Below, in pieces: positions 1-64,000 of a DNA stretch of 64,000 bases (the first letter of the stretch is position 1; the number at the start of each line of letters is the position of its first letter). Source of the stretch: a virus (taxonomy: Duplodnaviria; Caudoviricetes); IMG/VR virus record IMGVR_UViG_3300035661_000030, positions 1 through 64,000 of that record. The stretch is one strand, 5' to 3'. Both the position numbers and the translations under genes were made by a program. The notes beneath the pieces are model-generated. The model saw only the letters and a list, made by a program, of their open reading frames with translations. It was not told where the DNA came from and did no database searches.

Positions 1-366
1 AATATCATGATGAAATTCCATCTTCATCTTTTGCATTATTAAAATGCATTTTTGCAAAAACTATCCAATCTTTGTAACTTTTATCATCTGAACTAGCATT
101 TAGGTTGGAGTCAGCTATATTGCTCATGATATTGACTTAAGTGCTGTCTTTTTGAATGATTCCGCATAAACTCATATACAACGTCGATCCATGTATCACT
201 TGGCATTAATTATACCTCATAATAAGTTCTCCATCTAAAAACTCAACGCGAATATTGTTAACAGCGTGGGAATTAGTTCCTTTTCTAAGTACAATTGATG
301 AAATCTCTAAAATGTCACCATTTTGAAGATCAAAATTATTATGAATAAAATCTTCTAGTGTTTCTA

Positions 367-1035
367 TCATAAAATTAATCCTTTAAAACGGTTTTGAGGG
401 CTGTCATTTCGCTCTGTAGAGCATAAATTCGCTCTATCCTGGTTAACTTCATTCATTACAAAGTGCTGAAAATCTCTTGGATCAGTTGGATAATTTAAAA
501 GCTTTACCTGAAATCCATATTGATGATTTATTGGATTGATTTGACTATATCGAACATAAATGACATCGTTGTTCTTTTCTAACCAATATGAATCAATTTT
601 TGCATAATCTTCTATTAAATTTCCTTTGCCATATAAGGGAAGTTGTTTCGGGATGAAAGTTGTAAGATTGAAAGGATCTTGAACAATTTGTAATATATGA
701 ACTCCATCCCATGAATCTGCCCTAATTCGAGTATCATAATAGAAAAAACGCTCATAATCCATGCAAATTCCAATATTTTCCTTATTAACAACTAAATTGT
801 TGGGATCAATTAAGAAAATATCGGAATTTTTTAAAATAATACTCATAATAGCATGAGTTGTATCATTAAACGGATCACTTTCACAAGCCATTTTCCGTAA
901 TGAGGCTATTTCTTTTAAATCTAACTGAATTTGGTGCCGTTTTCGAGCTTGAATTGCGTATTCTGTGTTATACATCTTCGTCAACCAACTGATAAATTGA
1001 CATATTAAAATGATCCATGATGGCTTTACGCTCAT
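367..1035 (-). CDS. Hypothetical protein (true start probably MYNTEY near 975)
   Basis: 222-aa ORF co-oriented with neighbours; no recognised motif. Confidence 0.6.
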   Translation of the reverse strand: MSVKPSWIILICQFISWLTKMYNTEYAIQARKRHQIQLDLKEIASLRKMACESDPFNDTTHAIMSIILKNSDIFLIDPNNLVVNKENIGICMDYERFFYYDTRIRADSWDGVHILQIVQDPFNLTTFIPKQLPLYGKGNLIEDYAKIDSYWLEKNNDVIYVRYSQINPINHQYGFQVKLLNYPTDPRDFQHFVMNEVNQDRANLCSTERNDSPQNRFKGLIL

Positions 1036-1435
1036 CCCTCTCGTTATCCGGCATAGAAGTATATGGTTTATCGAAATAAATAGTCTTTACGCCTCTCATT
1101 GCCATATCCCGAGTGCAATTTAAGCAAGGTTCGTGAGTTAAATAAGCTGTATGCAATGGTCCGTTTGAGAATCTAAGCGCATTTTCTTCGGCATGGAGAG
1201 TATGAATGCATCGCTGATTTACGTTACATGTTTCATCTGTGCAATGTTTCATTCCCGGAGGCGCACCATTGTAACCTATTCCTCCTACTCCGCCATCTTC
1301 TCTAAGAAGTAATGCACCAACTTTGAGTCTTTTGCATGTACCAAGCAAGGCAATGGTTTTAGCTATAGTGAGATAGACTTGATGCTTCAGTTTAATACGA
1401 TCAACATCGAAACTCATTGGTTTTCTCCTGTGCAT
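968..1435 (-). CDS. Deoxycytidylate (dCMP) deaminase
   Basis: CKRLKVGALL, GYNGAPPG, HAEENAL and PCLNC zinc-deaminase motifs. Confidence 0.92.
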   Translation of the reverse strand: MHRRKPMSFDVDRIKLKHQVYLTIAKTIALLGTCKRLKVGALLLREDGGVGGIGYNGAPPGMKHCTDETCNVNQRCIHTLHAEENALRFSNGPLHTAYLTHEPCLNCTRDMAMRGVKTIYFDKPYTSMPDNERDERKAIMDHFNMSIYQLVDEDV

Positions 1436-1597
1436 TTAGTGAAATAGAGGCCAGAACAATTAGATTTTTCATAACAATACGTTAAAATAGCGTTACAATT
1501 TTTACAAAAACACATGCTAGAACTAAATAAATACCCTGGATTATGTCCATTGTCCTTGGCTATTTGCAAAGCATTAACAGCTGTTAATCTCATTAGA

Positions 1598-3232
1598 TTA
1601 CTCCATAACTAAAGTTTGTGGTTGTAATAGTTGATCAGGGTAAGCGGCTAATATCATATTGGCATTATTGTACCAATAAGAATTCTTTTTACCTCCTGCT
1701 GATTCAAATAAAAAGATAAGCCGCTTTGCGTCTTGTATGGGGATCATGCAATTTTTTAATTCCGTATCGTTATCCCAATTGAAGAGTTGTCGTCTGTAAT
1801 CTCTGGCGATGTGATAAAGTGGAAAGGTTGTTTGTAAGATATGATAGATATCTGATTTGAACCAATCCATATTGAGGATATTTCGTAACTGAGGGATATG
1901 TATTCCGAATGCCCCGAAGAACTCAAATGCATTGATATATGTTTCAGTTTCGAAGATTTCATTGTCTGATCCTATTGTTGGTACGTGGATTAAAGTTAAA
2001 GTATCTACCAAAGGTTTAGCGTTGGCTTTTTTGGCAATTGGAATCTTGGAAACTCTTGGTGCATAGCCAAAGCCTGGTCCCAGCCAAATGTTAATAAGTT
2101 TTGCAAGTTTAATTGATTGTGCAATTCCAACTGTTGTTCGAATAAATTCGAGCAACTCTTTCGTATTTGTAAAATCATCGAACGCAATTCTTGATTCCTT
2201 GAAATCATATCTGCCATTAATAGAGAACTCTGGTTGTCCTGGGACTAAAGTAGAAAGGGCAGCTTTTCGTTCAATAGTAAAAATATCGGCATAATATATA
2301 ATTTTAAATACTGAAGTATCATAGCTATCAAAATGAATGTTAAACTCATTTTGCTTAAACTCTTTAGGTCCAGGGTTGGTGGGAACTGATGTACGCCGTT
2401 TAGATGATGTAAGTTTATTAGTTAAATTAAAATACTCAAAAAGATACCGTAAAGCATGTTTGCGCTTCAGTTTTTTCTTTAGAATTGAATGTGCAATATA
2501 GCGATTTCCCAAATCCTCGCGTAATAAATCCAGGGTGTCAGCTTTGTAGAACTCTTGAGTGCCATATAGAACGGTTGGAATTATGAACGTTACAGAAATA
2601 CGTTTTAACACTAAGTACAATCCATTTTTCTCAGGATATGCGAGGTCAGTATCCACGATCTTAATTAATGTCTCTAGATCAAAGATTTCTTCATCTTTAT
2701 CAGTAACTCCATGTATGATATTTATTTTATCATACAATGTAGCATCATCCATCAAGCAAATAAGCTGTGGAAGCCTATCTTTATTGATTGATTGATGTTG
2801 AATAAAGTAAAGGTCATCTGTTTGGTATTGCAGAAGATCAAACTCTGGTTTGCTAAATGGCTTAGTTTCAAAGTAAGCGTCATCTTTATATTGGCCTAAA
2901 TCTTTTACCGGAATATAATGACCAGAATAATCATGCGGACCAATATCAGAAACGCTAAAATTGTTATAATGTTGGGTAATTTGCTGAGATTCGCGCCAAA
3001 CGTCCTTTTCTTTATTGCATAAGTAGGGATTAAAGTGTTCTTTCTTAAATGTAAAAGACGGACCTTCATCATTCTCTATAAGTAGAACATCGAAACCCTT
3101 AGTTGAGATAAATTTTTTGAATAAAGTACCATCTTGATTCGACCCAAGGCAGAAAAAACGCTGATTCCAATACTGAAAATTGTATAGGAATACCTCAATC
3201 TCTTGATCTTGATAAGTTATGTTAACTTTCAT
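1598..3232 (-). CDS. Hypothetical protein, 544 aa
   Basis: Long uninterrupted ORF; no recognised domain. Confidence 0.75.
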   Translation of the reverse strand: MKVNITYQDQEIEVFLYNFQYWNQRFFCLGSNQDGTLFKKFISTKGFDVLLIENDEGPSFTFKKEHFNPYLCNKEKDVWRESQQITQHYNNFSVSDIGPHDYSGHYIPVKDLGQYKDDAYFETKPFSKPEFDLLQYQTDDLYFIQHQSINKDRLPQLICLMDDATLYDKINIIHGVTDKDEEIFDLETLIKIVDTDLAYPEKNGLYLVLKRISVTFIIPTVLYGTQEFYKADTLDLLREDLGNRYIAHSILKKKLKRKHALRYLFEYFNLTNKLTSSKRRTSVPTNPGPKEFKQNEFNIHFDSYDTSVFKIIYYADIFTIERKAALSTLVPGQPEFSINGRYDFKESRIAFDDFTNTKELLEFIRTTVGIAQSIKLAKLINIWLGPGFGYAPRVSKIPIAKKANAKPLVDTLTLIHVPTIGSDNEIFETETYINAFEFFGAFGIHIPQLRNILNMDWFKSDIYHILQTTFPLYHIARDYRRQLFNWDNDTELKNCMIPIQDAKRLIFLFESAGGKKNSYWYNNANMILAAYPDQLLQPQTLVME

Positions 3233-3479
3233 GATTAATCCATTTCAGTTTATTGTTTTGACAATGTATACAATGTTCTGAATTATGTTTTGGTAATTTT
3301 TCTAGCTTATTCCAAAACTTAACAATTACTGTATCTGGAATATCAAACCATTTGAGACTGAAATCTTTATTCATATAATTAGTCCATTAATACTGATTTA
3401 AGATTACCTTGCTCAACTTTCATTATGCCTCACATAGCTAAAATTAAAGAAAACGGACACACAAATATAATGTATATGT

Positions 3480-3500
3480 CTCCATATACATTATAACAAA
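3480..3500 (-). promoter_or_regulatory. Extended -10 promoter fused to an SD-like GGAG (TTTGTTATAATGTATATGGAG)
   Basis: TG-n-TATAAT; 20/21 identical to 45185-45205. Confidence 0.55.
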
Positions 3501-3504
3501 TAAT

Positions 3505-3532
3505 CGGTTATTCTTGCGATACCGAAAAACGC
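3505..3532 (-). repeat. 28-nt hairpin motif, copy 1 (copy 2 at 7503-7530)
   Basis: 24/28 identical to copy 2; follows a stop codon. Confidence 0.7.
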
Positions 3533-3541
3533 ACCAAGTTA

Positions 3542-3721
3542 TTATGGTTTGTCTATTTCACGAATTTGAAGCTCTTGGTTACTTCCACAAATATTCCATG
3601 TAAATTCATCGTTATTTTCAAGTAGCACTTTCATATTAATTTTTTCATCTTTAACTAAAACTACTTCTACAACTGTTGTCTCGGGATCGCAATTAGCCAA
3701 TACCTTAATTGTAGCTGTCAT
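3542..3721 (-). CDS. Small hypothetical protein, 59 aa (MTATIKVLANCDPETT...)
   Basis: Manual translation; GGAG SD upstream. Confidence 0.55.
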   Translation of the reverse strand: MTATIKVLANCDPETTVVEVVLVKDEKINMKVLLENNDEFTWNICGSNQELQIREIDKP

Positions 3722-3851
3722 GAGATAGTCTCCTTTGGTCTTTTTACTTTACTTTTAATTGAGTAATCTTCTTCGTCTAATAAATACTTAAGATTCTAAA
3801 AGTCTTTATGATCATTAGCAATCTTGATTATTCTAATTAATACTATACCAT

Positions 3852-4097
3852 TTAGATATTATTATACTTCAACAGTTTCATAAATGCTTCATATACTTTC
3901 TTAGCTTCTTCTGGATCTTGCTCTACTTTAACTCCACGAACCCAAAAGCCTTCTTTACTAATCCTAAGCATTTCTTCGTTCATTAATCCTGAAACAAAGA
4001 ATGTGCATGAATTAGAAACGGTTGTTGAGATACGGTTCGTGAGCGCAGCATTTTCTAGATTAATGCTGTCTTATTTTAAAATATTCGTTGGTTGCAT
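3852..4097 (-). pseudogene. Small gene interrupted by an in-frame TAA at codon 9 (or restarting at MNEEMLRISKEG)
   Basis: AAGGAG SD + ATG at 4097, TAA at 4071-4073, same frame stays open to TAA at 3852. Confidence 0.5.
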
Positions 4098-4129
4098 ATT
4101 TCTTTATCTCCTTTCTTTGATATACCTAT

Positions 4130-4158
4130 AGTGTAACACAACTACAATAAAGACTCAA
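4130..4158 (-). promoter_or_regulatory. Sigma-70-type promoter TTGAGT-N17-TACACT with extended TG
   Basis: Spacing and hexamers read directly; shares AGTTGTGTTACACT with 45011-45038. Confidence 0.6.
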
Positions 4159-4315
4159 GCCAATTTTTTGCGGTATTAAGATCTGGAAATCGTTTAGGCA
4201 AAGCTTCTAGATAAGAACGTGGCACAGCCATCCATCCATAACCATCAAATGTAATGGTTCCTAAGTCTGAATGAACATATTTTGTAGAGAAAAGCCTTAC
4301 CCAACGATTATCCAT
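4142..4315 (-). CDS. Small hypothetical protein, 57 aa (MDNRWVRLFSTK...)
   Basis: Manual translation; abuts the upstream gene. Confidence 0.5.
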   Translation of the reverse strand: MDNRWVRLFSTKYVHSDLGTITFDGYGWMAVPRSYLEALPKRFPDLNTAKNWLESLL

Positions 4316-4316
4316 A

Positions 4317-4511
4317 TTAATCTCCGTCTGATATAACTATTGCAAAATAGATCATATAAAAAGTTGCGAATAATACTTTAATAAGATCTGATGCTTTGCC
4401 TGAATTACATGTATCATTAAAATATAAGAATGCAGCACAAAAACAAACAATAGTTGAGATTAATGCTGTTGTTTTAATGAACGTTTCTTTATAAGCGTTG
4501 GTTGTGTTCAT
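4317..4511 (-). CDS. Small membrane protein
   Basis: Two hydrophobic segments in 64 aa. Confidence 0.55.
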   Translation of the reverse strand: MNTTNAYKETFIKTTALISTIVCFCAAFLYFNDTCNSGKASDLIKVLFATFYMIYFAIVISDGD

Positions 4512-4632
4512 TTAACAGCCTCGATAGCTGCAAGAAATTTTTTTAAATATTCTTTTCCTTCAGGACTCATGCTCCATGTATCATTAAACCAAGCTGCATG
4601 ATCTTTAAAGAATTTAATTGCTTCTTCTTTTG

Positions 4633-5154
4633 TCATTCAAAATCTCCAAATCCATAATTAAGGTAGCATTCTTTACAACTATCCCAAAGTAATCCAGATC
4701 CACCCATATCATCATCTGTTTTCTTTAGAAGCTTACAGCCTCCGATATGATTTTGGCCTACTGCTACAATTCCGATATGATTAATTCGTTCTTCAGTTGG
4801 AATTTCAATAAAGTAATGAAATGGGCAAACAACTTGAATATAATCTTTTTCTTCTACGTTTAAAGGACGATATATTTTATAGCAATAAGGCGTGCCTTTA
4901 GGAATTAATTCAAATAGATCATTCTTACCAGTTTCGCTTTGATATTGGCGATACCATCGTTTATTCCATTTATTCTGACTAACAACTTGTCGCTTTTTCT
5001 TCTTTCTTTGCTGTTTCTTGGTCCATTTAGACTCAGCACGAAGAATATCAATCAGTTTCATTCGTTTCTTGGTCCATTTAGACTCAGCACGAAGAATATC
5101 AATCAGTTTCATTCGTTTCATGCTCATAGAAGTCACTCCCATTGGGATAGTCAC
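4633..5154 (-). CDS. Hypothetical Cys-containing phage protein with a 17-aa tandem duplication
   Basis: IPKGTPYCY...CPF...GCKLL...LWDSCKEC pattern; duplicated RMKLIDILRAESKWTKK. Confidence 0.65.
   Translation of the reverse strand: MTIPMGVTSMSMKRMKLIDILRAESKWTKKRMKLIDILRAESKWTKKQQRKKKKRQVVSQNKWNKRWYRQYQSETGKNDLFELIPKGTPYCYKIYRPLNVEEKDYIQVVCPFHYFIEIPTEERINHIGIVAVGQNHIGGCKLLKKTDDDMGGSGLLWDSCKECYLNYGFGDFE
5013..5119. repeat. Perfect 51-bp tandem duplication
   Basis: 5013-5063 = 5064-5114, plus a 5-nt partial third copy. Confidence 0.95.
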
Positions 5155-5350
5155 AATATTCGGAAGTAATTAATAAACATGGAGAGGTAATTCCTTTATG
5201 TTGACGTTCCATAGTCTCGCTATAAATAAGACAAATTGGCATAATCCAATCGGTGTCAGGATCTTTCAGATAAACTGGAAGATTACCAAGTTGAGTCTCT
5301 AACTCTTTTAGCTGTTCAATAAGCTGTCTAATGCTACAGGTGGCTTTCAT
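5099..5350 (-). CDS. Hypothetical protein
   Basis: 83-aa ORF in a tightly packed operon. Confidence 0.6.
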   Translation of the reverse strand: MKATCSIRQLIEQLKELETQLGNLPVYLKDPDTDWIMPICLIYSETMERQHKGITSPCLLITSEYCDYPNGSDFYEHETNETD

Positions 5351-5613
5351 TAGACTTCTCCATCATCAAATACGTGAAAAACTAATTTACCATTCATCAT
5401 TTGGAATGTGCCAATATACTTTTTGGGAATATAATTAATCTTATGACCTGTACCAAGAATAATAATGCTGCGTTTAGTCATAATATTTGAATCTACGGCT
5501 GCCCAAAGCTTTAAGTTTCCATTTTGTAATTGTACGGTTAGCAAATTAGCGTCAACTGGCATTTCAATAATCTGCTGATCCGTTATTTCAAGATCATACT
5601 TATAAACCTGCAT
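5350..5613 (-). CDS. Conserved small phage protein (DUF7352-like, from memory)
   Basis: YKYDL...IEMP.DA..LTVQ.Q...LWAAVD...GTGH...YIGTFQ...LVFHVF pattern. Confidence 0.7.
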   Translation of the reverse strand: MQVYKYDLEITDQQIIEMPVDANLLTVQLQNGNLKLWAAVDSNIMTKRSIIILGTGHKINYIPKKYIGTFQMMNGKLVFHVFDDGEV

Positions 5614-5971
5614 TATACCTCTCCCAATATTCTTTATAACTTTTTACCTGTTCGTCTAAATCAATAGGTAATCCATTTAGTAATCTATGGTATGATTCTA
5701 ATATAATTCCTGACATATCATCTGCATCATGAATGCCAATTGAATTGAAGTATTGAGCTAATGGAGAATCGTACCAAAGACCCCATTCATTACGAAGATT
5801 CATTCCTAATCCAAAATGGCATCCATCAGTTGTTTCTCTAATTTGCTTAATAGTCTTTCTACTTAAATGAATATTAAGCCATTCTAATGCTTCGTCTAAA
5901 TTCTTTGGAGACTTAGCAATCTTCTTTTTAAATTTGTATTCACGATACTTTGTTAGGATTTTGTTGAACAT
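5600..5971 (-). CDS. DUF6794-like protein (from memory)
   Basis: GMNLRNEWGLW...YF..IGIHDADDMSGIILESYHR. Confidence 0.65.
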   Translation of the reverse strand: MFNKILTKYREYKFKKKIAKSPKNLDEALEWLNIHLSRKTIKQIRETTDGCHFGLGMNLRNEWGLWYDSPLAQYFNSIGIHDADDMSGIILESYHRLLNGLPIDLDEQVKSYKEYWERYNAGL

Positions 5972-6489
5972 TATGAATTACCCGTATAATAAGCATTAAT
6001 AACACAACCTTTAGTTAACGTAACATATTCGTTATGTTTAACACAACGATCAGGAAATTCATTGTTCGCATAAGCTACAGTAATGCTTGGGTTGTTACCT
6101 GGATTAAGATTAGCTAACTGACAAATTCTTTCGTAGGTAATAGAAACACCATCAAACTCTAAGAAAGTTAACGTTCCATTAAGTATAAACTTAATTGGTT
6201 CTTTTGATTTGTTATATTTCTCAATATCAATTGGTGCTGGAAGTTCAAGACCAATTTCAAATAATGGAATAAATCCATCAAACTGTCCATCAATATCCCA
6301 ATATTCAATATCTTCTAAGAACGTCTTACCAAACTTTTCACGCCAATAAATGAACTTTTGTCCATCCCATCGTGCAATCCTAGCATTGCGGCAGATACCG
6401 CCATAATATGATCCTATGTGAAGATTATCTTTTCTAATGGCTTTATCGCCCCATTTATCCCAATTATTTAACATTAATTGGCACTCCAT
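5971..6489 (-). CDS. Two-domain protein with a C-terminal multi-ubiquitin-like (beta-grasp) domain
   Basis: FILNG...ITYERICQLA...ITVAY...EYVTLTKGCVINAYYTGNS resembles Multi_ubiq-family Ubls. Confidence 0.55.
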   Translation of the reverse strand: MECQLMLNNWDKWGDKAIRKDNLHIGSYYGGICRNARIARWDGQKFIYWREKFGKTFLEDIEYWDIDGQFDGFIPLFEIGLELPAPIDIEKYNKSKEPIKFILNGTLTFLEFDGVSITYERICQLANLNPGNNPSITVAYANNEFPDRCVKHNEYVTLTKGCVINAYYTGNS

Positions 6490-6724
6490 TTTTAAATGAT
6501 TTAAAGCCGGTTACTAAAATATTGCCTTCTTTCTTACATTCAAGTTCAAGTTCAAATCTATAACCATCAGTAATAAACTTATCAAATAAGAATCTATTAA
6601 CATATTCTTCAATTAGTTTGATATTCTGTGGAGTTACATTATTATCAAAATACGTTTCAATTTGATAACGGAGTATTTCGTCAATCATTTTCGTGGCTTG
6701 CTTAATAAATGCTTTATCTTTCAT
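6464..6724 (-). CDS. Hypothetical protein
   Basis: 86-aa ORF in operon. Confidence 0.55.
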   Translation of the reverse strand: MKDKAFIKQATKMIDEILRYQIETYFDNNVTPQNIKLIEEYVNRFLFDKFITDGYRFELELECKKEGNILVTGFKSFKNGVPINVK

Positions 6725-6977
6725 TTAAAATTCTCCTAGCTATTTCTTCTCTTGCGGTTATTTGATTACAAGAACAGCCACCAGCACAAGCTAATATATT
6801 TGTACGATGATTGCCATATTTATCAATACCAACTCCACATGGAGTATAATAAGCTTTACCGCAATTACAGATAGGACGACCATCTGCATATTTAATTACT
6901 AGTTCTTCCCAACAACTTGTCATTATTTTTCTCCAAGCATTGTGGAAATATAAGTGGACATGCGGGAGAAAGCTCAC
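6714..6977 (-). CDS. Cys-rich, possibly zinc-binding protein
   Basis: CNCG...PC...CAGGCSC. Confidence 0.55.
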   Translation of the reverse strand: MSFLPHVHLYFHNAWRKIMTSCWEELVIKYADGRPICNCGKAYYTPCGVGIDKYGNHRTNILACAGGCSCNQITAREEIARRILNER

Positions 6978-7037
6978 AGTCTAAATATACATTTGGATCT
7001 GTGCCTTCTGGTATCATTTCTTTCTCCCGAATCATAT

Positions 7038-7259
7038 TCAGGATTGTCGTTCATCGTCAGACTTATCTTTGTCACCTATCCAAATTCTATATCCCCATGT
7101 TTGGAATGTAAACGTTGGAAATGATCGTGGATAGATAAAATCAATTGAATATGATCCATTATTAGGATAGAACATCTTGCGTCTAAAACATTGCTGATGT
7201 TTCTGGACAGCATCGTATAAGTCTGAAGCATATTCGTAATCTTGCCACCATTTCATCAT
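7038..7259 (-). CDS. Hypothetical protein
   Basis: 73-aa ORF. Confidence 0.5.
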   Translation of the reverse strand: MMKWWQDYEYASDLYDAVQKHQQCFRRKMFYPNNGSYSIDFIYPRSFPTFTFQTWGYRIWIGDKDKSDDERQS

Positions 7260-7289
7260 AAATCTTTACCCATTAATAATTTCATGACA

Positions 7290-7478
7290 TCATTCGCTTA
7301 CTTCTGAGAGTCTAATATCATTAATAGTAATCTTAGTGTTAGGGCCACTGATGCGTCTAGCCCAGTTAAAGATATTTTCTAATGAATCTGTTTCGTTAAA
7401 TATATTTGTATGATAATTCATTTTCCATTCATCTGGACCAATTTGGTTACAGAATGAAATTGTTGCAGCAATCCTCAT
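7290..7478 (-). CDS. Hypothetical protein
   Basis: 62-aa ORF with GAGG SD. Confidence 0.6.
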   Translation of the reverse strand: MRIAATISFCNQIGPDEWKMNYHTNIFNETDSLENIFNWARRISGPNTKITINDIRLSEVSE

Positions 7479-7502
7479 TATATCCTCATAACTAAAAAAA
7501 TC

Positions 7503-7530
7503 CGGTTATTCACGCGATACCGGCAAACGC
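7503..7530 (-). repeat. 28-nt hairpin motif, copy 2; terminator-like (followed by a U tract)
   Basis: CCGGTATC-GCGT-GAATAACCGG then ATTTTTT on the minus strand. Confidence 0.65.
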
Positions 7531-7539
7531 TATCTGCTA

Positions 7540-7818
7540 TTAATTCTTCATATAAAGGATTGTTCCTTCTGGCGGCTGTTTATCTAACCATACCACAATA
7601 GCCATATCTTTAAGCTGTCCAGTATGTTTTTCAACTTTAGCTGCTGGGATCATATTAACTTCTCGATTTAAACAACTACAGCGAGAAATTGTTGATTGAT
7701 GTTTGCCACAGCGCAAACAATAATATGTACCAATAATTGCAATTAAGTCTGCTCTCTTTTTGTCTGAATCAAGCTTATCAAAAATTGCAATAACTTGATC
7801 ATAGGGTTTTTCGGTCAT
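7540..7818 (-). CDS. Hypothetical protein with CxxC...CxC
   Basis: YCLRCG...CSC; GGAA/AAGGA SD. Confidence 0.6.
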   Translation of the reverse strand: MTEKPYDQVIAIFDKLDSDKKRADLIAIIGTYYCLRCGKHQSTISRCSCLNREVNMIPAAKVEKHTGQLKDMAIVVWLDKQPPEGTILYMKN

Positions 7819-7903
7819 TACATTTTCCTATCCTTAAGCAAATACAGGATCTAGTCCAAACGCTACTTTCTATATATTTATGACTTTTATAATATTAAGT
7901 TAA

Positions 7904-8128
7904 TCAGTCATGTTTATTTCTATAAGGATAGTAAAGTTCGTAAACCATTTTCTGCAACTTTGCGAGCATGGCTTCCATATCATCTACTTGTTTGACAAAT
8001 GCAGGATCTAGTTTATCTTTGCTAATTGTAGAGTTAGCACAAACACTACTTTCTACAAAGGTTGGATCATCCATTTTGTTCCTCAAACTCTTTAATGGTT
8101 TTATCAAACTCTTTGTCAATAAGGTCAT
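7904..8128 (-). CDS. Hypothetical protein (real start probably MDDPTF)
   Basis: ORF with GAGG before the internal ATG. Confidence 0.5.
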   Translation of the reverse strand: MTLLTKSLIKPLKSLRNKMDDPTFVESSVCANSTISKDKLDPAFVKQVDDMEAMLAKLQKMVYELYYPYRNKHD

Positions 8129-8282
8129 ATTTAATAAGATAGTTATGTTGTATCAAACAAATGTCTTTAAACTTCTCTGCCATTGCTCTATAATCTTCTT
8201 TTTCTTTCCAAAGTTTTTTAACACAATCAATACACCATCCATCACCATCATGAGGACAGTTGCTTAAATGAGGCATTGTCAT
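8067..8282 (-). CDS. Small protein with a CPH..G.WCxxC motif and coiled coil
   Basis: HLSNCPHDGDGWCIDC. Confidence 0.6.
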   Translation of the reverse strand: MTMPHLSNCPHDGDGWCIDCVKKLWKEKEDYRAMAEKFKDICLIQHNYLIKYDLIDKEFDKTIKEFEEQNG

Positions 8283-8358
8283 GCGTCATGCTCCAATAAA
8301 AGTTTTTCAATATAATCTACCGTGGTTTTAGTCTGTCTAGGCCATTCATCAATACGAA

Positions 8359-8700
8359 TCATTGTTCACTGATACTTGTTTCAAAGAATTTGATTTGACT
8401 ACGCCTTATTCCTAGCCCACCACCATCAGTTGATGTCTGATAATAATATTCTTCTTTAGTATGAAAGAACCACTTAAAGAATGGTTTAAACCATTGACGA
8501 GCATTCTTGCATTTTACTTCATCCACTGAAACATTTTTGTACCAATAGTCAGCGTATGATCCATCTAACCAATAGATACGAAGATTTACTTTATAATACT
8601 TTTTTTCTACAACTTCTTTAGTAGTCAAAGTATCTACTTCTTTAATAATGTCTTTAGGTTCCGCATTGAGATCTTTCTTCTTTCTGCTAAACCAACTCAC
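8359..8700 (-). CDS. Hypothetical protein
   Basis: 113-aa ORF, GGAG SD. Confidence 0.6.
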   Translation of the reverse strand: MSWFSRKKKDLNAEPKDIIKEVDTLTTKEVVEKKYYKVNLRIYWLDGSYADYWYKNVSVDEVKCKNARQWFKPFFKWFFHTKEEYYYQTSTDGGGLGIRRSQIKFFETSISEQ

Positions 8701-8950
8701 TTAAATCTCCTTTAAATGGCTTTTCAACAGCTTCTTCAGTTCCTATAATATACTCAGATTTACCATCTGGATTTTCAAAACGAACATCAAGACATTCTCC
8801 ACAAACTTCTTTCCAATATTGATCCTGTTCGTCAATTAACCTATAAAGTAATGAACTATCTGACATAATATCATTTAATTGTTTAAGTGATTCAACCTCA
8901 ATTTCAACTGCATCTGTACAAGCCCGTTCCATTAGAACTAATACTTTCAT
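8687..8950 (-). CDS. Hypothetical acidic protein
   Basis: 87-aa ORF, GGAG SD. Confidence 0.6.
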   Translation of the reverse strand: MKVLVLMERACTDAVEIEVESLKQLNDIMSDSSLLYRLIDEQDQYWKEVCGECLDVRFENPDGKSEYIIGTEEAVEKPFKGDLSELV

Positions 8951-9035
8951 TTAGACTCCAACATATTTTCTAGTTCCTCTAGAAATTTCATGAATTTATT
9001 ATAAAGCCAACTCATCATTTAAGTCCTCCGGTATA

Positions 9036-9512
9036 TTAATGTCCGTGAATAGGACAATTATCGTTAATTATATAGTGTCCAGTAGGCCAAGCTTCAGCGT
9101 TATCCATCTTAGGACATTTGCACCCTGGCATTTCCCAAAAGCGATGGAATTTTTTATCACGTTTAAAGTGCCAGAGATGCTGTAAAGTATATTCTATCTT
9201 AGTAACTTTCTTAGCAAGAAGCTTTAATTTTCGTGAATCATTTTGTAATGCAGCTGTATACATTTCTTTATACAGTTCACGCTTATCTTTAGCTAACCTA
9301 AGAATTGACCTAATTTCATCAGAAGTACACTTCTGTTGCTTAAGCATTTCATAATTAAGATATACTCCAGGGCCATCGCTTTCTTTGACAAAATAAATCT
9401 TAACCCGCTTGCCATCGGCTGCTGTAATTGATTTAGGAAGAAAGTTCATTATACGTTTCTTATTCATTGGGATATAGTATAACAATGCGAGGTTTTTTAA
9501 ACATTTTATCAT
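9036..9512 (-). CDS. Conserved phage protein with a C-terminal Cys/His cluster
   Basis: LQHLWHF..D..FHRFW..PGCKCPKMDN...NCPIHG. Confidence 0.7.
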   Translation of the reverse strand: MIKCLKNLALLYYIPMNKKRIMNFLPKSITAADGKRVKIYFVKESDGPGVYLNYEMLKQQKCTSDEIRSILRLAKDKRELYKEMYTAALQNDSRKLKLLAKKVTKIEYTLQHLWHFKRDKKFHRFWEMPGCKCPKMDNAEAWPTGHYIINDNCPIHGH

Positions 9513-9714
9513 ATTCTTCTTTAGATAAACCAGATTCTTCTAAAGACCAATTTAATAGAAATATATAATTATCTTTATAAAAAACCCAATTTTTATCTAC
9601 TCCATAACACCTTTTATATCCATTGCCTTCAGAATCAATTTGTAAAATAATTTCTGAATCAAGATCACATTCTGATAATTGTGCAATTAAATCTCTGACT
9701 CTCATTATTACCAC
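9460..9714 (-). CDS. Hypothetical protein
   Basis: MRVRDLIAQL...D.EGNGY pattern common in small phage proteins. Confidence 0.6.
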   Translation of the reverse strand: MVIMRVRDLIAQLSECDLDSEIILQIDSEGNGYKRCYGVDKNWVFYKDNYIFLLNWSLEESGLSKEEYDKMFKKPRIVILYPNE

Positions 9715-9938
9715 CTATCTTCTGGATCATCATAAAAATCTACATCAATTAAATCATCAATTTGATCTTGTGTAATTGTTGGTTCATCATAACAACCAGC
9801 TAAATCTAATTGATCAAGATTAGCCTTTGGTCTGACTTTTCTTCCAGGGTCAAAGGGTGTGTTGTTATGAGAGTATGTTTTACCAAAGCTACCATTCGTC
9901 ATTATTAATGACCTCAATAATAGAATTACGAAGATCAT
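9708..9938 (-). CDS. Hypothetical protein (start probably MTNGSF)
   Basis: GAGG SD before the internal ATG. Confidence 0.45.
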   Translation of the reverse strand: MIFVILLLRSLIMTNGSFGKTYSHNNTPFDPGRKVRPKANLDQLDLAGCYDEPTITQDQIDDLIDVDFYDDPEDRW

Positions 9939-10257
9939 CTGGAATAAGAGTTTCTAAATTATATTTATTTAAAATAGAAATTAATATTCTAGTATCTTGT
10001 CGACGATCACATTTTAATCTTTCTTTTGCTCTTTCAAGTCTTAATTCATATTCCTCATCTGTTTCTTGACGAGTATAAGTTCCTGTTATATATCCGTAAC
10101 TATCTACTTCAAGTTTAACTAGATCTCTAAATTCTTCTGGAACGTGTTGATTAATTAATTCTTGAATTTGTTTAAATGCAATGTTATTATCTTTTATTTT
10201 AAACGCTTTAATTCTAACTTCTAGCCTATCTGTCGTAGTATTCATCATAATCTCCAT
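9889..10257 (-). CDS. Hypothetical protein
   Basis: 122-aa ORF, GGAG SD. Confidence 0.6.
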   Translation of the reverse strand: MEIMMNTTTDRLEVRIKAFKIKDNNIAFKQIQELINQHVPEEFRDLVKLEVDSYGYITGTYTRQETDEEYELRLERAKERLKCDRRQDTRILISILNKYNLETLIPDDLRNSIIEVINNDEW

Positions 10258-10627
10258 CCCAATCTTTTTCTACTGTAATTGCACCAACTTCCTCAACCAT
10301 CTTCTCTTCTAATGTAGAGATAATCTTTTGCATATTCTCTGGAAAAATATCATCAAAATATAATTCGTCTACAGAATACCCAATTTGGGTATCTACACCT
10401 TTAGCACCCCAAAATTCATAGGCGCCAATCCCAAAATCCTCTACGCTGCATTTGCAGTTTACATACGTATTGATTGTAAGCCCATCTTCGCCTTTTGTTG
10501 GGTCGAATACCATAAGACAAACATCAAATCCGTCAGGATTTTCCTTATAATTTAAATCTAGTAATTCTACTTCTTTCCAAGTACTAATTTCATCAAAATT
10601 CTCACACTTACTTTTTTCCTTTTTCAT
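10226..10627 (-). CDS. Hypothetical acidic protein
   Basis: 133-aa ORF. Confidence 0.6.
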   Translation of the reverse strand: MKKEKSKCENFDEISTWKEVELLDLNYKENPDGFDVCLMVFDPTKGEDGLTINTYVNCKCSVEDFGIGAYEFWGAKGVDTQIGYSVDELYFDDIFPENMQKIISTLEEKMVEEVGAITVEKDWDGDYDEYYDR

Positions 10628-10630
10628 TTT

Positions 10631-11035
10631 TCATCCGTTAGTTATATTCTTTTCGTTAATATCAATATTAGTGCATTTATTTTTATTTGCATGATACCAA
10701 TCAACCATTGTTTTATCATATGAACTAATATGAGCTAATGTTAACATTCTCATTAATTCTATTTTTTCTGGAGTAATTTGACGTATAGAATAAATAAATT
10801 CTTTAGCTAATTTTTCTTTAATTTCAATGTGTTCTTGTTTATGTTTAATATAGTATGGATAACCCATTTCTTTCATTAAACTTTCTTCATAATCAAAATG
10901 TTCCGTACAATAAGTCATAAATGTATTAATTATTTTAGGAACATTTTCTTTATACTCTGCAATCTGAAGCAGAAATAATAATATATCTCTATGCTGATCA
11001 TCAAGTTTCTTTATTCCGAGTTTAGGATAATTCAT
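10631..11035 (-). CDS. Bacteriohemerythrin (single-domain)
   Basis: LDDQH, HFDYEESLM, YP...HKQEH, HISSYD: full di-iron ligand pattern; GGAGG SD. Confidence 0.9.
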   Translation of the reverse strand: MNYPKLGIKKLDDQHRDILLFLLQIAEYKENVPKIINTFMTYCTEHFDYEESLMKEMGYPYYIKHKQEHIEIKEKLAKEFIYSIRQITPEKIELMRMLTLAHISSYDKTMVDWYHANKNKCTNIDINEKNITNG

Positions 11036-11139
11036 AGCTAAAAAATACCTCCTTTTGTTAATATTAAAATAACATAGACAACCCTCCGTCTATGTTATAA
11101 CATAATATAATTAAGTTTTGCGTAGTCTATCAATGGTTT

Positions 11140-11727
11140 TTATGTAGCTTCATAACATTCTAAGGATTTAATATAGTTGTTGAGTTTTTCTGCTATACTA
11201 GCATCTATGTTATTCCAGCAATTATTATGAGCTAATAGATGACAAGTTTTACATAATGTAACTAAATTAGTTTTATCATCTACACGAGTTTTATCTATAT
11301 TTGTGGGAACTATATGATGTATATATAATTTTTCTTCATTCATTTCTTTACACAATACACACTTATAACTATCTCTAAATAATATAACCGATTTCAATTC
11401 ATAATTAAATCTTCTTATTGCAATTAAATATTGCTCAGATTCATATCTTGCTTTTTTAGTATATTCTTCTAGATAAAAATTAATTTCTTCTTCGTGTTCT
11501 TTAAAATATTCTTCTCTTAATTTATCATTATTTGCTTTTTTGTTAAAGAATTCCAATCTTTTTTCTTCATTGATTTTTTCTTCTGGTTTAAGTTTTTTAT
11601 TAACTTTTTTAGCAGCTTTCTTTTTATTGAGTTCTTTAGTTGCACAAATGTAGCATTGTTCATTAATAGAAGTTCCATTTAATGGTGAGCAATAATAACA
11701 TTTTTCTTTTTTAACTATTTTCCTCAT
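11140..11727 (-). CDS. HNH endonuclease with an N-terminal CxxC...CxxC and Lys-rich coil
   Basis: RDSYKCVLC...IHHIVP...NLVTLCKTCHLLAH. Confidence 0.88.
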   Translation of the reverse strand: MRKIVKKEKCYYCSPLNGTSINEQCYICATKELNKKKAAKKVNKKLKPEEKINEEKRLEFFNKKANNDKLREEYFKEHEEEINFYLEEYTKKARYESEQYLIAIRRFNYELKSVILFRDSYKCVLCKEMNEEKLYIHHIVPTNIDKTRVDDKTNLVTLCKTCHLLAHNNCWNNIDASIAEKLNNYIKSLECYEAT

Positions 11728-11751
11728 ACTATTTCCACCTATAGATATTAT

Positions 11752-11780
11752 TTGACTTTAAAGTGTGAGTGTGCCACAAT
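11752..11780 (+). promoter_or_regulatory. Sigma-70-type promoter TTGACT-N17-CACAAT with extended TG
   Basis: Read directly; points into the structured non-coding region. Confidence 0.65.
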
Positions 11781-11786
11781 AGTAAT

Positions 11787-12145
11787 GTTTGCTTCTTTAC
11801 CGTCTAAACTGCGAGGATTCCTTGAGTATAAGCCGTAACACAGCAAAGGTCAATATGTCGTCGAGCCTCTTCGGAGGCTCGAAAAATATAAAACCTTCAT
11901 CCCGATTCATTTTTCCCCGACCCTTCGCAAGTGGTGAAACTGCGTTACTTAGCCCATTATCTCAAGCCCCTGTACATTTTACTGGTTTAGAAGTCTCTCA
12001 CGTGAGGCTTGATCTTGACCCTTCTCTTTCATGTCTCGCGCACGAGGCCGGTTCGTTAGCCCAAATATACAGGGGCTACTGAAAAGACGTAACTTCACTA
12101 TTACCAGGGTTTATGAGTGGTCGGGAAAAAGTCAGATCGGGCATT
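11787..12145 (+). ncRNA. Putative structured ncRNA (C-UUCG-G hairpin plus a ~240-nt rod with central bubble)
   Basis: GC-richer than its flanks; 9-bp UUCG hairpin 11861-11882; nested stems 11901-11922/12119-12141, 11930-11948/12089-12102, 11965-11979/12063-12077; G-U pairs favour the + strand. Confidence 0.6.
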
Positions 12146-12179
12146 GGATTTTATTTTATATAATAAATAAATAATAAAA

Positions 12180-12218
<39 letters not shown>

Positions 12219-12231
12219 AAAGAAATAAAAT

Positions 12232-12567
12232 ATGATAACTAAATTTCGAAATGCGAAAATAAATCAAGGTCAGCTTAGGTTGCTTCAACTTATAGCATCA
12301 ATGTATCATGTCGATCCAGAAGAAATTATAAATCAGCTTATTAGAGATTATAATGAACTTCATCTTAGTACAGTTTTATCAAAATCTGTGTACAACAAAC
12401 CCCTGGATTTTTCTTTAGGGGTGGTAGAGGTAGGGGATGCCCTCTCAAAAAAGTCGTATCGTGATTTCAAAAACTCTTTAAAGCTGATTAAAAATCCTTC
12501 TGTTAAACTAGCTAAAGAACAACAAGTACAAAGGCTCGATGAGGTATTAGGCGATGAGATATATTGA
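12232..12567 (+). CDS. Hypothetical protein
   Basis: First ORF of the + strand block. Confidence 0.6.
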   Translation: MITKFRNAKINQGQLRLLQLIASMYHVDPEEIINQLIRDYNELHLSTVLSKSVYNKPLDFSLGVVEVGDALSKKSYRDFKNSLKLIKNPSVKLAKEQQVQRLDEVLGDEIY

Positions 12568-13567
12568 ATGTCGGATAGTTTATGTTGATACTTCTAGGAA
12601 TGTTCTAGATGCTATCTCTATTGATGGATTAAATTGGTTTGAAGATATTAGATATACTAATACAGGACTTAAAATTTCGGGCGACCTTTATCACCCTGAA
12701 ATTGGTGACGTATGTATATGCGATCTTCACGAGGATAACCAAGTTGAATTCATTAAGTTTTACTCTGCCCGAAAAACAAATTCTGACGGTTTAGTGACCT
12801 CTGTTGTGGGTAAAGCAGGGATAGGAACTGAACTGCCAGGGGACCGAATACTCTCTGGGCCTGATGGGGCTATTTTAAAGCTATTACGGGGCGGCTACGC
12901 AGGCATCGGAGCTTCCCCGCTGGCTCAGACGATCTATTTGGCGATAGAAGGATTAGTTAGAACGGTCGCACAAAATTATGAATTGATAAGCTCAGGCACT
13001 AGATGTTACTCAACTAATGATGCTGGAAATATTATTACTCGTTTATGCTTTAATAGTCAGGAAAAGTTTTTTAGTGAAGGTGCGAATGAGAATGATGGTG
13101 CTGAAGCTGAAAACTTTGAATATCAGGTAGAGTTCTCTAAAGATGGATTTAATATATTTATTGGTGAAATTGGTGAAGATGGTAAACGAATTAATAACTT
13201 AGTAATAAGAATGGAACAATCTGGCGATCTGCATGTATTATGCGGAAATAATATTATATTTGATATGTATTCTAATGGTGGAATTTCTTTGAAAATGGTT
13301 GATGATAATAATAATCTAGTTTATAATAAAAGTATTGCAACTGCTGATGGTATGGCTTTGATAAATGAAGTAATTAAAGGTGATGTAGTTAGATATGTTG
13401 ATGGTAATATTTATGAAGAAGTTACAGGTGATAGAAATATAAAAGCAGCTATGTCTAGCGTAGCCGCAACAGTTATTGAAAGTAATTCCACATTAATGAA
13501 AAATGATACTGGCATGAATATTGATGAAATTGATACTGCTCCAGTTAGTGGGATGACTCTTAGATGA
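12554..13567 (+). CDS. Probable baseplate spike/puncturing protein
   Basis: N-terminal OB-fold-like pattern (P..GD.C), beta-strand-rich C-terminus, position in the tail module. Confidence 0.5.
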   Translation: MRYIECRIVYVDTSRNVLDAISIDGLNWFEDIRYTNTGLKISGDLYHPEIGDVCICDLHEDNQVEFIKFYSARKTNSDGLVTSVVGKAGIGTELPGDRILSGPDGAILKLLRGGYAGIGASPLAQTIYLAIEGLVRTVAQNYELISSGTRCYSTNDAGNIITRLCFNSQEKFFSEGANENDGAEAENFEYQVEFSKDGFNIFIGEIGEDGKRINNLVIRMEQSGDLHVLCGNNIIFDMYSNGGISLKMVDDNNNLVYNKSIATADGMALINEVIKGDVVRYVDGNIYEEVTGDRNIKAAMSSVAATVIESNSTLMKNDTGMNIDEIDTAPVSGMTLR

Positions 13568-15753
13568 TACAAAAATACGTTATTAGTGATTCTATAATTC
13601 TTCTTCCAGCTATTGCATATGCTGATAAGGATTTATATTCATATGAATGGTATATAAATGGAGTTCTTCACGATATTAATTATTATTCTAAATATAATTT
13701 TCCTAAGAGTGGCATTTATACTATTAAACTTGTTACTACCAATAATATTACTAAGTTAGCTACAACTATAATTAAACAAGTAAATGTTACTCTTAAGGGT
13801 CAGAAATGTATTATTCCTGACACGCCGCCACCACCACCACCGCCACCGCCGCCGCCAGCGCCAGTAGTAGAAACTTTTACATTAAAGACATTATATGGCG
13901 ATTACAATAAACCTGATATTGTAATTATTCCTCATGATGGAGGGGTTTGTGATTATTATGTAATTGATTATACAAATAGTTATTCACCGCAAGCTGGTGG
14001 TTGTGATTTTGGTCCTGATGGTAATTTATATATTGCATACTATACAAATATCATTAAATATGATTTGACTAAAAATACAATTTCTTCATTTGCTGGTAGT
14101 AATTCTGAGGGTAGCAGTGATGGGAATGGAGCTTCTGCTCGTTTTGCTGATGCTGTTGATTGTAAATGGGGAACTGATGGTTATCTTTATGTTGTAGAAC
14201 GAAGTATAAAAAGTAGCTATAAACCAAAGATTCGTAAAATTAGTCAATCAGCAGATGTAACAACATTAGCAATACTTGGAACTCCAGATACTATGGGATT
14301 GGCTGTTCATCCAATTAGTCATGATGTTTATGTATCTGATTTTGAAGCTAATTTAATATATAAAGTAACTCAGGCAGGAGTTGTTAGTACTGTTGCTGGC
14401 CGTGAATTTCAATCTGGAGATACTGGATCTCAGGAAGATGGAACTGGAACTGATGCATTATTTGATGGACCTTTTGGAATGGCTTTTGATTCAACTGGAT
14501 CTAATTTATATATAATTCAACAAAATGGTCATAACATTAGAAAGATGACTGTTCCAGGGTATGTTGTAACAACTCCTGTTGGACCTACAGATGAAAGTTA
14601 TGGTGATGTTGATGGTACTGGAAGTAAAGTTAGACTCCATAGCCCACAAAGAATTACTCGATATTCTGATACGGTTTTTTATATAACAGATTCAAATAAT
14701 TATAAAACAAAGAAATTTGATCCATCGACTAATAATGTTACTACTTTTTGTTTATCTACTAGGAGTGAACAGGGACAGCCATGGGGTTTAGCTGCAAATA
14801 GTATGGATTCTTTATATGTCACAAAAGAATATCAAGCTTTACAACATGAATATTATATGACTGATATGAATAATCTTAGATTTACTGGTCTAAGTGGAAT
14901 TGACGTTGATAGTAATGGTGTTTTATATACCAGTTCAACTAATGGTCTTATTATAACTGGATCAAATTATAGTGATTTTGGTACTTATAATGGAGATTAT
15001 GCAGTTGGGCCACTTTTTAATGTAAATACAAAAATGAGAGATCGGAAACCAATTTATAATCCTAATACAAATGAATTATACGTTAATAATTATTACTGTA
15101 TCGATAGAGGAAGAGCTTTTTTAGAGATTTCTGGAGGAAATCTTAAAACTGTAAATTATATAATAACAAGTAGTGATTTAAGTAATGCCAATGTATTATT
15201 ACGGGATATGAAATTTAATAAAGATTATACTAAAATTTATTTTATAGATGAAGATGAAGAAGAAACAGTAACTAGACTTTTTATGTATACCATTGCTACA
15301 AATACTTTGTCTGCTCCTATAATTACATATCCAATATCTACTGCAACGATGGTTTCAGTGTTAGACGCTAGTGATGGTAACTTATATATTATAACTTCCG
15401 AAGATGGTATTACTAGTGGTGCTCATTGTAGAATATGTAAAGTTAATGGAACAAATTTAACTGAAATATATGGGTTTGATTTAAATGATGATAAAGATAA
15501 TGCTATTTCAGATTTTAGAGAATATAAGCCAGGCAAGTTCTTAATTTTAGGTTCTAGACAGATATTTAAATATGTATTAGAAACAAATACATTTACAGCG
15601 ATCTTTGGTAATAGCGATACCTCTGGAAGTGTTGATGGTGATCAGAATTCTTCAACATTAATTGACGCTAGAGGATGTTCTGCCTCACGACCTTATAATA
15701 ATAAAATTTATTTTTGTAATCAAAATTCAATTAGATTTGTTCAGTGGACATAA
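13564..15753 (+). CDS. PKD/Ig-like + poly-Pro hinge + NHL-repeat beta-propeller protein
   Basis: YEWYING...GIYTIKL; 11 consecutive Pro; repeated DG.G..A.F..P.G.A.D..G..LY units. Confidence 0.8.
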   Translation: MIQKYVISDSIILLPAIAYADKDLYSYEWYINGVLHDINYYSKYNFPKSGIYTIKLVTTNNITKLATTIIKQVNVTLKGQKCIIPDTPPPPPPPPPPPAPVVETFTLKTLYGDYNKPDIVIIPHDGGVCDYYVIDYTNSYSPQAGGCDFGPDGNLYIAYYTNIIKYDLTKNTISSFAGSNSEGSSDGNGASARFADAVDCKWGTDGYLYVVERSIKSSYKPKIRKISQSADVTTLAILGTPDTMGLAVHPISHDVYVSDFEANLIYKVTQAGVVSTVAGREFQSGDTGSQEDGTGTDALFDGPFGMAFDSTGSNLYIIQQNGHNIRKMTVPGYVVTTPVGPTDESYGDVDGTGSKVRLHSPQRITRYSDTVFYITDSNNYKTKKFDPSTNNVTTFCLSTRSEQGQPWGLAANSMDSLYVTKEYQALQHEYYMTDMNNLRFTGLSGIDVDSNGVLYTSSTNGLIITGSNYSDFGTYNGDYAVGPLFNVNTKMRDRKPIYNPNTNELYVNNYYCIDRGRAFLEISGGNLKTVNYIITSSDLSNANVLLRDMKFNKDYTKIYFIDEDEEETVTRLFMYTIATNTLSAPIITYPISTATMVSVLDASDGNLYIITSEDGITSGAHCRICKVNGTNLTEIYGFDLNDDKDNAISDFREYKPGKFLILGSRQIFKYVLETNTFTAIFGNSDTSGSVDGDQNSSTLIDARGCSASRPYNNKIYFCNQNSIRFVQWT

Positions 15754-15780
15754 ATAGACTCTATCATTAGGAACTTAATA

Positions 15781-17913
15781 ATGCACCATCAAGAACGACC
15801 TACTATTATCAACGATTTAGCTAAAGCATTAGATGCTCGTATTACACCAATTACAGGAGATACGCAAGCTGTTGCAACTATTATTAATAGAATTACAACG
15901 AACAAAAAGAAATTAAAACCCTGGATTCCACCTAAGTTCTGTATGTATCCTAACTCACCGCGAACTGATGAGTTAAGTTTTAATAAAGGACTTGGACAAA
16001 TTAGTTTACAGCCAGCTATTGATAGTTTAAATCATTTTAAGCAGGCTGCAATTATGGCTATTAAGGCCCAATTTAATGCTATGGGTCCAGAAGGATCTAA
16101 AGACAGTAAACTTGCTAAAGGTGCTGCTGATTTTTTAAAGCAGATTTTAGAAGCGGCTAAGTGTTTTACGGCGATAGTTCAGAATGTTAATAGTCTCATA
16201 GATACTTATATTCAAGTAATTGATAAATTGGTAGTAGAGGTTATACAGACTATTGATAGATTAGAATCAGAAACAATGAGATTAGTAAGATCTCTTTGTT
16301 CAATGTCAGATTTAAAAACTGTGATTACAGAAGAGTTGTTCGATGCGCTAGATAGAGCTACAAATATCTATGAAATCATTGGACTTGTGGCTCAGATTCA
16401 GCAACAGGTTCAGAAAGCAGCGTTAGCTACAGATACTCTTTTACATAGTAAAGAAAGAGTTTTACTTCATCTTCAAGTTAGTTTAACTTTACTTCAGAAT
16501 AGAATTAATACGTTACTTCGTTATAGTGCTTTGCGAGATATGTTAGGTTCGCACAGAAAAAATGCTAGTAATATGTATATGACAGATGATTTTTTAAATG
16601 ATATTGATTTTTCTGAAGTTCAAGCTTCTAGTTTTAATTGGAGCGTAACCAATACAGCTGGTCTTTATGAATATAATTTAACAGATGAATTAAATATTAT
16701 TCCTAAACTTAATAATTTATTTGCTAATTATAATGATAAGCTTTCTGCTGGATTAATTATTGCTGCAAGAGAGGAACAAGGTTATATTTTCGTTCCAGAA
16801 TTAGAAGAAAGTATTATTTCTGCTGGTCTTGATGCTGCTATTGGTGGTAGTGTTTCTTTAATATTAGAACTTTCTATTAATAATGGTGATACTATTATTA
16901 GATCAATAGCAAAAGGTTTTGCGCCAAGAGAAGGTGAAAAGATTATTAGGCGTAATAAGGGTGTTTATTTCTCTAAATCAAAAGAGAAGATAGAATATAA
17001 TAAAGTTATTGCAAGAGAAACCAATACATGGGAAATTTATTTAACTGAAACTACACTTACCCCGCCTGCCCTTAATGATTTATACTATTTTAAAGATCCA
17101 TCAACTCAAGCTACATGGGATTTTACAATTACAGAAACCACGAGCAACGGCAAAATAATTAATCATACATTTCCGGCATTATGGAAGGTTATTAATGTAA
17201 CTCATAATTCTGTTACATTATTAAAGATGGATTCTTCTAATCTTAATCCTTCAGATTTCTTAGAGAATTATAATTCAACGAGTTCTTATAAAATTGTTAA
17301 TACAAATTCAATTCCAGGTGTTATTACTCCCACTCCAGGATTAGATACAAACTCTGGTCAGATTAGAATTTTTGCTAAAGTTAAGAATGTTAAAAATAAT
17401 AATTATGATTATTTTGTATGTGATCCTGTTACTGGAACAGCTATTCCTAAAGGATCTTCATATCAAACAGTAAATGATTTTAAAGTTGGTAGAACTGGAG
17501 TACCTGATAATCCAATTAATGATGATGCTGCGGCTTTATGGCATTGGGACGAATCTTATATAGATAAAACAACTGGTTTATCTGCCACTAGAACTTACAC
17601 ACTAGCTCAAACAGTTCAATACAGCATTACTCTTAATAAATATGTATTGCCTATAGGATTTGAATCCGACTCACCACATGCAGGAGATAAAATTCCTTGT
17701 CTCAACTGGTCACTTTCTGTTTATGTTGCAGGTGATCCTAATGAAGTTAATAAAGTTCGTTTTTCTAGAGATTTTATTGCTCAACCAATTCGTTCGTTTT
17801 TCTTAAAAGCTCACTGGGGCTTTATCCCTCACACATTTACAACTGCTAAATCTATTGACGCTCAAAATAAGCTCAAAGATAAGCCAAACACTAAATATAT
17901 TTTTAATAGCTAA
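15781..17913 (+). CDS. Hypothetical, probably virion/baseplate protein
   Basis: 710 aa with helical N-half, within the tail module. Confidence 0.65.
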   Translation: MHHQERPTIINDLAKALDARITPITGDTQAVATIINRITTNKKKLKPWIPPKFCMYPNSPRTDELSFNKGLGQISLQPAIDSLNHFKQAAIMAIKAQFNAMGPEGSKDSKLAKGAADFLKQILEAAKCFTAIVQNVNSLIDTYIQVIDKLVVEVIQTIDRLESETMRLVRSLCSMSDLKTVITEELFDALDRATNIYEIIGLVAQIQQQVQKAALATDTLLHSKERVLLHLQVSLTLLQNRINTLLRYSALRDMLGSHRKNASNMYMTDDFLNDIDFSEVQASSFNWSVTNTAGLYEYNLTDELNIIPKLNNLFANYNDKLSAGLIIAAREEQGYIFVPELEESIISAGLDAAIGGSVSLILELSINNGDTIIRSIAKGFAPREGEKIIRRNKGVYFSKSKEKIEYNKVIARETNTWEIYLTETTLTPPALNDLYYFKDPSTQATWDFTITETTSNGKIINHTFPALWKVINVTHNSVTLLKMDSSNLNPSDFLENYNSTSSYKIVNTNSIPGVITPTPGLDTNSGQIRIFAKVKNVKNNNYDYFVCDPVTGTAIPKGSSYQTVNDFKVGRTGVPDNPINDDAAALWHWDESYIDKTTGLSATRTYTLAQTVQYSITLNKYVLPIGFESDSPHAGDKIPCLNWSLSVYVAGDPNEVNKVRFSRDFIAQPIRSFFLKAHWGFIPHTFTTAKSIDAQNKLKDKPNTKYIFNS

Positions 17914-17952
17914 TCAGTTCTGATTGTGCTATAATAATAAATAGGAGGCATC

Positions 17953-18459
17953 ATGCTGAACGAAGAAATTAAGAAAACAGAAGAAGAATTAAAGAAAGAA
18001 GAGTTTTATAAAATCAAGAATTTACAAGATGAGGTTTTATATACAACAAATGCAGAAGAACTCACCGAAGTATTGGTGGGAATTTTAGCAACTGGATCTT
18101 ATACAAAGACTTTCTCTCTTTTTGACGGTAAAATTGAGTTAACTTATAGTTCTATTACTGAAAAAGAAAGAATGGCTGGATATGATTTAATTCGTACCAA
18201 TGCTGATGCAAACGTTAATAAGTTATCACAGATACAATTAGATGCCTTTAACGCTAAGGTTAATATTGCCCTTCAGCTTACTCGCATTAAAACTAATGGC
18301 AATACAACAAATCTTTCTCAAGGAAAGCTAGATGAAAGAGTTATGCTTTTATCAGAAATGCCTGAAGAACAGGTTCGTTTATTTCAGAAATACTTAATGA
18401 TATTTGCTAATATTACTAACAAGGCTTTCTCTTCTGAGGAATACTTAAAAAACTCTTAA
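17953..18459 (+). CDS. Tail assembly chaperone (G-like)
   Basis: Two genes upstream of the tape measure; ends in slippery A AAA AAC; GGAGG SD and TG-n-TATAAT upstream. Confidence 0.75.
   Translation: MLNEEIKKTEEELKKEEFYKIKNLQDEVLYTTNAEELTEVLVGILATGSYTKTFSLFDGKIELTYSSITEKERMAGYDLIRTNADANVNKLSQIQLDAFNAKVNIALQLTRIKTNGNTTNLSQGKLDERVMLLSEMPEEQVRLFQKYLMIFANITNKAFSSEEYLKNS
18447..18453 (+). other. Programmed -1 ribosomal frameshift site A AAA AAC
   Basis: The -1 frame runs KLLKTSRGVRY without a stop into MILASRG at 18483. Confidence 0.8.
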
Positions 18460-18482
18460 AGACCTCTCGTGGCGTAAGATAT

Positions 18483-18824
18483 ATGATCTTAGCATCGAGA
18501 GGTCTGCTAGATAACCATATACCTAAAGAATATACAAATCTTCTTACGCATTTAAAAATAGCTGGTATTGATTTAGAGATTGAAGATAAGTTTTATAGAA
18601 TGTATATTGAAATTTACTCATCAATGAAGAACGATAAAGAACTTGATAAAACTCGTAAAGAATTATTTAAACTTTATTATCCAGATAGTAAAGATTCTTC
18701 GGAAACTCTTGCAGAAGAACTTAAACGGCGCATTATTGAAGATCCGAACAAGGTTGTGAAGATGGGTATTAAAGGTGAAAAGTTAGATCCTTTAACCGTG
18801 AACGCTTTATTGAATAAGAGTTAA
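18483..18824 (+). CDS. Tail assembly chaperone C-terminal (T-like) portion
   Basis: In frame with the -1 product of the upstream gene; no clear SD of its own. Confidence 0.7.
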   Translation: MILASRGLLDNHIPKEYTNLLTHLKIAGIDLEIEDKFYRMYIEIYSSMKNDKELDKTRKELFKLYYPDSKDSSETLAEELKRRIIEDPNKVVKMGIKGEKLDPLTVNALLNKS

Positions 18825-18827
18825 TAT

Positions 18828-21686
18828 ATGCCTGATCTACAAATGCCATATGGAGATTTTAATAATTTGCCTCAACAGCAAATGATGCCTGATCCTATGG
18901 CATTTAATAATTTTAGTTATGCACAAAATAATGCGATGATCATGAACAGTGGTCAGACGAATTTGCTTGCTGCTATGCAAACTGCACAAGCTAATTTACA
19001 ACAACATATGGTAGAAGTATTACAAGGCACTATGGCTAGTGCAATGGCTATTTATAATACGGGTAAATCTGCTCATGATAAAATGCGTGAGCATATTTAT
19101 AATGATCAATTAATGGGCAATGGTGTTTACGCTCTTGAAAGATCAAGTTGGAGAGATTTCACTTGGGGAATTGGATTAGCTGGTTCTGATTTAGGTAGAG
19201 CATTACAGATTGGTGGACGTAAACCAGAATTTATGACTAGTGGTGAATATCAATTCCAAATGAATCGTAGCTGGCATTATCGTACTAAAGAATGGGAAGA
19301 TATGGCTTTGAGTGGTGGGCTTTCTACCGCTACGTCAATAGCTGGTATGGCTTTTGGTGGACCTTTAGGTATGGTCGCTGGTTATGTTTTAGATCAAAGC
19401 GTGGGCAAAGCTTTTCAGCCTTATTTTGATAAACGTGCCGCGGTAAGAGAATTTGCATCTTTTACTGATATTGCAGATTTAAATCGAGGTATTGGACCAA
19501 GACGTATGGATGCCGGATCTTCTCAAGCATTAGCTGAAAGATTTTTCCAGCATGATCAATCTGCGTGGAAGTATGTTCCTATTGTTGGTGATTTCTTATC
19601 CGAAAGAGTTGGTCCAAAGAATAAATATGCAGAGACATTTAAAAAGATGGTTGCTCAAAACTTAATAAGTGATATTAATCCTACTGATATTGATAAGATT
19701 GAGGAAAGAGTAAAAAAGACGGCTGAAATAATGGATAAATTTGCTGGGTTAATGCACACAACTCAGGAAACAATCCTACAAATAAAAGGTAAGTTTGCAT
19801 CAATGGGTATGGGTGATGCACAACAAAATATCGCTTTAAATAATCTTGCTAAGTTTACAACCGGAACCGGAATGACTTGGGAGACTGGTTTAGCTCTTAG
19901 GGACAATTTCTCGTCTATTGGTAAGCAAGCTGGTTATTTTAAAATGGGCGCAGAAAACTTACAAGGTGATTATGGATTACAAGGAATTGCTTCAATTGCT
20001 GCTTTACAAAATTCCGGTTTAATCTCTAAGTCCTATGACGCCGCAACCCTGGGAATGCAGCAATATGTAAATGCCGTAGAACAATCTAGATCAAGTTGGG
20101 GAAGAGTCGTTGAACGTGGCGGTGGTAATGTTGCTTTAGCTAAAGAATATTATGAAAATCAAGGTAATGGTAATGCAGTATTAGGTATGGAATTTGAAAA
20201 TTTAGCAATGTTTGGTAATAAGAATAATCCATTAGATACTTATTCCAAAATTCAAAATGCTATAATAGATAGATTACGTGCAAATGGAATGTCTGAGGAT
20301 AAAATCTTAGCTTTTCTTCTTCGTAGAGAAACAACCAAAGAAGGCAAAGAACAGGCATTCGCTGTGTATAGCGGTATTGGCTCAATAGGTAGAACCTCTG
20401 CTGCTATTAATTTTTTAAATAGAAGATTAGAAGCTGTTGGTGAAAAGGGTGTAGCTACCGTTAAAATTAATGATGTTTTAGATGCATTTTCAAAGAATGG
20501 ATCATTAAAATTTGGTGGCGGTAAAGATACGGACATCTATACTGCAACTGCTCAGGGTAGAGTGGCTAATCTTTATAAAGATATCATGTCTGGAACTGGA
20601 ACTGCTGAAGGTAGCCAGGAAAGATGGAATTCTGAAAGATATGGTAAAGGTATTACCACTGCCGGAACAGCGTGGCGCGATATAATGTGGAGTGAAAAAG
20701 AAAAGTCTAAAATTGTTGAAGGTGATTTAGATTTATTCTATAACTCATTTATAACTGGTGGAGCTGATGATAATTATCGTGAAGCAATGCGTAAAACTAT
20801 CATGGACAAAGGATTAGCTAAAGATCAAGCTGGTGCTGATGCTATTATATATGACTATTTCTTATACAGAAAAAATAAAGGTGATGATAAAAAAATTGAA
20901 AATTTTATATCAAAATCAGCTAATAATGATCTTTCTTTCTTAGCAAATTATACAAAGGGTAGAAAGGAGTTAAATTTTGCAGAGCAAAAATATTATAATA
21001 TAGTAAGTAATTTTGCTAAAGATCCTACTAAATTTAGCAATTTAGTTAAAAGTTTTGAAGGAAAAAGCAATAGAGAAAAGGCGAGTATTTTGCGTAAGAT
21101 GGGATTAGAATTAGATCCTACTGGATTGGGTAGATTAGATGATGAAACTCTAGCCATTGTTTCTACAATGGCTCTTAATGATGCTTATGCCGCATATAAA
21201 GGAATTGATCTCAGGAGTGCTACTAAATTAGGTGAATCATTATCTCAAAACTATAGAACATTGCTAGATAATAAATCAAGTCTTTTAGATATTACTGATA
21301 AAAACGGCAAGACTCGTAAAATGACTGAAACTGAGTATGCAAATAGATTTGTTACTACAGTTGGCGGATTAGACAGTATTCTTTATACTGGATCAGGTAA
21401 AGATAAGAAAGTAAAAACTAAGATTGATGAAACCGCATTATTTAATAGTCTTAAATTCTTAACCTCTAATGAAGATGCCGCTAAGGGTGCTGCTAGATTC
21501 TTGGCAAACAATCCTCAACAAGTTTCTGATTTTATGGTTCAGTTAAATCAACAAGATTTTGCTGCTACCAGTAAAATAATTGAAAATGCTGCTAAGGGTC
21601 AGATAACTACAGATCCTCAAACCGAAGCTATTAGGAAGTTCACTGATGTATTAGAAAAACTTAACACGGCTTTATCGGTTAAATAA
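18828..21686 (+). CDS. Tape measure protein
   Basis: 952 aa, Ala/Gly/Met-rich and helical, with a GMAFGGPLGMVAG segment; follows the chaperone pair. Confidence 0.8.
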   Translation: MPDLQMPYGDFNNLPQQQMMPDPMAFNNFSYAQNNAMIMNSGQTNLLAAMQTAQANLQQHMVEVLQGTMASAMAIYNTGKSAHDKMREHIYNDQLMGNGVYALERSSWRDFTWGIGLAGSDLGRALQIGGRKPEFMTSGEYQFQMNRSWHYRTKEWEDMALSGGLSTATSIAGMAFGGPLGMVAGYVLDQSVGKAFQPYFDKRAAVREFASFTDIADLNRGIGPRRMDAGSSQALAERFFQHDQSAWKYVPIVGDFLSERVGPKNKYAETFKKMVAQNLISDINPTDIDKIEERVKKTAEIMDKFAGLMHTTQETILQIKGKFASMGMGDAQQNIALNNLAKFTTGTGMTWETGLALRDNFSSIGKQAGYFKMGAENLQGDYGLQGIASIAALQNSGLISKSYDAATLGMQQYVNAVEQSRSSWGRVVERGGGNVALAKEYYENQGNGNAVLGMEFENLAMFGNKNNPLDTYSKIQNAIIDRLRANGMSEDKILAFLLRRETTKEGKEQAFAVYSGIGSIGRTSAAINFLNRRLEAVGEKGVATVKINDVLDAFSKNGSLKFGGGKDTDIYTATAQGRVANLYKDIMSGTGTAEGSQERWNSERYGKGITTAGTAWRDIMWSEKEKSKIVEGDLDLFYNSFITGGADDNYREAMRKTIMDKGLAKDQAGADAIIYDYFLYRKNKGDDKKIENFISKSANNDLSFLANYTKGRKELNFAEQKYYNIVSNFAKDPTKFSNLVKSFEGKSNREKASILRKMGLELDPTGLGRLDDETLAIVSTMALNDAYAAYKGIDLRSATKLGESLSQNYRTLLDNKSSLLDITDKNGKTRKMTETEYANRFVTTVGGLDSILYTGSGKDKKVKTKIDETALFNSLKFLTSNEDAAKGAARFLANNPQQVSDFMVQLNQQDFAATSKIIENAAKGQITTDPQTEAIRKFTDVLEKLNTALSVK

Positions 21687-22426
21687 TGATTTTAAACGTT
21701 CCTCTTAATGCCCAAAATGCAATTAGAGAAGCTTCCATTAAAACGGGAGTAGATGAAAGACTACTTACTGGATTTGCTTATATTGAAACTGATTTTGGTC
21801 GTAATACATTATCAAAAACTGGAGTTAAAGGTTTATTTCAGATTACCGGAGCAACATGGGAAAGAGTCAGAAGAGAGAATAATGCAACCCTGGGATATAG
21901 TGAAGATTATAATGAACAAGCTTATACTGCCGCGCTGTTAATTAAGAGTTTACTTAAGAAATATAATGATGATTATTATTTAACAGCTATTGCCTATAAC
22001 GCTGGCGAAGGTGTTGCAGATGCAGTTAAACGTCACGGTAAAACAAAAGAAGCCATTGTAGCTGCCGTACAAGCTCAAAGGGCCAAGGGCGGTAAAGCAG
22101 CAATAGGTTTTGGATACGGTAAAGAAAAAGAGGTAATTACATATCCTCAAAAATTAGAACAAGCTTTAGGTGCGCCAATAACCATTGATGCTTCTGTTCC
22201 ACCAATAGCTAATTTTAGGGATCAAAGCGTTACTGGTTCGGCTAAAGAAGCCGAATATAAGTATGATCCAGATAAATCTTTTATTGTAAACTTATTTGCA
22301 GCTAATGCAAATAAGATTGCTGAAGGTTCAAAAATAACAGATGCATCAGTAAAAAATAGTAAGTTAGTATCTAGAATTAAAGCCGGAATAGCTAAACAAA
22401 AACATAATAGACCAAAGGTGGCATAA
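21686..22426 (+). CDS. Lytic transglycosylase (SLT domain), tail-associated
   Basis: IETDF...S.TGVKGLFQIT..TW...AYNAGEG. Confidence 0.9.
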   Translation: MILNVPLNAQNAIREASIKTGVDERLLTGFAYIETDFGRNTLSKTGVKGLFQITGATWERVRRENNATLGYSEDYNEQAYTAALLIKSLLKKYNDDYYLTAIAYNAGEGVADAVKRHGKTKEAIVAAVQAQRAKGGKAAIGFGYGKEKEVITYPQKLEQALGAPITIDASVPPIANFRDQSVTGSAKEAEYKYDPDKSFIVNLFAANANKIAEGSKITDASVKNSKLVSRIKAGIAKQKHNRPKVA

Positions 22427-23349
22427 TGGTTACATTTATAGATGCTTTTAAAAATGCGTGGAATACTCCATCTGTAGATATGTCTGAAGTTCTTAGAGAA
22501 GAGGAAAATGTAGAAAAACTTCGTATAGCTTTGCAAGATGGTAGACAAGATTATATAGATGATTTAGATGATGCATTAAGGGAATATGGTTATCAAGTTG
22601 TTTATAAAAATGGTATGCCTACAGCTAAACGTACTGGAAATATAGTTCAGACCGATGAACAAAGTAAATATAAGATTTTAAATATTGGTGGTACATTATT
22701 ATTAGAATTAATGAATGATACCAATATAAAAGCGTCCAAGAAAAGTATAAATCTTATTTCAGACGAATCAGATTCAATAGATTATGGTATTAGATATAGC
22801 TCTATTGATGCTAAAGAATATAGGCAGGATGGTTCTGATATTGCTTATATTAGTATTGTTAAAAAATCAAAAACTGAACCTGATGTAAATATCTTTCCTA
22901 ATTATGATGAAAACAAAGCTCCGGCTCCAGGTATTACAAGAAAGAGATTTAAGCAATTTATTCTTATGCAAATGTCTATAGCTCATCAAGAGAGAATGCA
23001 AATTGTAGAAACTAATAAAGAATATCAGGCTTTATTCTTTGATAAAAAGCCTGAAGTTCTTCAGATATCTGGAATGTTAAAAAACACTATTGATAATCCT
23101 TGGTCAGTTAATATGATTTTTCTTTGGGACGAATTAATGCGCGGAACCGTATTGGCGCAAAATGGATATATTTGTCAGTTATATGCCGATGGTGAGTTAT
23201 TCGAAGGTTATCCGTTTAACTTTCAGAGAAGTAAAGTAGCTGGAACAGATAATCTTGTTAACTTTAACTTTAGCTTCTTGATTAAAAATAGAGTTATGGT
23301 ATATAATAAAAGTACGGCTACAAAGGATCAAATAAATGTTAACGATTAA
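22426..23349 (+). CDS. Probable tail tube initiator / baseplate protein
   Basis: C-terminal tube-like beta pattern (QER.QI...F..KP...ISG.L...NFNFSF); synteny after SLT. Confidence 0.45.
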   Translation: MVTFIDAFKNAWNTPSVDMSEVLREEENVEKLRIALQDGRQDYIDDLDDALREYGYQVVYKNGMPTAKRTGNIVQTDEQSKYKILNIGGTLLLELMNDTNIKASKKSINLISDESDSIDYGIRYSSIDAKEYRQDGSDIAYISIVKKSKTEPDVNIFPNYDENKAPAPGITRKRFKQFILMQMSIAHQERMQIVETNKEYQALFFDKKPEVLQISGMLKNTIDNPWSVNMIFLWDELMRGTVLAQNGYICQLYADGELFEGYPFNFQRSKVAGTDNLVNFNFSFLIKNRVMVYNKSTATKDQINVND

Positions 23350-23578
23350 TCATGGCGATAGATTAGTTCTCAAAGCATTAAATGTTCCAGGTGTAGTTTC
23401 TAGTAAGAATAGAATTGCTTATTTTCATGTAATGGAAGGTGAAAAGTATCGTTGTTCATTAAATTATACCGATCCAATTGAAGCTACTTTTTTGATTGAA
23501 GAAAGAGATATACTTCAAGTGGTTGATCATATGACGAACATTACTTCATACAAATATGATATCTCTAGTGGTTTATAA
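23336..23578 (+). CDS. Small hypothetical baseplate-region protein
   Basis: 80-aa ORF in operon. Confidence 0.55.
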   Translation: MLTINHGDRLVLKALNVPGVVSSKNRIAYFHVMEGEKYRCSLNYTDPIEATFLIEERDILQVVDHMTNITSYKYDISSGL

Positions 23579-23580
23579 TA

Positions 23581-25683
23581 ATGTCTGATACAAGAATTTA
23601 TAAAACATTCTTATACTTAGCGGGAATTCAAGTCCCGTTTATTTCTGCGTCTGTTTCAAGCCAGTATGGGTCACTCTCAAGCCTAAATCTTGAATTAAAT
23701 TATTCTCCGTATATCACTCATATTCATGAATATTCAAAAATACAGTTATGGGAACAGATAGTAGATAATGGAACCATATATGAACCCACCCTGGAATTTG
23801 ATGGTATCGTTATAGGAATTGTAAGAAACAAAAATGTTCTTGGAAATGTTTCAGTTAGACTTACATGTTTAACTGATGGGTTTATTTGGAATCAACGTAA
23901 ACAATATGATTTCTATATTGATCAACTTACCCAGGCTGATGTTAGACTAACAGATACTATTCAAAATATTCGTGCTGACGGTGCTATTGATAATTTTATA
24001 TCAAACATATTAACTAGTAATAAATTTGATGTTGGTTGTGCTGTAGCCTCTATTTTAACCGCTGATGTTAAAAGTGAAATTGGAGAAAATAAAGGTAAGT
24101 CTGAAATTCCAGAAATGACTCAAGTAGCTTTCACATATACTTATAATGGAAAGAAATTTTATAAAGAAATTACACCAGAAAAAGCTAAAGGTGCTGGAAA
24201 ATATTTTAATCCAAAGTATTATAAGCGTTTTTTAGATACCTATAAATTAGGTGCTAAACTTTATGGTGTATCTACATCAACTAACGTAAAAGATTTCTTT
24301 CAACAAGATCGTTTTATGAAATTGCTTGAAGGAAATACAAGTGATTTACTTGGCGAAAATACATTTTGGTCGATTGCTCTTAATATTATGCAATATGGTT
24401 TTTATAGTATTTATGATATACCAAATCCAACATACATTAGTGGTGCTGCATTAACTTTATCTGAAATTGAAGATAAAGATTGTATTAATTTAGGTGATTT
24501 TGTCAAAGATCAAGATAAAGTTCCTTATCCAGAGGAAACGTCTGCAATTAAAGGAGAAAATAAGACAGCTAGAAAATTTGGTGGATTAGCTGAATATATT
24601 TTAAAACCAATTTCAGTATTTGGCCTTCCACTTAAATGTAACGTAATTTGGCCTAATCAGGTAATATCTGAATCTTTATTTTATGATTTAGCAAATACAC
24701 CAACTCGTGTTTTAATGCAAAAAACACCAATTCCAGGTGAAGATGAACAAAATACAATTTTAACTACAGCAAAATTAGCTGGTCCACGTATTGAAAATTG
24801 TAACGATTTCTTTAAATCATTCACTCCACCTATTGTAAATAGTTCAGAAGAACCTACAGATAAAATTAGGCGTGGCGAGATTTATTCTGATTATGAAAAA
24901 GAATATGGCATGAGATATACCCAGTTGCATTTATCTTATGCATTTGAATCTACATTACTTGAAGATGAATTAAAAGATACGAAAGATGATAACGCTGGAG
25001 CTAAAAGAGCCGCTACGAAAATTAATAATTTTTTAAATTATGAATTTGCTCAACGCTTTTTTGCTTCTCGTAATTATTCAATTCAGGTTACTCCTGATGT
25101 TGATGTAGTTCCAGGACTTCCTGTGGTTGTATTACATGAGAATCAAGAACATGTAATTTGTTTCTGTACAGGCAAAACAAAATCATGGGATAATAGAGGA
25201 AATAAATCAGTTGGACTAAATGTAGGATATCCTCGTTATTATTATGAAGATATTGATAAGTTAGGAAATATAATAGATCCAACAACTCAAGAGGAAATTT
25301 CTTTAAATGAACTAAAAACGCTATTTGGATCAGAACCATTAGTGACGACTGATAATGGTAGTGCAATATTAAATATAAATTCAAAATTATTAAAAGATAC
25401 AATAGATAATTTATACAAAAACTATAATGCTGGTAAGATAGAAATGGATGAATATAAACGTAAAGTTTGTACGTTTAAAGAATTTATGAGCCTTCACGGT
25501 CAACAGATTGACTCTATAGTAGACAGCTATTTAGTAGATGAAGATCATTTTGGATCGTCTGCTAATGCAAATGCTTTAAGTTCACATGTATTTTTTGTAA
25601 AAGGCATAAAAGAACCGGTTCAATCGAATAAATCTATTATTGAAAAACATTTAGCATGGATTTCTGAGGCACAAAAGATATGA
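23581..25683 (+). CDS. Probable baseplate hub protein
   Basis: LYLAGIQVP N-terminus; P.CNVIWP and PGLPVVV motifs typical of hub-like proteins; synteny. Confidence 0.55.
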   Translation: MSDTRIYKTFLYLAGIQVPFISASVSSQYGSLSSLNLELNYSPYITHIHEYSKIQLWEQIVDNGTIYEPTLEFDGIVIGIVRNKNVLGNVSVRLTCLTDGFIWNQRKQYDFYIDQLTQADVRLTDTIQNIRADGAIDNFISNILTSNKFDVGCAVASILTADVKSEIGENKGKSEIPEMTQVAFTYTYNGKKFYKEITPEKAKGAGKYFNPKYYKRFLDTYKLGAKLYGVSTSTNVKDFFQQDRFMKLLEGNTSDLLGENTFWSIALNIMQYGFYSIYDIPNPTYISGAALTLSEIEDKDCINLGDFVKDQDKVPYPEETSAIKGENKTARKFGGLAEYILKPISVFGLPLKCNVIWPNQVISESLFYDLANTPTRVLMQKTPIPGEDEQNTILTTAKLAGPRIENCNDFFKSFTPPIVNSSEEPTDKIRRGEIYSDYEKEYGMRYTQLHLSYAFESTLLEDELKDTKDDNAGAKRAATKINNFLNYEFAQRFFASRNYSIQVTPDVDVVPGLPVVVLHENQEHVICFCTGKTKSWDNRGNKSVGLNVGYPRYYYEDIDKLGNIIDPTTQEEISLNELKTLFGSEPLVTTDNGSAILNINSKLLKDTIDNLYKNYNAGKIEMDEYKRKVCTFKEFMSLHGQQIDSIVDSYLVDEDHFGSSANANALSSHVFFVKGIKEPVQSNKSIIEKHLAWISEAQKI

Positions 25684-26030
25684 TTACACTTCAAGCTGAA
25701 ACTAATATTTATAGGGGATATGCTGTATCTTTGTCCCTTATTTCTCAACAGCAGGTAGCTTTAACAGACTGGAACAATTATGAGTCTGTAGCTGCTGTTG
25801 TCGGTATTGCTATGCAAGACGTTAATGGTGGTCAATTTGTTGATATTCAGCAAGATGGAATCTTCGAAAATCCATCATGGACATTTGAATATCTTAAACC
25901 TGTTTATGTTTTTGCTATGGGAACTTTGACACAAACACTTCCACCTAAAAATGTTATTCAGATTGGTAGAGCTATTTCACCAACGAAATTACTTATTAGA
26001 ATTTCAGAATTTGTTCAGGTAAGCATATGA
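25680..26030 (+). CDS. Small virion protein, DUF2190/capsid-decoration-like module
   Basis: VVGIA...V.I...G...W...VY...G.LT...P...IG.A. Confidence 0.5.
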   Translation: MITLQAETNIYRGYAVSLSLISQQQVALTDWNNYESVAAVVGIAMQDVNGGQFVDIQQDGIFENPSWTFEYLKPVYVFAMGTLTQTLPPKNVIQIGRAISPTKLLIRISEFVQVSI

Positions 26031-26878
26031 CATTAGTTGGATATGACTCTATTAATGGAGTCTTTACATTAAGTAATCAAAAAGGCGATCCATCTTATTA
26101 TAGTCGGATTGTAGAAGCAACTTGCTTTGATAATTATCAAGCTAATACCTGTGTTACATTTGTTAATGACAATGCCATTCAAATTAATTCTAAATATAAT
26201 CACAATATAGTTGGTTTAGAAATTCCAACAATTCAAGGTATTCTATTAAAAAATGCTCAACATGGAGATACCGGCCTATTCTGTAACACCCCTGGAACCA
26301 TATATGATACCGATGGTTTATTGCCAGGGGGTTATGGTGATTTATTATATGTTGGTCAAAATGGAATATTAACCAATATAGTACCATCATTAGCTGCTGG
26401 TGATATTTGGTTTATTCAACTTGGGACTAAGATAGAAGATTATAAATTTTTATATGCTCCAACATTAGCTATTAATATTATAGATCATCCAATTCCTAAT
26501 CCTACTCCAGAAGTTATTGGTAATGCAGAAAAAGTAGTATTATCACAAGCTATGTCTAAGTTTACTGCTTTTAGAATAGATAGCACAGGAAAAGCTTTTA
26601 AAGTAACAGCAAATGATGTACAATATCCTATAGTGGATGGGATTACGCTAGAAGCTGGTACTGTCAATCAGCAAGTAAGCGTGGCGAGATTAAAGAATTA
26701 TTATTATGAAACAGGAAATTACTTTGTCACTAGTGATGTGTATTGGTTAGATACTACAGGTTTAATAACAACAGTTCGTCCAACTAATGCTTTATTTCAA
26801 GTAATAATTGGTAGATCTATTCCTAACTCTACGCAATTTATTTTTGATCCACAACCTCCAATTAGACTTGTTCAGTAG
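26027..26878 (+). CDS. Virion protein with two copies of the same module
   Basis: Repeated LYVGQNG.LT...P / YWLD.TG.IT..RP units; ends FIFDPQPPIRL. Confidence 0.55.
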   Translation: MTLVGYDSINGVFTLSNQKGDPSYYSRIVEATCFDNYQANTCVTFVNDNAIQINSKYNHNIVGLEIPTIQGILLKNAQHGDTGLFCNTPGTIYDTDGLLPGGYGDLLYVGQNGILTNIVPSLAAGDIWFIQLGTKIEDYKFLYAPTLAINIIDHPIPNPTPEVIGNAEKVVLSQAMSKFTAFRIDSTGKAFKVTANDVQYPIVDGITLEAGTVNQQVSVARLKNYYYETGNYFVTSDVYWLDTTGLITTVRPTNALFQVIIGRSIPNSTQFIFDPQPPIRLVQ

Positions 26879-26884
26879 AGAAAC

Positions 26885-27346
26885 ATGAAAAAAGTTTTAG
26901 CATTAGATTCAAATGGATTTCAAGAAGAGGTCAAATTAGAGCCAGCTACAATTGGTGACATTGTTTTAGCTACACCATTAACTAATTTAGTAGCTGGATT
27001 AGATAAATCAGATTTAACAAGTTTTAATACAATCTTAGAAGCATTTATTAAACTTCAAACTCAAGTTCATTCAAAAGATACTATTCTTAAAGTAGAATAT
27101 TTAACAGGAACTACGGTCTTATCTGAAGCTCAAAATGCAGCAATTATTGATTCGTTTGCTGACTGTAATATTTTCCTTCCTCCAGGGGTAGATAACCTGA
27201 AATATAGGCTTCGTAATATAGGAACTGGTAAAGTAACCTTTATTCCTAATGGTCTTGATACAATAGAAAAAAGTTCATCTTATGTTTTATTAACAAATAA
27301 CGCTTTTGATTTAATATTTCTTAATGGAAACTGGTTCTTATTTTAA
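26885..27346 (+). CDS. Short fibre-associated protein
   Basis: NTILEAFIKLQ motif and a C-terminal ...I..G.D.I...W domain shared with the next gene. Confidence 0.6.
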   Translation: MKKVLALDSNGFQEEVKLEPATIGDIVLATPLTNLVAGLDKSDLTSFNTILEAFIKLQTQVHSKDTILKVEYLTGTTVLSEAQNAAIIDSFADCNIFLPPGVDNLKYRLRNIGTGKVTFIPNGLDTIEKSSSYVLLTNNAFDLIFLNGNWFLF

Positions 27347-27357
27347 AAGGATAACCA

Positions 27358-28746
27358 ATGTCACATTTTCTTAATAGTCCAGTATTTACTGGAAACGTTA
27401 CAGCCCCAACATTAAATAATTTAACTCTTACTGCGATTGCTACTGGTTTTACGTTAGCTGGCGGTACAACTAGTAAGACTTTAACGGTATCTAATACTTT
27501 GACATTACAGGGTACCGATAATTCTATTCTGAACATCGGTACAGGTGGCACTTTAGGTTCTGCGGCTTATCAAGCCTCTACAGCTTTTGAACCCGCATTA
27601 GGCAACCCTGGAACTAATGGTTGGGTGTTAAGTTCAACTACTAGTGGAGTAAGAAGCTGGGTTGCTATGACAGCCGGTTTCACTAACCCAATGACTACAT
27701 TGGGTGATATTATGTATGAAAATGCTACTCCTGCGGCGGCTCGATTAGCTGGTAATACTTCTACAACAATGGCAGTATTAACTCAAACTGGTACAGGTAC
27801 CGCTTCCGCTGCTCCAGTATGGACATTAATAAATAGTAATAATGGTATTTGCGGATTAGATGGAACCGGGAAAGTAGCTCTTGCTCAATTACCTGCCTCA
27901 ATAGTTGGCGGGATGAATTATCAAGGTACTTGGAACGCCTCTACAAACTCACCAACATTAGTAAATGGAACAGGAACTAAAGGTTATTACTATAAAGTTT
28001 CGGTAGCTGGTAATACTACAATTGACGGAAATAATAATTGGTCAGTTGGTGATATTATTGCATTCGATGGTACAACTTGGGATAAGATTGAAGGTGGTTC
28101 ACCTGATGTTATTTCAGTTAATGGTCAAACTGGTGCTGTTACTGTAGCAGCTGTTGACCAATCTTTTTTCTTAGGTACTACCTCATTAAAGATTAATGCT
28201 AGTTCAGGCACTCAGACAGTATTAGCTGGCATGACCTCAATCACATCAACAACTTTTGTTGGTACATTAAGCGGCAATGCTACAGGATTTACTGGTAACT
28301 TAACTGGTGATGTTACTTCAACTGGTATGACTACTACATTATCAGCTGCTACGGTAGTTAGTAAAACGTTAACTGGTTTTGCTCTTGGTACAGACTCTAC
28401 CCAATTAGCGGCTACTGATACAATTCTTCAGGCTTTCCAGAAATTACAGTATCAAGGTAACTTAAATCTTCTTCCTACCCAAACAAAATCTGCAACTTAT
28501 AATCCAACATTGGTAACAGATAAATGTATCCTTTGCGATGCTACAAATGGTGCATTTACTATTACTTTATTAGCTGCTCCAGTTACAAATCAGTGTATGA
28601 CTTTTAAGAAAATTGATGCTACTAATAATGCTATTACAATTAATGGTAATGGTAAAAATATTGATGGCGCTGCTTCATTTACACTTACTGCTCAGTGGAA
28701 CGCTATTACAATTGTCTATAATGGAACCGCTTGGTACATCATTTAA
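27358..28746 (+). CDS. Tail fibre-like protein
   Basis: Thr/Gly-rich; YQGTWNASTN.P.L domain, VISVNGQTGAV, DTILQAFQKLQ; N-part paralogous to 32740..39021. Confidence 0.8.
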   Translation: MSHFLNSPVFTGNVTAPTLNNLTLTAIATGFTLAGGTTSKTLTVSNTLTLQGTDNSILNIGTGGTLGSAAYQASTAFEPALGNPGTNGWVLSSTTSGVRSWVAMTAGFTNPMTTLGDIMYENATPAAARLAGNTSTTMAVLTQTGTGTASAAPVWTLINSNNGICGLDGTGKVALAQLPASIVGGMNYQGTWNASTNSPTLVNGTGTKGYYYKVSVAGNTTIDGNNNWSVGDIIAFDGTTWDKIEGGSPDVISVNGQTGAVTVAAVDQSFFLGTTSLKINASSGTQTVLAGMTSITSTTFVGTLSGNATGFTGNLTGDVTSTGMTTTLSAATVVSKTLTGFALGTDSTQLAATDTILQAFQKLQYQGNLNLLPTQTKSATYNPTLVTDKCILCDATNGAFTITLLAAPVTNQCMTFKKIDATNNAITINGNGKNIDGAASFTLTAQWNAITIVYNGTAWYII

Positions 28747-28749
28747 TAA

Positions 28750-29211
28750 ATGAGTTATCTTCTAAATAGTCCAACCTTTACTGGACCCGTTACATTAAGT
28801 AACGGTCCCCTTATATTATCATCTAATCAAGGTATTCAAATACCTGATGGTGCTCCAAATGTAACCACTAATAAGATCTATGCTATTGGCGGTTCCCTTT
28901 ATTTTAATGGATCGCAATTAGCTGGTGGTGGTGGCTTAACTAAAGGTTCTGGTATATTAGATTTTGGTACTACACCTGGTAAACAATATGTTACATTAAC
29001 AATTACAGGGCAAACTGGAATTAGTAGTGCAACTAGCAAAATCAAAGCTTATTTAATGGCAGTTGCAACAGCAGAACATAATGCAATAGAACATGCTATT
29101 GTACCAATGAAGATTGTTTGTGGTAATATTGTGGATGGAGTAGGATTCACAATTTATGCTTCTTCAGAATTCACATTAACAGGAACATTTAACGTTTATT
29201 GGGAGTATTAA
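28750..29211 (+). CDS. Fibre-associated structural protein
   Basis: Same LNSP.FTG N-terminus as the preceding gene; beta-rich. Confidence 0.6.
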   Translation: MSYLLNSPTFTGPVTLSNGPLILSSNQGIQIPDGAPNVTTNKIYAIGGSLYFNGSQLAGGGGLTKGSGILDFGTTPGKQYVTLTITGQTGISSATSKIKAYLMAVATAEHNAIEHAIVPMKIVCGNIVDGVGFTIYASSEFTLTGTFNVYWEY

Positions 29212-29213
29212 TT

Positions 29214-30689
29214 ATGAGTGGATTTAGAATTGAGGGTGCTACTGGCAATGATGCTAAAGTAGATACACAAGGTAATTTAATGGTAGCTACTTCTTTAGTG
29301 CCAGCTAATATTGGCGCACTTAGAATGTATACCGAAAATGACGCTGGTAATGTAACCGGTACACCATATTTAATGCAACCAGAAACATCGCCTGATTATA
29401 AATTGCGTGTTGGTTTAGATACTTTGTTATTTAATGATAGTTTTAATACCGCTGCTGGCGTTCAGAATAATAACTTATGGAAAGTTGTTATTGCTTCTTC
29501 AATGTCTGTTGCTTCTGGTGCTGGTGCGCTTCAGTTTAATGCTAACAATACATTAACGTCCGGTGCAGGTGTTGCAGTTTGGTCTTGCCGTTATTTTCCA
29601 CTTATTAAAACCGCTCCAACTTATATTGAATTTAGTGGTTATCCAACAGATCAGCCTTTGGTTAATCAAGTTGTAGAATTTGGTTTATTCTTACCTACGA
29701 CTGGCGGTGCAGCTCCGACCGAAGGTGCTTTTTTTAGATATACATCAGCGGGTTTATACGGTGTAACTAACTACAATGGTGTAGAAACTCAAGTATTATT
29801 ACAAGCTACTCAATTAACTGCTAATACTTTAGTATCATTTACTATTGCTTGTAGTGAGAATCAAACTCGTTTTTGGGCTAATGATGTTCTTTTAGGAACA
29901 ATCCAAACTCCAGCCGCTAACGGCACACCTTTTATGACTTATGCATTACCTATTGCTATGCAGTTCAGAAATGCTAATGCAGTAACCGGTTCTCCAGTTA
30001 TGCAATGGAAGATGTGTGACGTTAGCGTTAACTTGGCTGACTTCAATACTAATAAACCTTGGTCACATCAAATGTGCGGTATGGGCTTAAATGCCGCACA
30101 AGGTCAGAATGGTCATTCTTCAATTCTTTCTACTGCTTCAACCGCTGTAACTGCCGCTCCTGCTGCTGCGGCGGCTCTTGTTCAGACATCTGTTACTTCA
30201 CAATTCACAGGTTTAGGTGGAATCTTTAGGGTTCTGCCTACTTTAACTGCTGGCACAGAAGGTTTGCTTTGTTCTTATCAAAATCCTGCTGGCTCAATCA
30301 ACCTTACCCCAAGAACGCTTTACATTACAGGTTGTAAGATTTATTCAACAGTTGAAGCTGCTTTAACTGGCGGTCCACTTATTAATGTATTTCAATTATT
30401 ATATGGCCATACTGCCGTTTCAGCCGCAGTAACATCTGATACTACAACTGCTTGGGCAACTGGTTCTGTTAAATGTCCAAGACGTATTCCAATTGGTATT
30501 GAAGTATATCAGTCTGCTGCTGCTGTTGGCGCAGTTGCTAATACTAATGGTTTATCTCTTGATTTATCACAATCTCCAGTAGTTGTAAACCCAGGTGAGT
30601 TCATTGCAATTGGCCTTAGAAACCAGGGTACAGTTACAACAGCAGGCAATACTCTTTATACGGTTACGTTTACTGGATATTGGGAGTAA
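29214..30689 (+). CDS. Beta-rich virion protein (lectin/jelly-roll-like)
   Basis: Ala/Thr/Gly-rich, C-terminal GYWE, in the fibre cluster. Confidence 0.65.
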   Translation: MSGFRIEGATGNDAKVDTQGNLMVATSLVPANIGALRMYTENDAGNVTGTPYLMQPETSPDYKLRVGLDTLLFNDSFNTAAGVQNNNLWKVVIASSMSVASGAGALQFNANNTLTSGAGVAVWSCRYFPLIKTAPTYIEFSGYPTDQPLVNQVVEFGLFLPTTGGAAPTEGAFFRYTSAGLYGVTNYNGVETQVLLQATQLTANTLVSFTIACSENQTRFWANDVLLGTIQTPAANGTPFMTYALPIAMQFRNANAVTGSPVMQWKMCDVSVNLADFNTNKPWSHQMCGMGLNAAQGQNGHSSILSTASTAVTAAPAAAAALVQTSVTSQFTGLGGIFRVLPTLTAGTEGLLCSYQNPAGSINLTPRTLYITGCKIYSTVEAALTGGPLINVFQLLYGHTAVSAAVTSDTTTAWATGSVKCPRRIPIGIEVYQSAAAVGAVANTNGLSLDLSQSPVVVNPGEFIAIGLRNQGTVTTAGNTLYTVTFTGYWE

Positions 30690-30692
30690 CAA

Positions 30693-30974
30693 ATGGCTAA
30701 TCCTGACTGGAATGTAAAACAGTTAACAAGTAGGGATCGTGTTTATGAAATTATTATTGATAATCCATTAAAACAGATTCCTACTTGTAAAATATTGAAG
30801 CAACGTATTATTGTTGACGCTGACGACAATATTCTCTTCCAAACAGAATTAACTCCATGGGGAATAGATATTGAAACTGCTATGATGGATCCAATTCTTA
30901 ATCCATTCGTAACTAAAATTATAGAAGGATTAGAAGGTTTAACCCAAGCTCTATATGATAGAGAAACTGTATGA
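30693..30974 (+). CDS. Small hypothetical protein
   Basis: 93-aa ORF in operon. Confidence 0.6.
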   Translation: MANPDWNVKQLTSRDRVYEIIIDNPLKQIPTCKILKQRIIVDADDNILFQTELTPWGIDIETAMMDPILNPFVTKIIEGLEGLTQALYDRETV

Positions 30975-31120
30975 GTTTAATTAAATTGGCTATCCAGGGT
31001 GGCGCACATTCAAATATGCCTAATGCTTGGTATAATTCTAAGAAGCTTGGAACTAAGGGAAATATCCATTTAGCTCAAGGTTTTAATTCTTCACTTCCAC
31101 CTATTCCTAAGCTTTCATAA
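30971..31120 (+). CDS. 49-aa protein starting MSLIKLA (not in the ORF track)
   Basis: ATG overlaps the upstream stop, TAA abuts the next ATG; leader identical to 50318..50620. Confidence 0.6.
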   Translation: MSLIKLAIQGGAHSNMPNAWYNSKKLGTKGNIHLAQGFNSSLPPIPKLS

Positions 31121-32278
31121 ATGCAGGTAAAACCTCTTTATCGTGATCCAATAACAGGGTATCTCCGTGAGGCTCAGTCCGGGGATACTCTGAATACCGC
31201 TACGCTGGCTGTATTTAATGAATACATAACGTTATTTAACGATGCAACCGAACTTACCTGTTGCGCCATTGTCGATTATACAGCTATACCAATTAATTCG
31301 GTCAACCTCCCAAATAACTTGCTTCGTAATGAACCTAGTGTAGATTGCGTTATTTTACAATCTGGATTAGAAAGTGAAACAGTTTTAGCTGGATTAACTC
31401 ATGGCAAAAAATATCAAACATCTACTAATATTATTTATACTACTTCCGATACTTTGTATCTTGGGCGTGATGGGAAAGTTACTACAACCAAACCATCGTT
31501 AGCCGCTGGTGATCATTGGCTTGTTAAGGTTGGTAGATTAGTTAATCATAATGAATTTATATTTGATCCACAACCTCCAATTGATTTAACCATAAATAGT
31601 GGTGGTTATATAGGTCAAATACCTGATTTAGCTCTTAGTCCTGATACATGGTTATATAATGATGGCACTACTATATCATGGAAAAAAATTAAAGCTTCTG
31701 ATATAGCTGCTGATGCTGCAATAACTTCTTTTACTTCTGCTCAAACTTCATTTGAGGTTGGACAACAAATAAATACTCCAGCTTTTATAGCTTCATATAA
31801 TGAAACCGTTGTATCGGCGCGTTTAAGAGATAATCAGAATTTTTCATGGAATATATTAAGTAATTTCACTTCATTTAACTCTACTTATAATTTTAAATTA
31901 AATACTCCAGGGTCAGTTACATTCACCCTGGAGGCAACATTATCTACAGTTTTACAATCTACTTTAAATTTAAGTTGGTATTATAGAAAATACTATGGCA
32001 CTTCAACTAACTTGACTTTAATATCAAATTTAGGTTATAATAACCTATCATCTGGTAAGGCAGGTAGCTTTACCGTAAATGCAAATACTAACGAATATAT
32101 TTATTACGCAATACCCACTTCTTTTGGAACTCCTATATTTTATGTTGGTGGATTCGAAGGTGGTTTTCATTTAGATAATACAGTTAATTTTGTAAATAGT
32201 TTTGGCATAACTACTAATTATTCTATTTATAAATCTGATAATCATTCTTTAGGTATTACAACTGTAACAGTATTATAA
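31121..32278 (+). CDS. Virion protein: decoration-like module (FIFDPQPPIDL) plus C-terminal beta domain
   Basis: Module shared with 26027..26878; C-terminal YIYYAIP..FG.P.F.VGGFEGGF. Confidence 0.65.
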   Translation: MQVKPLYRDPITGYLREAQSGDTLNTATLAVFNEYITLFNDATELTCCAIVDYTAIPINSVNLPNNLLRNEPSVDCVILQSGLESETVLAGLTHGKKYQTSTNIIYTTSDTLYLGRDGKVTTTKPSLAAGDHWLVKVGRLVNHNEFIFDPQPPIDLTINSGGYIGQIPDLALSPDTWLYNDGTTISWKKIKASDIAADAAITSFTSAQTSFEVGQQINTPAFIASYNETVVSARLRDNQNFSWNILSNFTSFNSTYNFKLNTPGSVTFTLEATLSTVLQSTLNLSWYYRKYYGTSTNLTLISNLGYNNLSSGKAGSFTVNANTNEYIYYAIPTSFGTPIFYVGGFEGGFHLDNTVNFVNSFGITTNYSIYKSDNHSLGITTVTVL

Positions 32279-32328
32279 TAAGTTTAATTAAATTAGCTGT
32301 TTTAAATATAAAGTTGTTTGGCCACGGT

Positions 32329-32550
32329 ATGAGCATTGTAAAATTAGCTTGGACAGATGATAAAGAATTGAACTCTTCCTATATGCCAGGAACGTTTAAT
32401 AGAGAATCTATTGGAATTTTGCAAAGTCCTGATTCGCCAGATCAAAATATAGAAAGAGAAAATAATGACATCAATAGTAAAAATCGCGGCCTCCCAAAAG
32501 GGCCTATTTTCCCAATTAAGCAAAAAATTTGGAAAAGAAGCTGTTACTGA
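32329..32550 (+). CDS. Small protein starting MSIVKLA
   Basis: ATG at 32329 within the track ORF 32314..32550; overlaps the next ORF by 86 nt. Confidence 0.45.
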   Translation: MSIVKLAWTDDKELNSSYMPGTFNRESIGILQSPDSPDQNIERENNDINSKNRGLPKGPIFPIKQKIWKRSCY

Positions 32551-32740
32551 AGCTCGTGAATTACAAAATCAAGGTAAAGATTATGGATTGATAAGACATA
32601 TTATCAATCAAAAATATTCGTCTACTGCACCAAAATATGAATATATAATTAGATTTCCTAAGGATTTATCTAGATCTGAAGCAAGAGATTTTCAAAAGTC
32701 TATCCATTTACCATTAGAAAAGTGGAGAAAGAATAAGTAA
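32465..32740 (+). CDS. Small basic protein starting MTSIVKIA
   Basis: 91-aa ORF whose stop overlaps the fibre start. Confidence 0.6.
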   Translation: MTSIVKIAASQKGLFSQLSKKFGKEAVTEARELQNQGKDYGLIRHIINQKYSSTAPKYEYIIRFPKDLSRSEARDFQKSIHLPLEKWRKNK

Positions 32741-35700
32741 TGCCAATTCCGCTGATCGCAGAATTAGTTCCTAAAAATGAAGGCAAATTCGCCCTCTTAG
32801 ATGATAAAAATCTAAGAGGATCATATCGTATATGTGCTACTTTAGCCGAACGTAATAGTATTCCGGCAGATAATTTAAAGTATGGAATGGTAGTATTTGT
32901 TCAAGAAAATGGTAAAAAATATACTTTAGAATCTGATTTAATTACTTGGACAGAATTAACTTCCGCTTCATCTATTGGTGGTAATGGAATAACTAATCAA
33001 GTTGCATATTGGAGTGCTTCAAACTTTATTAGTGGTATTACCGTAACAAGTGGTTTACTGGCTCATGATAATACGGGACTTCCAGCCGCAGTAATATCAA
33101 CCACACCTGGAGCTATTTTAGTGGCTTCTGCTACTAGACCTTTATTTAGTAATTGCACAATCTTACCAAACACTACTGGATTTGCAATTACTGGTGGTTC
33201 AACTACTGCAAAAACTTTAACAGTATCAAATACATTAACTCTTGCTGGTACAGACTCATCAACTCTTAATATTGGTGCTGGTGGAACGCTAGGAACTGCT
33301 GCATTTACAGCCGCAACCGCTTATGAAGCGGCTTTAGGTAATCCAGCAACTTCAGGATATGTTCTTTCATCTACTACAGATGGTGTAAGATCATGGGTAG
33401 CCAATGGATTCCAAAATCCAATGACTACATTAGGTGATTTATTATATGGTGGAACTTCTGGCGTTGCTACTCGCTTAGCTGGTCCTACAGTTAATGGAAC
33501 ATATATTCTAGCTGAAGTAGTATCTGCTTCAGTCGCAGTTGCCCCCACTTGGATTAACATAAATACAATTACTGCTGCTGCCGTAACTAATTCACTTACT
33601 ATTAATAATAGTGGTACTGGCGCTGCTTCTGGAACTACATTTAATGGCTCTTCCGCAGTTACTATCTCTTACAATACTATCGGAGCATTACCTAACCTCT
33701 ATACTACATTAGGTGATCTTGATTATGCCGGTGCTTCTGGCATTCCAGCTAGATTAGCTGGTCCTACGGTAGCCGGTACTTATATCTTAACTGAAACTCC
33801 TACTGGTTCAGCAGCAGTTGCTCCAGTATGGACAAATGCTAATACTTTAACAGTTGCTAAGACAACTAATTTAGTTGGTGCAGCTTGGGGTATTCCTTAT
33901 CAATCTGCTACTGATACTACATCATTTGTAGCTCAGCCCGGTGCTGCTGGTAGAGTATTCTTATCAGGTGCTAATAATGCTGCTCCAAATTGGTCAGCAG
34001 GAACTTTAACATTACCTGCTTCTGGCTCATTAACTATTCCAGCTTTTGCTGTATCATTCTCTAATGCTTTTGCTACAACAGGCGCATTTTCTACTAGTTT
34101 AACTCAAAGTGCTAACTTAACATTAGCATTGCCTCCTGTGGCAACCGCTAATATGGTTTACAATACCGCTGCCCCTGGAGCTAATAATCAATTAGTTTAT
34201 GCGGCAAATACTTCTAATGCTATTTCTTACATTACTGCTCCAGCGGCTCTTTCAGTATTAACACAATCATCTGATGCTGCTGCTCCAGCATGGACAACTG
34301 CTACCGGAACAGGTTCACCTGTAATGGGAACAGATCCTACAATTACTCTTAATAGTAGTAATAAATTAATTCTTAATTTTACACCCGCACTTGGCACCGA
34401 TGCAGTTAATAAAACATATGTAGATAATATTGCATTAGGTTTAAATGACTGGAAACAAGGAACTGGATTTGTAAAGGTTTCTGGAGGTACTATATCTTAT
34501 GATAATTCTGCCTATCTAACCGGAACAAAGGTAGATTCATTTAATACAAGAACTGGTGCAGTAACTCTAACCTCTTCTGATGTTACTGCCGCCTTAACCT
34601 ATACTCCAATTAATAAGGCTGGTGATACTGGTATTGGTAATTTGAGTATGAGTGCCCTATCAGCTACCACAGGAACATTTAGTAATACTATCACACAACA
34701 AAACGCATCAAATTGGTCTGCATCACCTGTTTTAACTTCACATAGTCAACTAATAAGTGGCAGTAGTGGGCTAACAAAATTAACTAATATTGCATCTTAT
34801 ACAGTTAATAATAATACCGGGACTGGAACCATTAAGATTACTCTTCCTGTATCTTGGACTAATACAATGATACGGATGAGAATTGCTGGTTATGCTTATG
34901 ACGCAAGTGGTGCATATGAAATACATTTAGGTGGATATAACTACAGTACTACTCTTGCGTGGACTAATACAAGTGCTGTGATTCTAGGAGATTGTCCATT
35001 TACAAGTATTAGATTTGGACATGATGGAACTTATTGCTGTATATTGCTTGGAACTACTTCAACAGTTTTATCTTATCCAAAAATTACTATTGAAGAAGTA
35101 GAACTAGGACATAGTGGAATATCTGCATCATGGGTATCTGGATGGACAATTACACAAATAACATCTGAAACTGGTATAACTATTACTGGCACTCCAACCA
35201 TTAAAACAGCTTTTATAAGTGACGGTGCCCATGCCCTATCCGCTACTTCAGGAACATTTAGTGGTGCCCTATCAGCATCACAATTTAATGGTTCTGGCGC
35301 AGGATTAACAGGAACAGCAAATTCATTATCTATTGGGGGTAATGCTGCTACAGCTAACAACCTCAATAATATAAGAATTACTGCCTCTACGGATCTAAAT
35401 AGTTATACTACCCCTGGGTTTTACTACTGCCCCTTAGATGCAGATGCAGCAACTCTAACTAATTGTCCTTCTGCTAATGCCTTTGGAATGATTGTAGCTT
35501 ATGCTTCAGGTGTTACACAGTTTTTATGGTCATATATGACATCATCCGGTAATTATTGGATGAGAAAAAACTACTCTGGAACGTGGGGTTCATGGGTAAG
35601 AATACTTAGGGAAGATGCTCAAACTTATGGAATTAGTATTTCTGGTACAGCCTCTAATGTCTCAGCAGCTAATAATACAATAAATGCTAATTATTATCCA

Positions 35701-38700
35701 GTCTTTGCTACTTCTCAAGGAACTTCAGTAGCTCTAGGAACAAATTCAGGCTTCACATTTAATCCCTCTACTAATCTGTTAACTATTGGTGGAGGAATAT
35801 CCGCTACTACGGGAACATTTAGTGGTGCCCTATCTGCTAATGCTGGAATGAATATAAACAGGGTCAATAGTGTTTCTACGGGGATTCTTTATTATTCTTC
35901 TGGATATACAGCTTGGCAAACGTATATGTCTAATGCTGGAGTTGCATCTGGAGTATCTGGAACTGTGGTAGCTCCGACAGGAACCTATGTTACAACTTGG
36001 GGTCTTAGAAACTTTATTGAAAATGCCGCTGGATATGGTTGGACTTGGGAAAGTGGAACAGGTGCTTCTACTACACCCTCTATTGTAGCTGAGCTGTCTA
36101 GCAATACAGGTAATTTTAGAACTATTGGATCTATATCAGCTACCACAGGAACATTTAGCAGTCAAGTTTCTGTTACAACTTCTGACTCTCAACAAATTAA
36201 GGTAATACAGGGCACACAGACTAACTATATAGGCTCTACTGGTTCAAGCGGTAATGCTCAATTAACCATACAAGGTGCTAACTATACTCATGGATTAAAT
36301 CTGCTGGATTCATATAACACAACTGCCTATGCCGCTTTGTATGGAGGGTATTACAATAATGATGCTACACTTACTCTTAGAAAGTATTCTGCTCAAAACA
36401 CAGTATCAGCTACATCTGTCTATGCTTCTACCTATGCTAATATTTCCGGTCCTTTAACGGCTACTTCAGGAACATTTAGTTCTAATATTACAACTGGTGG
36501 AAGGCTCATTTCTACTGGACAAATTTCACCTAATTTACATCTTGACCCTACTGATGGTGCTAATTCTGTATATCTAAATTATTACGCTGGAACAGGTGGT
36601 GTTAATTTCTGTAATGGTGCTAATGGTATTGTAGCTTCTATTAGTGGAAGTGGTGCCCTAACTGCTACTTCAGGAACATTTAGTGGTAAAGTTATTGCCA
36701 ATGGTCCGAATCTTGGGCTTGCTAATGGGTTAGAGGTATATTATTCTGCTCTAGGTCCACTTGCAGCATTTAGAAGTTTGAACGGTTCCAATAATCCATA
36801 TTTTATGATTTCTGGAACATCCACTGGTATTACATTAGCAACTGATGGATCTAGTTATGGTGATATTAGATTAAGAACAAGCTCAACCGATCAACTGATT
36901 ATATCTACTACAGGTGCCGCTACATTCTCATCCTCTGTCAGTATGGGTGCCCTAACTGCTACTTCAGGAAGTTTTAGTGGAACCTTAAGTCTGCCTTCTA
37001 ATGGTAGCACATATTTCAAAATTGGTAATGGTGATGCCGCTTCAATGGCAACCTGTAATATTGACCTTGCTGTTTGGAACGGTTTTGGTCTATGGAACCC
37101 TACTACTGGTGGCACTTTCCCTAACCAACGGTCAATTTACTTTGATGTAAGAAATGGTGCGGCTGAGTTTGGTGGAGGTATAACTGCTACCACAGGAACC
37201 TTTAGTGGTGCCCTAAGTGCTACTTCAGGAACATTTAGTTCTAATATTACAACTGGTGGAAGGCTCATTTCTACTGGACAAATTTCACCTAATTTACATC
37301 TTGACCCTACTGATGGTGCTAATTCTGTATATCTAAATTATTACGCTGGAACAGGTGGTGTTAATTTCTGTAATGGTGCTAATGGTATTGTAGCTTCTAT
37401 TGATGGAAGTGGTAACGGAACCTTTAATGGTGTATTATTAGCTACCCAAATATACGGTAAATCAAATTTAGCAAACCAACAAGCACCACTAAATTATTCT
37501 TATATTGGTAGTACAGATGATAATGTAACCGATACTGTTGTGTTACTGCACCCTGCTTACAATGGAACACTAATAAATAAGTATCTATTTGATGGCACTA
37601 TCACATTTCAGCGAGGCAGTACTGGATCATATAATATATCCGATAATTATGATGTAAAAACTTCTACTGCGTACAGTTCAAATACTGGTTCTATAATTTC
37701 AAAAAATACACAGCGTGTCGCTAATCTAGTAACTTGCACGTATAATAGTGTGCTTTATGTAGCCCTATATGTTCCTAAAACAGCGTCAAGAGATGTCTAC
37801 TATAAGGGTGATCTGCTATCTACGCTTGCCAATCCATTAGTACTATCTGCTTCTTCTGTTAGTAATGTGTCAGTTCTGGCACAAGATAATACTAATCTTG
37901 GTGGTCCCCTATCAGCTACTAGCGGGTCTTTTACACTTCCAGTTGTATGTCATTCCATGACCACTGGTGCTAATTTCACTGGTAATTGGCTTGGAGCTAA
38001 TTACTGGGGAATTGGTCCCATTTCATCGCATGGGATTAGGTTGGGGATGGTTGATTCCTCAAATGCGTTTATGACCCCTCCTGGGGATATGTCTTTACAG
38101 ATAGATGCTTCTGTAAGTATGGGTGCCCTAACTGCTACTTCAGGAACATTTTCTTCTAGCTCTACTGTTGGAGTGGTTATCAATAACACAAATGGCGGGA
38201 ATTATAACTGCGAGATGCAGTTTAGTCTCGCGGGAACAACTTATTATGATATTGGGACGAATATTGCCATCCCTGGTGGTGCGGCTTTTGAGTTTTATGA
38301 CCGTAGCTATTCCAGGCTAATGTTATCCCTTGGTAGGAATAATTCTGGAGCGTCATTCAATGGCGGTTCTGTTAGTATGGGGGCCCTATCAGCTACAGGT
38401 GGAAACTTTACACAAGACCTTAACCTCATTACAGCGCCAGATAATGCTGTTTTTGCTATAAAGAATGGATCAAATAGAAGGTGGGCAATCTTTTCGCACG
38501 GGTCTGAAACTGGCTCTAATGCTGGTTCCGATATTGCCATAGCTAACTATACAGATGCGGGTGCTTACGGCTCAATAGTATTTTCAATCAACAGAGCTAC
38601 TGGTGCTGCCAACTTTGCATCCTCCGTTAGCATGGGTGCCCTAACTGCTACTACAGGAAGTTTTAGTGGTGCCCTATCTGCTACTAGTGGATCTTTTACG

Positions 38701-39021
38701 CTCCCGGTTGTATGTCACTCCATGTCTGCGGGTGCTAATTTTACTGGTAATTGGCCTGGCGCTAACTATTGGGGGATTGGCCCTATTTCGTCGCATGGAA
38801 TTAGGCTTGGGATGGTTGATTCCTCAAATGCGTTTATGTCTCCACCTGGGGATATGTCTTTGCAGATAGATGCTTCTGTCAGTATGGGTGCGTTCGGTAG
38901 CAACGGCAAAACACCACAGACTAGCGCCTCAGTCAATGCGGCCTGCACCGATCTAAATACCGCGATAGCCCTTGTTAACCAACTTCGTTCAGCACTTATA
39001 GCCAACGGAATTTGCGTGTAG
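32740..39021 (+). CDS. Giant modular fibre/adhesin protein, 2093 aa
   Basis: Thr/Ser/Gly-rich; pyocin-knob-like domain (DLNSYTTPGFYY...W.R....TWGSW); recurrent ALSAT(T/S)GTFS linkers; internal duplications. Confidence 0.9.
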   Translation: MPIPLIAELVPKNEGKFALLDDKNLRGSYRICATLAERNSIPADNLKYGMVVFVQENGKKYTLESDLITWTELTSASSIGGNGITNQVAYWSASNFISGITVTSGLLAHDNTGLPAAVISTTPGAILVASATRPLFSNCTILPNTTGFAITGGSTTAKTLTVSNTLTLAGTDSSTLNIGAGGTLGTAAFTAATAYEAALGNPATSGYVLSSTTDGVRSWVANGFQNPMTTLGDLLYGGTSGVATRLAGPTVNGTYILAEVVSASVAVAPTWININTITAAAVTNSLTINNSGTGAASGTTFNGSSAVTISYNTIGALPNLYTTLGDLDYAGASGIPARLAGPTVAGTYILTETPTGSAAVAPVWTNANTLTVAKTTNLVGAAWGIPYQSATDTTSFVAQPGAAGRVFLSGANNAAPNWSAGTLTLPASGSLTIPAFAVSFSNAFATTGAFSTSLTQSANLTLALPPVATANMVYNTAAPGANNQLVYAANTSNAISYITAPAALSVLTQSSDAAAPAWTTATGTGSPVMGTDPTITLNSSNKLILNFTPALGTDAVNKTYVDNIALGLNDWKQGTGFVKVSGGTISYDNSAYLTGTKVDSFNTRTGAVTLTSSDVTAALTYTPINKAGDTGIGNLSMSALSATTGTFSNTITQQNASNWSASPVLTSHSQLISGSSGLTKLTNIASYTVNNNTGTGTIKITLPVSWTNTMIRMRIAGYAYDASGAYEIHLGGYNYSTTLAWTNTSAVILGDCPFTSIRFGHDGTYCCILLGTTSTVLSYPKITIEEVELGHSGISASWVSGWTITQITSETGITITGTPTIKTAFISDGAHALSATSGTFSGALSASQFNGSGAGLTGTANSLSIGGNAATANNLNNIRITASTDLNSYTTPGFYYCPLDADAATLTNCPSANAFGMIVAYASGVTQFLWSYMTSSGNYWMRKNYSGTWGSWVRILREDAQTYGISISGTASNVSAANNTINANYYPVFATSQGTSVALGTNSGFTFNPSTNLLTIGGGISATTGTFSGALSANAGMNINRVNSVSTGILYYSSGYTAWQTYMSNAGVASGVSGTVVAPTGTYVTTWGLRNFIENAAGYGWTWESGTGASTTPSIVAELSSNTGNFRTIGSISATTGTFSSQVSVTTSDSQQIKVIQGTQTNYIGSTGSSGNAQLTIQGANYTHGLNLLDSYNTTAYAALYGGYYNNDATLTLRKYSAQNTVSATSVYASTYANISGPLTATSGTFSSNITTGGRLISTGQISPNLHLDPTDGANSVYLNYYAGTGGVNFCNGANGIVASISGSGALTATSGTFSGKVIANGPNLGLANGLEVYYSALGPLAAFRSLNGSNNPYFMISGTSTGITLATDGSSYGDIRLRTSSTDQLIISTTGAATFSSSVSMGALTATSGSFSGTLSLPSNGSTYFKIGNGDAASMATCNIDLAVWNGFGLWNPTTGGTFPNQRSIYFDVRNGAAEFGGGITATTGTFSGALSATSGTFSSNITTGGRLISTGQISPNLHLDPTDGANSVYLNYYAGTGGVNFCNGANGIVASIDGSGNGTFNGVLLATQIYGKSNLANQQAPLNYSYIGSTDDNVTDTVVLLHPAYNGTLINKYLFDGTITFQRGSTGSYNISDNYDVKTSTAYSSNTGSIISKNTQRVANLVTCTYNSVLYVALYVPKTASRDVYYKGDLLSTLANPLVLSASSVSNVSVLAQDNTNLGGPLSATSGSFTLPVVCHSMTTGANFTGNWLGANYWGIGPISSHGIRLGMVDSSNAFMTPPGDMSLQIDASVSMGALTATSGTFSSSSTVGVVINNTNGGNYNCEMQFSLAGTTYYDIGTNIAIPGGAAFEFYDRSYSRLMLSLGRNNSGASFNGGSVSMGALSATGGNFTQDLNLITAPDNAVFAIKNGSNRRWAIFSHGSETGSNAGSDIAIANYTDAGAYGSIVFSINRATGAANFASSVSMGALTATTGSFSGALSATSGSFTLPVVCHSMSAGANFTGNWPGANYWGIGPISSHGIRLGMVDSSNAFMSPPGDMSLQIDASVSMGAFGSNGKTPQTSASVNAACTDLNTAIALVNQLRSALIANGICV
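36460..37401 (+). repeat. 183-bp exact internal duplication (36460-36642 = 37219-37401)
   Basis: Identical by direct comparison. Confidence 0.9.
37909..38892 (+). repeat. 219-bp diverged duplication (37909-38127 vs 38674-38892)
   Basis: 73 aa with 4 substitutions but many synonymous changes. Confidence 0.9.
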
Positions 39022-39119
39022 GATGATTTATGACTAAAGAATACATTTGTAAACATGATGGCTTTGCAATAATTATTATCGCTATTTAAATAAGTTTTAT
39101 CTAAATGGTAGGAGGCGCT

Positions 39120-39653
39120 ATGTTTAAACCAGGAGATGTTTTACTATACGAAGCCCCAGCATGGAAATTTTCTAATATTATTCCAAAACTCATTAGATTG
39201 ATAACCGGGAATAAGATTACCCATGTAGCTTTATATATTAATCAGGAAGGTGATAAACATATCATCTTAGATGCAGGCACTAAAGGCATTCGTACACTTT
39301 CTATGACAGAAGCAGAGTTATATAATAGAGCAGATGATTTTCATTTAGCTGGTATTGCTAGATTAAATAATTTTCAACCCTCATTAGAACAAGACAAATT
39401 AAAGGCAGCTGCTTCATATTTCATTGGTAAAAAGTATGGATATTTAACAATATTTAATTTATTATTGCAGCATGGAATGGGTAGATTATTCAACAAAGAA
39501 TGGAAGATCTGGTTTAAATCAAATGATGCTTATATTTGTTCAGAATCTACTCAATTAGTTTATGAAAAAATGGGATTTATATTTAATAAGCCAGCCTGTT
39601 TAGTAGAACCCGACGATTATCTAAGTGACCCCTGGATATTTATAAAATCGTAG
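39120..39653 (+). CDS. Permuted papain-like (YaeF/YiiX, NlpC/P60 superfamily) amidase
   Basis: PGDVLL...HVALY...KKY...YICSE; GGAGG SD before the ATG at 39120. Confidence 0.85.
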   Translation: MFKPGDVLLYEAPAWKFSNIIPKLIRLITGNKITHVALYINQEGDKHIILDAGTKGIRTLSMTEAELYNRADDFHLAGIARLNNFQPSLEQDKLKAAASYFIGKKYGYLTIFNLLLQHGMGRLFNKEWKIWFKSNDAYICSESTQLVYEKMGFIFNKPACLVEPDDYLSDPWIFIKS

Positions 39654-39660
39654 GCATTAA

Positions 39661-39993
39661 ATGAGAGAACGTAAATTATCTAAATAGGTCATGAGTAAAT
39701 AGATAATTATTTCTAGACGTATAGAGATGAAACCGTAGTAAAAAATTTAATCAAGTCAGCAGAACATCATTAAAAATGAAGAAAAATTAATGAAAGATTC
39801 TAAATATCCACAATTAGAAGAACATATAAAAGAGCATGAATTAATAGTAAAGGAATTAAGAATATTACGCGCTAAATTACAATCTGAAATTTTAGATTTT
39901 ACTATGAAATTTACATTAGTTAATAAAAATTGGCTTAAACATTTATATAAACATGACAAACTTTTGGTGAAGTTCCTAAATAAAAAAACTTGA
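39661..39993 (+). pseudogene. Decayed hemerythrin
   Basis: One frame gives IGHE*IDNYF*...SAEHH*, then a frameshift into KNEEKLMKDSKYP..EEHIKEH...HLYKHD. Confidence 0.75.
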
Positions 39994-40018
39994 CAGCTAA
40001 TCTTGGTTGTGTCACAAT
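39990..40018 (+). promoter_or_regulatory. Promoter TTGACA-N17-CACAAT with extended TG
   Basis: Read directly; followed by GGAGG and ATG at 40035. Confidence 0.7.
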
Positions 40019-40034
40019 TTAAGTGGAGGTAATT

Positions 40035-40418
40035 ATGGCTATTTCAGTTCCAGGTTCAATCTCAGGAAATGTAGTTTCTGAGTATGCAGCTACAAACATT
40101 TGTATTAATCGAGTTATGATTGATCAAAATGGTATTTTAGTAGCAGCATTTAATGCACAAGTTAATTATGAAAAGAAAACATATGTAGTTGATGCCAATG
40201 GAAATAAGATTGGTCTTGTTACTACGCAAGATCAAAATGTTCCAATGCCAACTATGAATGATCAATCTAGAGGTTTTATTAACCTTGATTTTGCCACTTT
40301 CGCTCAATACTTCTCTAAGGTTTGTGTTGGTGGTGAAATTTTAGGTGAAGAAGTAGCTAATTTAGTAGATAATTTAATTCATAAAGACTTAATCAATAGA
40401 GGTATTTTAACCGCTTAA
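40035..40418 (+). CDS. Hypothetical protein
   Basis: Promoter and GGAGG SD upstream. Confidence 0.7.
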   Translation: MAISVPGSISGNVVSEYAATNICINRVMIDQNGILVAAFNAQVNYEKKTYVVDANGNKIGLVTTQDQNVPMPTMNDQSRGFINLDFATFAQYFSKVCVGGEILGEEVANLVDNLIHKDLINRGILTA

Positions 40419-40458
40419 TAACCCAGGCACAATGATCGTGCCATAATAGGAGATAGTC

Positions 40459-40755
40459 GTGAAGATTGATTTCTCACAAGAACTGAAAGACTTTACAGGT
40501 GAACCGCTTAAGTTGAATGAAAATTCACCTAACTTGACCTTAAAAGATGTCATTACTTTAGCTCTTAAATCCCCTTTACAGGAAGATGCTACTCTTCCTC
40601 TCGATGCGAAAATCAAGCTTGATCGCATTGGTGAAACCGTTTGGTCTGGAAATGGCGAGTTAGAACTTGAAGATGCTGCTTTAATTAAAGAGCGTGTGTC
40701 GAAAGTATTTCCAACTCCTGCTGTTGCCGGGGCTGTTCGTAGAGCAATTGGTTAA
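40459..40755 (+). CDS. Hypothetical protein (fibre-chaperone-like size)
   Basis: GTG start with GGAG SD; followed by a terminator. Confidence 0.7.
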   Translation: MKIDFSQELKDFTGEPLKLNENSPNLTLKDVITLALKSPLQEDATLPLDAKIKLDRIGETVWSGNGELELEDAALIKERVSKVFPTPAVAGAVRRAIG

Positions 40756-40790
40756 TAGTTATATCTTAACACTTAAATCAATAGCTAAAA

Positions 40791-40815
40791 AAAAGCCCTC
40801 TTGCGAGGGCTTTTT
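40791..40815. terminator. Bidirectional intrinsic terminator
   Basis: AAAAGCCCTC-TTGC-GAGGGCTTTTT between convergent units. Confidence 0.9.
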
Positions 40816-40986
40816 CATTTTTACTTGTTTTCAGGAATCGAAACCTTGCTTTTATTTTACGAAAATAAGTTGGCTGTACCATCATCGGGTACGATTTAAT
40901 CTCTGCGACTCAGAGAACCAACTTAGGGCAACCGTTTCCGGTCAGCCTCCACCACTTGCTTTTAACCATATAAAGCAAGAAAGGAT

Positions 40987-41062
40987 TGGTTGGGGCGCTA
41001 GGACTCGAACCTAGAACCGACAGGATCAAAACCTGTTGCTCTACCAATTGCGCTACACCCCA
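40987..41062 (-). tRNA. tRNA-Gln(TTG)
   Basis: Cloverleaf, acagg-ttTTGat-cctgt, encoded CCA. Confidence 0.95.
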
Positions 41063-41072
41063 TTAGTAATAA

Positions 41073-41116
41073 TGGTGGCCGTTTTAGATATCAATGATAT
41101 CTTAGGATAAACGGCC
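41073..41116 (-). ncRNA. 44-nt CCA-terminated minihelix
   Basis: GGCCGTTT/AAACGGCC stem + 7-bp hairpin + A-CCA. Confidence 0.45.
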
Positions 41117-41195
41117 AAACCTAACGGTTCTAGAACCGTGTGTCTTTTTTATAAAGCTAATTTGACCAAAGACCATGAAATATCAAATTAACTCC

Positions 41196-41586
41196 TGGCC
41201 GGATCTTCTTAAAGAACAAAACGGAAGCGTTGCATACTAGCTAGTGTAGCAACCTTTCTTTGTGGTGGCGAAGTGTACCGCTCCGTTATTCCACTCATAT
41301 CGCAGATCGACCCTTGTTTAAGGGGATCTTCCGTTTTGTTTTTTAAAAAGGATGGGGGTTTTAATCCACTTGTCCCTACCCCCAAAGGTCTTAAAGTGCG
41401 TGGACCTTACCCAAGTCATTACACTTCCGTTCGTCAGACTTGGAATTGAGAACGTGAAGTAAAATCTGCCAAATCAACATTAGCACCTATTCGACATACA
41501 GGAGTTTTTATGGCTCACTATGTCTACTCATTCGGTAGTTGATACGGATGACGTCTCTCTTTTGCGTAGGATAGAGAATTGGCAGA
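41196..41586 (-). ncRNA. Putative structured ncRNA(s), multi-stem
   Basis: Long closing stem around three hairpins; three hairpins with complementary loops; TCTGCCAA/TTGGCAGA-closed domain. Confidence 0.45.
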
Positions 41587-41587
41587 A

Positions 41588-41662
41588 TGGTAATCCCAAG
41601 GGGATTTGAACCCCTGTTCCCGCCGTGAAAGGGCAGTTTCCTAACCACTAGAAGATGGGATC
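41588..41662 (-). tRNA. tRNA-Glu(TTC)
   Basis: Cloverleaf, ctgcc-ctTTCac-ggcgg, CCA. Confidence 0.95.
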
Positions 41663-41799
41663 ACAACTATTCGGAGAAGGTGTAATCAATCCTTAACACC
41701 AGTCTGTTGACTTATCTCACGATAAGTCTCTTCTCCGAAAAACCAAGCTGCGATTACGCATATCGAGTCCTAGAATACGTCCATAGGACACTTGGTTAT

Positions 41800-41876
41800 T
41801 GGTGGAGCTGATGGGACTCGAACCCATGACCCACGGCTTAAAAGGCCGTTGCTACTACCAGCTGAGCTACAGCTCC
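41800..41876 (-). tRNA. tRNA-Lys(TTT)
   Basis: acggc-ctTTTaa-gccgt, CCA. Confidence 0.95.
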
Positions 41877-41890
41877 GTGCTCCTAATTAA

Positions 41891-41976
41891 TGGTCCTCGG
41901 GACCGGATTCGAACCGGTACGTCCTTTCGGACAGCGGATTTTAAGTCCGCGGCGTCTGCCGTTCCGCCACCCGAGG
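41891..41976 (-). tRNA. tRNA-Leu(TAA)
   Basis: gcgga-ctTAAaa-tccgc, long variable arm, CCA. Confidence 0.95.
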
Positions 41977-41980
41977 TAAA

Positions 41981-42128
41981 GTGCCCGAGTATTTGCATTT
42001 GCTCGGGTCTATCTTATTCTGGCTTAGAGTTGCAACTCTAAATGCACTTAGCCATATCCGGTTTCCGCAGGTCCGGCAACCTACCCCATCCAATATTTCA
42101 ACGCAGCCCGATGAGGTAGGCTTGGCGT
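41981..42128. repeat. ~148-nt structured element, copy 1
   Basis: About nine in ten positions identical to 42641-42787; compensatory change in one stem. Confidence 0.9.
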
Positions 42129-42134
42129 TGATAT

Positions 42135-42635
42135 CTGAAGTTTTTTGCCTATCTACTCGCTAGAATAGAATAGGTCTTACAGGCTAACTTCTTAACCCAT
42201 CAGTGAACCGCCACTGATAAGCGTTTCCTAGGGCCTTGTTATTAGGCGTCCCTAACTAAGCAAGTCCTAGCAACTAATTCAGTTTGCGAGACTGAATTAA
42301 TTGAGCCATATTTTCGATAAATCTATCCGCCGATAGACCTATCTATATATGGCTGTTGCAAGTTTAACGGGAATTCTTTAACCCGTAGTCTGTGGTAAGC
42401 AGACCAACGCCTTTTATGCGTTTTACTTGCTTTGTCCACCTAGTAGCGCGCTTGTCAACCCAACAAGCCCTAGCGGTGGCTCCCTCTTGTTTATTTGTGG
42501 GGAATCACAAGACCGTTATTCGATACGGTCAAACGCTTGATCTTCAGCATTCTCATAACCCCAATCAAGCTATTATGAGGGGAACGGTCATTCATCTACC
42601 GCCAAACACAGAGTTTTTGAAAAGAACTCTTCAAA
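42135..42635. ncRNA. Putative large multi-domain ncRNA between the two repeats
   Basis: More than a dozen hairpins, nested junctions, one pseudoknot; no credible ORF. Confidence 0.5.
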
Positions 42636-42640
42636 CTTTT

Positions 42641-42787
42641 GTGCCCGAGTATTTGCATTTGCTCGGGTCTATTCTTTCGGGCTTAGAGTTGCAACTCTAA
42701 ATGCACTTAGCCCTATCCGGTTTTTACAGGTCCGGCAACCTCCCTCATCTATATTTTCAACGCGGCCCGATGAGGTAGGCTTGGCGT
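42641..42787. repeat. ~147-nt structured element, copy 2
   Basis: See copy 1; offset 660 bp. Confidence 0.9.
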
Positions 42788-42797
42788 ATACAGCTTT

Positions 42798-42931
42798 GTT
42801 TACAAGCCGAATGATTACCCTTGGACTTTATTGCCAAAGGTAATCACACGTTCCCTGCTGACACAGGAGCCAACTATACTATTACGATGTCAGTCGTAAC
42901 AGCATTTCGTTGAACTTGAACACTTGTAAAC
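42798..42931 (-). ncRNA. Four-way-junction RNA with kissing loops
   Basis: 9-bp closing stem; loops CTGACA and TGTCAG complementary; two G-U pairs on the minus strand. Confidence 0.55.
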
Positions 42932-42955
42932 GCTGCATTTATTTTATAACAGAAA

Positions 42956-43219
42956 TTACTCTTTTTTTGCAACTTTGAACCAATACCGACGTGAACGATC
43001 AATAAAATCATTCCATTCTTTTTCAATTCGCATTGGGGGTTCCTGCATCGTCTCATTATTTAATCGAGCAATAGCGATCATCATGCCTTTCTTTTTATTG
43101 TAATTATCCCTCTTGTGACAAACAGAATATCCTGTATTTAATTCACCTTTTTCATTTAAATTTGAGAGCATGATCCCAATAGGATTCCCTCGCTTGTCTC
43201 TGATATACTGTTTAAGCAT
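42956..43219 (-). CDS. Conserved small phage protein within the tRNA cluster
   Basis: GGAG SD; GYSVCHKRD.YNKKKG..IA..R pattern. Confidence 0.75.
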   Translation of the reverse strand: MLKQYIRDKRGNPIGIMLSNLNEKGELNTGYSVCHKRDNYNKKKGMMIAIARLNNETMQEPPMRIEKEWNDFIDRSRRYWFKVAKKE

Positions 43220-43241
43220 ATTAAATACTCCTTAATAAGAT

Positions 43242-43316
43242 TGGTCCTCCTGCTAGGAATCGAACCTAGACCCGCGCCTTAGAAGGGCGCTGCTCAATCC
43301 ATTAAGCTACAGGAGG
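43242..43316 (-). tRNA. tRNA-Arg(TCT)
   Basis: gcgcc-ctTCTaa-ggcgc, CCA. Confidence 0.95.
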
Positions 43317-43371
43317 ATGTAATAGTATTGTTTTTTAGAGTATCGGTTAACCTATACACCGAAAGGTTATT

Positions 43372-43779
43372 TGGTGGACCTGGAGGGAGTCGAACCCTCG
43401 TCCAAGAAAAGCGCCCAAGGCAATTGTAGCAGCTTATCCTATTTAGTTACCTATATAGCCATAATAGGCAAAAAGCTATAAAGGTTTAATAGTATTTTTC
43501 AGATTGGATTTACTATCATTACCAATCCAAGTCTTATAACGGTTTTTCGAGCAAGTCTACTATTCCGTATTTAACGAGATCCATACTAAGACGATTTGGA
43601 TTACTCGTCCTCAATTAAGCCGCTTTAGCGAAAGCGAAAGCAGGGGCATTGAAGAAGCTGGCAACGAAAGTAAACACGTTGTTGGCATTTAGGTTTTAGA
43701 TGATTGATAAACCGGCCATCATCCTTCCGGTGCTGCTTGCTTATGAACTATACTTAACCTGTCGAAACCAGGCAGGCCC
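43372..43779 (-). ncRNA. ssrA: tmRNA; tag (A)ANNVFTFVASFFNAPAFAFAKAA* at 43686-43615
   Basis: 5' GGGCCUG...GGUUUCGAC; 3' T-arm GGUUCGACUCC and ACCA; G3-U70; tag ends in AA then TAA. Confidence 0.93.
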
Positions 43780-43805
43780 ATTTGTAAAACATTTCACTGA
43801 TTGAT

Positions 43806-43881
43806 TGGAGCCTATAGTCGGAATCGAACCAACGACCTACTGCTTACAAGGCAGTTGCTCTACCAACTGAGCTATATAGGC
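43806..43881 (-). tRNA. tRNA-Thr(TGT)
   Basis: actgc-ctTGTaa-gcagt, CCA. Confidence 0.95.
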
Positions 43882-44130
43882 GAAACGGCAGTTTAAGCAC
43901 AACTGCCAAGCCACTAATTTTTGTTCTTAAGATAAGTATTTGGTAAGTGATCCAAATTACTTTCCGCAATCGGTCAGTCAGGTTTCAGAGATACACTATG
44001 CGCTAAGGGTGGCCGATAACCATATAGCGTTTAAGTTTACCCTACCTTACAGTCATGACGTTTGGAGCTATTAAGGTGATAGCTTTAATCCAAATCGTTA
44101 CGGATTGGATACCGTATTCCTCGTTTTTAT

Positions 44131-44207
44131 TGGTCGGGGTAATAGGATTTGAACCTATGACCCTCTGCTCCCAAAGCAGATGCGCTACCAGGCTGCGCTA
44201 TACCCCG
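44131..44207 (-). tRNA. tRNA-Pro(TGG)
   Basis: tctgc-ttTGGga-gcaga, CCA. Confidence 0.95.
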
Positions 44208-44221
44208 ATTAGTTTATTTAA

Positions 44222-44295
44222 TGGAGCGAGATATCAGATTCGAACTGATTTCTTCAGCTTGGAAGGCTGAGGCACAACCCATATACCAATCTCGC
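44222..44295 (-). tRNA. tRNA-Gly(TCC)
   Basis: tcagc-ctTCCaa-gctga, CCA. Confidence 0.93.
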
Positions 44296-44305
44296 TTTTT
44301 ATGGA

Positions 44306-44408
44306 TGGTAGGTCCACTAGGATTCGAACCTAGAACATTCGGTAATCTGCCGACGCTCTTTCGAGTGGAGGGTATAAACCTCTTGTTTTACCGTTAAACT
44401 ATGGACCC
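44306..44408 (-). tRNA. Atypical 103-nt tRNA-Ile(TAT) with a 28-nt two-hairpin insertion
   Basis: Normal acceptor, D and T arms; gagg-ttTATac-cctc; insert ACTCGAAAGAGCGTCGGCAGATTACCGA. Confidence 0.75.
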
Positions 44409-44422
44409 ATTATTTCAATAAA

Positions 44423-44498
44423 TGGTGGGGACGGAGAGGCTCGAACTCCCGACATATTGCGTGTAAGGCAATCGCTCTACCAACTGAGCTACATCCCC
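44423..44498 (-). tRNA. tRNA-Val(TAC)
   Basis: attgc-ctTACac-gcaat, CCA. Confidence 0.95.
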
Positions 44499-44513
44499 GT
44501 TTAATCAAATTAA

Positions 44514-44589
44514 TGGTGGCCCCACACAGATTCGAACTGTGGACCAGTCGGTTATGAGCCGACAGCTCTGACCGCTGAGCTATAGGGCC
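44514..44589 (-). tRNA. tRNA(CAT), Ile2-like or elongator Met
   Basis: gtcgg-ctCATaa-ccgac; GGCCC acceptor start like Ile2; paired 1-72, so not an initiator. Confidence 0.9.
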
Positions 44590-44726
44590 AAAATATTACA
44601 TTCGATAGTTCTTTTTATTTAAGTTAATAATTTCTTGCTTTCCATTATAATAACCGATTTTGTAAATCACAAAAAATCCTATAAATCCTGTAATCATAAT
44701 TAAAATGTTCATCAATCTCCTTTAAA

Positions 44727-44818
44727 TGGCGGAAGGTGAGAGATTCGAACTCTCGGATAGGTGTTAACCCATCAACAGTTTTCAAGACTGGCCCATTAAA
44801 CCACTCTGGCAACCTTCC
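44727..44818 (-). tRNA. tRNA-Ser(TGA)
   Basis: cagt-ctTGAaa-actg, long variable arm, GCCA end. Confidence 0.95.
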
Positions 44819-44827
44819 GTTATAGAT

Positions 44828-44904
44828 TGGCTTCTATTGTTAGATTTGAACTAATAGCCTAGTGATTAACAGTCGTTCACTCCAACTAATTGAGCTAAAC
44901 GGGA
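44828..44904 (-). pseudogene. Degenerate tRNA-Asn(GTT)
   Basis: TAGCTCA, ctGTTaa, TTCAAAT and GCCA retained, but acceptor and anticodon stems are mismatched. Confidence 0.7.
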
Positions 44905-45010
44905 ATGGGAATATTTATTTCGCCAGGGCTACCCTAAAGCTGCCCTGATCGAATAATTATCTTTATGCAATTATCAATGACGATTAATCTTCCCCGTAGG
45001 GCATACAAGT

Positions 45011-45038
45011 AGTGTAACACAACTGAGCTATCTGTCAA
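45011..45038 (-). promoter_or_regulatory. Promoter TTGACA-N16-TACACT (extended TG) heading the tRNA cluster
   Basis: Read directly. Confidence 0.7.
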
Positions 45039-45069
45039 CCATGACAGGTAAGAATATTTAATTTAAAAT

Positions 45070-45116
45070 TAGCTCCACCTTAACCCAAAGATTTTCTCTA
45101 GGTTAAGGTGGAGCTA
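45070..45116. repeat. Perfect 16-bp inverted repeat with a 15-nt loop
   Basis: TAGCTCCACCTTAACC / GGTTAAGGTGGAGCTA; between the nuclease gene and the tRNA promoter. Confidence 0.85.
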
Positions 45117-45184
45117 TCAACAATTTGGTGCGCCTAAGCTTAAACGTATTATAAGAATTATGGCACACCAAATATATACCATGC

Positions 45185-45205
45185 CTCCATATATATTATA
45201 ACAAA
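45185..45205 (-). promoter_or_regulatory. Second copy of the 21-bp extended -10/SD motif
   Basis: 20/21 identical to 3480-3500. Confidence 0.55.
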
Positions 45206-45211
45206 ATGTTG

Positions 45212-46165
45212 TTATATTTTGCATGTATTTTTTATTGCAATTAATCTTTCAAGTTTTCTAGATAATATTCCACAGTCTTTAGATTTAGATATTATAGCTT
45301 CAGCCAAAGCTAACGTTTTATCTATTTGCGTTGTTTGCGGATAATATAATATTGATAAATAATTTGATTTATCTGTATTTTTAGTATAAATATATTTAAA
45401 ATATTCTGAAAAATTATCTAACAATTGATTTGCAAATATTTCCGAAGCTGTACATACATTTATGTAAGGCTTCTGCCCTGGATATATTTTTGATACATAT
45501 CCATTACCTTCTATTGTACCTATTAAAAAATAAATATGTAATTCTTTTGGAATTAAATCAAATCTAATATTTAAAGAATATGATTTGTATTGTGTAATTC
45601 CAAATAATTTTAAATCTTCTCCAATTTCTTTGGACATTACATATGTTCTAAAGTTATCTTGTTCTTTATAATATGTTCCACCTAATTCTTCTATTACAAA
45701 ATCAATTAACTCTATATCTTTTGAACTAAATCTTATTCTATAATTACCACCTTTTATTTGTCGTATATCTCCATCCGTTGCAAGCAATCCTAACATTCTT
45801 GCTTTTTTTGGAGTTAAATTTTTAAAGTAATCATGATTAGCTATAATCTTATATTTTCTTTCTACTTTAATATTGTTTTTTTTAAGTACTAAACGAATAC
45901 ATGAATCTGACACGTTGTATTTTGAAGCAATTTCTTTAATTGTCATTTTTTCTATTTTATATAATTTTATAATATCTATTTTATCTAATTCAGAAATTTT
46001 AGTTAAAGCTTGAGCTATACCTTTGGCTGTATTATTTCTTCTATTTACTTTTGGTAGATTATATTTTTTTATTAATCGTGGAATTGACCATTTTGGAATA
46101 TTGTTTCTTGTAGCAATATCTGTCCAAGTTAATTCACTATTTAGATAATCCTCTTTAAATCCCAT
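45212..46165 (-). mobile_element. Free-standing LAGLIDADG homing endonuclease with N-terminal HTH-like segments
   Basis: RMLGLLATDGDI and YFLIGTIEGNGYV motifs; GGAGG SD. Confidence 0.85.
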
Positions 46166-46248
46166 AAATCCTCCCGATTACCATTGTAGCATAAATTGGA
46201 AAATTCACGTTATTTTGATTTTTACTTATACTATGATATAATTTATAT

Positions 46249-46917
46249 ATGACGAATGATTTGATTAGACAATATCAAGAAACTGGATCTAAAGAAGTGG
46301 AAGATCAATTGTTTGATCTTCATAAAAGTTATATTCAAGCAAATATAAACAAGTGGAGTGGGGTTTTGCCAGAAGCCGTTTTGCAGGCTTATGGAAAACA
46401 TTATGCGAAAAATGCATTTAAGTCATTTGATCCAAATAAAGGTGGCAGTATTAATACTCATCTTTATAATCATATTTCTCAACTGTCTCGTAGAGTTTAT
46501 GCCGCTAACAATTCCCTTTCTATTCCCGAACATCAAATTCAAATGATTGGTAAAGTTAATTCTGCTAGAGATTTGCTTGCAGATGAACTTGGAAGAGATC
46601 CTACGGTAGATGAAATAGCTGATCATCTTTCATTACCTAAACAACATATTGCAAAAGTTATTAAAAATCAAAGAGCAGATTTCTTAAATGATTCAGATAC
46701 AGATATACAATATCAAGTTGGCGGTGATAGTAAAGTAGCAGATAAAATCTTTGGTTATCGTCAAGCTCTTGAAGATAAACAGAAAGAATATTTTGATGCT
46801 TTAACTGGATTTGGTGGAACAAAACCATTGACTCCACAACAGTTTGGCAAACAATTTAAAATGAAACCATATGAAGTTTCTAGATTAAAAGCTTACTTTG
46901 CGAAGGGGTTAAAATAA
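46249..46917 (+). CDS. Sigma-70-family RNA polymerase sigma factor
   Basis: Region 2 AFKSFDPNKGGSINTH; region 3 ELGRDPTVDEIADHL; region-4-like C-terminus; TG-A-TATAAT upstream. Confidence 0.88.
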   Translation: MTNDLIRQYQETGSKEVEDQLFDLHKSYIQANINKWSGVLPEAVLQAYGKHYAKNAFKSFDPNKGGSINTHLYNHISQLSRRVYAANNSLSIPEHQIQMIGKVNSARDLLADELGRDPTVDEIADHLSLPKQHIAKVIKNQRADFLNDSDTDIQYQVGGDSKVADKIFGYRQALEDKQKEYFDALTGFGGTKPLTPQQFGKQFKMKPYEVSRLKAYFAKGLK

Positions 46918-47294
46918 TGGCTACTACAATTACTAGAGAACAAGTGTTAAGTGATCGTGTTATTACGGTCAAGATTTTTTTAGCTTCTAAGGATGCTAGT
47001 GATGATGCTCTCATTAAAAAATTCGGGGATATAAAAATAAACCCATCTGGTGAGTTTGGTGATCCTAACGATGCTGCCTATCCTCAGTTTAGAGTAGACG
47101 CAGGGGATGCTGTTCCATTTTTCACGGTTGGAGAGATCAAGGCGGTATTCGCAAATGATACTCTTACAATCCTCGATTTACAAAAGAGAGCAGATTTATG
47201 GGGCGATAAAATTCAATTAGATATTCAAAATGCTATGATAGCTTTAAGGGCTTTAACTGATAAAACCACTTCAACTACCACGGTAACTATTTAA
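46917..47294 (+). CDS. Hypothetical protein
   Basis: Translationally coupled to the sigma gene. Confidence 0.7.
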   Translation: MATTITREQVLSDRVITVKIFLASKDASDDALIKKFGDIKINPSGEFGDPNDAAYPQFRVDAGDAVPFFTVGEIKAVFANDTLTILDLQKRADLWGDKIQLDIQNAMIALRALTDKTTSTTTVTI

Positions 47295-47710
47295 TGGCCT
47301 TTCAATCATTTCTAGAAAAATATAAATCATTTCTTACTAACTGGAGCAAGTCAGCTTCAGGTGAAGGAACTACAGAAACTTTTGATTATCAAATTAATAC
47401 AAAACAAGAATTAAATGCTTTACAGAATGTTTCAACAATTAATGATATGGTGCAATTAAGTAATGGTTATTATGACCAAGTTGGAATTGGCAGAGCTATT
47501 AAAGAATTATATAAAACTCCTAAAGATTATTTAGCTGATTTTAAATCTTATAATGAAATGTTAATTAAAAGATTAGATAATATTGGAGGTGAAGTTGCAG
47601 ATTCAACTATTAATGTAGCTAATACAATTGAAAAAAGCAAATCAATAAAAGGCATCTCTCAGAAATTACAACTTAAACTTTCATTAATAAAATCGGAATT
47701 CGATGCGTGA
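47294..47710 (+). CDS. Hypothetical protein
   Basis: Coupled ORF. Confidence 0.7.
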   Translation: MAFQSFLEKYKSFLTNWSKSASGEGTTETFDYQINTKQELNALQNVSTINDMVQLSNGYYDQVGIGRAIKELYKTPKDYLADFKSYNEMLIKRLDNIGGEVADSTINVANTIEKSKSIKGISQKLQLKLSLIKSEFDA

Positions 47711-48122
47711 CTTAGATATTACAAATAGAGATTTATTTGGAAATGTAACTTTCCAAATGAAATCATCCTCTGTATCGGGGATTGAAAATGTTATTCAAAA
47801 AGTCACAACAATGCTTCTCTCTCAAAATAAAACAACCTATTTTGGTTCAGTTATTGGAAGTGATGCATTATCAGTAGGTAAATTTAATTATGCTAATGAT
47901 GATTCTTCTGATTTTAAACTTGTTATTGCGGATAACTTAATCAATATCTTAAACGCAATTCAATCAGATGAGAGTAAATATAATATTCCTGTAGAAGATA
48001 GAATTAAAGACATACAAATAAAAGACTTGGTATTTGAAAAGAAAACGTTAAACGTATTTCTTTCTCTTATTGTTTCAACAAATTCTGCTACTAAAGTAAT
48101 TCAACTTCCGGTGAAAAAATGA
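47703..48122 (+). CDS. Baseplate wedge protein (gp25-like)
   Basis: SGIENVIQKVTTMLL...GS...ED.I..I pattern; directly before the baseplate-J-like gene. Confidence 0.6.
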   Translation: MRDLDITNRDLFGNVTFQMKSSSVSGIENVIQKVTTMLLSQNKTTYFGSVIGSDALSVGKFNYANDDSSDFKLVIADNLINILNAIQSDESKYNIPVEDRIKDIQIKDLVFEKKTLNVFLSLIVSTNSATKVIQLPVKK

Positions 48123-49810
48123 ATGGAACTGATTTCATTAAATTTGCTATAGATACATTAAAAGCAGATCCTAACTATTCAGATATTGATATGTCTGAAT
48201 CATCAGCTTTTTATAATATGGTAATATTACCTTTCACCGTACTAAGTAAACCTATTTATGATATGAATGAAGCTAATTTATCTGCATTAAAATTAGAGTC
48301 AATGACAGATACTCAAATGGACGATTATGCTTCAATGTTTTTTGTCAAACGTAGAACCGAAAATTTACTTACATTAGAAATTTCAATCTATTTAACTAAT
48401 ACGGCAGCTGATACAGAACCTTTAATTGTTTCTACTACAGATCAATTTAGAACAAGTTCAAATCAGGTATTTTCTCCAATTCAAGATTATGTATTTGCTT
48501 ATAATACTTTGCCTACGGTTACAATTAATGGCACTATTTATAAAGTTGCTACAATTGTAACTTCATCAGCTAATAATTATAGTCAAGTTGCAGAAGGAAG
48601 CATTAAGACGAGTTCATTACTTCATCCATTAATTCAATTTGTCACTAATACTAAATCTTCATCTTCACCTTTAACTTCTGAAACTAATACCGAATTTATT
48701 AATACAATTCAGAAAGCTATTACTCAAAGAAATAACACAACTTCAGATTCATTGTATACAAATCTCAAGCTTGCTTTCCCTCAAATTACAGACTGTCTTT
48801 CTATTGGACATTCTGACCCTGAAATGCAAAGAGATATTGCTGTAGCCGGTAAAACATGGTCTGGTCATTTTGGTGGTATGACAGATATTTATATTCGTAC
48901 ACCATTAACTCCAGTAACCGCAACTATGTCAGCCACAGATATTGGAAATGGATATAAATTTAAAATTCAAAGATATAAAGGTTACGATTGGAGTGCTACA
49001 GATAACGCTTCTCCAAACCCATTATCATTAACCCCCTGGATTTTATTGCAGACTAATGATCCATTACCTATTACTCCAGTTGTATTGATTGATTGGACTG
49101 GTACTTCTATTAGTAATACTACTATAACTTTAGATACTAATGGTTATCCTAAATATAGTATTAAAGTTTTACCTGATCCATTAGAAAAATCATATGGTAA
49201 AAATTATCGTTATTCACCATATGAAAATATTGAAATTACAATTTATACAAATTTAAATCCAGGTGGAAATCAAACCGTAACATTAAAATATTATACATTA
49301 TCAAATATCGAAGAGATTCAATCATTTGTCAATTCTTCTGCAAATAGAGTTTTGTGTTCAAACAATCTTGTTAAATCTTTTATTCCAGTAGAAATAAAAA
49401 GCTTGAATATTACTTACGATTCACGATATACTGTAAATGAAACGCAATGGAAAACAACTATTGCGAATCTAATTAATAACTGGTCTTTACCAGAACCAAT
49501 TAGATTAACTACTTTATTAAAAGACTTTCCCGCGCCAACACGAATTGATGAAATCTGGTATGATAATAATGCAAACAATCTTCCTTATAAAACTGATGTA
49601 AATGGAATTATAATTGGAACAAACGTATCTACTGGCGCTTATCCTTGTTATGCAACAATGTTATTAGAAAACATTGATGGATCACATCAATATTATCTTT
49701 CTACTAGACAATTATATCCTTTAGTTAGTAATGGCATTTCAACATCATATAGAACTTGCAGATATTTTATTGATCCTACAAATATTTCCTTCATTAAAGG
49801 GAGTTGGTAA
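48119..49810 (+). CDS. Baseplate J-like wedge protein
   Basis: D.YAS.FFV.R...; ETNTEFI..I; SIGH.DPEMQRD; G.TDIYI. Confidence 0.7.
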   Translation: MNGTDFIKFAIDTLKADPNYSDIDMSESSAFYNMVILPFTVLSKPIYDMNEANLSALKLESMTDTQMDDYASMFFVKRRTENLLTLEISIYLTNTAADTEPLIVSTTDQFRTSSNQVFSPIQDYVFAYNTLPTVTINGTIYKVATIVTSSANNYSQVAEGSIKTSSLLHPLIQFVTNTKSSSSPLTSETNTEFINTIQKAITQRNNTTSDSLYTNLKLAFPQITDCLSIGHSDPEMQRDIAVAGKTWSGHFGGMTDIYIRTPLTPVTATMSATDIGNGYKFKIQRYKGYDWSATDNASPNPLSLTPWILLQTNDPLPITPVVLIDWTGTSISNTTITLDTNGYPKYSIKVLPDPLEKSYGKNYRYSPYENIEITIYTNLNPGGNQTVTLKYYTLSNIEEIQSFVNSSANRVLCSNNLVKSFIPVEIKSLNITYDSRYTVNETQWKTTIANLINNWSLPEPIRLTTLLKDFPAPTRIDEIWYDNNANNLPYKTDVNGIIIGTNVSTGAYPCYATMLLENIDGSHQYYLSTRQLYPLVSNGISTSYRTCRYFIDPTNISFIKGSW

Positions 49811-50316
49811 TGAAAGCTTCTGAATTTTTAATGGCTAAAGCGTTAGAGTATGATGATTTTCGCTTAACTAAATTAGCTCATGAATTACATGAATCTGATG
49901 CTGATTTTGAATATATTAAAGAAGCTGGTTTGGCTAGTGGATTGCTTGCTGCCGGTAGTCAATTGTTAAAAAATAACGTAGTTCGTAATGCTGCTATCGG
50001 TGCTGGAGTTGGTGCGTTATCTGGTGCCGTTAATGCTGGCGAAGGAAATAGATTATCTGGAGCTTTAAAAGGTGCTGCTTTGGGTGGTGCTGTTGGCGGT
50101 ATTGGAACTGGAGCTATGAACATTAATACTGCAATGAAGGTTCCGGGTACAACAATAGGTCAAGCTATTGGACAGCAATTTAATCAAGTCGCTGGAGTTG
50201 TAAATAAAGCTGGTAGAGCTTTTGATATTGGTAATAGTGGTAAAACTTTTGGTTCAAAATTAGTAGTACCTGCAACTAATCAAACTGGCGCAGGAACGGC
50301 CCAAGGACACTTATAA
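49810..50316 (+). CDS. Gly/Ala-zipper protein, putative internal head/ejection protein
   Basis: AAIGAGVGALSG and GAALGGAVGGIG after an acidic leader ending TKLA...IKEA. Confidence 0.6.
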   Translation: MKASEFLMAKALEYDDFRLTKLAHELHESDADFEYIKEAGLASGLLAAGSQLLKNNVVRNAAIGAGVGALSGAVNAGEGNRLSGALKGAALGGAVGGIGTGAMNINTAMKVPGTTIGQAIGQQFNQVAGVVNKAGRAFDIGNSGKTFGSKLVVPATNQTGAGTAQGHL

Positions 50317-50317
50317 T

Positions 50318-50620
50318 ATGTCTCTAATTAAATTAGCAGTTCAACCAGTAATAGTTATAAATAAAACAGATCCTAATAACCAGGGGTCTAAAACATTTAA
50401 TGCTAAAAATTTAGTTGCTGCTGTTACTGGTGGCACTACTGGCTTTTTAGCAAGCCATAAAATTGAGCATTTACCAAAATTTAATGATAAACTTTTATCT
50501 CATCAATATGCTAAACGTATGGGTTCTGTATTAGGTGGATTTACCGGTGCTGCCGCTGCATATAAATTAATGAATAAAAAGAAAGAACAAGATCAATCAC
50601 CTAAATTTTATATGCTGTAG
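50318..50620 (+). CDS. Small Gly-zipper protein starting MSLIKLA
   Basis: Two GGxxG hydrophobic segments. Confidence 0.6.
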   Translation: MSLIKLAVQPVIVINKTDPNNQGSKTFNAKNLVAAVTGGTTGFLASHKIEHLPKFNDKLLSHQYAKRMGSVLGGFTGAAAAYKLMNKKKEQDQSPKFYML

Positions 50621-50626
50621 GTAATT

Positions 50627-53600
50627 ATGAATTCTGAACGTGATATTACCAGGAAAACTAGTCAAGGAATCATTGACGCAATTCATAATAACATTAAAGA
50701 CATATTTCCTTTATCTGTAGGCAATAAAACTTTAGAAGTTAAAAATGTAGAAGTTAGTGGATGGGACAATGCCGATCCCAAAAACTATTATGCAATAGCT
50801 GATGCTAAAGCTAAAGACAAAACATATGGCGTTCATCTTTATGGTGATGTAGAACTAAAAGAAAATGGAATTCTCTTAGATAAAAAGAGAATGAAACTAG
50901 CTACTGCTCCGGTAATGGCTGGTGATGGAACATTTATTGTAGGTGGATCGCAATACCAAATTGATCATCAATTAAGATTACGCCCTGGTATTTATTCTCG
51001 CGTAAAGCAAAATGGTGAAATTGAAGCGCATATCAATCCTGATGGATTTAAAAATCTTCGTTTAGCCGTTGATCCTGCTACTAAAAAATTAACAATAAAT
51101 GTAAATCAGGCTAATATTAACGCTATTCCTGTACTTCGTATTCTTGGCATTAAAGACGACTTAATTAAGAAAACTTTTGGACCTGATGTATATGATGCGA
51201 ATATTAAGGCGATTGGGAAAAGGGGTGATGATGAAATTAAGCGTTTCTTTAAATCAGTTCATCCATATGACGAGATTCCAGAAACTTATGAAGCTATTGC
51301 AGAACGTTTAGCTACGTCGTTAAAAGAAGCTAAACTTGATCCAAAGGTGACTCAAATTACTTTAGGACAAGAATTTAAACATGTAAACGGTCAAGCTCTT
51401 TTACGTGGTTTTGAAAAAGTTATTAATGTTTCTCGTGGCATCGAACAGCCTGATGATCGTGACGCTTTAGCATTTAAAACTATTCATTCTGTCGAAGATT
51501 TTGTAAACGAAAGAATTAAAAAGAATCGTAAACAAATTCAGTTTTCAATTGAAAACAGAATGCGAAAAAATGATAAACTTGATCAGATTATGAATGCTGG
51601 TCATATTAATCAACATATTTTTTCATTCTTTAATTCTGCTGCTCTCTCAGAAATTCCTTCACAAATTAATCCTCTTGCAGTAATTAACAGTTCATTCAAA
51701 ACTACAATTACTGGTGAAGGTGGTATTGAAAATGCAGAATCAATTATGCCTGAATCACAGGCATTGCATCCTTCTCATTTAGGATATCTTGATCCTATCA
51801 ATACGCCCGAATCAAAGAAGATTGGCGTAACTTTAAATTTAGCTATTGGTACTTCTAAAAAAGGTAATGAACTTTATACTAAATTAAAAAATATTCATAG
51901 TGGTAAAGAAGAAGATGTTTCTACTATTGATGCTTATCATAAAGTTATAGCATTGCCGGGTCAAAAAATGACGGGTCAGGTAACTGCTATTAAAAATGGT
52001 AAGCAGGTAGAGGTTGACGCTAAGGAAGTTACTCATGAACTTCCTAATGCTTATTCAGCTTTTACTATGGCCTCACAAGCTTTACCTGCAATGAATCATA
52101 ACCAGGGTAACAGAGCAGGCATGGCTTCTCGTCATATTAATCAAGCTATTTCTTTAAAGTATCGTGAAGCCCCATTAGTTCAGGTTAAATCACCTATTGC
52201 TAATGGAATGAGTACAGAAGAATTCTTTGGCAAGAATTTCCAAATTGCCATTCATGCTAAAGAAGATGGCGAAATAAGTAAAATTACTAAATCACATATT
52301 GAAATGACCAATGGAACTAAGTATCCTATTTTTGATCATTTTGACTTACAGAATAAATCTTATCTTCATCATGAATTAGAAAATCTCAAACCAGGCATGA
52401 AGTTTAAGAAGGGTGAATTAATTGCTGATTCTAATTTCAGTAAAAATGGAGTTCTGTCTTTAGGTACAAATCTTCGTACAGCTTATATGCCGTGGAAAGG
52501 CTTAAATTTTGAAGATGGTATTGTAATATCTGAAACCGCTGCCAAAAAATTAACTTCTAATCACCTGTTTCAAGATCATATTGAAAAAGATGATGATTCA
52601 ATTATTGTTAATAAACGTAAATTTGTTACAATGTATCCTACGCTTTATACTAAAGAGCAATTAGATAAAATTGATGATAATGGTTTAGCTAAAGTTGGAG
52701 TTAAACTTAACCCTGGCGATCCTTATGCGTTAGTTTTGAACAAGACTCAGGGTACTCCTGAAGATTTAATGCTTAATAGATTACATAAATCTCTTGTTCA
52801 ACCATATAAAGATGCTTCTAAAACATGGGATCAGTTAACACCTGGAAATGTAACTAAGGCTATAGAAAACGCAAAGAATGTAAAGATTCATGCTAAGTAT
52901 GAAGCTCCTGCGATTATTGGAGATAAACTTGCTTTACGTCATGGTAATAAAGGCGTTATTACCGCAATCATACCAGATGCAGAAATGCCTTCAACGAAAG
53001 CTGGAAGATCTACTGAAGTAATACTTAGTCCTTTAAGTGTTATTACTCGTATGAGTCTTGGTCAGATGCTTGAAAATTCTGCAAGCAAAATTGCGGAGAA
53101 AACAGGTAAACCTTATATTATTGAAAATTTCGCAAAAGAGAGTCAGTTAGATAAAATTAAAAAGGATCTTCAAAAACATGGTTTATCTGATACAGAAGAA
53201 TTATTTGATCAAAACGGAAAATCATTTGGTCATGTAATGGTTGGTCAACCATTAGTAGAGAAACTTTTCAAAACCGCTAAAGCTAACGTTTCGGCTAGGG
53301 ACGCTGGCGCATATGATATAGATAATAAGCCAATTAAGGGTGGGGATGATGGTTCTAAAGCTATTGACCAATTGACTCTTTATGGATTATTATCACACGG
53401 TGCAAGAGGTATTGTGAATGAAGTTTCTACCATCAAAGGTGATGGTAATGCTCAATTCTGGCAAAATCTTCAAAATGGTTTACCAACTCCCAAACCACAA
53501 ATTCCTTTTGTCTATAAGAAGTTTGAAGCAATGCTTCATGCTTCTGGTATCAATATTCGTAATGATGGATCAAAGAAAATTTTATTACCTTTGACCGATT

Positions 53601-56600
53601 CTCAGACTCTTGAAATGGCCGGGAATAATGAAATTACCTCTTTTGGAATGTTAGATCATAATTTTGAACCTATTAAGAATGGATTATTTGATCCACAAAC
53701 AACTGGTGGATCTAATGGTAATAAATGGGCTAAAATTACTTTAGCTCATCCAATTGTAAATCCATTATATGAAACACCAGTAAAAACATTATTGGATCTT
53801 AAAGATTCAGAATTCAAATCTATTTTAAAAGAAGAAGGCGGTCATGAAAAGATTAAAAACCTCTTGGCTAATATCAACGTTCATGAGCAGATTGATGCTC
53901 TTATATCTGATATCAAAACCGCACCAAAGACAAAGAAAGATAAGCTCCTTAAGAAGCTTAAAATTCTCAAGTCCCTCGATTCGCTTAATCTCAATCCCAA
54001 TGACGCTTATATTACTTCCGTTGTACCTGTTGTACCACCTATATTTAGACCTATCTTTGAGATTCCGGGTGGGCATGTTCAGACCCATAGTTTAAATAAT
54101 CTTTATCGTGACCTTGGTACTATTAATAATGCGATAAAGGATTTAGGTGCAACGCCTGAATTATCTGAAGCTTTATATAATTCATTAGGTGCTATTCAAG
54201 GTGTTAATAATCCAATAACTAAAGCAAATGAAATTAAAGGGGTCAAAGGTGCTATTCAGATATTAACTGGATCTGGTTCACCTAAATATGGTTTCTTCCA
54301 AAACAAAGTTTTACGTAAACAACAAGATCTTTCTGGTAGAGCAACAGCTGTACTTAACAATAATTTAAATATGGATCAAATTGCTATACCTGAAAAGATT
54401 GCTAAAGTAATCTACAAACCATTTGCTATTAAAGAATTGATCAAAAATGGCTATACGCATAAAGAAGCTACTGAGCATATTGATGAATTTAGTGATATTG
54501 GCAAAAAGGCTATTCAAGCCGCAATGTCTGATCGTCCAGTATTAATGAATCGCGCTCCATCATTGCATAAGTTTTCAATTATGGCATTTCAGCCTACTTT
54601 AACAAAAGGTTTATCAATTGAAACTCCCGGTCTTATCACTAAACCCTATTCGCTTGACTATGACGGAGATACGCTGGTGCTTCATGTGCCGGCTACAGAG
54701 AAAGCTAGGAAAGAAGCATTTGATATGCTTCCAAGCAAAAATTTATACAATCCTAGAACGCGTTCACTTAATTATATGCCGGATCAAGAAGCCATTCTTG
54801 GGCTTCATTTGCTTAGTAGTTCTAAAGAAGGTTTATCTAAGATAAATGCATTACTTCCAAATGACATTCCTTCATTAGCTGCAAATGCTACAAAGAAAAC
54901 CATAGAAACATTATTATCTAATTTAGCTGAAAAGCATCCTGATAAATATAATCTTATAACAACTAGACTTAAAGAACTTGGCGATAATTATGCTACTTCA
55001 AAAGGATTTTCATTATCTTTAAATGATCTTAAAAATAATCTTACACAGGTTCAAAGAGAATATAGACCTGCAATAACTATGTTAAAATCTAAATCATTAA
55101 AAGATAACTATAAACTTGACGCTTTATTAAAAGCTGATAAAGTAATTAAAGCTAATTCATTAGATGATAAAACTAATAACTTTGTTATTATGGCATCTTC
55201 TGGCGCTAGAGGCTCGTCTGAACAGGTTAAACAAATGCTATTTGCCCCTGGCGTTATGAGCGACCATAATGGTGATCCTTTGATGCGTCCTGTTTTAAAT
55301 AATTATTCTCAAGGTATGCCTTTTGATGATTATTGGACAACTCTTTACTCTGCTCGTAAAGCCGCTTTAGACAAACAGTTAATGACGGCAAAGCCAGGTG
55401 CTTTAAATAAAGAAGTAGTAAATACAACAATGAATATTCTTATAACAGAAAATGATTGTGGAACAAAACATGGTATTCCAATGAATACTTCTGACAATAA
55501 TTTAATTGGTCGTTATATGACTAATGGCACTCTTATTTCTAAGAGTAATATTGACTCAATTCGTAAACATCATACTACTGTTGACGTTCGTTCTCCCGCT
55601 ACTTGTGAATCATCTCATGGTATTTGCCAGAAATGTTATGGTCTTGATGAATATGGTAAGCTTCCTGATATTGGACATAATGTAGGAATTAAATCTGCTC
55701 AAGCCGCAACAGAACCTTTAACTCAAGCTGCCATGAAAACATTTCATATGGGAGGAACTGTATCGGGTGGTGGCGGTGTTTTTGGTGGTTTTGAGCATGT
55801 GAACAATTTCTTAGTTGCTCCAGAAACCTTTAAAAATAAAGCTACATTATCAACTCTTTCAGGTAAAGTAACCAAAATCACCCCTGGATCTGCTGGTGGT
55901 TTCCATGTAGAAATTGATGGAATACCGCATTTTGTAAATCCTAAAGCTGGTGATTTAAAGGTCAAGAAAGGCGATAGTGTTAAGAAAGGTGATCTTCTTA
56001 ATTATGGTATCCCTCATCCTAAAGATGCAATGCATCTTTTAGGTGAAATTGGCGGCATTCATAAGATTACTGAAACACTTCATGATATTTATACTAATTC
56101 AGGTATTGCTATTGATCGTCGTAATCTTGAAACTATTGTTCGTGGCATGACAGGATTTGGTATTGTTAAAGATGAAGGAACGCATAAGCATTTTGTAGAA
56201 GGCGATACAGTTCCTTTAAGTCAGATTTATGAATTTAATCAACATGCTGATAAAGTTCATACAATGCCATTACATGATGCTTATGGAATGATTCTTGATA
56301 AAAATATAGGATCATTCCAAGCCGGTAGTCGTGTAGATAAAAATATGATACAATCTTTATCTAGACATTATAAAGAGGTTGACGTTAAACAATCTCCTAT
56401 TAAATATGAACGTACTGTATTAGGTGTTCAGCAGGCTCCATTAAAGACTAGAGACTGGATGAGTCAATTAGGTTTCCGTTATCTAAAACGTGGATTACAA
56501 GAAGGTGCTACTTATGGATATCATTCAGATATTCATGGAACTGCTCCAATTCCATCTTTTGTTACAGGTCAATTAGGTGATCCTTCTGAATCTGGTAATT

Positions 56601-56605
56601 ATTAA
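50627..56605 (+). CDS. rpoBC: DNA-directed RNA polymerase, fused beta-beta' single chain (1992 aa)
   Basis: Beta motifs GTFIVGG, HPSHLG...TPE, YMPWKGLNFED, GDKLALRHGNKG; beta' motifs QDLSGRA, NRAPSLH, DYDGD, bridge helix, C..C..C..C zinc site, EPLTQAAMKTFH. Confidence 0.97.
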   Translation: MNSERDITRKTSQGIIDAIHNNIKDIFPLSVGNKTLEVKNVEVSGWDNADPKNYYAIADAKAKDKTYGVHLYGDVELKENGILLDKKRMKLATAPVMAGDGTFIVGGSQYQIDHQLRLRPGIYSRVKQNGEIEAHINPDGFKNLRLAVDPATKKLTINVNQANINAIPVLRILGIKDDLIKKTFGPDVYDANIKAIGKRGDDEIKRFFKSVHPYDEIPETYEAIAERLATSLKEAKLDPKVTQITLGQEFKHVNGQALLRGFEKVINVSRGIEQPDDRDALAFKTIHSVEDFVNERIKKNRKQIQFSIENRMRKNDKLDQIMNAGHINQHIFSFFNSAALSEIPSQINPLAVINSSFKTTITGEGGIENAESIMPESQALHPSHLGYLDPINTPESKKIGVTLNLAIGTSKKGNELYTKLKNIHSGKEEDVSTIDAYHKVIALPGQKMTGQVTAIKNGKQVEVDAKEVTHELPNAYSAFTMASQALPAMNHNQGNRAGMASRHINQAISLKYREAPLVQVKSPIANGMSTEEFFGKNFQIAIHAKEDGEISKITKSHIEMTNGTKYPIFDHFDLQNKSYLHHELENLKPGMKFKKGELIADSNFSKNGVLSLGTNLRTAYMPWKGLNFEDGIVISETAAKKLTSNHLFQDHIEKDDDSIIVNKRKFVTMYPTLYTKEQLDKIDDNGLAKVGVKLNPGDPYALVLNKTQGTPEDLMLNRLHKSLVQPYKDASKTWDQLTPGNVTKAIENAKNVKIHAKYEAPAIIGDKLALRHGNKGVITAIIPDAEMPSTKAGRSTEVILSPLSVITRMSLGQMLENSASKIAEKTGKPYIIENFAKESQLDKIKKDLQKHGLSDTEELFDQNGKSFGHVMVGQPLVEKLFKTAKANVSARDAGAYDIDNKPIKGGDDGSKAIDQLTLYGLLSHGARGIVNEVSTIKGDGNAQFWQNLQNGLPTPKPQIPFVYKKFEAMLHASGINIRNDGSKKILLPLTDSQTLEMAGNNEITSFGMLDHNFEPIKNGLFDPQTTGGSNGNKWAKITLAHPIVNPLYETPVKTLLDLKDSEFKSILKEEGGHEKIKNLLANINVHEQIDALISDIKTAPKTKKDKLLKKLKILKSLDSLNLNPNDAYITSVVPVVPPIFRPIFEIPGGHVQTHSLNNLYRDLGTINNAIKDLGATPELSEALYNSLGAIQGVNNPITKANEIKGVKGAIQILTGSGSPKYGFFQNKVLRKQQDLSGRATAVLNNNLNMDQIAIPEKIAKVIYKPFAIKELIKNGYTHKEATEHIDEFSDIGKKAIQAAMSDRPVLMNRAPSLHKFSIMAFQPTLTKGLSIETPGLITKPYSLDYDGDTLVLHVPATEKARKEAFDMLPSKNLYNPRTRSLNYMPDQEAILGLHLLSSSKEGLSKINALLPNDIPSLAANATKKTIETLLSNLAEKHPDKYNLITTRLKELGDNYATSKGFSLSLNDLKNNLTQVQREYRPAITMLKSKSLKDNYKLDALLKADKVIKANSLDDKTNNFVIMASSGARGSSEQVKQMLFAPGVMSDHNGDPLMRPVLNNYSQGMPFDDYWTTLYSARKAALDKQLMTAKPGALNKEVVNTTMNILITENDCGTKHGIPMNTSDNNLIGRYMTNGTLISKSNIDSIRKHHTTVDVRSPATCESSHGICQKCYGLDEYGKLPDIGHNVGIKSAQAATEPLTQAAMKTFHMGGTVSGGGGVFGGFEHVNNFLVAPETFKNKATLSTLSGKVTKITPGSAGGFHVEIDGIPHFVNPKAGDLKVKKGDSVKKGDLLNYGIPHPKDAMHLLGEIGGIHKITETLHDIYTNSGIAIDRRNLETIVRGMTGFGIVKDEGTHKHFVEGDTVPLSQIYEFNQHADKVHTMPLHDAYGMILDKNIGSFQAGSRVDKNMIQSLSRHYKEVDVKQSPIKYERTVLGVQQAPLKTRDWMSQLGFRYLKRGLQEGATYGYHSDIHGTAPIPSFVTGQLGDPSESGNY

Positions 56606-56685
56606 AAAAACTTGTTTTTGATGAATATAGACTCTAAAATATTTTTGTGAGATAATGTGTCATGCGTGGTTCTTGTTTAATAGCT

Positions 56686-56719
56686 AAAGAAAAGCGCATA
56701 TTGCTATGCGCTTTTTCTT
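56686..56719 (+). terminator. Intrinsic terminator after the RNAP gene (symmetrical)
   Basis: AAGAAAAGCGCATA-TTGC-TATGCGCTTTTTCTT. Confidence 0.88.
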
Positions 56720-56893
56720 AATCAATCAAATAGTTTATTAATAATATATACTACTAACAAAGATCCTATCTTTTCCTCAATGTCTAATTTTTTGTTCAAG
56801 TTAAATTCTGTATAAAGTCCATAAATAAAACTTTTCCACACATAATTCTCTGCTTACCAATTTCTCTAAGACATATAATCGGAGTAGATCATA

Positions 56894-58639
56894 ATGTCCT
56901 TAAACGAATTATTCGTCTTAAATACATCCGTTCGCTTATCGGCAGATATGAATAGCTGGGGTGATCAGATCATCAACCAACTAATTAAGTCATATCCTTC
57001 GCTTTCTAAATTGGTGGGAGAGGTTATCTTCGCCAAGACTGATACTGTAAAGGGTAATGCCGTAGGCTATATTACTCTTATACAGAAAGTACAGAGAATA
57101 CCTTTCATTGTAGACGAATATGAGTTAAACCCATTAGACGTTTATATTGATAATGGAAAGTATCTTCCTCTGTCAGAAAGAACCGCAGACGTTATTAATT
57201 CACGTATATGGCCTTTCCGTCTTATATCCCAAGCAGAAAGAACGGCGCTTCTTAAGACAGCTTCGTTATTCGAGAATAATGGCATTTTAAAACAAGCCTT
57301 TATTGATAAAAATAAGGAAACTTTAGAAAAAATAGCTTCTGAATATCCAGAAGTTTTTGAACCTTTTATTAATCGTACTGTTCCAGTAAATAATCCTGAA
57401 TTTACAGTACGTTGTTTTATTAAAGAAGCGGCAGATTCAAAACCAATTGTAGTTCGTGATCTTATCACTAATGATAAAGAATATAAAATTTCAGAATTTG
57501 CCGATAAATATGGTAAAGATTTTGTTCAAGAACTTATGAGTAAAGGTGAGACAATTGTTTCGAATATGCCTCCTAAAGTAAGATTGGCTATTGATTCAAT
57601 GGAGATTAAGGGATCGTTTAAACCTTCTTCAACAAGAGAAGGTTATTATTGGCATAATGATACGCCTATTCCTGCTCGTAAGTTTGATCATTATCGTATG
57701 TCAGATCTTAAGCGATCAACTATTGCTCCCTCAGTTATTATAACAAATTCTGGTCACTATTTTGAACATGGTCAACTTACTAATAAGTGGGGAAGTGAAG
57801 TTCCTGCTCTTCACTTTGAGAAAACTCCACAAAAAGGTGAATATTCAGTAGCTATTATTGGAGATAATGTTTACGGACCATTTTTCATTAATAGTATTTC
57901 TCAGATTGGTAACGATAAAATTTTTAATGTTACTATTGATGATCTGAAAACAATTACAATTAGAACTAGTCAGGACATTAAATCTTTAGTTCAGTTAGAT
58001 GAAAATAATTATCTCTTAGCTGGTCAAGCTAAAATTATTAAAATTATCCCTCCACATTGGGCTGACAATAATCCTGACTCTTTTTTGAAAACTGCAAACT
58101 TAAAAGTTACAATATCTAGACAAACTAATGGTAATTTACTCATTAATGATTCTGGTTTATCTGGTATTGATGCTTCTAAGCTTAAAGACTTAAAAAAAGG
58201 TGATGCTATTATTGTTTTGATGCATTGTGGCTTATCACAAAATGATGCTAAATATGCTATTATGCGTTCATTAGATGCTGGCACATATTCTTTTGATGCT
58301 CCTGAAAAAACTAAAGTAGTAGATACTAAAGATGCTTCTCTTCAAAAGAAAGCAGAAGAAATTGTCAAATTATGCAATGAGAATGAAATTCTTAAAGTTG
58401 CTTCAATCAGTGGCGATAAGTCCAACATTGACCTAGCCCTGGGATTAAATTTAATCAACTACAGTAACATCAAGCGTTTCAAGCTGATAGTTCCAGAAAT
58501 TTATACTATGTTAGATAAATTATGCAAATTATTAATCATTAAGCGCATGAATCGTTCTTTGTTTAATTTAGATGAGATTCAACTTTCGCAAGCAATTCGA
58601 GCTTTAGATGAGATCTCCTTTTCTCTTAATTCATTGTGA
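56894..58639 (+). CDS. Hypothetical, probably virion protein with recurrent K-x-A motifs
   Basis: 581 aa; LLKTA, LEKIA, FIKEA, FLKTA, LQKKA, ILKVA. Confidence 0.75.
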   Translation: MSLNELFVLNTSVRLSADMNSWGDQIINQLIKSYPSLSKLVGEVIFAKTDTVKGNAVGYITLIQKVQRIPFIVDEYELNPLDVYIDNGKYLPLSERTADVINSRIWPFRLISQAERTALLKTASLFENNGILKQAFIDKNKETLEKIASEYPEVFEPFINRTVPVNNPEFTVRCFIKEAADSKPIVVRDLITNDKEYKISEFADKYGKDFVQELMSKGETIVSNMPPKVRLAIDSMEIKGSFKPSSTREGYYWHNDTPIPARKFDHYRMSDLKRSTIAPSVIITNSGHYFEHGQLTNKWGSEVPALHFEKTPQKGEYSVAIIGDNVYGPFFINSISQIGNDKIFNVTIDDLKTITIRTSQDIKSLVQLDENNYLLAGQAKIIKIIPPHWADNNPDSFLKTANLKVTISRQTNGNLLINDSGLSGIDASKLKDLKKGDAIIVLMHCGLSQNDAKYAIMRSLDAGTYSFDAPEKTKVVDTKDASLQKKAEEIVKLCNENEILKVASISGDKSNIDLALGLNLINYSNIKRFKLIVPEIYTMLDKLCKLLIIKRMNRSLFNLDEIQLSQAIRALDEISFSLNSL

Positions 58640-59460
58640 TAAAATACCCATTTCATAAACTGCTTCTCTATTTATTGGCGATATCCAAATTCGATAGGGT
58701 AGAGTTTGCAAGTTTACTGGAATTATATTTACCTTATATTAGTTTTGAATTTGAAGATCCGTTCGATTATGCAGAAAAGTATATCAAAGCAACTCCAATT
58801 CCTGCTTGTGTTTATGCCGGTGTAGATGATATACATGGCTGGCGAATTTATTTAGGCAAATTTAAATTAGAAGATCTTCATGCTGCTTTCAATCAAGAGC
58901 AGTTTGAAGATATTATATATGATACAGATATTAAACGCAAAATAGACGCAATGTCATTATCTTCAGTTTTTCGAAAATCTGATATTGTTAAAGAATTCTC
59001 TAGATTTGATCCACAATATATTGGAATTTATCTTGATACATTTGCCGATTTTACAAAGGTGCCAAATAAAAATTCTTACGTAGCCAAATATATTGCTGAT
59101 AAATCTATGCAAAGGTTATTTAAGGCAACGTTAGATACAACTTCTAGATCAAAATTAAAAGTAATGCTAGGAATGTCATCGGATATTGATCCTAAAGCAT
59201 TAATAAATAGAGCAATTGAGATTACTAGACAGCAACTTGAAGAAGCTTATGAAAATAATCAGGATAATCTTCAAAGCTGGATAAAAATGCAAGTTTCATT
59301 TTCAGAGAAACTTCTTAAAATGAATGCAGGCAATAAGACAGATCTTGATGATCTTCTGCAAGAACTTAAAGCAGCACCTAAGTTTGAAGATCCGACGATC
59401 TATACTAAAGATCAATTAGAAATCATGTATCAGGAATCATTAAATAAACCATCTGAATAA
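58636..59460 (+). CDS. Hypothetical protein
   Basis: 274-aa ORF overlapping the upstream stop. Confidence 0.7.
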   Translation: MIKYPFHKLLLYLLAISKFDRVEFASLLELYLPYISFEFEDPFDYAEKYIKATPIPACVYAGVDDIHGWRIYLGKFKLEDLHAAFNQEQFEDIIYDTDIKRKIDAMSLSSVFRKSDIVKEFSRFDPQYIGIYLDTFADFTKVPNKNSYVAKYIADKSMQRLFKATLDTTSRSKLKVMLGMSSDIDPKALINRAIEITRQQLEEAYENNQDNLQSWIKMQVSFSEKLLKMNAGNKTDLDDLLQELKAAPKFEDPTIYTKDQLEIMYQESLNKPSE

Positions 59461-59463
59461 CAC

Positions 59464-59492
59464 TTGACAATATGTGTTACAGATGGTATACT
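59464..59492 (+). promoter_or_regulatory. Near-consensus sigma-70 promoter TTGACA-N17-TATACT for nrdJ
   Basis: Read directly; extended TG; ~10-bp leader hairpin follows. Confidence 0.85.
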
Positions 59493-59572
59493 TATATTTC
59501 TTCGCCCTGCTGAATCTTGTTTATCAGTGGGGCAAAAATGTCTTTATTCCAAAATAAATTTTGGAGGTTTAC

Positions 59573-60613
59573 GTGTCTGAGTTTTTCGTTAGAGAATTAG
59601 ATCCTGATATGGGAACTGCGGTTGCGAATCGCACCTATCTCAGACGCTATGAAAAATGGTCAGATCTTGCTAAAAGAGTAGCTTTGGGAAATTCATTATT
59701 ACATCCTAGTGGAAAAGAAGATCGTGAAGCTTTAGAAAAATATATTTGTAATGCATCATTTTTAGCTGCGGGTAGGCATCTTCAACATGGTGATGAAAAC
59801 CAGCCCAATAAGAATATTGAAATTCACACTAATTGTTCTACCGCTTGCACTTCATTTCTTGAGTTTCTTTTATTACTTAATGGTTCTGGTGTAGGCCGGA
59901 ATTATAGCGATGAATTCATGACAGTCGATTGGCAAAATATGCCACATTTGTATTGTGTATTAAGTTCTGAACATGATGATTATCAGAAACAATTTCATCC
60001 TGAATATACTCCTAAATTAAAAGTTATATCAAAAGAAGATTATACTTCTTATCCTACTAATCCTGACTTATATCATGTAGTCGAGGATAGTCGAGAAGGC
60101 TGGGCTAAAGCATTAGAAATTCTTGAAGTTGCCGCTTTTGAAAAGAAAGGGCATGATCATTATGTTTTTGATTTTAGTTTGATTCGTAAATATGGAACAC
60201 CTATTAAGGGTATGCAGAATAGACCCGCATCAGGTCCATTACCTTTAATTTACGCATTTCAGCAAGCAGCTAAAGTTAAATATATTGAAGGCATGATGCC
60301 GTGGATGCAGACAATGATTATTGATCATTTTATGGCTGAATGCGTTGTAAATGGTGGTGCTAGAAGATCTGCTCGTATTGCTGTTAAATATTGGAAAGAT
60401 AAAGAAATCTCAAAGTTTGTAACAATTAAAAGAGACAATCCTGAATTATGGTCAAGTAATAATTCAGTTGGTGTAGATGCTGAATTTTGGGAACAGGTTA
60501 ATATAAAAGGTAGTTTAGCTGAATCGTTGTTTAATGAAATTACTAAGAGTTCATTTCAGGATATGACTGGTGAACCGGGTCTTATTAATCTTGACAAATT
60601 AATCATCAAATAA
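59573..60613 (+). CDS. nrdJ: Class II (AdoCbl-dependent) ribonucleotide reductase, N-terminal part
   Basis: AGRHLQ, NCST, LLNGSGVG, VVNGGARRSA, GEPGLIN; GTG start after GGAGG. Confidence 0.9.
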   Translation: MSEFFVRELDPDMGTAVANRTYLRRYEKWSDLAKRVALGNSLLHPSGKEDREALEKYICNASFLAAGRHLQHGDENQPNKNIEIHTNCSTACTSFLEFLLLLNGSGVGRNYSDEFMTVDWQNMPHLYCVLSSEHDDYQKQFHPEYTPKLKVISKEDYTSYPTNPDLYHVVEDSREGWAKALEILEVAAFEKKGHDHYVFDFSLIRKYGTPIKGMQNRPASGPLPLIYAFQQAAKVKYIEGMMPWMQTMIIDHFMAECVVNGGARRSARIAVKYWKDKEISKFVTIKRDNPELWSSNNSVGVDAEFWEQVNIKGSLAESLFNEITKSSFQDMTGEPGLINLDKLIIK

Positions 60614-60624
60614 ACGAGGGAACG

Positions 60625-63600
60625 ATGATTGGATCTGAAAAATATCAGTTATCAACTGGCGCAGCTGCTTATTATGATTTTACGTCAAGCATTGTTGATA
60701 AATCAAAATATCCTCATATTACAAATCCATGTTTAACTAAAGATACATGGATTTTAACTACAGAGGGTCCAAGACAAATTGCAGATTTAATTAATAAAGA
60801 ATTTACGGCCATTGTTAATGGTGAAAAATATAAATCAACTGGATTTTGGTCTACTGGCATTAAAAAAATTTATCAGTTAAAGACAGATCGTGGCTATAGT
60901 ATTAAAGCAACTGAAAATCATAAATTTTATGTAGAAACTTCTAGAAAACGAAAATTTGGTGGTGGATATAACATTACTAATCAATGGAAAGAAGTGTCTG
61001 AATTAAAAAATAAAGATAAAATAGTATTAAATAATCAACGTGGTAACTCTTGGGAAGGTTATGGAGATTCTAATTTAGGTTGGTTGCTTGGACAAATTGT
61101 TGGTGATGGTGGATATAATGATGAAAACGGAATAACATATCTTAGATTTTGGGGAAAATCGCAAAATTTATTAGCTAATTATGCTAGAGATATTATTGAA
61201 GATAATTTTAAAGTTAGATCAGATTTTGGGGAAGGTGGAGGATTTAATAGAATTAATAGATGTTCTACGGTTCAATGTAAAGCATTAACCGAATTTGCTT
61301 CAAGATTCATTGAATCTAAAACAAAAGATTTTAAAGAATCATTAGAAAAAGAAACATCATCTTTATTTATTAAAGGTTTTATTAAAGGATTTTTTGATGC
61401 AGATGGAACTGTAGCAAATAATCCATCTAAAGGAAGTTCTATTAGATTAGCTCAAAATGATTTAGAAAAACTTTATTCTGTTCAACGTATGTTGTCTAGA
61501 TTTGGTATTATATCTACAATCTATACAAATAGAAGAAAAGCTGGATATAGATTAATGCCAGATTCTAATCGAGAGTTAAAAGAATATTGTTGTGAAGCGC
61601 AACATGAATTAATTATTAGTAAAGATAATATAAATGAATATTACGATCAAATTGGTTTTAATGAACCTTGTAAACAAGACAAATTAGAAGAAATTATAAA
61701 TAATCAAAAAGAAGTTTATAAAGAAAGATTTTTATCTAATCTAGAGGAAATAATTTATTTAGGTGAGGAAGAAGTTTTTGATTGCACCGTAAATGGAATA
61801 CATGCTTTTGATGCTAATGGATTAATGTCACATAATTGTGGAGAAATTACATTAAATGCCAAAGGTGGTTATTGCGTCATTAGTGATATTGTTCCATTTT
61901 TCTGTAATTCATTAGATGAAGTTAAAGAAGTTGCTAAACAAGCTGTTAGATTTTTAATTAGAACTAATCTTATGGATGCAATTTATGCCGATGAAGTAAA
62001 ACGTACTAATAGAATTGGCGTTGGTATGACTGGCTTACATGAATTTGCTTGGAAATTTTTTGGTTATGGTTTCTATGATCTAATTGATGAGTCAAAATCT
62101 CAAATGTTTTGGGATTTTATTGGTGAACTGAGGCAGACGGTTGAAATTGAAGCCGCCTCCTACTCTCAGAAATTAGGTTTAAATACGCCGCATACTTGCA
62201 CGACCATGAAACCCTCTGGCTCTATTAGCAAGCTATACGCTTTAACTGAGGGCGCACACTTAGCCGCTAGAAAATTTTATCTTCGTTGGGTGCAGTTTCA
62301 AAATAATGATCCTCTTTTAGAACAGTATAGAGAAGAGGGCTATCCAGTCAAAGAATTAACAACTTATCCTAACATTTCTATTGTTGGCTTTCCAACAAGA
62401 CCTCTTATCGCATCTTTAGGAATGAAAGATAAATTAGTAACTGCACAAGAAGCTTCACCCGAAGATCAATATAAATGGCTTATGTTATTAGAAAAGTATT
62501 GGTTGGGTGAAGGTAATAACCAAATTAGTTATTGTTTAGCTGGAGATAAAAAACATTTAATTACAACTTCAACTGGATTTAGACGTATTGAAAATATGGT
62601 CAAATCTGAAGTACCTGATAGATTTGGTGAAAAACAAAATGTAATTGATTTAATAGAAAATGGTAAAAAAGAAACAATTAAAATGACATTAACAAATGGT
62701 CTTTACATTCAAGGCACAAAAGATCATAAAGTTTTAACTTTAGATAATTTTAATAATTATGTTTGGACTAGATTGGAAGATTTAAGAATCAATGATTTAG
62801 TTTTACGACGTAAAAATGATAATATTTTTAGTTCTACTTATTCATTATTACCACAAAACACTTATTCTAGAAATAATTTTAAAGATATTACAATTCCAGA
62901 AAAAGTAACGAATGAATTTGCAGAATTTCTCGGCATGTTAATGTCGGATGGATCTATTAATGAAAATGGATTTTGTTTACATAATGAAGATTTAGAAGTA
63001 TTAGATAGATTTGGATTTTTGGTTAAATCTTTATTTGGAATTACTGGAATTCGTAAACGTGATTTAAATACACAAAAAATGTATGATTTTGAATTTTATT
63101 CAAGAGAATTAACACATTGGCTTTTATATGATTTAAAAATTCCTAAATATCATGATGATAATTATATTTTAGACTGTATTTTGCAGTCTCCTAAATCAGC
63201 AATTCAAGCTTTCATAAAAGGACACACATTAGACGGATATAATTGTGAAGATTATTTATATCCATTATGCACAGTTTCTAAACAAATGGCTTACGACATA
63301 TGCATATTAATGATTTCTATGGGATATAATGCATCGGTATCTTATAAAGAAGGTAGAGAGTATTATTTTACAGAAACAAATCAAGGAATTGGAAAATCTC
63401 AATATTCTGTAAGGATTCCTAAAACTGAAATTTCTAAATTTTTACAAGAAATTAAATTTGCAGAAGAAAGAAAAAATGTTGAAGCTAATTTAAATATAAA
63501 AGATAAAAATATTAAAAATAATGGAAAAGATAATTTACTATTTTTTAATCCATTCAAAGAATATTATTTAAAAAATAAAAAAACAATGTCTAATAAATAT

Positions 63601-64000
63601 GGTCCTAAATTTAATAGATTAATGTATCAAGATAGACGATTTATTTCCAAAGAAAAAGCTTATGAATTTTTTGGCGATATAGATGAATTTAAACATATTT
63701 TTGAAGATAAAAATATTATTTCTACACCAGTTAAGTCAGTTGAAATAATAGATGCATTAATTCATACATACGATATATCTGTTGAAGAATCTCATGAGTA
63801 TTTAGCTAATACTATCATTGTTCATAATACTCTTAAAATTTCTACTGAAAAATATACATTAGAAGAATTTAGAGAAACATTTAAAAAGTATCAATCTAAA
63901 ATTCGTTGCTGTTCAGTTCTTCCTCTTGCTAGTAATACTGAATTAAAAACTCTTTATGAATATTTACCAGAAGAAGATGTCACTGAAGAATACTTTATGG
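60625..64000 (+). CDS. nrdJ: Class II ribonucleotide reductase, C-terminal part with two inteins (open at the window end; missing from the ORF track)
   Basis: Spliced sequence gives TNP-CGEI, RTNRIGVGMTGLHEF, TTMKPSGSISKL, NQISY-TLK; no stop to 64000. Confidence 0.92.
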   Translation, partial: MIGSEKYQLSTGAAAYYDFTSSIVDKSKYPHITNPCLTKDTWILTTEGPRQIADLINKEFTAIVNGEKYKSTGFWSTGIKKIYQLKTDRGYSIKATENHKFYVETSRKRKFGGGYNITNQWKEVSELKNKDKIVLNNQRGNSWEGYGDSNLGWLLGQIVGDGGYNDENGITYLRFWGKSQNLLANYARDIIEDNFKVRSDFGEGGGFNRINRCSTVQCKALTEFASRFIESKTKDFKESLEKETSSLFIKGFIKGFFDADGTVANNPSKGSSIRLAQNDLEKLYSVQRMLSRFGIISTIYTNRRKAGYRLMPDSNRELKEYCCEAQHELIISKDNINEYYDQIGFNEPCKQDKLEEIINNQKEVYKERFLSNLEEIIYLGEEEVFDCTVNGIHAFDANGLMSHNCGEITLNAKGGYCVISDIVPFFCNSLDEVKEVAKQAVRFLIRTNLMDAIYADEVKRTNRIGVGMTGLHEFAWKFFGYGFYDLIDESKSQMFWDFIGELRQTVEIEAASYSQKLGLNTPHTCTTMKPSGSISKLYALTEGAHLAARKFYLRWVQFQNNDPLLEQYREEGYPVKELTTYPNISIVGFPTRPLIASLGMKDKLVTAQEASPEDQYKWLMLLEKYWLGEGNNQISYCLAGDKKHLITTSTGFRRIENMVKSEVPDRFGEKQNVIDLIENGKKETIKMTLTNGLYIQGTKDHKVLTLDNFNNYVWTRLEDLRINDLVLRRKNDNIFSSTYSLLPQNTYSRNNFKDITIPEKVTNEFAEFLGMLMSDGSINENGFCLHNEDLEVLDRFGFLVKSLFGITGIRKRDLNTQKMYDFEFYSRELTHWLLYDLKIPKYHDDNYILDCILQSPKSAIQAFIKGHTLDGYNCEDYLYPLCTVSKQMAYDICILMISMGYNASVSYKEGREYYFTETNQGIGKSQYSVRIPKTEISKFLQEIKFAEERKNVEANLNIKDKNIKNNGKDNLLFFNPFKEYYLKNKKTMSNKYGPKFNRLMYQDRRFISKEKAYEFFGDIDEFKHIFEDKNIISTPVKSVEIIDALIHTYDISVEESHEYLANTIIVHNTLKISTEKYTLEEFRETFKKYQSKIRCCSVLPLASNTELKTLYEYLPEEDVTEEYFM
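60730..61836 (+). mobile_element. Intein 1 (369 aa) with LAGLIDADG endonuclease
   Basis: C1 (CLTKD), ATENH block B, LGQIVGDG and FIKGFFDADG, ends HN followed by Cys. Confidence 0.95.
62533..63828 (+). mobile_element. Intein 2 (432 aa) with LAGLIDADG endonuclease
   Basis: C1 (CLAGD), GTKDH block B, FLGMLMSDG, ends YDI...VHN followed by Thr. Confidence 0.95.

What the first reader, a model, noticed from the sequence alone, without database searches (positions are those of the whole stretch)
41981..42787. Duplicated ~148-nt double-pseudoknot element with palindromic UGCA loops
Seen: two copies 660 bp apart. On the minus strand each can form pseudoknot 1 (ACGC..AGCC/GG(C/U)-GCGU with loop UACCUCAUC pairing to GAUG(G/A)GG(U/G)A) and a compact H-type pseudoknot 2 (AGGU/ACCU crossed by CCGG/CCGG). 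Next come a stem with a true compensatory change (UGGCU/AGCCA vs GGGCU/AGCCC) enclosing the palindrome UUAGAGUUGCAACUCUAA, and a CCCGAG/CUCGGG hairpin. Self-complementary UGCA appears three times. Differences cluster in loops and linkers. Established: large phage ncRNAs near tRNAs (GOLLD, ROOL) and phi29 pRNA oligomerise through loop-loop contacts. Inference: an undescribed ncRNA or ribozyme class, possibly multimerising, or processing signals that excise the 500-nt RNA they flank.
Basis: partly seen in the sequence, partly recalled or inferred. Interest (0 to 1): 0.8.

Follow-up and report, generated by a model that had tools for sequence, protein, structure and literature searches.

The report
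Knotted RNA module in phage tRNA operon
The two 148-base repeats are real copies of a new, tightly knotted RNA fold that a small group of uncultured large phages places in the long non-coding leader of their tRNA-Leu operon; the fold is strongly supported by evolution, but its job is still unknown and it is not a necessary pair of excision signals.

Summary
Observation confirmed. Copy A (41981-42128) and copy B (42641-42787) are about 90% identical and read on the minus strand, the sense strand of the surrounding tRNA/tmRNA array. A relative only 58% identical keeps 41 of the 42 proposed base pairs, 19 through changes on both sides. This supports both pseudoknots, the stem around the palindrome and the last hairpin, and points to a third pseudoknot. 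No Rfam family matches.

The flanking arrangement is not conserved: related phages carry two, one (5' or 3' of the core RNA) or no copy. In one relative the upstream copy is followed by a stump of tRNA-Leu fused to the start of a second leader. The duplication is therefore most simply two leader cassettes joined by recombination.

A phage promoter (TTGCAA / TGTTATAAA) lies about 150 nt upstream of copy B, so both copies, the 512-nt RNA between them and tRNA-Leu form one predicted transcript. My best guess at function is a self-folding, self-pairing stabilising module (conserved palindromic UUGCAA loop). Ribozyme, antitermination and sensor roles remain open. No RNA data exist.

The scan has noted analogous, non-homologous knotted RNAs in other phage tRNA arrays.

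The parts
41981..42128 (-). Copy A of the knotted module, ending 4 nt upstream of tRNA-Leu. Helices in window coordinates: P1a 42128-42125/42104-42101; P1b 42122-42119/42108-42105; PK1 42118-42110/42090-42082; P2a 42082-42079/42072-42069; P2b 42076-42073/42061-42058; P3 42054-42050/42024-42020; P3b 42040-42035/42030-42025 (loop UUGCAA); P4 42007-42002/41989-41984 (12-nt loop). The bulge J3 (about 42046-42041) can pair with the P4 loop (about 41999-41994).
42641..42787 (-). Copy B of the module. It has the same helices as copy A and lies between the 5' leader domain and the rest of the leader RNA. It is syntenic with the single copy of the L077-type phages.
   Evidence: (nhmmer aligns window leader plus copy B with the L127/L077 leader plus module)
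42132..42640 (-). Structured RNA of about 510 nt between the copies. It comprises a 5' pseudoknotted sub-module (about 42640-42539) and a 'core' (about 42538-42132) that is conserved in diverged form in L055 and L077. The 669-nt fold of this stretch together with copy A gives z = -8.7.
42788..42936 (-). 5' leader domain, from the predicted transcript start to copy B. It is homologous to the leader hairpin domain of L077/L127.
42943..42972 (-). Predicted phage promoter: TTGCAA (42972-42967), an 18-nt spacer, then extended -10 TGTTATAAA (42951-42943). The same consensus recurs 5 times in a complete 157-kb relative and 3 times in L057, in front of both genes and RNAs.
   Evidence: the generic sigma-70 scan found none
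41891..41976 (-). tRNA-Leu(UAA), directly downstream of copy A. Its acceptor stem has the same six base pairs as helix P4 of the module.
42956..43219 (-). 87-aa ORF of unknown function between tRNA-Arg and the RNA promoter. Homologues hold the same place in L055, L057 and L077, but also occur in loci without the RNA.

Best explanation
The repeat is a new, independently folding RNA domain of about 145 nt. It has eight helices and two to three pseudoknots: P1 crossed by PK1, P2a crossed by P2b, and bulge J3 pairing with the P4 loop.

SHOWN:
- The fold is conserved by compensatory change.
- It reads on the tRNA strand.
- It is not protein-coding.
- It has no Rfam relative.
- It lies downstream of a phage-specific promoter, on the same strand as a leader domain, a ~500-nt core RNA and tRNA-Leu, with nothing terminator-like between them on that strand.
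- Its number and position vary among related phages.
- The copies have exchanged halves between positions.
- The upstream copy in L066 still carries a stump of tRNA-Leu fused to the start of a second leader.

INFERRED:
- The two copies arose when two alternative 'leader + module + tRNA-Leu' cassettes were joined head to tail by recombination.
- The module works as RNA. Most likely it is a compact, nuclease-resistant structural unit that stays with, or is released from, the processed leader (RNase P cutting at tRNA-Leu would leave it as the 3' end).
- Through its invariant self-complementary UUGCAA loop it may pair with a second copy, in the same transcript (A with B) or in another molecule, stabilising or assembling the large leader RNA.
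For: - Repeat and fold. Covariation gives 41 of 42 pairs kept at 58% identity, 19 double changes, 0 of 2000 shuffles as good. Independent MFE folding of the L077 copy recovers PK1, P3b and P4 with z = -3.9.
- Within the close copies there are further compensations: P4 C-G to U-A in L066B/L064B, and P3 U-A / G-C / G-U.
- Not coding: 1-nt indels among copies and frame-breaking indels in the core.
- No known family.
- Promoter: and the sequence.
- Variable copy number and position.
- Cassette junction.
- Mosaic copies.
- The UUGCAA loop is invariant while the stem changes at 3 of 5 pairs. A similar hairpin with the GUUGCAAC centre occurs in L057.
- Precedent for self-associating ornate RNAs next to phage tRNA islands: PMC12286853.
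- Precedent for stable RNAs of unknown role in a phage tRNA cluster: PMC3014915.
Against: - No transcript, RNA end or stability data exist.
- Only two well-diverged lineages, plus one doubtful partial in L057, carry the module. No formal test such as R-scape could be run, and the L077 helices were fitted with +-4 nt freedom.
- A fully palindromic hairpin loop could equally be a protein site or pair with the P4 loop.
- A purely protective role does not obviously explain the conserved junction and loop sequences.
- A 5' copy (L077) and a 3' copy (L018) cannot protect the same end.
Confidence: 0.45

Rival explanations
1. Self-cleaving ribozyme or processing signal. Each copy would cut the transcript at a fixed site, so two copies release a unit-length (660-nt) RNA that might be circularised.
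For: The fold is compact and multiply pseudoknotted, about the size of glmS-type ribozymes. The duplicated segment coincides exactly with the folded domain. Two direct copies flank an RNA in three related contigs (window, L066, L064).
Against: No match to any Rfam ribozyme model at E<=10. The paired arrangement is not conserved: relatives have 1 or 0 copies with the same core. The duplication has a DNA-recombination signature.
Confidence: 0.1
2. Cis-acting RNA that modifies the transcribing polymerase (processive antitermination, as with HK022 put or Bacillus EAR), letting the phage RNA polymerase read through the highly structured tRNA array.
For: In every locus the module lies downstream of a phage promoter and upstream of further structured RNA genes. 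These phages encode their own fused beta/beta' polymerase and a sigma factor next to the array. EAR is also a pseudoknotted element of about 120 nt inside an operon (my own knowledge).
Against: No sequence or model similarity to EAR or put families in Rfam. L055 has the same operon without the module. Nothing links the RNA to the polymerase.
Confidence: 0.12
3. Exonuclease-blocking knot (xrRNA-like) that protects the leader or pre-tRNA from 5'-3' or 3'-5' decay.
For: The module is knotted and compact, occurs at either end of the core RNA, and sits directly upstream of tRNA-Leu, where RNase P would create a 3' end. Flavivirus xrRNAs are also duplicated in tandem (my own knowledge).
Against: No Rfam xrRNA match. 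This rival overlaps the best explanation and differs only in omitting RNA-RNA pairing. It is not testable here.
Confidence: 0.13
4. Ligand- or tRNA-sensing leader (riboswitch-like) that controls maturation or transcription of tRNA-Leu through alternative pairing of the P4 arm with the tRNA acceptor strand.
For: The P4 stem equals six base pairs of the tRNA-Leu acceptor stem in the window. In L066 copy B the P4 change (C-G to U-A) is mirrored in the adjacent tRNA stump. L066/L064 copy B ends in hairpin + U6.
Against: There is no mimicry in L018, L057 or (beyond four bases) L077. The U-tract is absent in most copies, and the terminator scan hits only the antisense strand. In the window (copy B) and in L077 the module is followed by the core RNA, not by a tRNA.
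Confidence: 0.08
5. DNA-level element: a recombination site, operator palindrome or mobile repeat without an RNA function.
For: There is a perfect 18-bp DNA palindrome. The copies are mosaic and sit at recombination junctions.
Against: Compensatory changes preserve eight RNA helices, including crossing ones, and include G-U pairs valid on one strand only. The palindrome half-sites changed while symmetry was kept, as expected for a hairpin stem. There are no terminal inverted repeats or target duplications.
Confidence: 0.04

Closest known systems
GOLLD and ROOL large ornate RNAs of phages and prophages (PMC12286853)
   Same: They are encoded by phages next to tRNA islands and are long, pseudoknot-rich and non-coding, with conserved and variable regions. 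Kissing loops drive their homo-oligomer cages. The window's whole leader (about 960 nt) is of similar size and has a conserved self-complementary loop.
   Different: No hit to either Rfam model, even at E<=10. The secondary structure is different. Here the unit is a 145-nt module whose number and position vary. Oligomerisation is not shown.
Phage T4 RNA C and RNA D (small stable RNAs of the T4 tRNA region; PMC3014915)
   Same: RNAs of roughly this size, transcribed with a phage tRNA cluster, with unknown biological role.
   Different: No sequence similarity to any GenBank phage, T4 relatives included, by blastn. T4 RNAs are not known to be multiply pseudoknotted or duplicated (my own knowledge).
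Pseudoknot arrays of tmRNA
   Same: Consecutive H-type pseudoknots, and the phage carries a tmRNA gene 600 nt away.
   Different: The tmRNA model matches only 43372-43779. The module has no tRNA-like domain or tag reading frame.
Exoribonuclease-resistant RNAs (xrRNA) and EAR/put antitermination RNAs
   Same: Compact knotted cis elements, sometimes duplicated, placed inside long transcripts.
   Different: No model match. The architecture differs, and no functional test was possible.

Membership tests
GOLLD / ROOL (Rfam) | Match to the family covariance model | tested here: not met
   cmscan of the window at gathering scores and of 41500-43300 at E<=10 lists only tRNAs, the tmRNA and noise. The same holds for relatives.
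GOLLD / ROOL (Rfam) | Phage-encoded, next to tRNA genes | tested here: met
   The element lies inside a 12-14 gene tRNA/tmRNA array of a large phage.
GOLLD / ROOL (Rfam) | RNA-only homo-oligomeric assembly | not testable with these tools
   The only indication is the conserved palindromic UUGCAA loop.
Known self-cleaving ribozymes (hammerhead, HDV-like, glmS, twister, pistol, hatchet and others in Rfam) | Match to a family model | tested here: not met
   No such hit at E<=10 in the window region or at E<=5 in L077.
Known self-cleaving ribozymes (hammerhead, HDV-like, glmS, twister, pistol, hatchet and others in Rfam) | Site-specific self-cleavage | not testable with these tools
   No RNA reads are available.
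tmRNA | tRNA-like domain plus tag ORF; match to the tmRNA model | tested here: not met
   ARAGORN and Rfam place the tmRNA at 43372-43779 only.
Intrinsic terminator | GC-rich hairpin followed by a U-tract on the transcribed strand | tested here: not met
   The scan reports the P4 hairpin only on the + (antisense) strand. On the minus strand P4 is followed by CACUUUA (copy A) or CACAAAA (copy B). Only L066/L064 copy B has U6.
Protein-coding gene | Conserved open frame | tested here: not met
   Only short antisense ORFs are present. Single-base indels occur among copies and in the core.
Phage T4 RNA C / RNA D | Sequence similarity to the T4 genes | tested here: not met
   blastn (word 11) of 41977-43241 against 50,697 GenBank phage records gave no match.

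The most novel reading that the evidence does not exclude
The module is a new class of functional RNA knot that either (a) clamps the two ends of a roughly 1-kb phage leader RNA together, or builds multimers through its invariant UUGCAA kissing loop, which would make this a third, unrelated family of self-assembling phage 'ornate' RNAs, or (b) is a new self-cleaving ribozyme whose tandem copies release a unit-length RNA.
Probability: 0.2. Interest if true: 0.8.

Novelty: new variant of a known kind. Interest (0 to 1): 0.55.

Why it matters
Phage tRNA islands repeatedly harbour large folded RNAs whose roles are unknown. GOLLD and ROOL were only recently shown to form RNA cages. This locus adds an unrelated fold with unusually clear covariation for so few sequences.

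It also offers a natural experiment: the same module occurs at the 5' end, at the 3' end, at both ends or not at all around one conserved core RNA.

That makes three questions directly testable with a 145-nt construct:
- Is the module a stability cap?
- Is it a dimerisation handle?
- Is it a processing signal?

The locus also defines a promoter consensus for a poorly known clade of roughly 157-kb phages that encode their own fused RNA polymerase.

Tried and rejected
- **Similarity searches.** blastn of 41977-43241 against GenBank phages gave no match.
- **Exact-pattern scans of IMG/VR** with the P4 hairpin, the 18-nt palindrome and a core 26-mer found only L018 as a relative.
- **A loop-based pattern** (GTTGCAAC...GCAAANGCAAATAC) in IMG/VR and in 185,579 GTDB genomes gave 38 new loci. 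None scored as a full-length match with the covariance model (best 17 bits, taken as chance).
- **Protein anchors.** A first scan with the sigma-like neighbour failed. Contigs of its homologues yielded L055, L057, L061, L121 and L124; three further look-ups gave no usable DNA. Fourteen loci anchored on the 87-aa ORF family lacked the RNA, except the already known phage.
- **The 87-aa ORF** has no Pfam, PHROG or PDB relative.
- **Expression.** No RNA holder was listed among the sequencing runs. The four DNA holders (microbial mat and sediment) are contigs that break at the repeats and show no joint across them. This says nothing about expression or about excision.
- **Own genome.** No whole genome is held for the window.
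- **Diverged copies.** The weak model hits in L057 (leader, and a GUUGCAAC hairpin) and in L124 (half-module before tRNA-Met) may be diverged relatives, but they are too weak to count.
- **Pair counting.** I did not use the tool's pair counter, because the model-derived alignment A7 keeps L077 one column out of register in five helices. A refit script with a shuffle control was used instead.
- **Rejected reading.** The MFE 12-bp hairpin that replaces P1 and P2a: its extra pairs are not kept in L077.

Full report
**1. What is there**

The window is an AT-rich (about 33% GC) stretch of a large phage. It carries tail genes, a fused beta/beta' RNA polymerase, a sigma-like protein and a ribonucleotide reductase. 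From 40987 to 44904 the minus strand carries 12-14 tRNA genes and a tmRNA.

Between tRNA-Arg (43242-43316) and tRNA-Leu(UAA) (41891-41976) lie an 87-aa ORF and about 980 nt without a credible reading frame. Within these, copy A (41981-42128) and copy B (42641-42787) are direct repeats 659-660 nt apart and about 90% identical.

**2. The fold**

MFE folding gives the nested helices. I reached these in four ways:
- exact-pattern scans;
- contigs that encode homologues of the neighbouring sigma-like protein;
- contigs encoding the 87-aa ORF;
- a covariance model, R1.

Close relatives give four more copies at 82-95% identity: L018/L121, and L064 and L066 from the same metagenome series. The L077 type (L070, L075, L077, L079, L127; one is a complete 157,395-bp genome with terminal repeats) has one copy at only 58% identity.

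A script refitted each of the eight helices in L077 within +-4 nt. Its results:
- 41 of 42 pairs are standard.
- 19 differ from copy A on both sides, 1 on one side, and 21 are unchanged.
- None of 2000 shuffles of the L077 sequence, refitted the same way, reached 41 (mean 34.1, sd 1.7, maximum 40).

Every helix has at least one double change: P1a, P1b, PK1, P2a, P2b, P3, P3b and P4. Among the close copies, P4 changes C-G to U-A in L066B/L064B, and P3 runs through U-A, G-C and G-U. The L077 copy folded on its own gives PK1, P3b and P4 with z = -3.9. The longer 12-bp hairpin that the MFE prefers in the window is not kept in L077, which favours the pseudoknotted model.

Of the three UGCA sites, the one in the P3b loop belongs to an invariant palindromic UUGCAA. 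The other two lie in the bulge J3 and the P4 loop and are complementary to each other (6 bp in the window). The U-to-A change in the L077 P4 loop is matched by a one-base deletion in J3, which restores 5 contiguous pairs. I read this as a probable third pseudoknot with weak support.

G-U pairs and the tRNA orientation place the RNA on the minus strand. One-base indels among the copies rule out coding.

**3. Not a known family**

Rfam 15 gives only tRNAs, the tmRNA and noise. This holds for the window, for 41500-43300 at E<=10 and for the relatives. In L077 the same search did find a group I intron, so sensitivity was adequate. GenBank phages show no similarity. Model R1 finds nothing in 79 further loci fetched by patterns or anchors. 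The family therefore looks confined to one clade of uncultured phages from microbial mats, sediments and similar samples.

**4. Context and transcript**

Directly after the 87-aa ORF, the window has TTGCAA (42972-42967), an 18-nt spacer and TGTTATAAA (42951-42943). The matching motif in relatives, TGCAAA ... TGTTATAA(T/G)ATATATGGAG, recurs 5 times in the complete 157-kb genome and 3 times in 20 kb of L057. It also recurs in other related contigs, in front of protein genes as well as RNAs. I take it to be the phage's own promoter. The generic sigma-70 scan misses it.

The predicted transcript therefore starts near 42936. In order it contains:
- a leader hairpin domain (to 42788);
- copy B;
- a pseudoknotted sub-module (42640-42539);
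- a core (42538-42132);
- copy A;
- after 4 nt, tRNA-Leu.

The 669 nt from 42645 to 41977 (the RNA between the copies plus copy A) fold with z = -8.7 on the minus strand. The core is conserved in diverged form in L055 and L077, with its own compensatory changes.

**5. The flanking arrangement is not conserved**

| Phage type | Order of elements |
|---|---|
| L018/L121 | promoter, different 5' segment X, core, module, tRNA-Leu (one copy, 3') |
| L077 type | promoter, leader, module, core, second core-like RNA, intron-containing tRNA-Leu (one copy, 5') |
| L055 | promoter, hairpin, core, tRNA-Leu (no copy) |
| L066/L064 | two copies |
| L057 | short leader with only a doubtful, diverged module before tRNA-Leu |

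In L066 the upstream copy is followed by U6 and 12 nt that align with the 5' end of tRNA-Leu. These run straight into the first transcribed bases of the L018-type leader. This is the footprint of two cassettes, each 'leader ... module, tRNA-Leu', joined head to tail.

The copies are also mosaic. The 5' half of window copy A is closest to L066 copy B (94.6%), and that of window copy B is closest to L066 copy A (94.7%). So the copies recombine between positions and between phages. A role as an obligatory pair of excision signals is therefore unlikely.

**6. How it may work**

Shown: a conserved, autonomous, knotted RNA module lies downstream of a phage promoter, on the same strand as the tRNA-Leu gene.

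Inferred: because it tolerates being 5', 3', doubled or absent, it is an accessory unit rather than part of the core's fold. RNase P cutting at tRNA-Leu would leave copy A as the 3' end of the leader RNA.

The one loop that is both invariant and self-complementary (UUGCAA) is the best lead. It could pair A with B within one transcript, or pair two molecules, as kissing loops do in ROOL, GOLLD and OLE (PMC12286853).

I therefore favour a stabilising, self-pairing structural module, with about 0.45 confidence for the whole statement. Within it, the existence and novelty of the fold are about 0.9 and the function is much less certain.

Rivals:
- an exonuclease block without pairing (0.13);
- polymerase-modifying antitermination (0.12);
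- a self-cleaving ribozyme (0.10);
- a sensor acting on tRNA-Leu through the P4/acceptor-stem identity (0.08);
- a DNA site (0.04).

None of these could be tested. No RNA runs hold the sequence, and the DNA contigs add nothing.

**7. Comparison and novelty**

[quoted passage not shown] In sequence and fold it belongs to none of them.

Earlier notes of this scan describe analogous, non-homologous knotted RNAs in other phage and giant-virus tRNA arrays. The phenomenon is therefore general, while this fold is new. I rate it a new variant of a known kind, with interest 0.55.

Noticed in passing
L077:2235-2545 (Rfam hit 2258-2459): In the L077-type phage, the tRNA-Leu(UAA) downstream of the RNAs is interrupted in the anticodon loop by a group I intron (Intron_gpI, 47 bits, E 4e-10). 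ARAGORN missed the gene. Two further points suggest a cyanobacterial host: the tmRNA tags start with ANNV..., like cyanobacterial tags (my own knowledge), and the samples come from microbial mats. This is inference only.
   Followed up: partly
window 42943-42972 (-); L057, L070 record and others: A phage-specific promoter consensus, TGCAAA - spacer - TGTTATAAT followed by ATATATGGAG, is repeated many times in these genomes before both genes and RNA loci. It is probably read by the phage's own sigma factor and fused beta/beta' polymerase.
   Followed up: partly
window 42539-42640 (-); L066:1090-1179; L077:3901-4047; L055:2439-2575: The segment after copy B contains another H-type pseudoknot (CCCC/GGGG crossed by CUCAUAA/UUAUGAG). 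Its second stem is replaced by ACACGA/UCGUGU in L066. Related modules sit directly 5' of tRNA-Ile (L077) and tRNA-Met (L055, L057). Several spacers of these arrays thus hold recurring knotted modules.
   Followed up: partly
window 41984-42007 and 41970-41976 (-): Helix P4 (CCCGAG/CUCGGG) has the same six base pairs as the acceptor stem of the adjacent tRNA-Leu. In L066 copy B, both P4 and the tRNA stump carry the matching G-to-A / C-to-U change. This could be microhomology used in recombination or a functional mimic.
   Followed up: partly
window 43372-43779 (-): Phage-encoded tmRNA with tag ANNVFTFVASFFNAPAFAFAKAA. Relatives carry similar ones (L057, L055).
   Followed up: no
L057:4774-5835 (-): About 1 kb of non-coding, structured sequence lies after tRNA-Leu. 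It includes a hairpin with the same GUUGCAAC centre, a T-arm-like 3' end (GGTTCAAATCCGG ... CCA) and a twice-repeated AATGCAACGGTATTTGCATT hairpin. This may be an interrupted tRNA or another RNA gene.
   Followed up: no
window 42956-43219 (-): An 87-aa ORF family with no detectable relatives in Pfam, PHROGs or PDB is conserved between tRNA-Arg and the RNA promoter in four diverged phages. It also occurs in phage loci without the RNA.
   Followed up: partly
window 45212-46165 (-): A 317-aa HNH/endonuclease-like ORF lies at the edge of the tRNA array. It is absent at this place in several relatives, so it may be a mobile homing gene.
   Followed up: no

Follow-up and report, generated by a model that had tools for sequence, protein, structure and literature searches.

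Separable structured RNA modules in the tRNA island of a phage with a fused RNA polymerase gene

Large structured RNAs in phage tRNA islands, such as ROOL, GOLLD and the RNAC and RNAD of T4, are a standing puzzle. ROOL and GOLLD are often found near tRNA islands in phages, and GOLLD uses self-interacting kissing loops (PMC12286853). [quoted passage not shown] Here, we describe a locus in a sparsely sampled clade of ~157-kb phages, which seem to come from lakes and bogs. It contributes several unrelated folds backed by covariation and shows that such RNAs can be assembled from interchangeable modules reshuffled among related phages.

The window, which is the whole 64,000-nt stretch of viral DNA analysed, is low in GC (~32%) and phage-like. 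It contains a fused β-β′ RNA polymerase gene (50627-56605) whose product is one 1992-aa protein, a sigma-like gene (46249-46917) and homing endonuclease genes. This gene content, together with a relative (G002) whose 157,395-bp phage genome is complete and has terminal repeats, identifies the contig as phage. Twelve tRNA genes and a tmRNA gene, all on the minus strand, lie between 40987 and 44904, and the stretch at 42135-42635 is located inside this array, bracketed by two 155-nt direct repeats that are 92% identical. In the window and in all informative relatives, the structured RNAs described below are encoded on the other strand than the polymerase gene. About 200 homologues of the fused polymerase are present in metagenomes, some of them with inteins.

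A sequence-only reading of the window had likened this stretch to the large RNAs ROOL and GOLLD. The resemblance in setting stands: the stretch is non-coding, several hundred nucleotides long and rich in helices and pseudoknots, and it lies in a phage tRNA island, on the strand of the tRNAs (PMC12286853). Like GOLLD, it has one conserved and one variable part. Membership does not stand, as the comparison with ROOL, GOLLD, OLE and RNase P models by Infernal, which that reading had proposed, gave no match. The Rfam 15 search of the whole window at the gathering score returned none of these four families. At E ≤ 10 with permissive filters, no family matched the RNA of the stretch at 41900-43000, at L015 4700-6300 or at L027 2100-2900, and the controls (tRNAs, tmRNA and the group I intron of L015 at 47.2 bits) were all detected. 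The covariance models of ROOL, of GOLLD including its universally conserved 3′ region, and of OLE RNA found nothing in lineages W, A and B (defined below), nor did any RNase P RNA model (CR-I to CR-V) in the window. In contrast to ROOL and GOLLD, the locus is made of small conserved pieces (78-157 nt) that relatives carry separately. A group I intron was also considered and rejected, because the stretch has no Intron_gpI match and sits between genes, not inside one.

RNAC and RNAD of T4 are single RNAs of roughly 120-140 nt, unlike the present locus, where at least five distinct modules stand in a row. By description, the two systems are alike in placing non-tRNA RNAs among phage tRNA genes (PMC3014915). 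The locus also recalls the YrlA-type Y RNAs, which are modular, structured, sometimes phage-encoded and borrow tRNA-like shapes (PMC4201824): the middle junction has a cloverleaf outline, and the loop AUCGAAUA of module P holds the T-loop string UCGAAU. Unlike Y RNAs, the stretch has no Rfam Y RNA match and no acceptor end with CCA, and there is no Ro/Rsr gene among the ORFs examined. The modules are best read as structured RNAs that are novel with respect to Rfam 15 and that resemble ROOL/GOLLD and T4 RNAC/RNAD in setting, not as members of those groups.

Informative loci were reached by using the RNA polymerase and the sigma-like protein as anchors, including a metagenome scan. They are referred to as W (the window), G (L016/L026), A (L010/L015/L017) and B (L027), with L019, L020 and L021 as further loci; the RNA polymerases of A, G and B are 80%, 70% and 68% identical to that of the window. 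Direct searches yielded little. In a blastn search of the region against 50,697 phage records, a tRNA alone matched, and pattern and protein scans of IMG/VR found only two contigs carrying the RNAs. The remaining IMG/VR pattern matches were judged by eye and with the models to be chance, as were 11 matches in 185,579 species genomes, which fell in unrelated high-GC taxa (best model E 0.033). At the corresponding position, neither the P0005 lineage nor more distant relatives, whose polymerases are 48-58% identical, carry a tRNA array. In these searches, core homologues were found in four lineages only: W, G, A and B.

The RNA sense of 42136-42640 is the minus strand, the same as that of the 12 tRNAs and the tmRNA. 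This follows because covarying G.U pairs would be A.C on the opposite strand, because the minimum free energy (MFE) is lower on the minus strand, and because the tRNAs and a promoter-like motif are also on that strand. When folded with both repeats, the 824 nt of the minus strand reached -288 kcal/mol against -227 ± 8 for shuffles (z -7.5); the plus strand of the same 824 nt gave z -6.6. Pairing of one repeat with the other in the MFE fold was rejected as an artefact of their palindromic hairpins. All parts of the RNA locus given below are on the minus strand.

Upstream of the structured RNAs lies a promoter-like motif (42941-42972; TTGCAA, 18 nt and TATAAA in TGTTATAAAAT) that is conserved in six lineages and overlaps the end of an 87-aa ORF. 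The minus strand of the 64 kb has three exact copies of TGTTATAANAT, at 42951-42941, at 45203-45193, which is the head of the tRNA array, and at 11092-11102, where the match is palindromic and reads on both strands. The same motif precedes the leader in L010/L015, L019, L020, L027 and L026, and the layout common to the lineages is TTGCAA-N17/18-TATAA(G/A)AT, a leader of ~130-160 nt, structured RNA and tRNA-Leu(UAA). A generic sigma-70 scan of the window did not call the motif, and its promoter role is therefore putative. The leader domain (42798-42931) is closed in its MFE fold by a 10-bp long-range stem, GUUUACAAGU/GCUUGUAAAC; leaders of the relatives differ in sequence in each case and are alike in their long-stem closure. 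The first tRNA 3′ of the structured RNAs is tRNA-Leu(UAA) at 41891-41976, and a bidirectional terminator-like hairpin is found at 40790-40815. Strand, promoter motif and terminator-like site suggest that the modules are co-transcribed with the tRNAs.

The 87-aa ORF (42956-43219, minus strand) just 5′ of the motif is conserved in A, where its homologue has 135 aa and 37% identity, and in L019; G, B and L020 do not have it. It belongs to no Pfam or PHROG family. Its AlphaFold model is confident (pLDDT 87.5) and has three strands and two helices, with a weak best fold match to the anti-CBASS protein Acb4 of phage SPO1 (E 0.06, TM 0.44). Directly 5′ of the motif at the head of the array, a LAGLIDADG/HTH homing-endonuclease-like gene is located at 45212-46165 (minus strand), and A and L019 have HNH genes in comparable places.

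The two flanking repeats are copies of an RNA with four hairpins, here called rep. Repeat B (42639-42793) scored 191.8 bits and repeat A (41979-42134) 193.6 bits with model R3, which was trained on the W and G copies only. Repeat A ends 2 nt 5′ of tRNA-Leu(UAA), and rep is 5′ of this tRNA in W, G, L019 and L020. Model R3 detected the repeat in A (8e-21), L020 (1e-16) and L019 (1.5e-14), and also in L021, where the contig end cuts it off; no repeat match was found in the region of the A core copy (A1) or in lineage B. In the repeat alignment, 94.8% of cells pair and double-sided changes occur at 19 of 36 pairs. This count takes in one pair of a pseudoknot that joins the bulge of hairpin 3 to the loop of hairpin 4 (UGCAU/AUGCA in W vs UGCUU/AAGCA elsewhere). 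A second pseudoknot joins the stem-1 loop to a strand upstream; its two strands are complementary in each lineage and differ in sequence, as judged by eye and not by column counts. Hairpin 3 ends in a self-complementary apical loop, which reads UUGCAA in W, G, A and L020 and GGGCCA (with GGCC) in L019. The 155-nt repeat is an independent RNA, conserved and pseudoknotted, and is also present without the central part.

The central stretch begins with a 5′ hairpin, AGAGUU/AACUCU (42605-42634), which starts the part shared with G and is identical there, so that covariation is uninformative for it. Module P follows (42511-42603) and consists of a hairpin GGCGGU..ACCGUU, an H-type pseudoknot and the hairpin GACCGU/ACGGUC with the loop AUCGAAUA. 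In the pseudoknot, CUCAUAA (42579-42573) pairs with UUAUGAG (42558-42552) and GCUUGAU (42570-42564) with AUCAAGC (42541-42535). The sequence-only reading had already noticed these two helices; the pairing is exact in W and G and only approximate in A. The module P homologue in A, found by nhmmer at L015 3540-3422, adjoins tRNA-Ile and is remote from the core, and its last hairpin has an altered stem with the loop retained.

The core starts with block I (42434-42511; model R1), which contains P1, P2 and P2a. P1 is the hairpin UUGUG/CACAA, whose loop AUUCCC is complementary to GGGAG (42484-42480), and P2 (CCACC/GGUGG) encloses the invariant strands UAGGG and CGCGCUA together with the hairpin P2a. 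Block I is followed by a cloverleaf-like junction (42358-42430) with the closing stem GCAAGU/ACUUGC and three hairpins, including the conserved ACGGG..AGAAUU..CCCGU. The next block (42271-42354; model R2) shows covariation and holds P4, a long hairpin closed by AGCC.../...GGCU with AACAGC just 5′ of it, and P5, a 13-bp hairpin with the loop CUCGCAA, followed by UUGC. Three variable hairpins complete the stretch (42137-42270): P6 (42270-42228), P7 (42222-42195) and P8 (42191-42137). They are common only to W and G, with other sequence in their place in A1 and B, and P6 has compensatory changes from W to G (CUAGG/CCUAG to CCAGG/CCUGG). We looked for a helix closing the whole stretch and for a conserved partner of the CUCGCAA loop and found neither. 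Separate folds of W, G, A1 and B also revealed no conserved self-complementary loop in the core itself.

Block-by-block folds of W, G, A1 and B, done separately, gave the same architecture. Model R1 recovers five instances of block I in four lineages; built without B, it detected B (L027) at E 2e-4 in 512 kb, with no other credible match. The share of cells that pair in P1, the putative pseudoknot and P2a is 98.4%, compared to 40-55% in slid controls. Double-sided changes were found at 7 of 16 pairs, with covariation at 5 of 6 pairs of P2a, and the P1 stem reads UUGUG/CACAA in W, AAGUG/CACUU in A1, AGUG/UACU in A2 (a second block I copy in A) and AUGGU/GCCAU in B. The AUUCCC loop and the downstream GGGAG are invariant and could pair with each other; since neither strand of this putative pseudoknot ever changes, covariation cannot speak for or against it.

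Model R2 matched W, G, A1 and B only, and its target is single-copy in the genomes G001 and G002. In the outer stem of P4 and in P5, 97.4% of cells pair (25-34% in slid controls), with double-sided changes at 10 of 19 pairs. None of 500 shuffles attained the observed value, a comparison in which related sequences can beat shuffles even without structure. P5 has 13 bp in each of W, G, A1 and B, with one base bulged in A1, and its loop CUCGCA(A/G) is flanked by GCUC and UUGC. The topology of the junction is equal in independent MFE folds of W, G and A1 with different stem sequences: the closing stem covaries (GCAAGU/ACUUGC vs GUGUUAA/UUAAUAC), and so does a hairpin stem (AACGC/GCGUU, AACAC/GUGUU and AACCG/CGGUU), while in B the junction is replaced by a single long hairpin. 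MAFFT gave structurally incorrect alignments for the junction and for lineage B. Column counts were therefore not used for P2, the junction and the first repeat pseudoknot, which were assessed visually in separate folds. The core is known in four lineages, two of them 93% alike, and its covariation counts, which come from about three independent sequences, are suggestive and not final.

All helices listed in the sequence-only reading were present at their places. Covariation in relatives bears out the three-hairpin junction closed by GCAAG/CTTGC, the CCACC..GGTGG helix around GCTTGT/ACAAGC, and the helices AGCCATAT/ATATGGCT, AATTCAGT/ACTGAATT and GACCGT/ACGGTC. The helix ATCAGTG/CACTGAT exists and could be compared only with the 93%-identical G, where covariation is uninformative. 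One proposal had to be revised: GCAAC/GTTGC closing two hairpins found no support, as these bases lengthen the AATTCAGT hairpin to 13 bp in all four lineages.

The order of the parts differs among relatives. It is leader, rep, P, core and rep in W, and leader, P, core and rep in G, whose core and single repeat form a 657-nt block that is 93% identical to W. In A, the order is leader, rep, core (A1), a second block I without the remaining core (A2) and an intron-bearing tRNA-Leu, with module P ~1.9 kb away from the core, beside tRNA-Ile. B lacks rep and has a leader and a core whose middle and 3′ part are different, and L019 and L020 have leader and rep only. The absence of the core from L019 and L020 indicates that it is dispensable for the tRNA operon. 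In relatives, the modules can be found side by side, at a distance from one another or singly, and the stretch is more aptly viewed as a string of separable modules than as one indivisible giant RNA. The suggestion that it forms a continuous unit of ~950 nt with the repeats was not supported: L019 and L020 have the repeat by itself, A has it 5′ of the core and G has it 3′, and in A module P is ~1.9 kb from the core and a second block I stands by itself.

The genes from sigma to polymerase are 65-72% identical between W and G at the DNA level, compared to 92% for the RNA unit, and some neighbouring array blocks are 94-100% identical. At the level of sequence, this difference points to strong constraint or recent cassette exchange, and the far better conservation of the RNA cassette relative to core genes argues for a real function. 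As a separate observation, the comparison of window 39000-57000 with L026 is a mosaic, with blocks of 92-100% identity (39757-40756, parts of the array and tRNA-Arg) beside the core genes at 65-72%, a pattern suggestive of cassettes being exchanged between phages with only 70% protein identity in their polymerases.

On this comparative evidence, we consider it fairly likely that the modules are selected, autonomously folding RNAs that are co-transcribed with the phage tRNAs and probably cut out as stable RNAs. The minus-strand transcript of the tRNA operon would start, probably, at the promoter-like motif (~42972-42941) and run through the leader, repeat B, module P, the core, the three variable hairpins, repeat A, tRNA-Leu(UAA) and the later tRNAs. 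Each piece would fold alone, with its ends joined by its own stems, under selection for structure. Host tRNA-processing nucleases (RNase P, RNase Z or E) may cut the precursor and free the modules as stable RNAs, with RNase III perhaps cutting at the long closing stems. The invariant unpaired strings AUUCCC/GGGAG, UAGGG, CGCGCUA, AACAGC, CUCGCAA and AUCGAAUA may then serve as contacts with protein or RNA partners during infection. Excision and action in trans are suggested by the analogy with T4 and by the closed-domain design. Such small, defined modules (78-157 nt) are tractable for structure determination and partner pull-downs.

It is unlikely, though worth weighing, that the modules are instead cis-acting elements of the tRNA precursor with no role after cleavage, such as processing guides or insulators, protection, or control of read-through into tRNA-Leu. 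They always lie between a promoter and tRNA-Leu(UAA), and every module is closed by a stem, some of 10-15 bp, a length that RNase III could cut. However, the invariant unpaired strings, the pseudoknots and the exact 13-bp hairpin exceed the needs of a spacer, and L020 has only the repeat 5′ of the same tRNA. The identity of 92%, against 65-72% in core genes, also speaks for stronger constraint or for cassette exchange.

We regard as distinctly improbable one large ornate RNA of ~650 nt, or ~950 nt with both repeats, that acts as a whole and forms an RNA-only multimer via self-complementary loops, in the manner of ROOL and GOLLD. Size and phage tRNA island setting would fit (PMC12286853), G conserves the core and one repeat as a 657-nt block, and in A and B the sequence 3′ of the core looks, by eye, like the first two repeat hairpins. 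Hairpin 3 of the repeat has an apical loop that is self-complementary in W, G, A, L019 and L020 and can be likened to the kissing loops of GOLLD. Yet L019 and L020 have the repeat with no core, elsewhere it stands on either side of the core, module P and block I are found apart from the rest, and R3 finds no repeat in B; the core also has no conserved self-complementary loop, and Rfam gave no ROOL or GOLLD match. A more daring idea, which we hold to be a long shot, is that the core and the double-pseudoknot repeat would constitute a third, unrelated class of phage ornate RNA, a protein-free symmetric multimer assembled via the repeat loops. If this were true, the multimer particle would be decorated by variable modules.

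Catalytic or ligand-sensing modules, either a new self-cleaving ribozyme that aids cleavage of the precursor or a riboswitch-like sensor, are very improbable. The compact pseudoknotted folds and invariant junction nucleotides would suit them, and the module borders need processing sites, but Rfam 15 contains no matching ribozyme or riboswitch and there is no coding gene downstream to regulate. We give scarcely any credence to decay, in which relics of tRNA genes or introns were shuffled by homing endonucleases and structure was inherited, not selected. The array is indeed mosaic between W and G, with 92-100% blocks alternating with unrelated sequence, homing endonuclease genes lie beside or inside the arrays, and the middle junction has its cloverleaf outline; against this, double-sided changes keep 97-98% of pairs though the stems share almost no sequence, and neither ARAGORN nor the Rfam tRNA model finds a tRNA in the stretch.

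The chance that the stretch codes for protein is negligible: its one sizeable ORF (102 aa, 42392-42700 on the plus strand) keeps an open frame in both W and G, but most of it is identical in these two, so that the open frame means little; it also has a GTG start, reaches into repeat B and ends in a different C-terminus in G, and A and B, whose sequence differs throughout, retain the RNA helices with no plus-strand gene called over them. Consistent with the earlier remark that there is no credible ORF, 42136-42640 contains no conserved one. Taken together, these results support the reading of the stretch as a non-coding, highly structured and evolutionarily constrained RNA in a phage tRNA island.

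Several further features were observed in the tRNA arrays. At L015 4795-5290 (minus strand), a tRNA-Leu(UAA) is apparently split in the anticodon loop by a group I intron; Rfam Intron_gpI scored 47.2 bits (E 1.7e-10) at 5019-5220, just below the gathering score of 50, and ARAGORN does not call the split tRNA. L019 915-1600 (minus strand) has, by eye, a tRNA-like 5′ half, an HNH-type endonuclease ORF and a tRNA-like 3′ half. It partly resembles the L015 intron region by nhmmer and looks like a homing-endonuclease intron within a tRNA gene. In L027, ARAGORN calls a tRNA with a four-base anticodon (ttcc) at 4610-4707 (minus strand). Furthermore, the array spacers at 41663-41800 and 41355-41460 of the window (minus strand) are kept in G with 83% and 100% identity and look structured, and the tRNA array as a whole seems to hold more unexplained RNAs.
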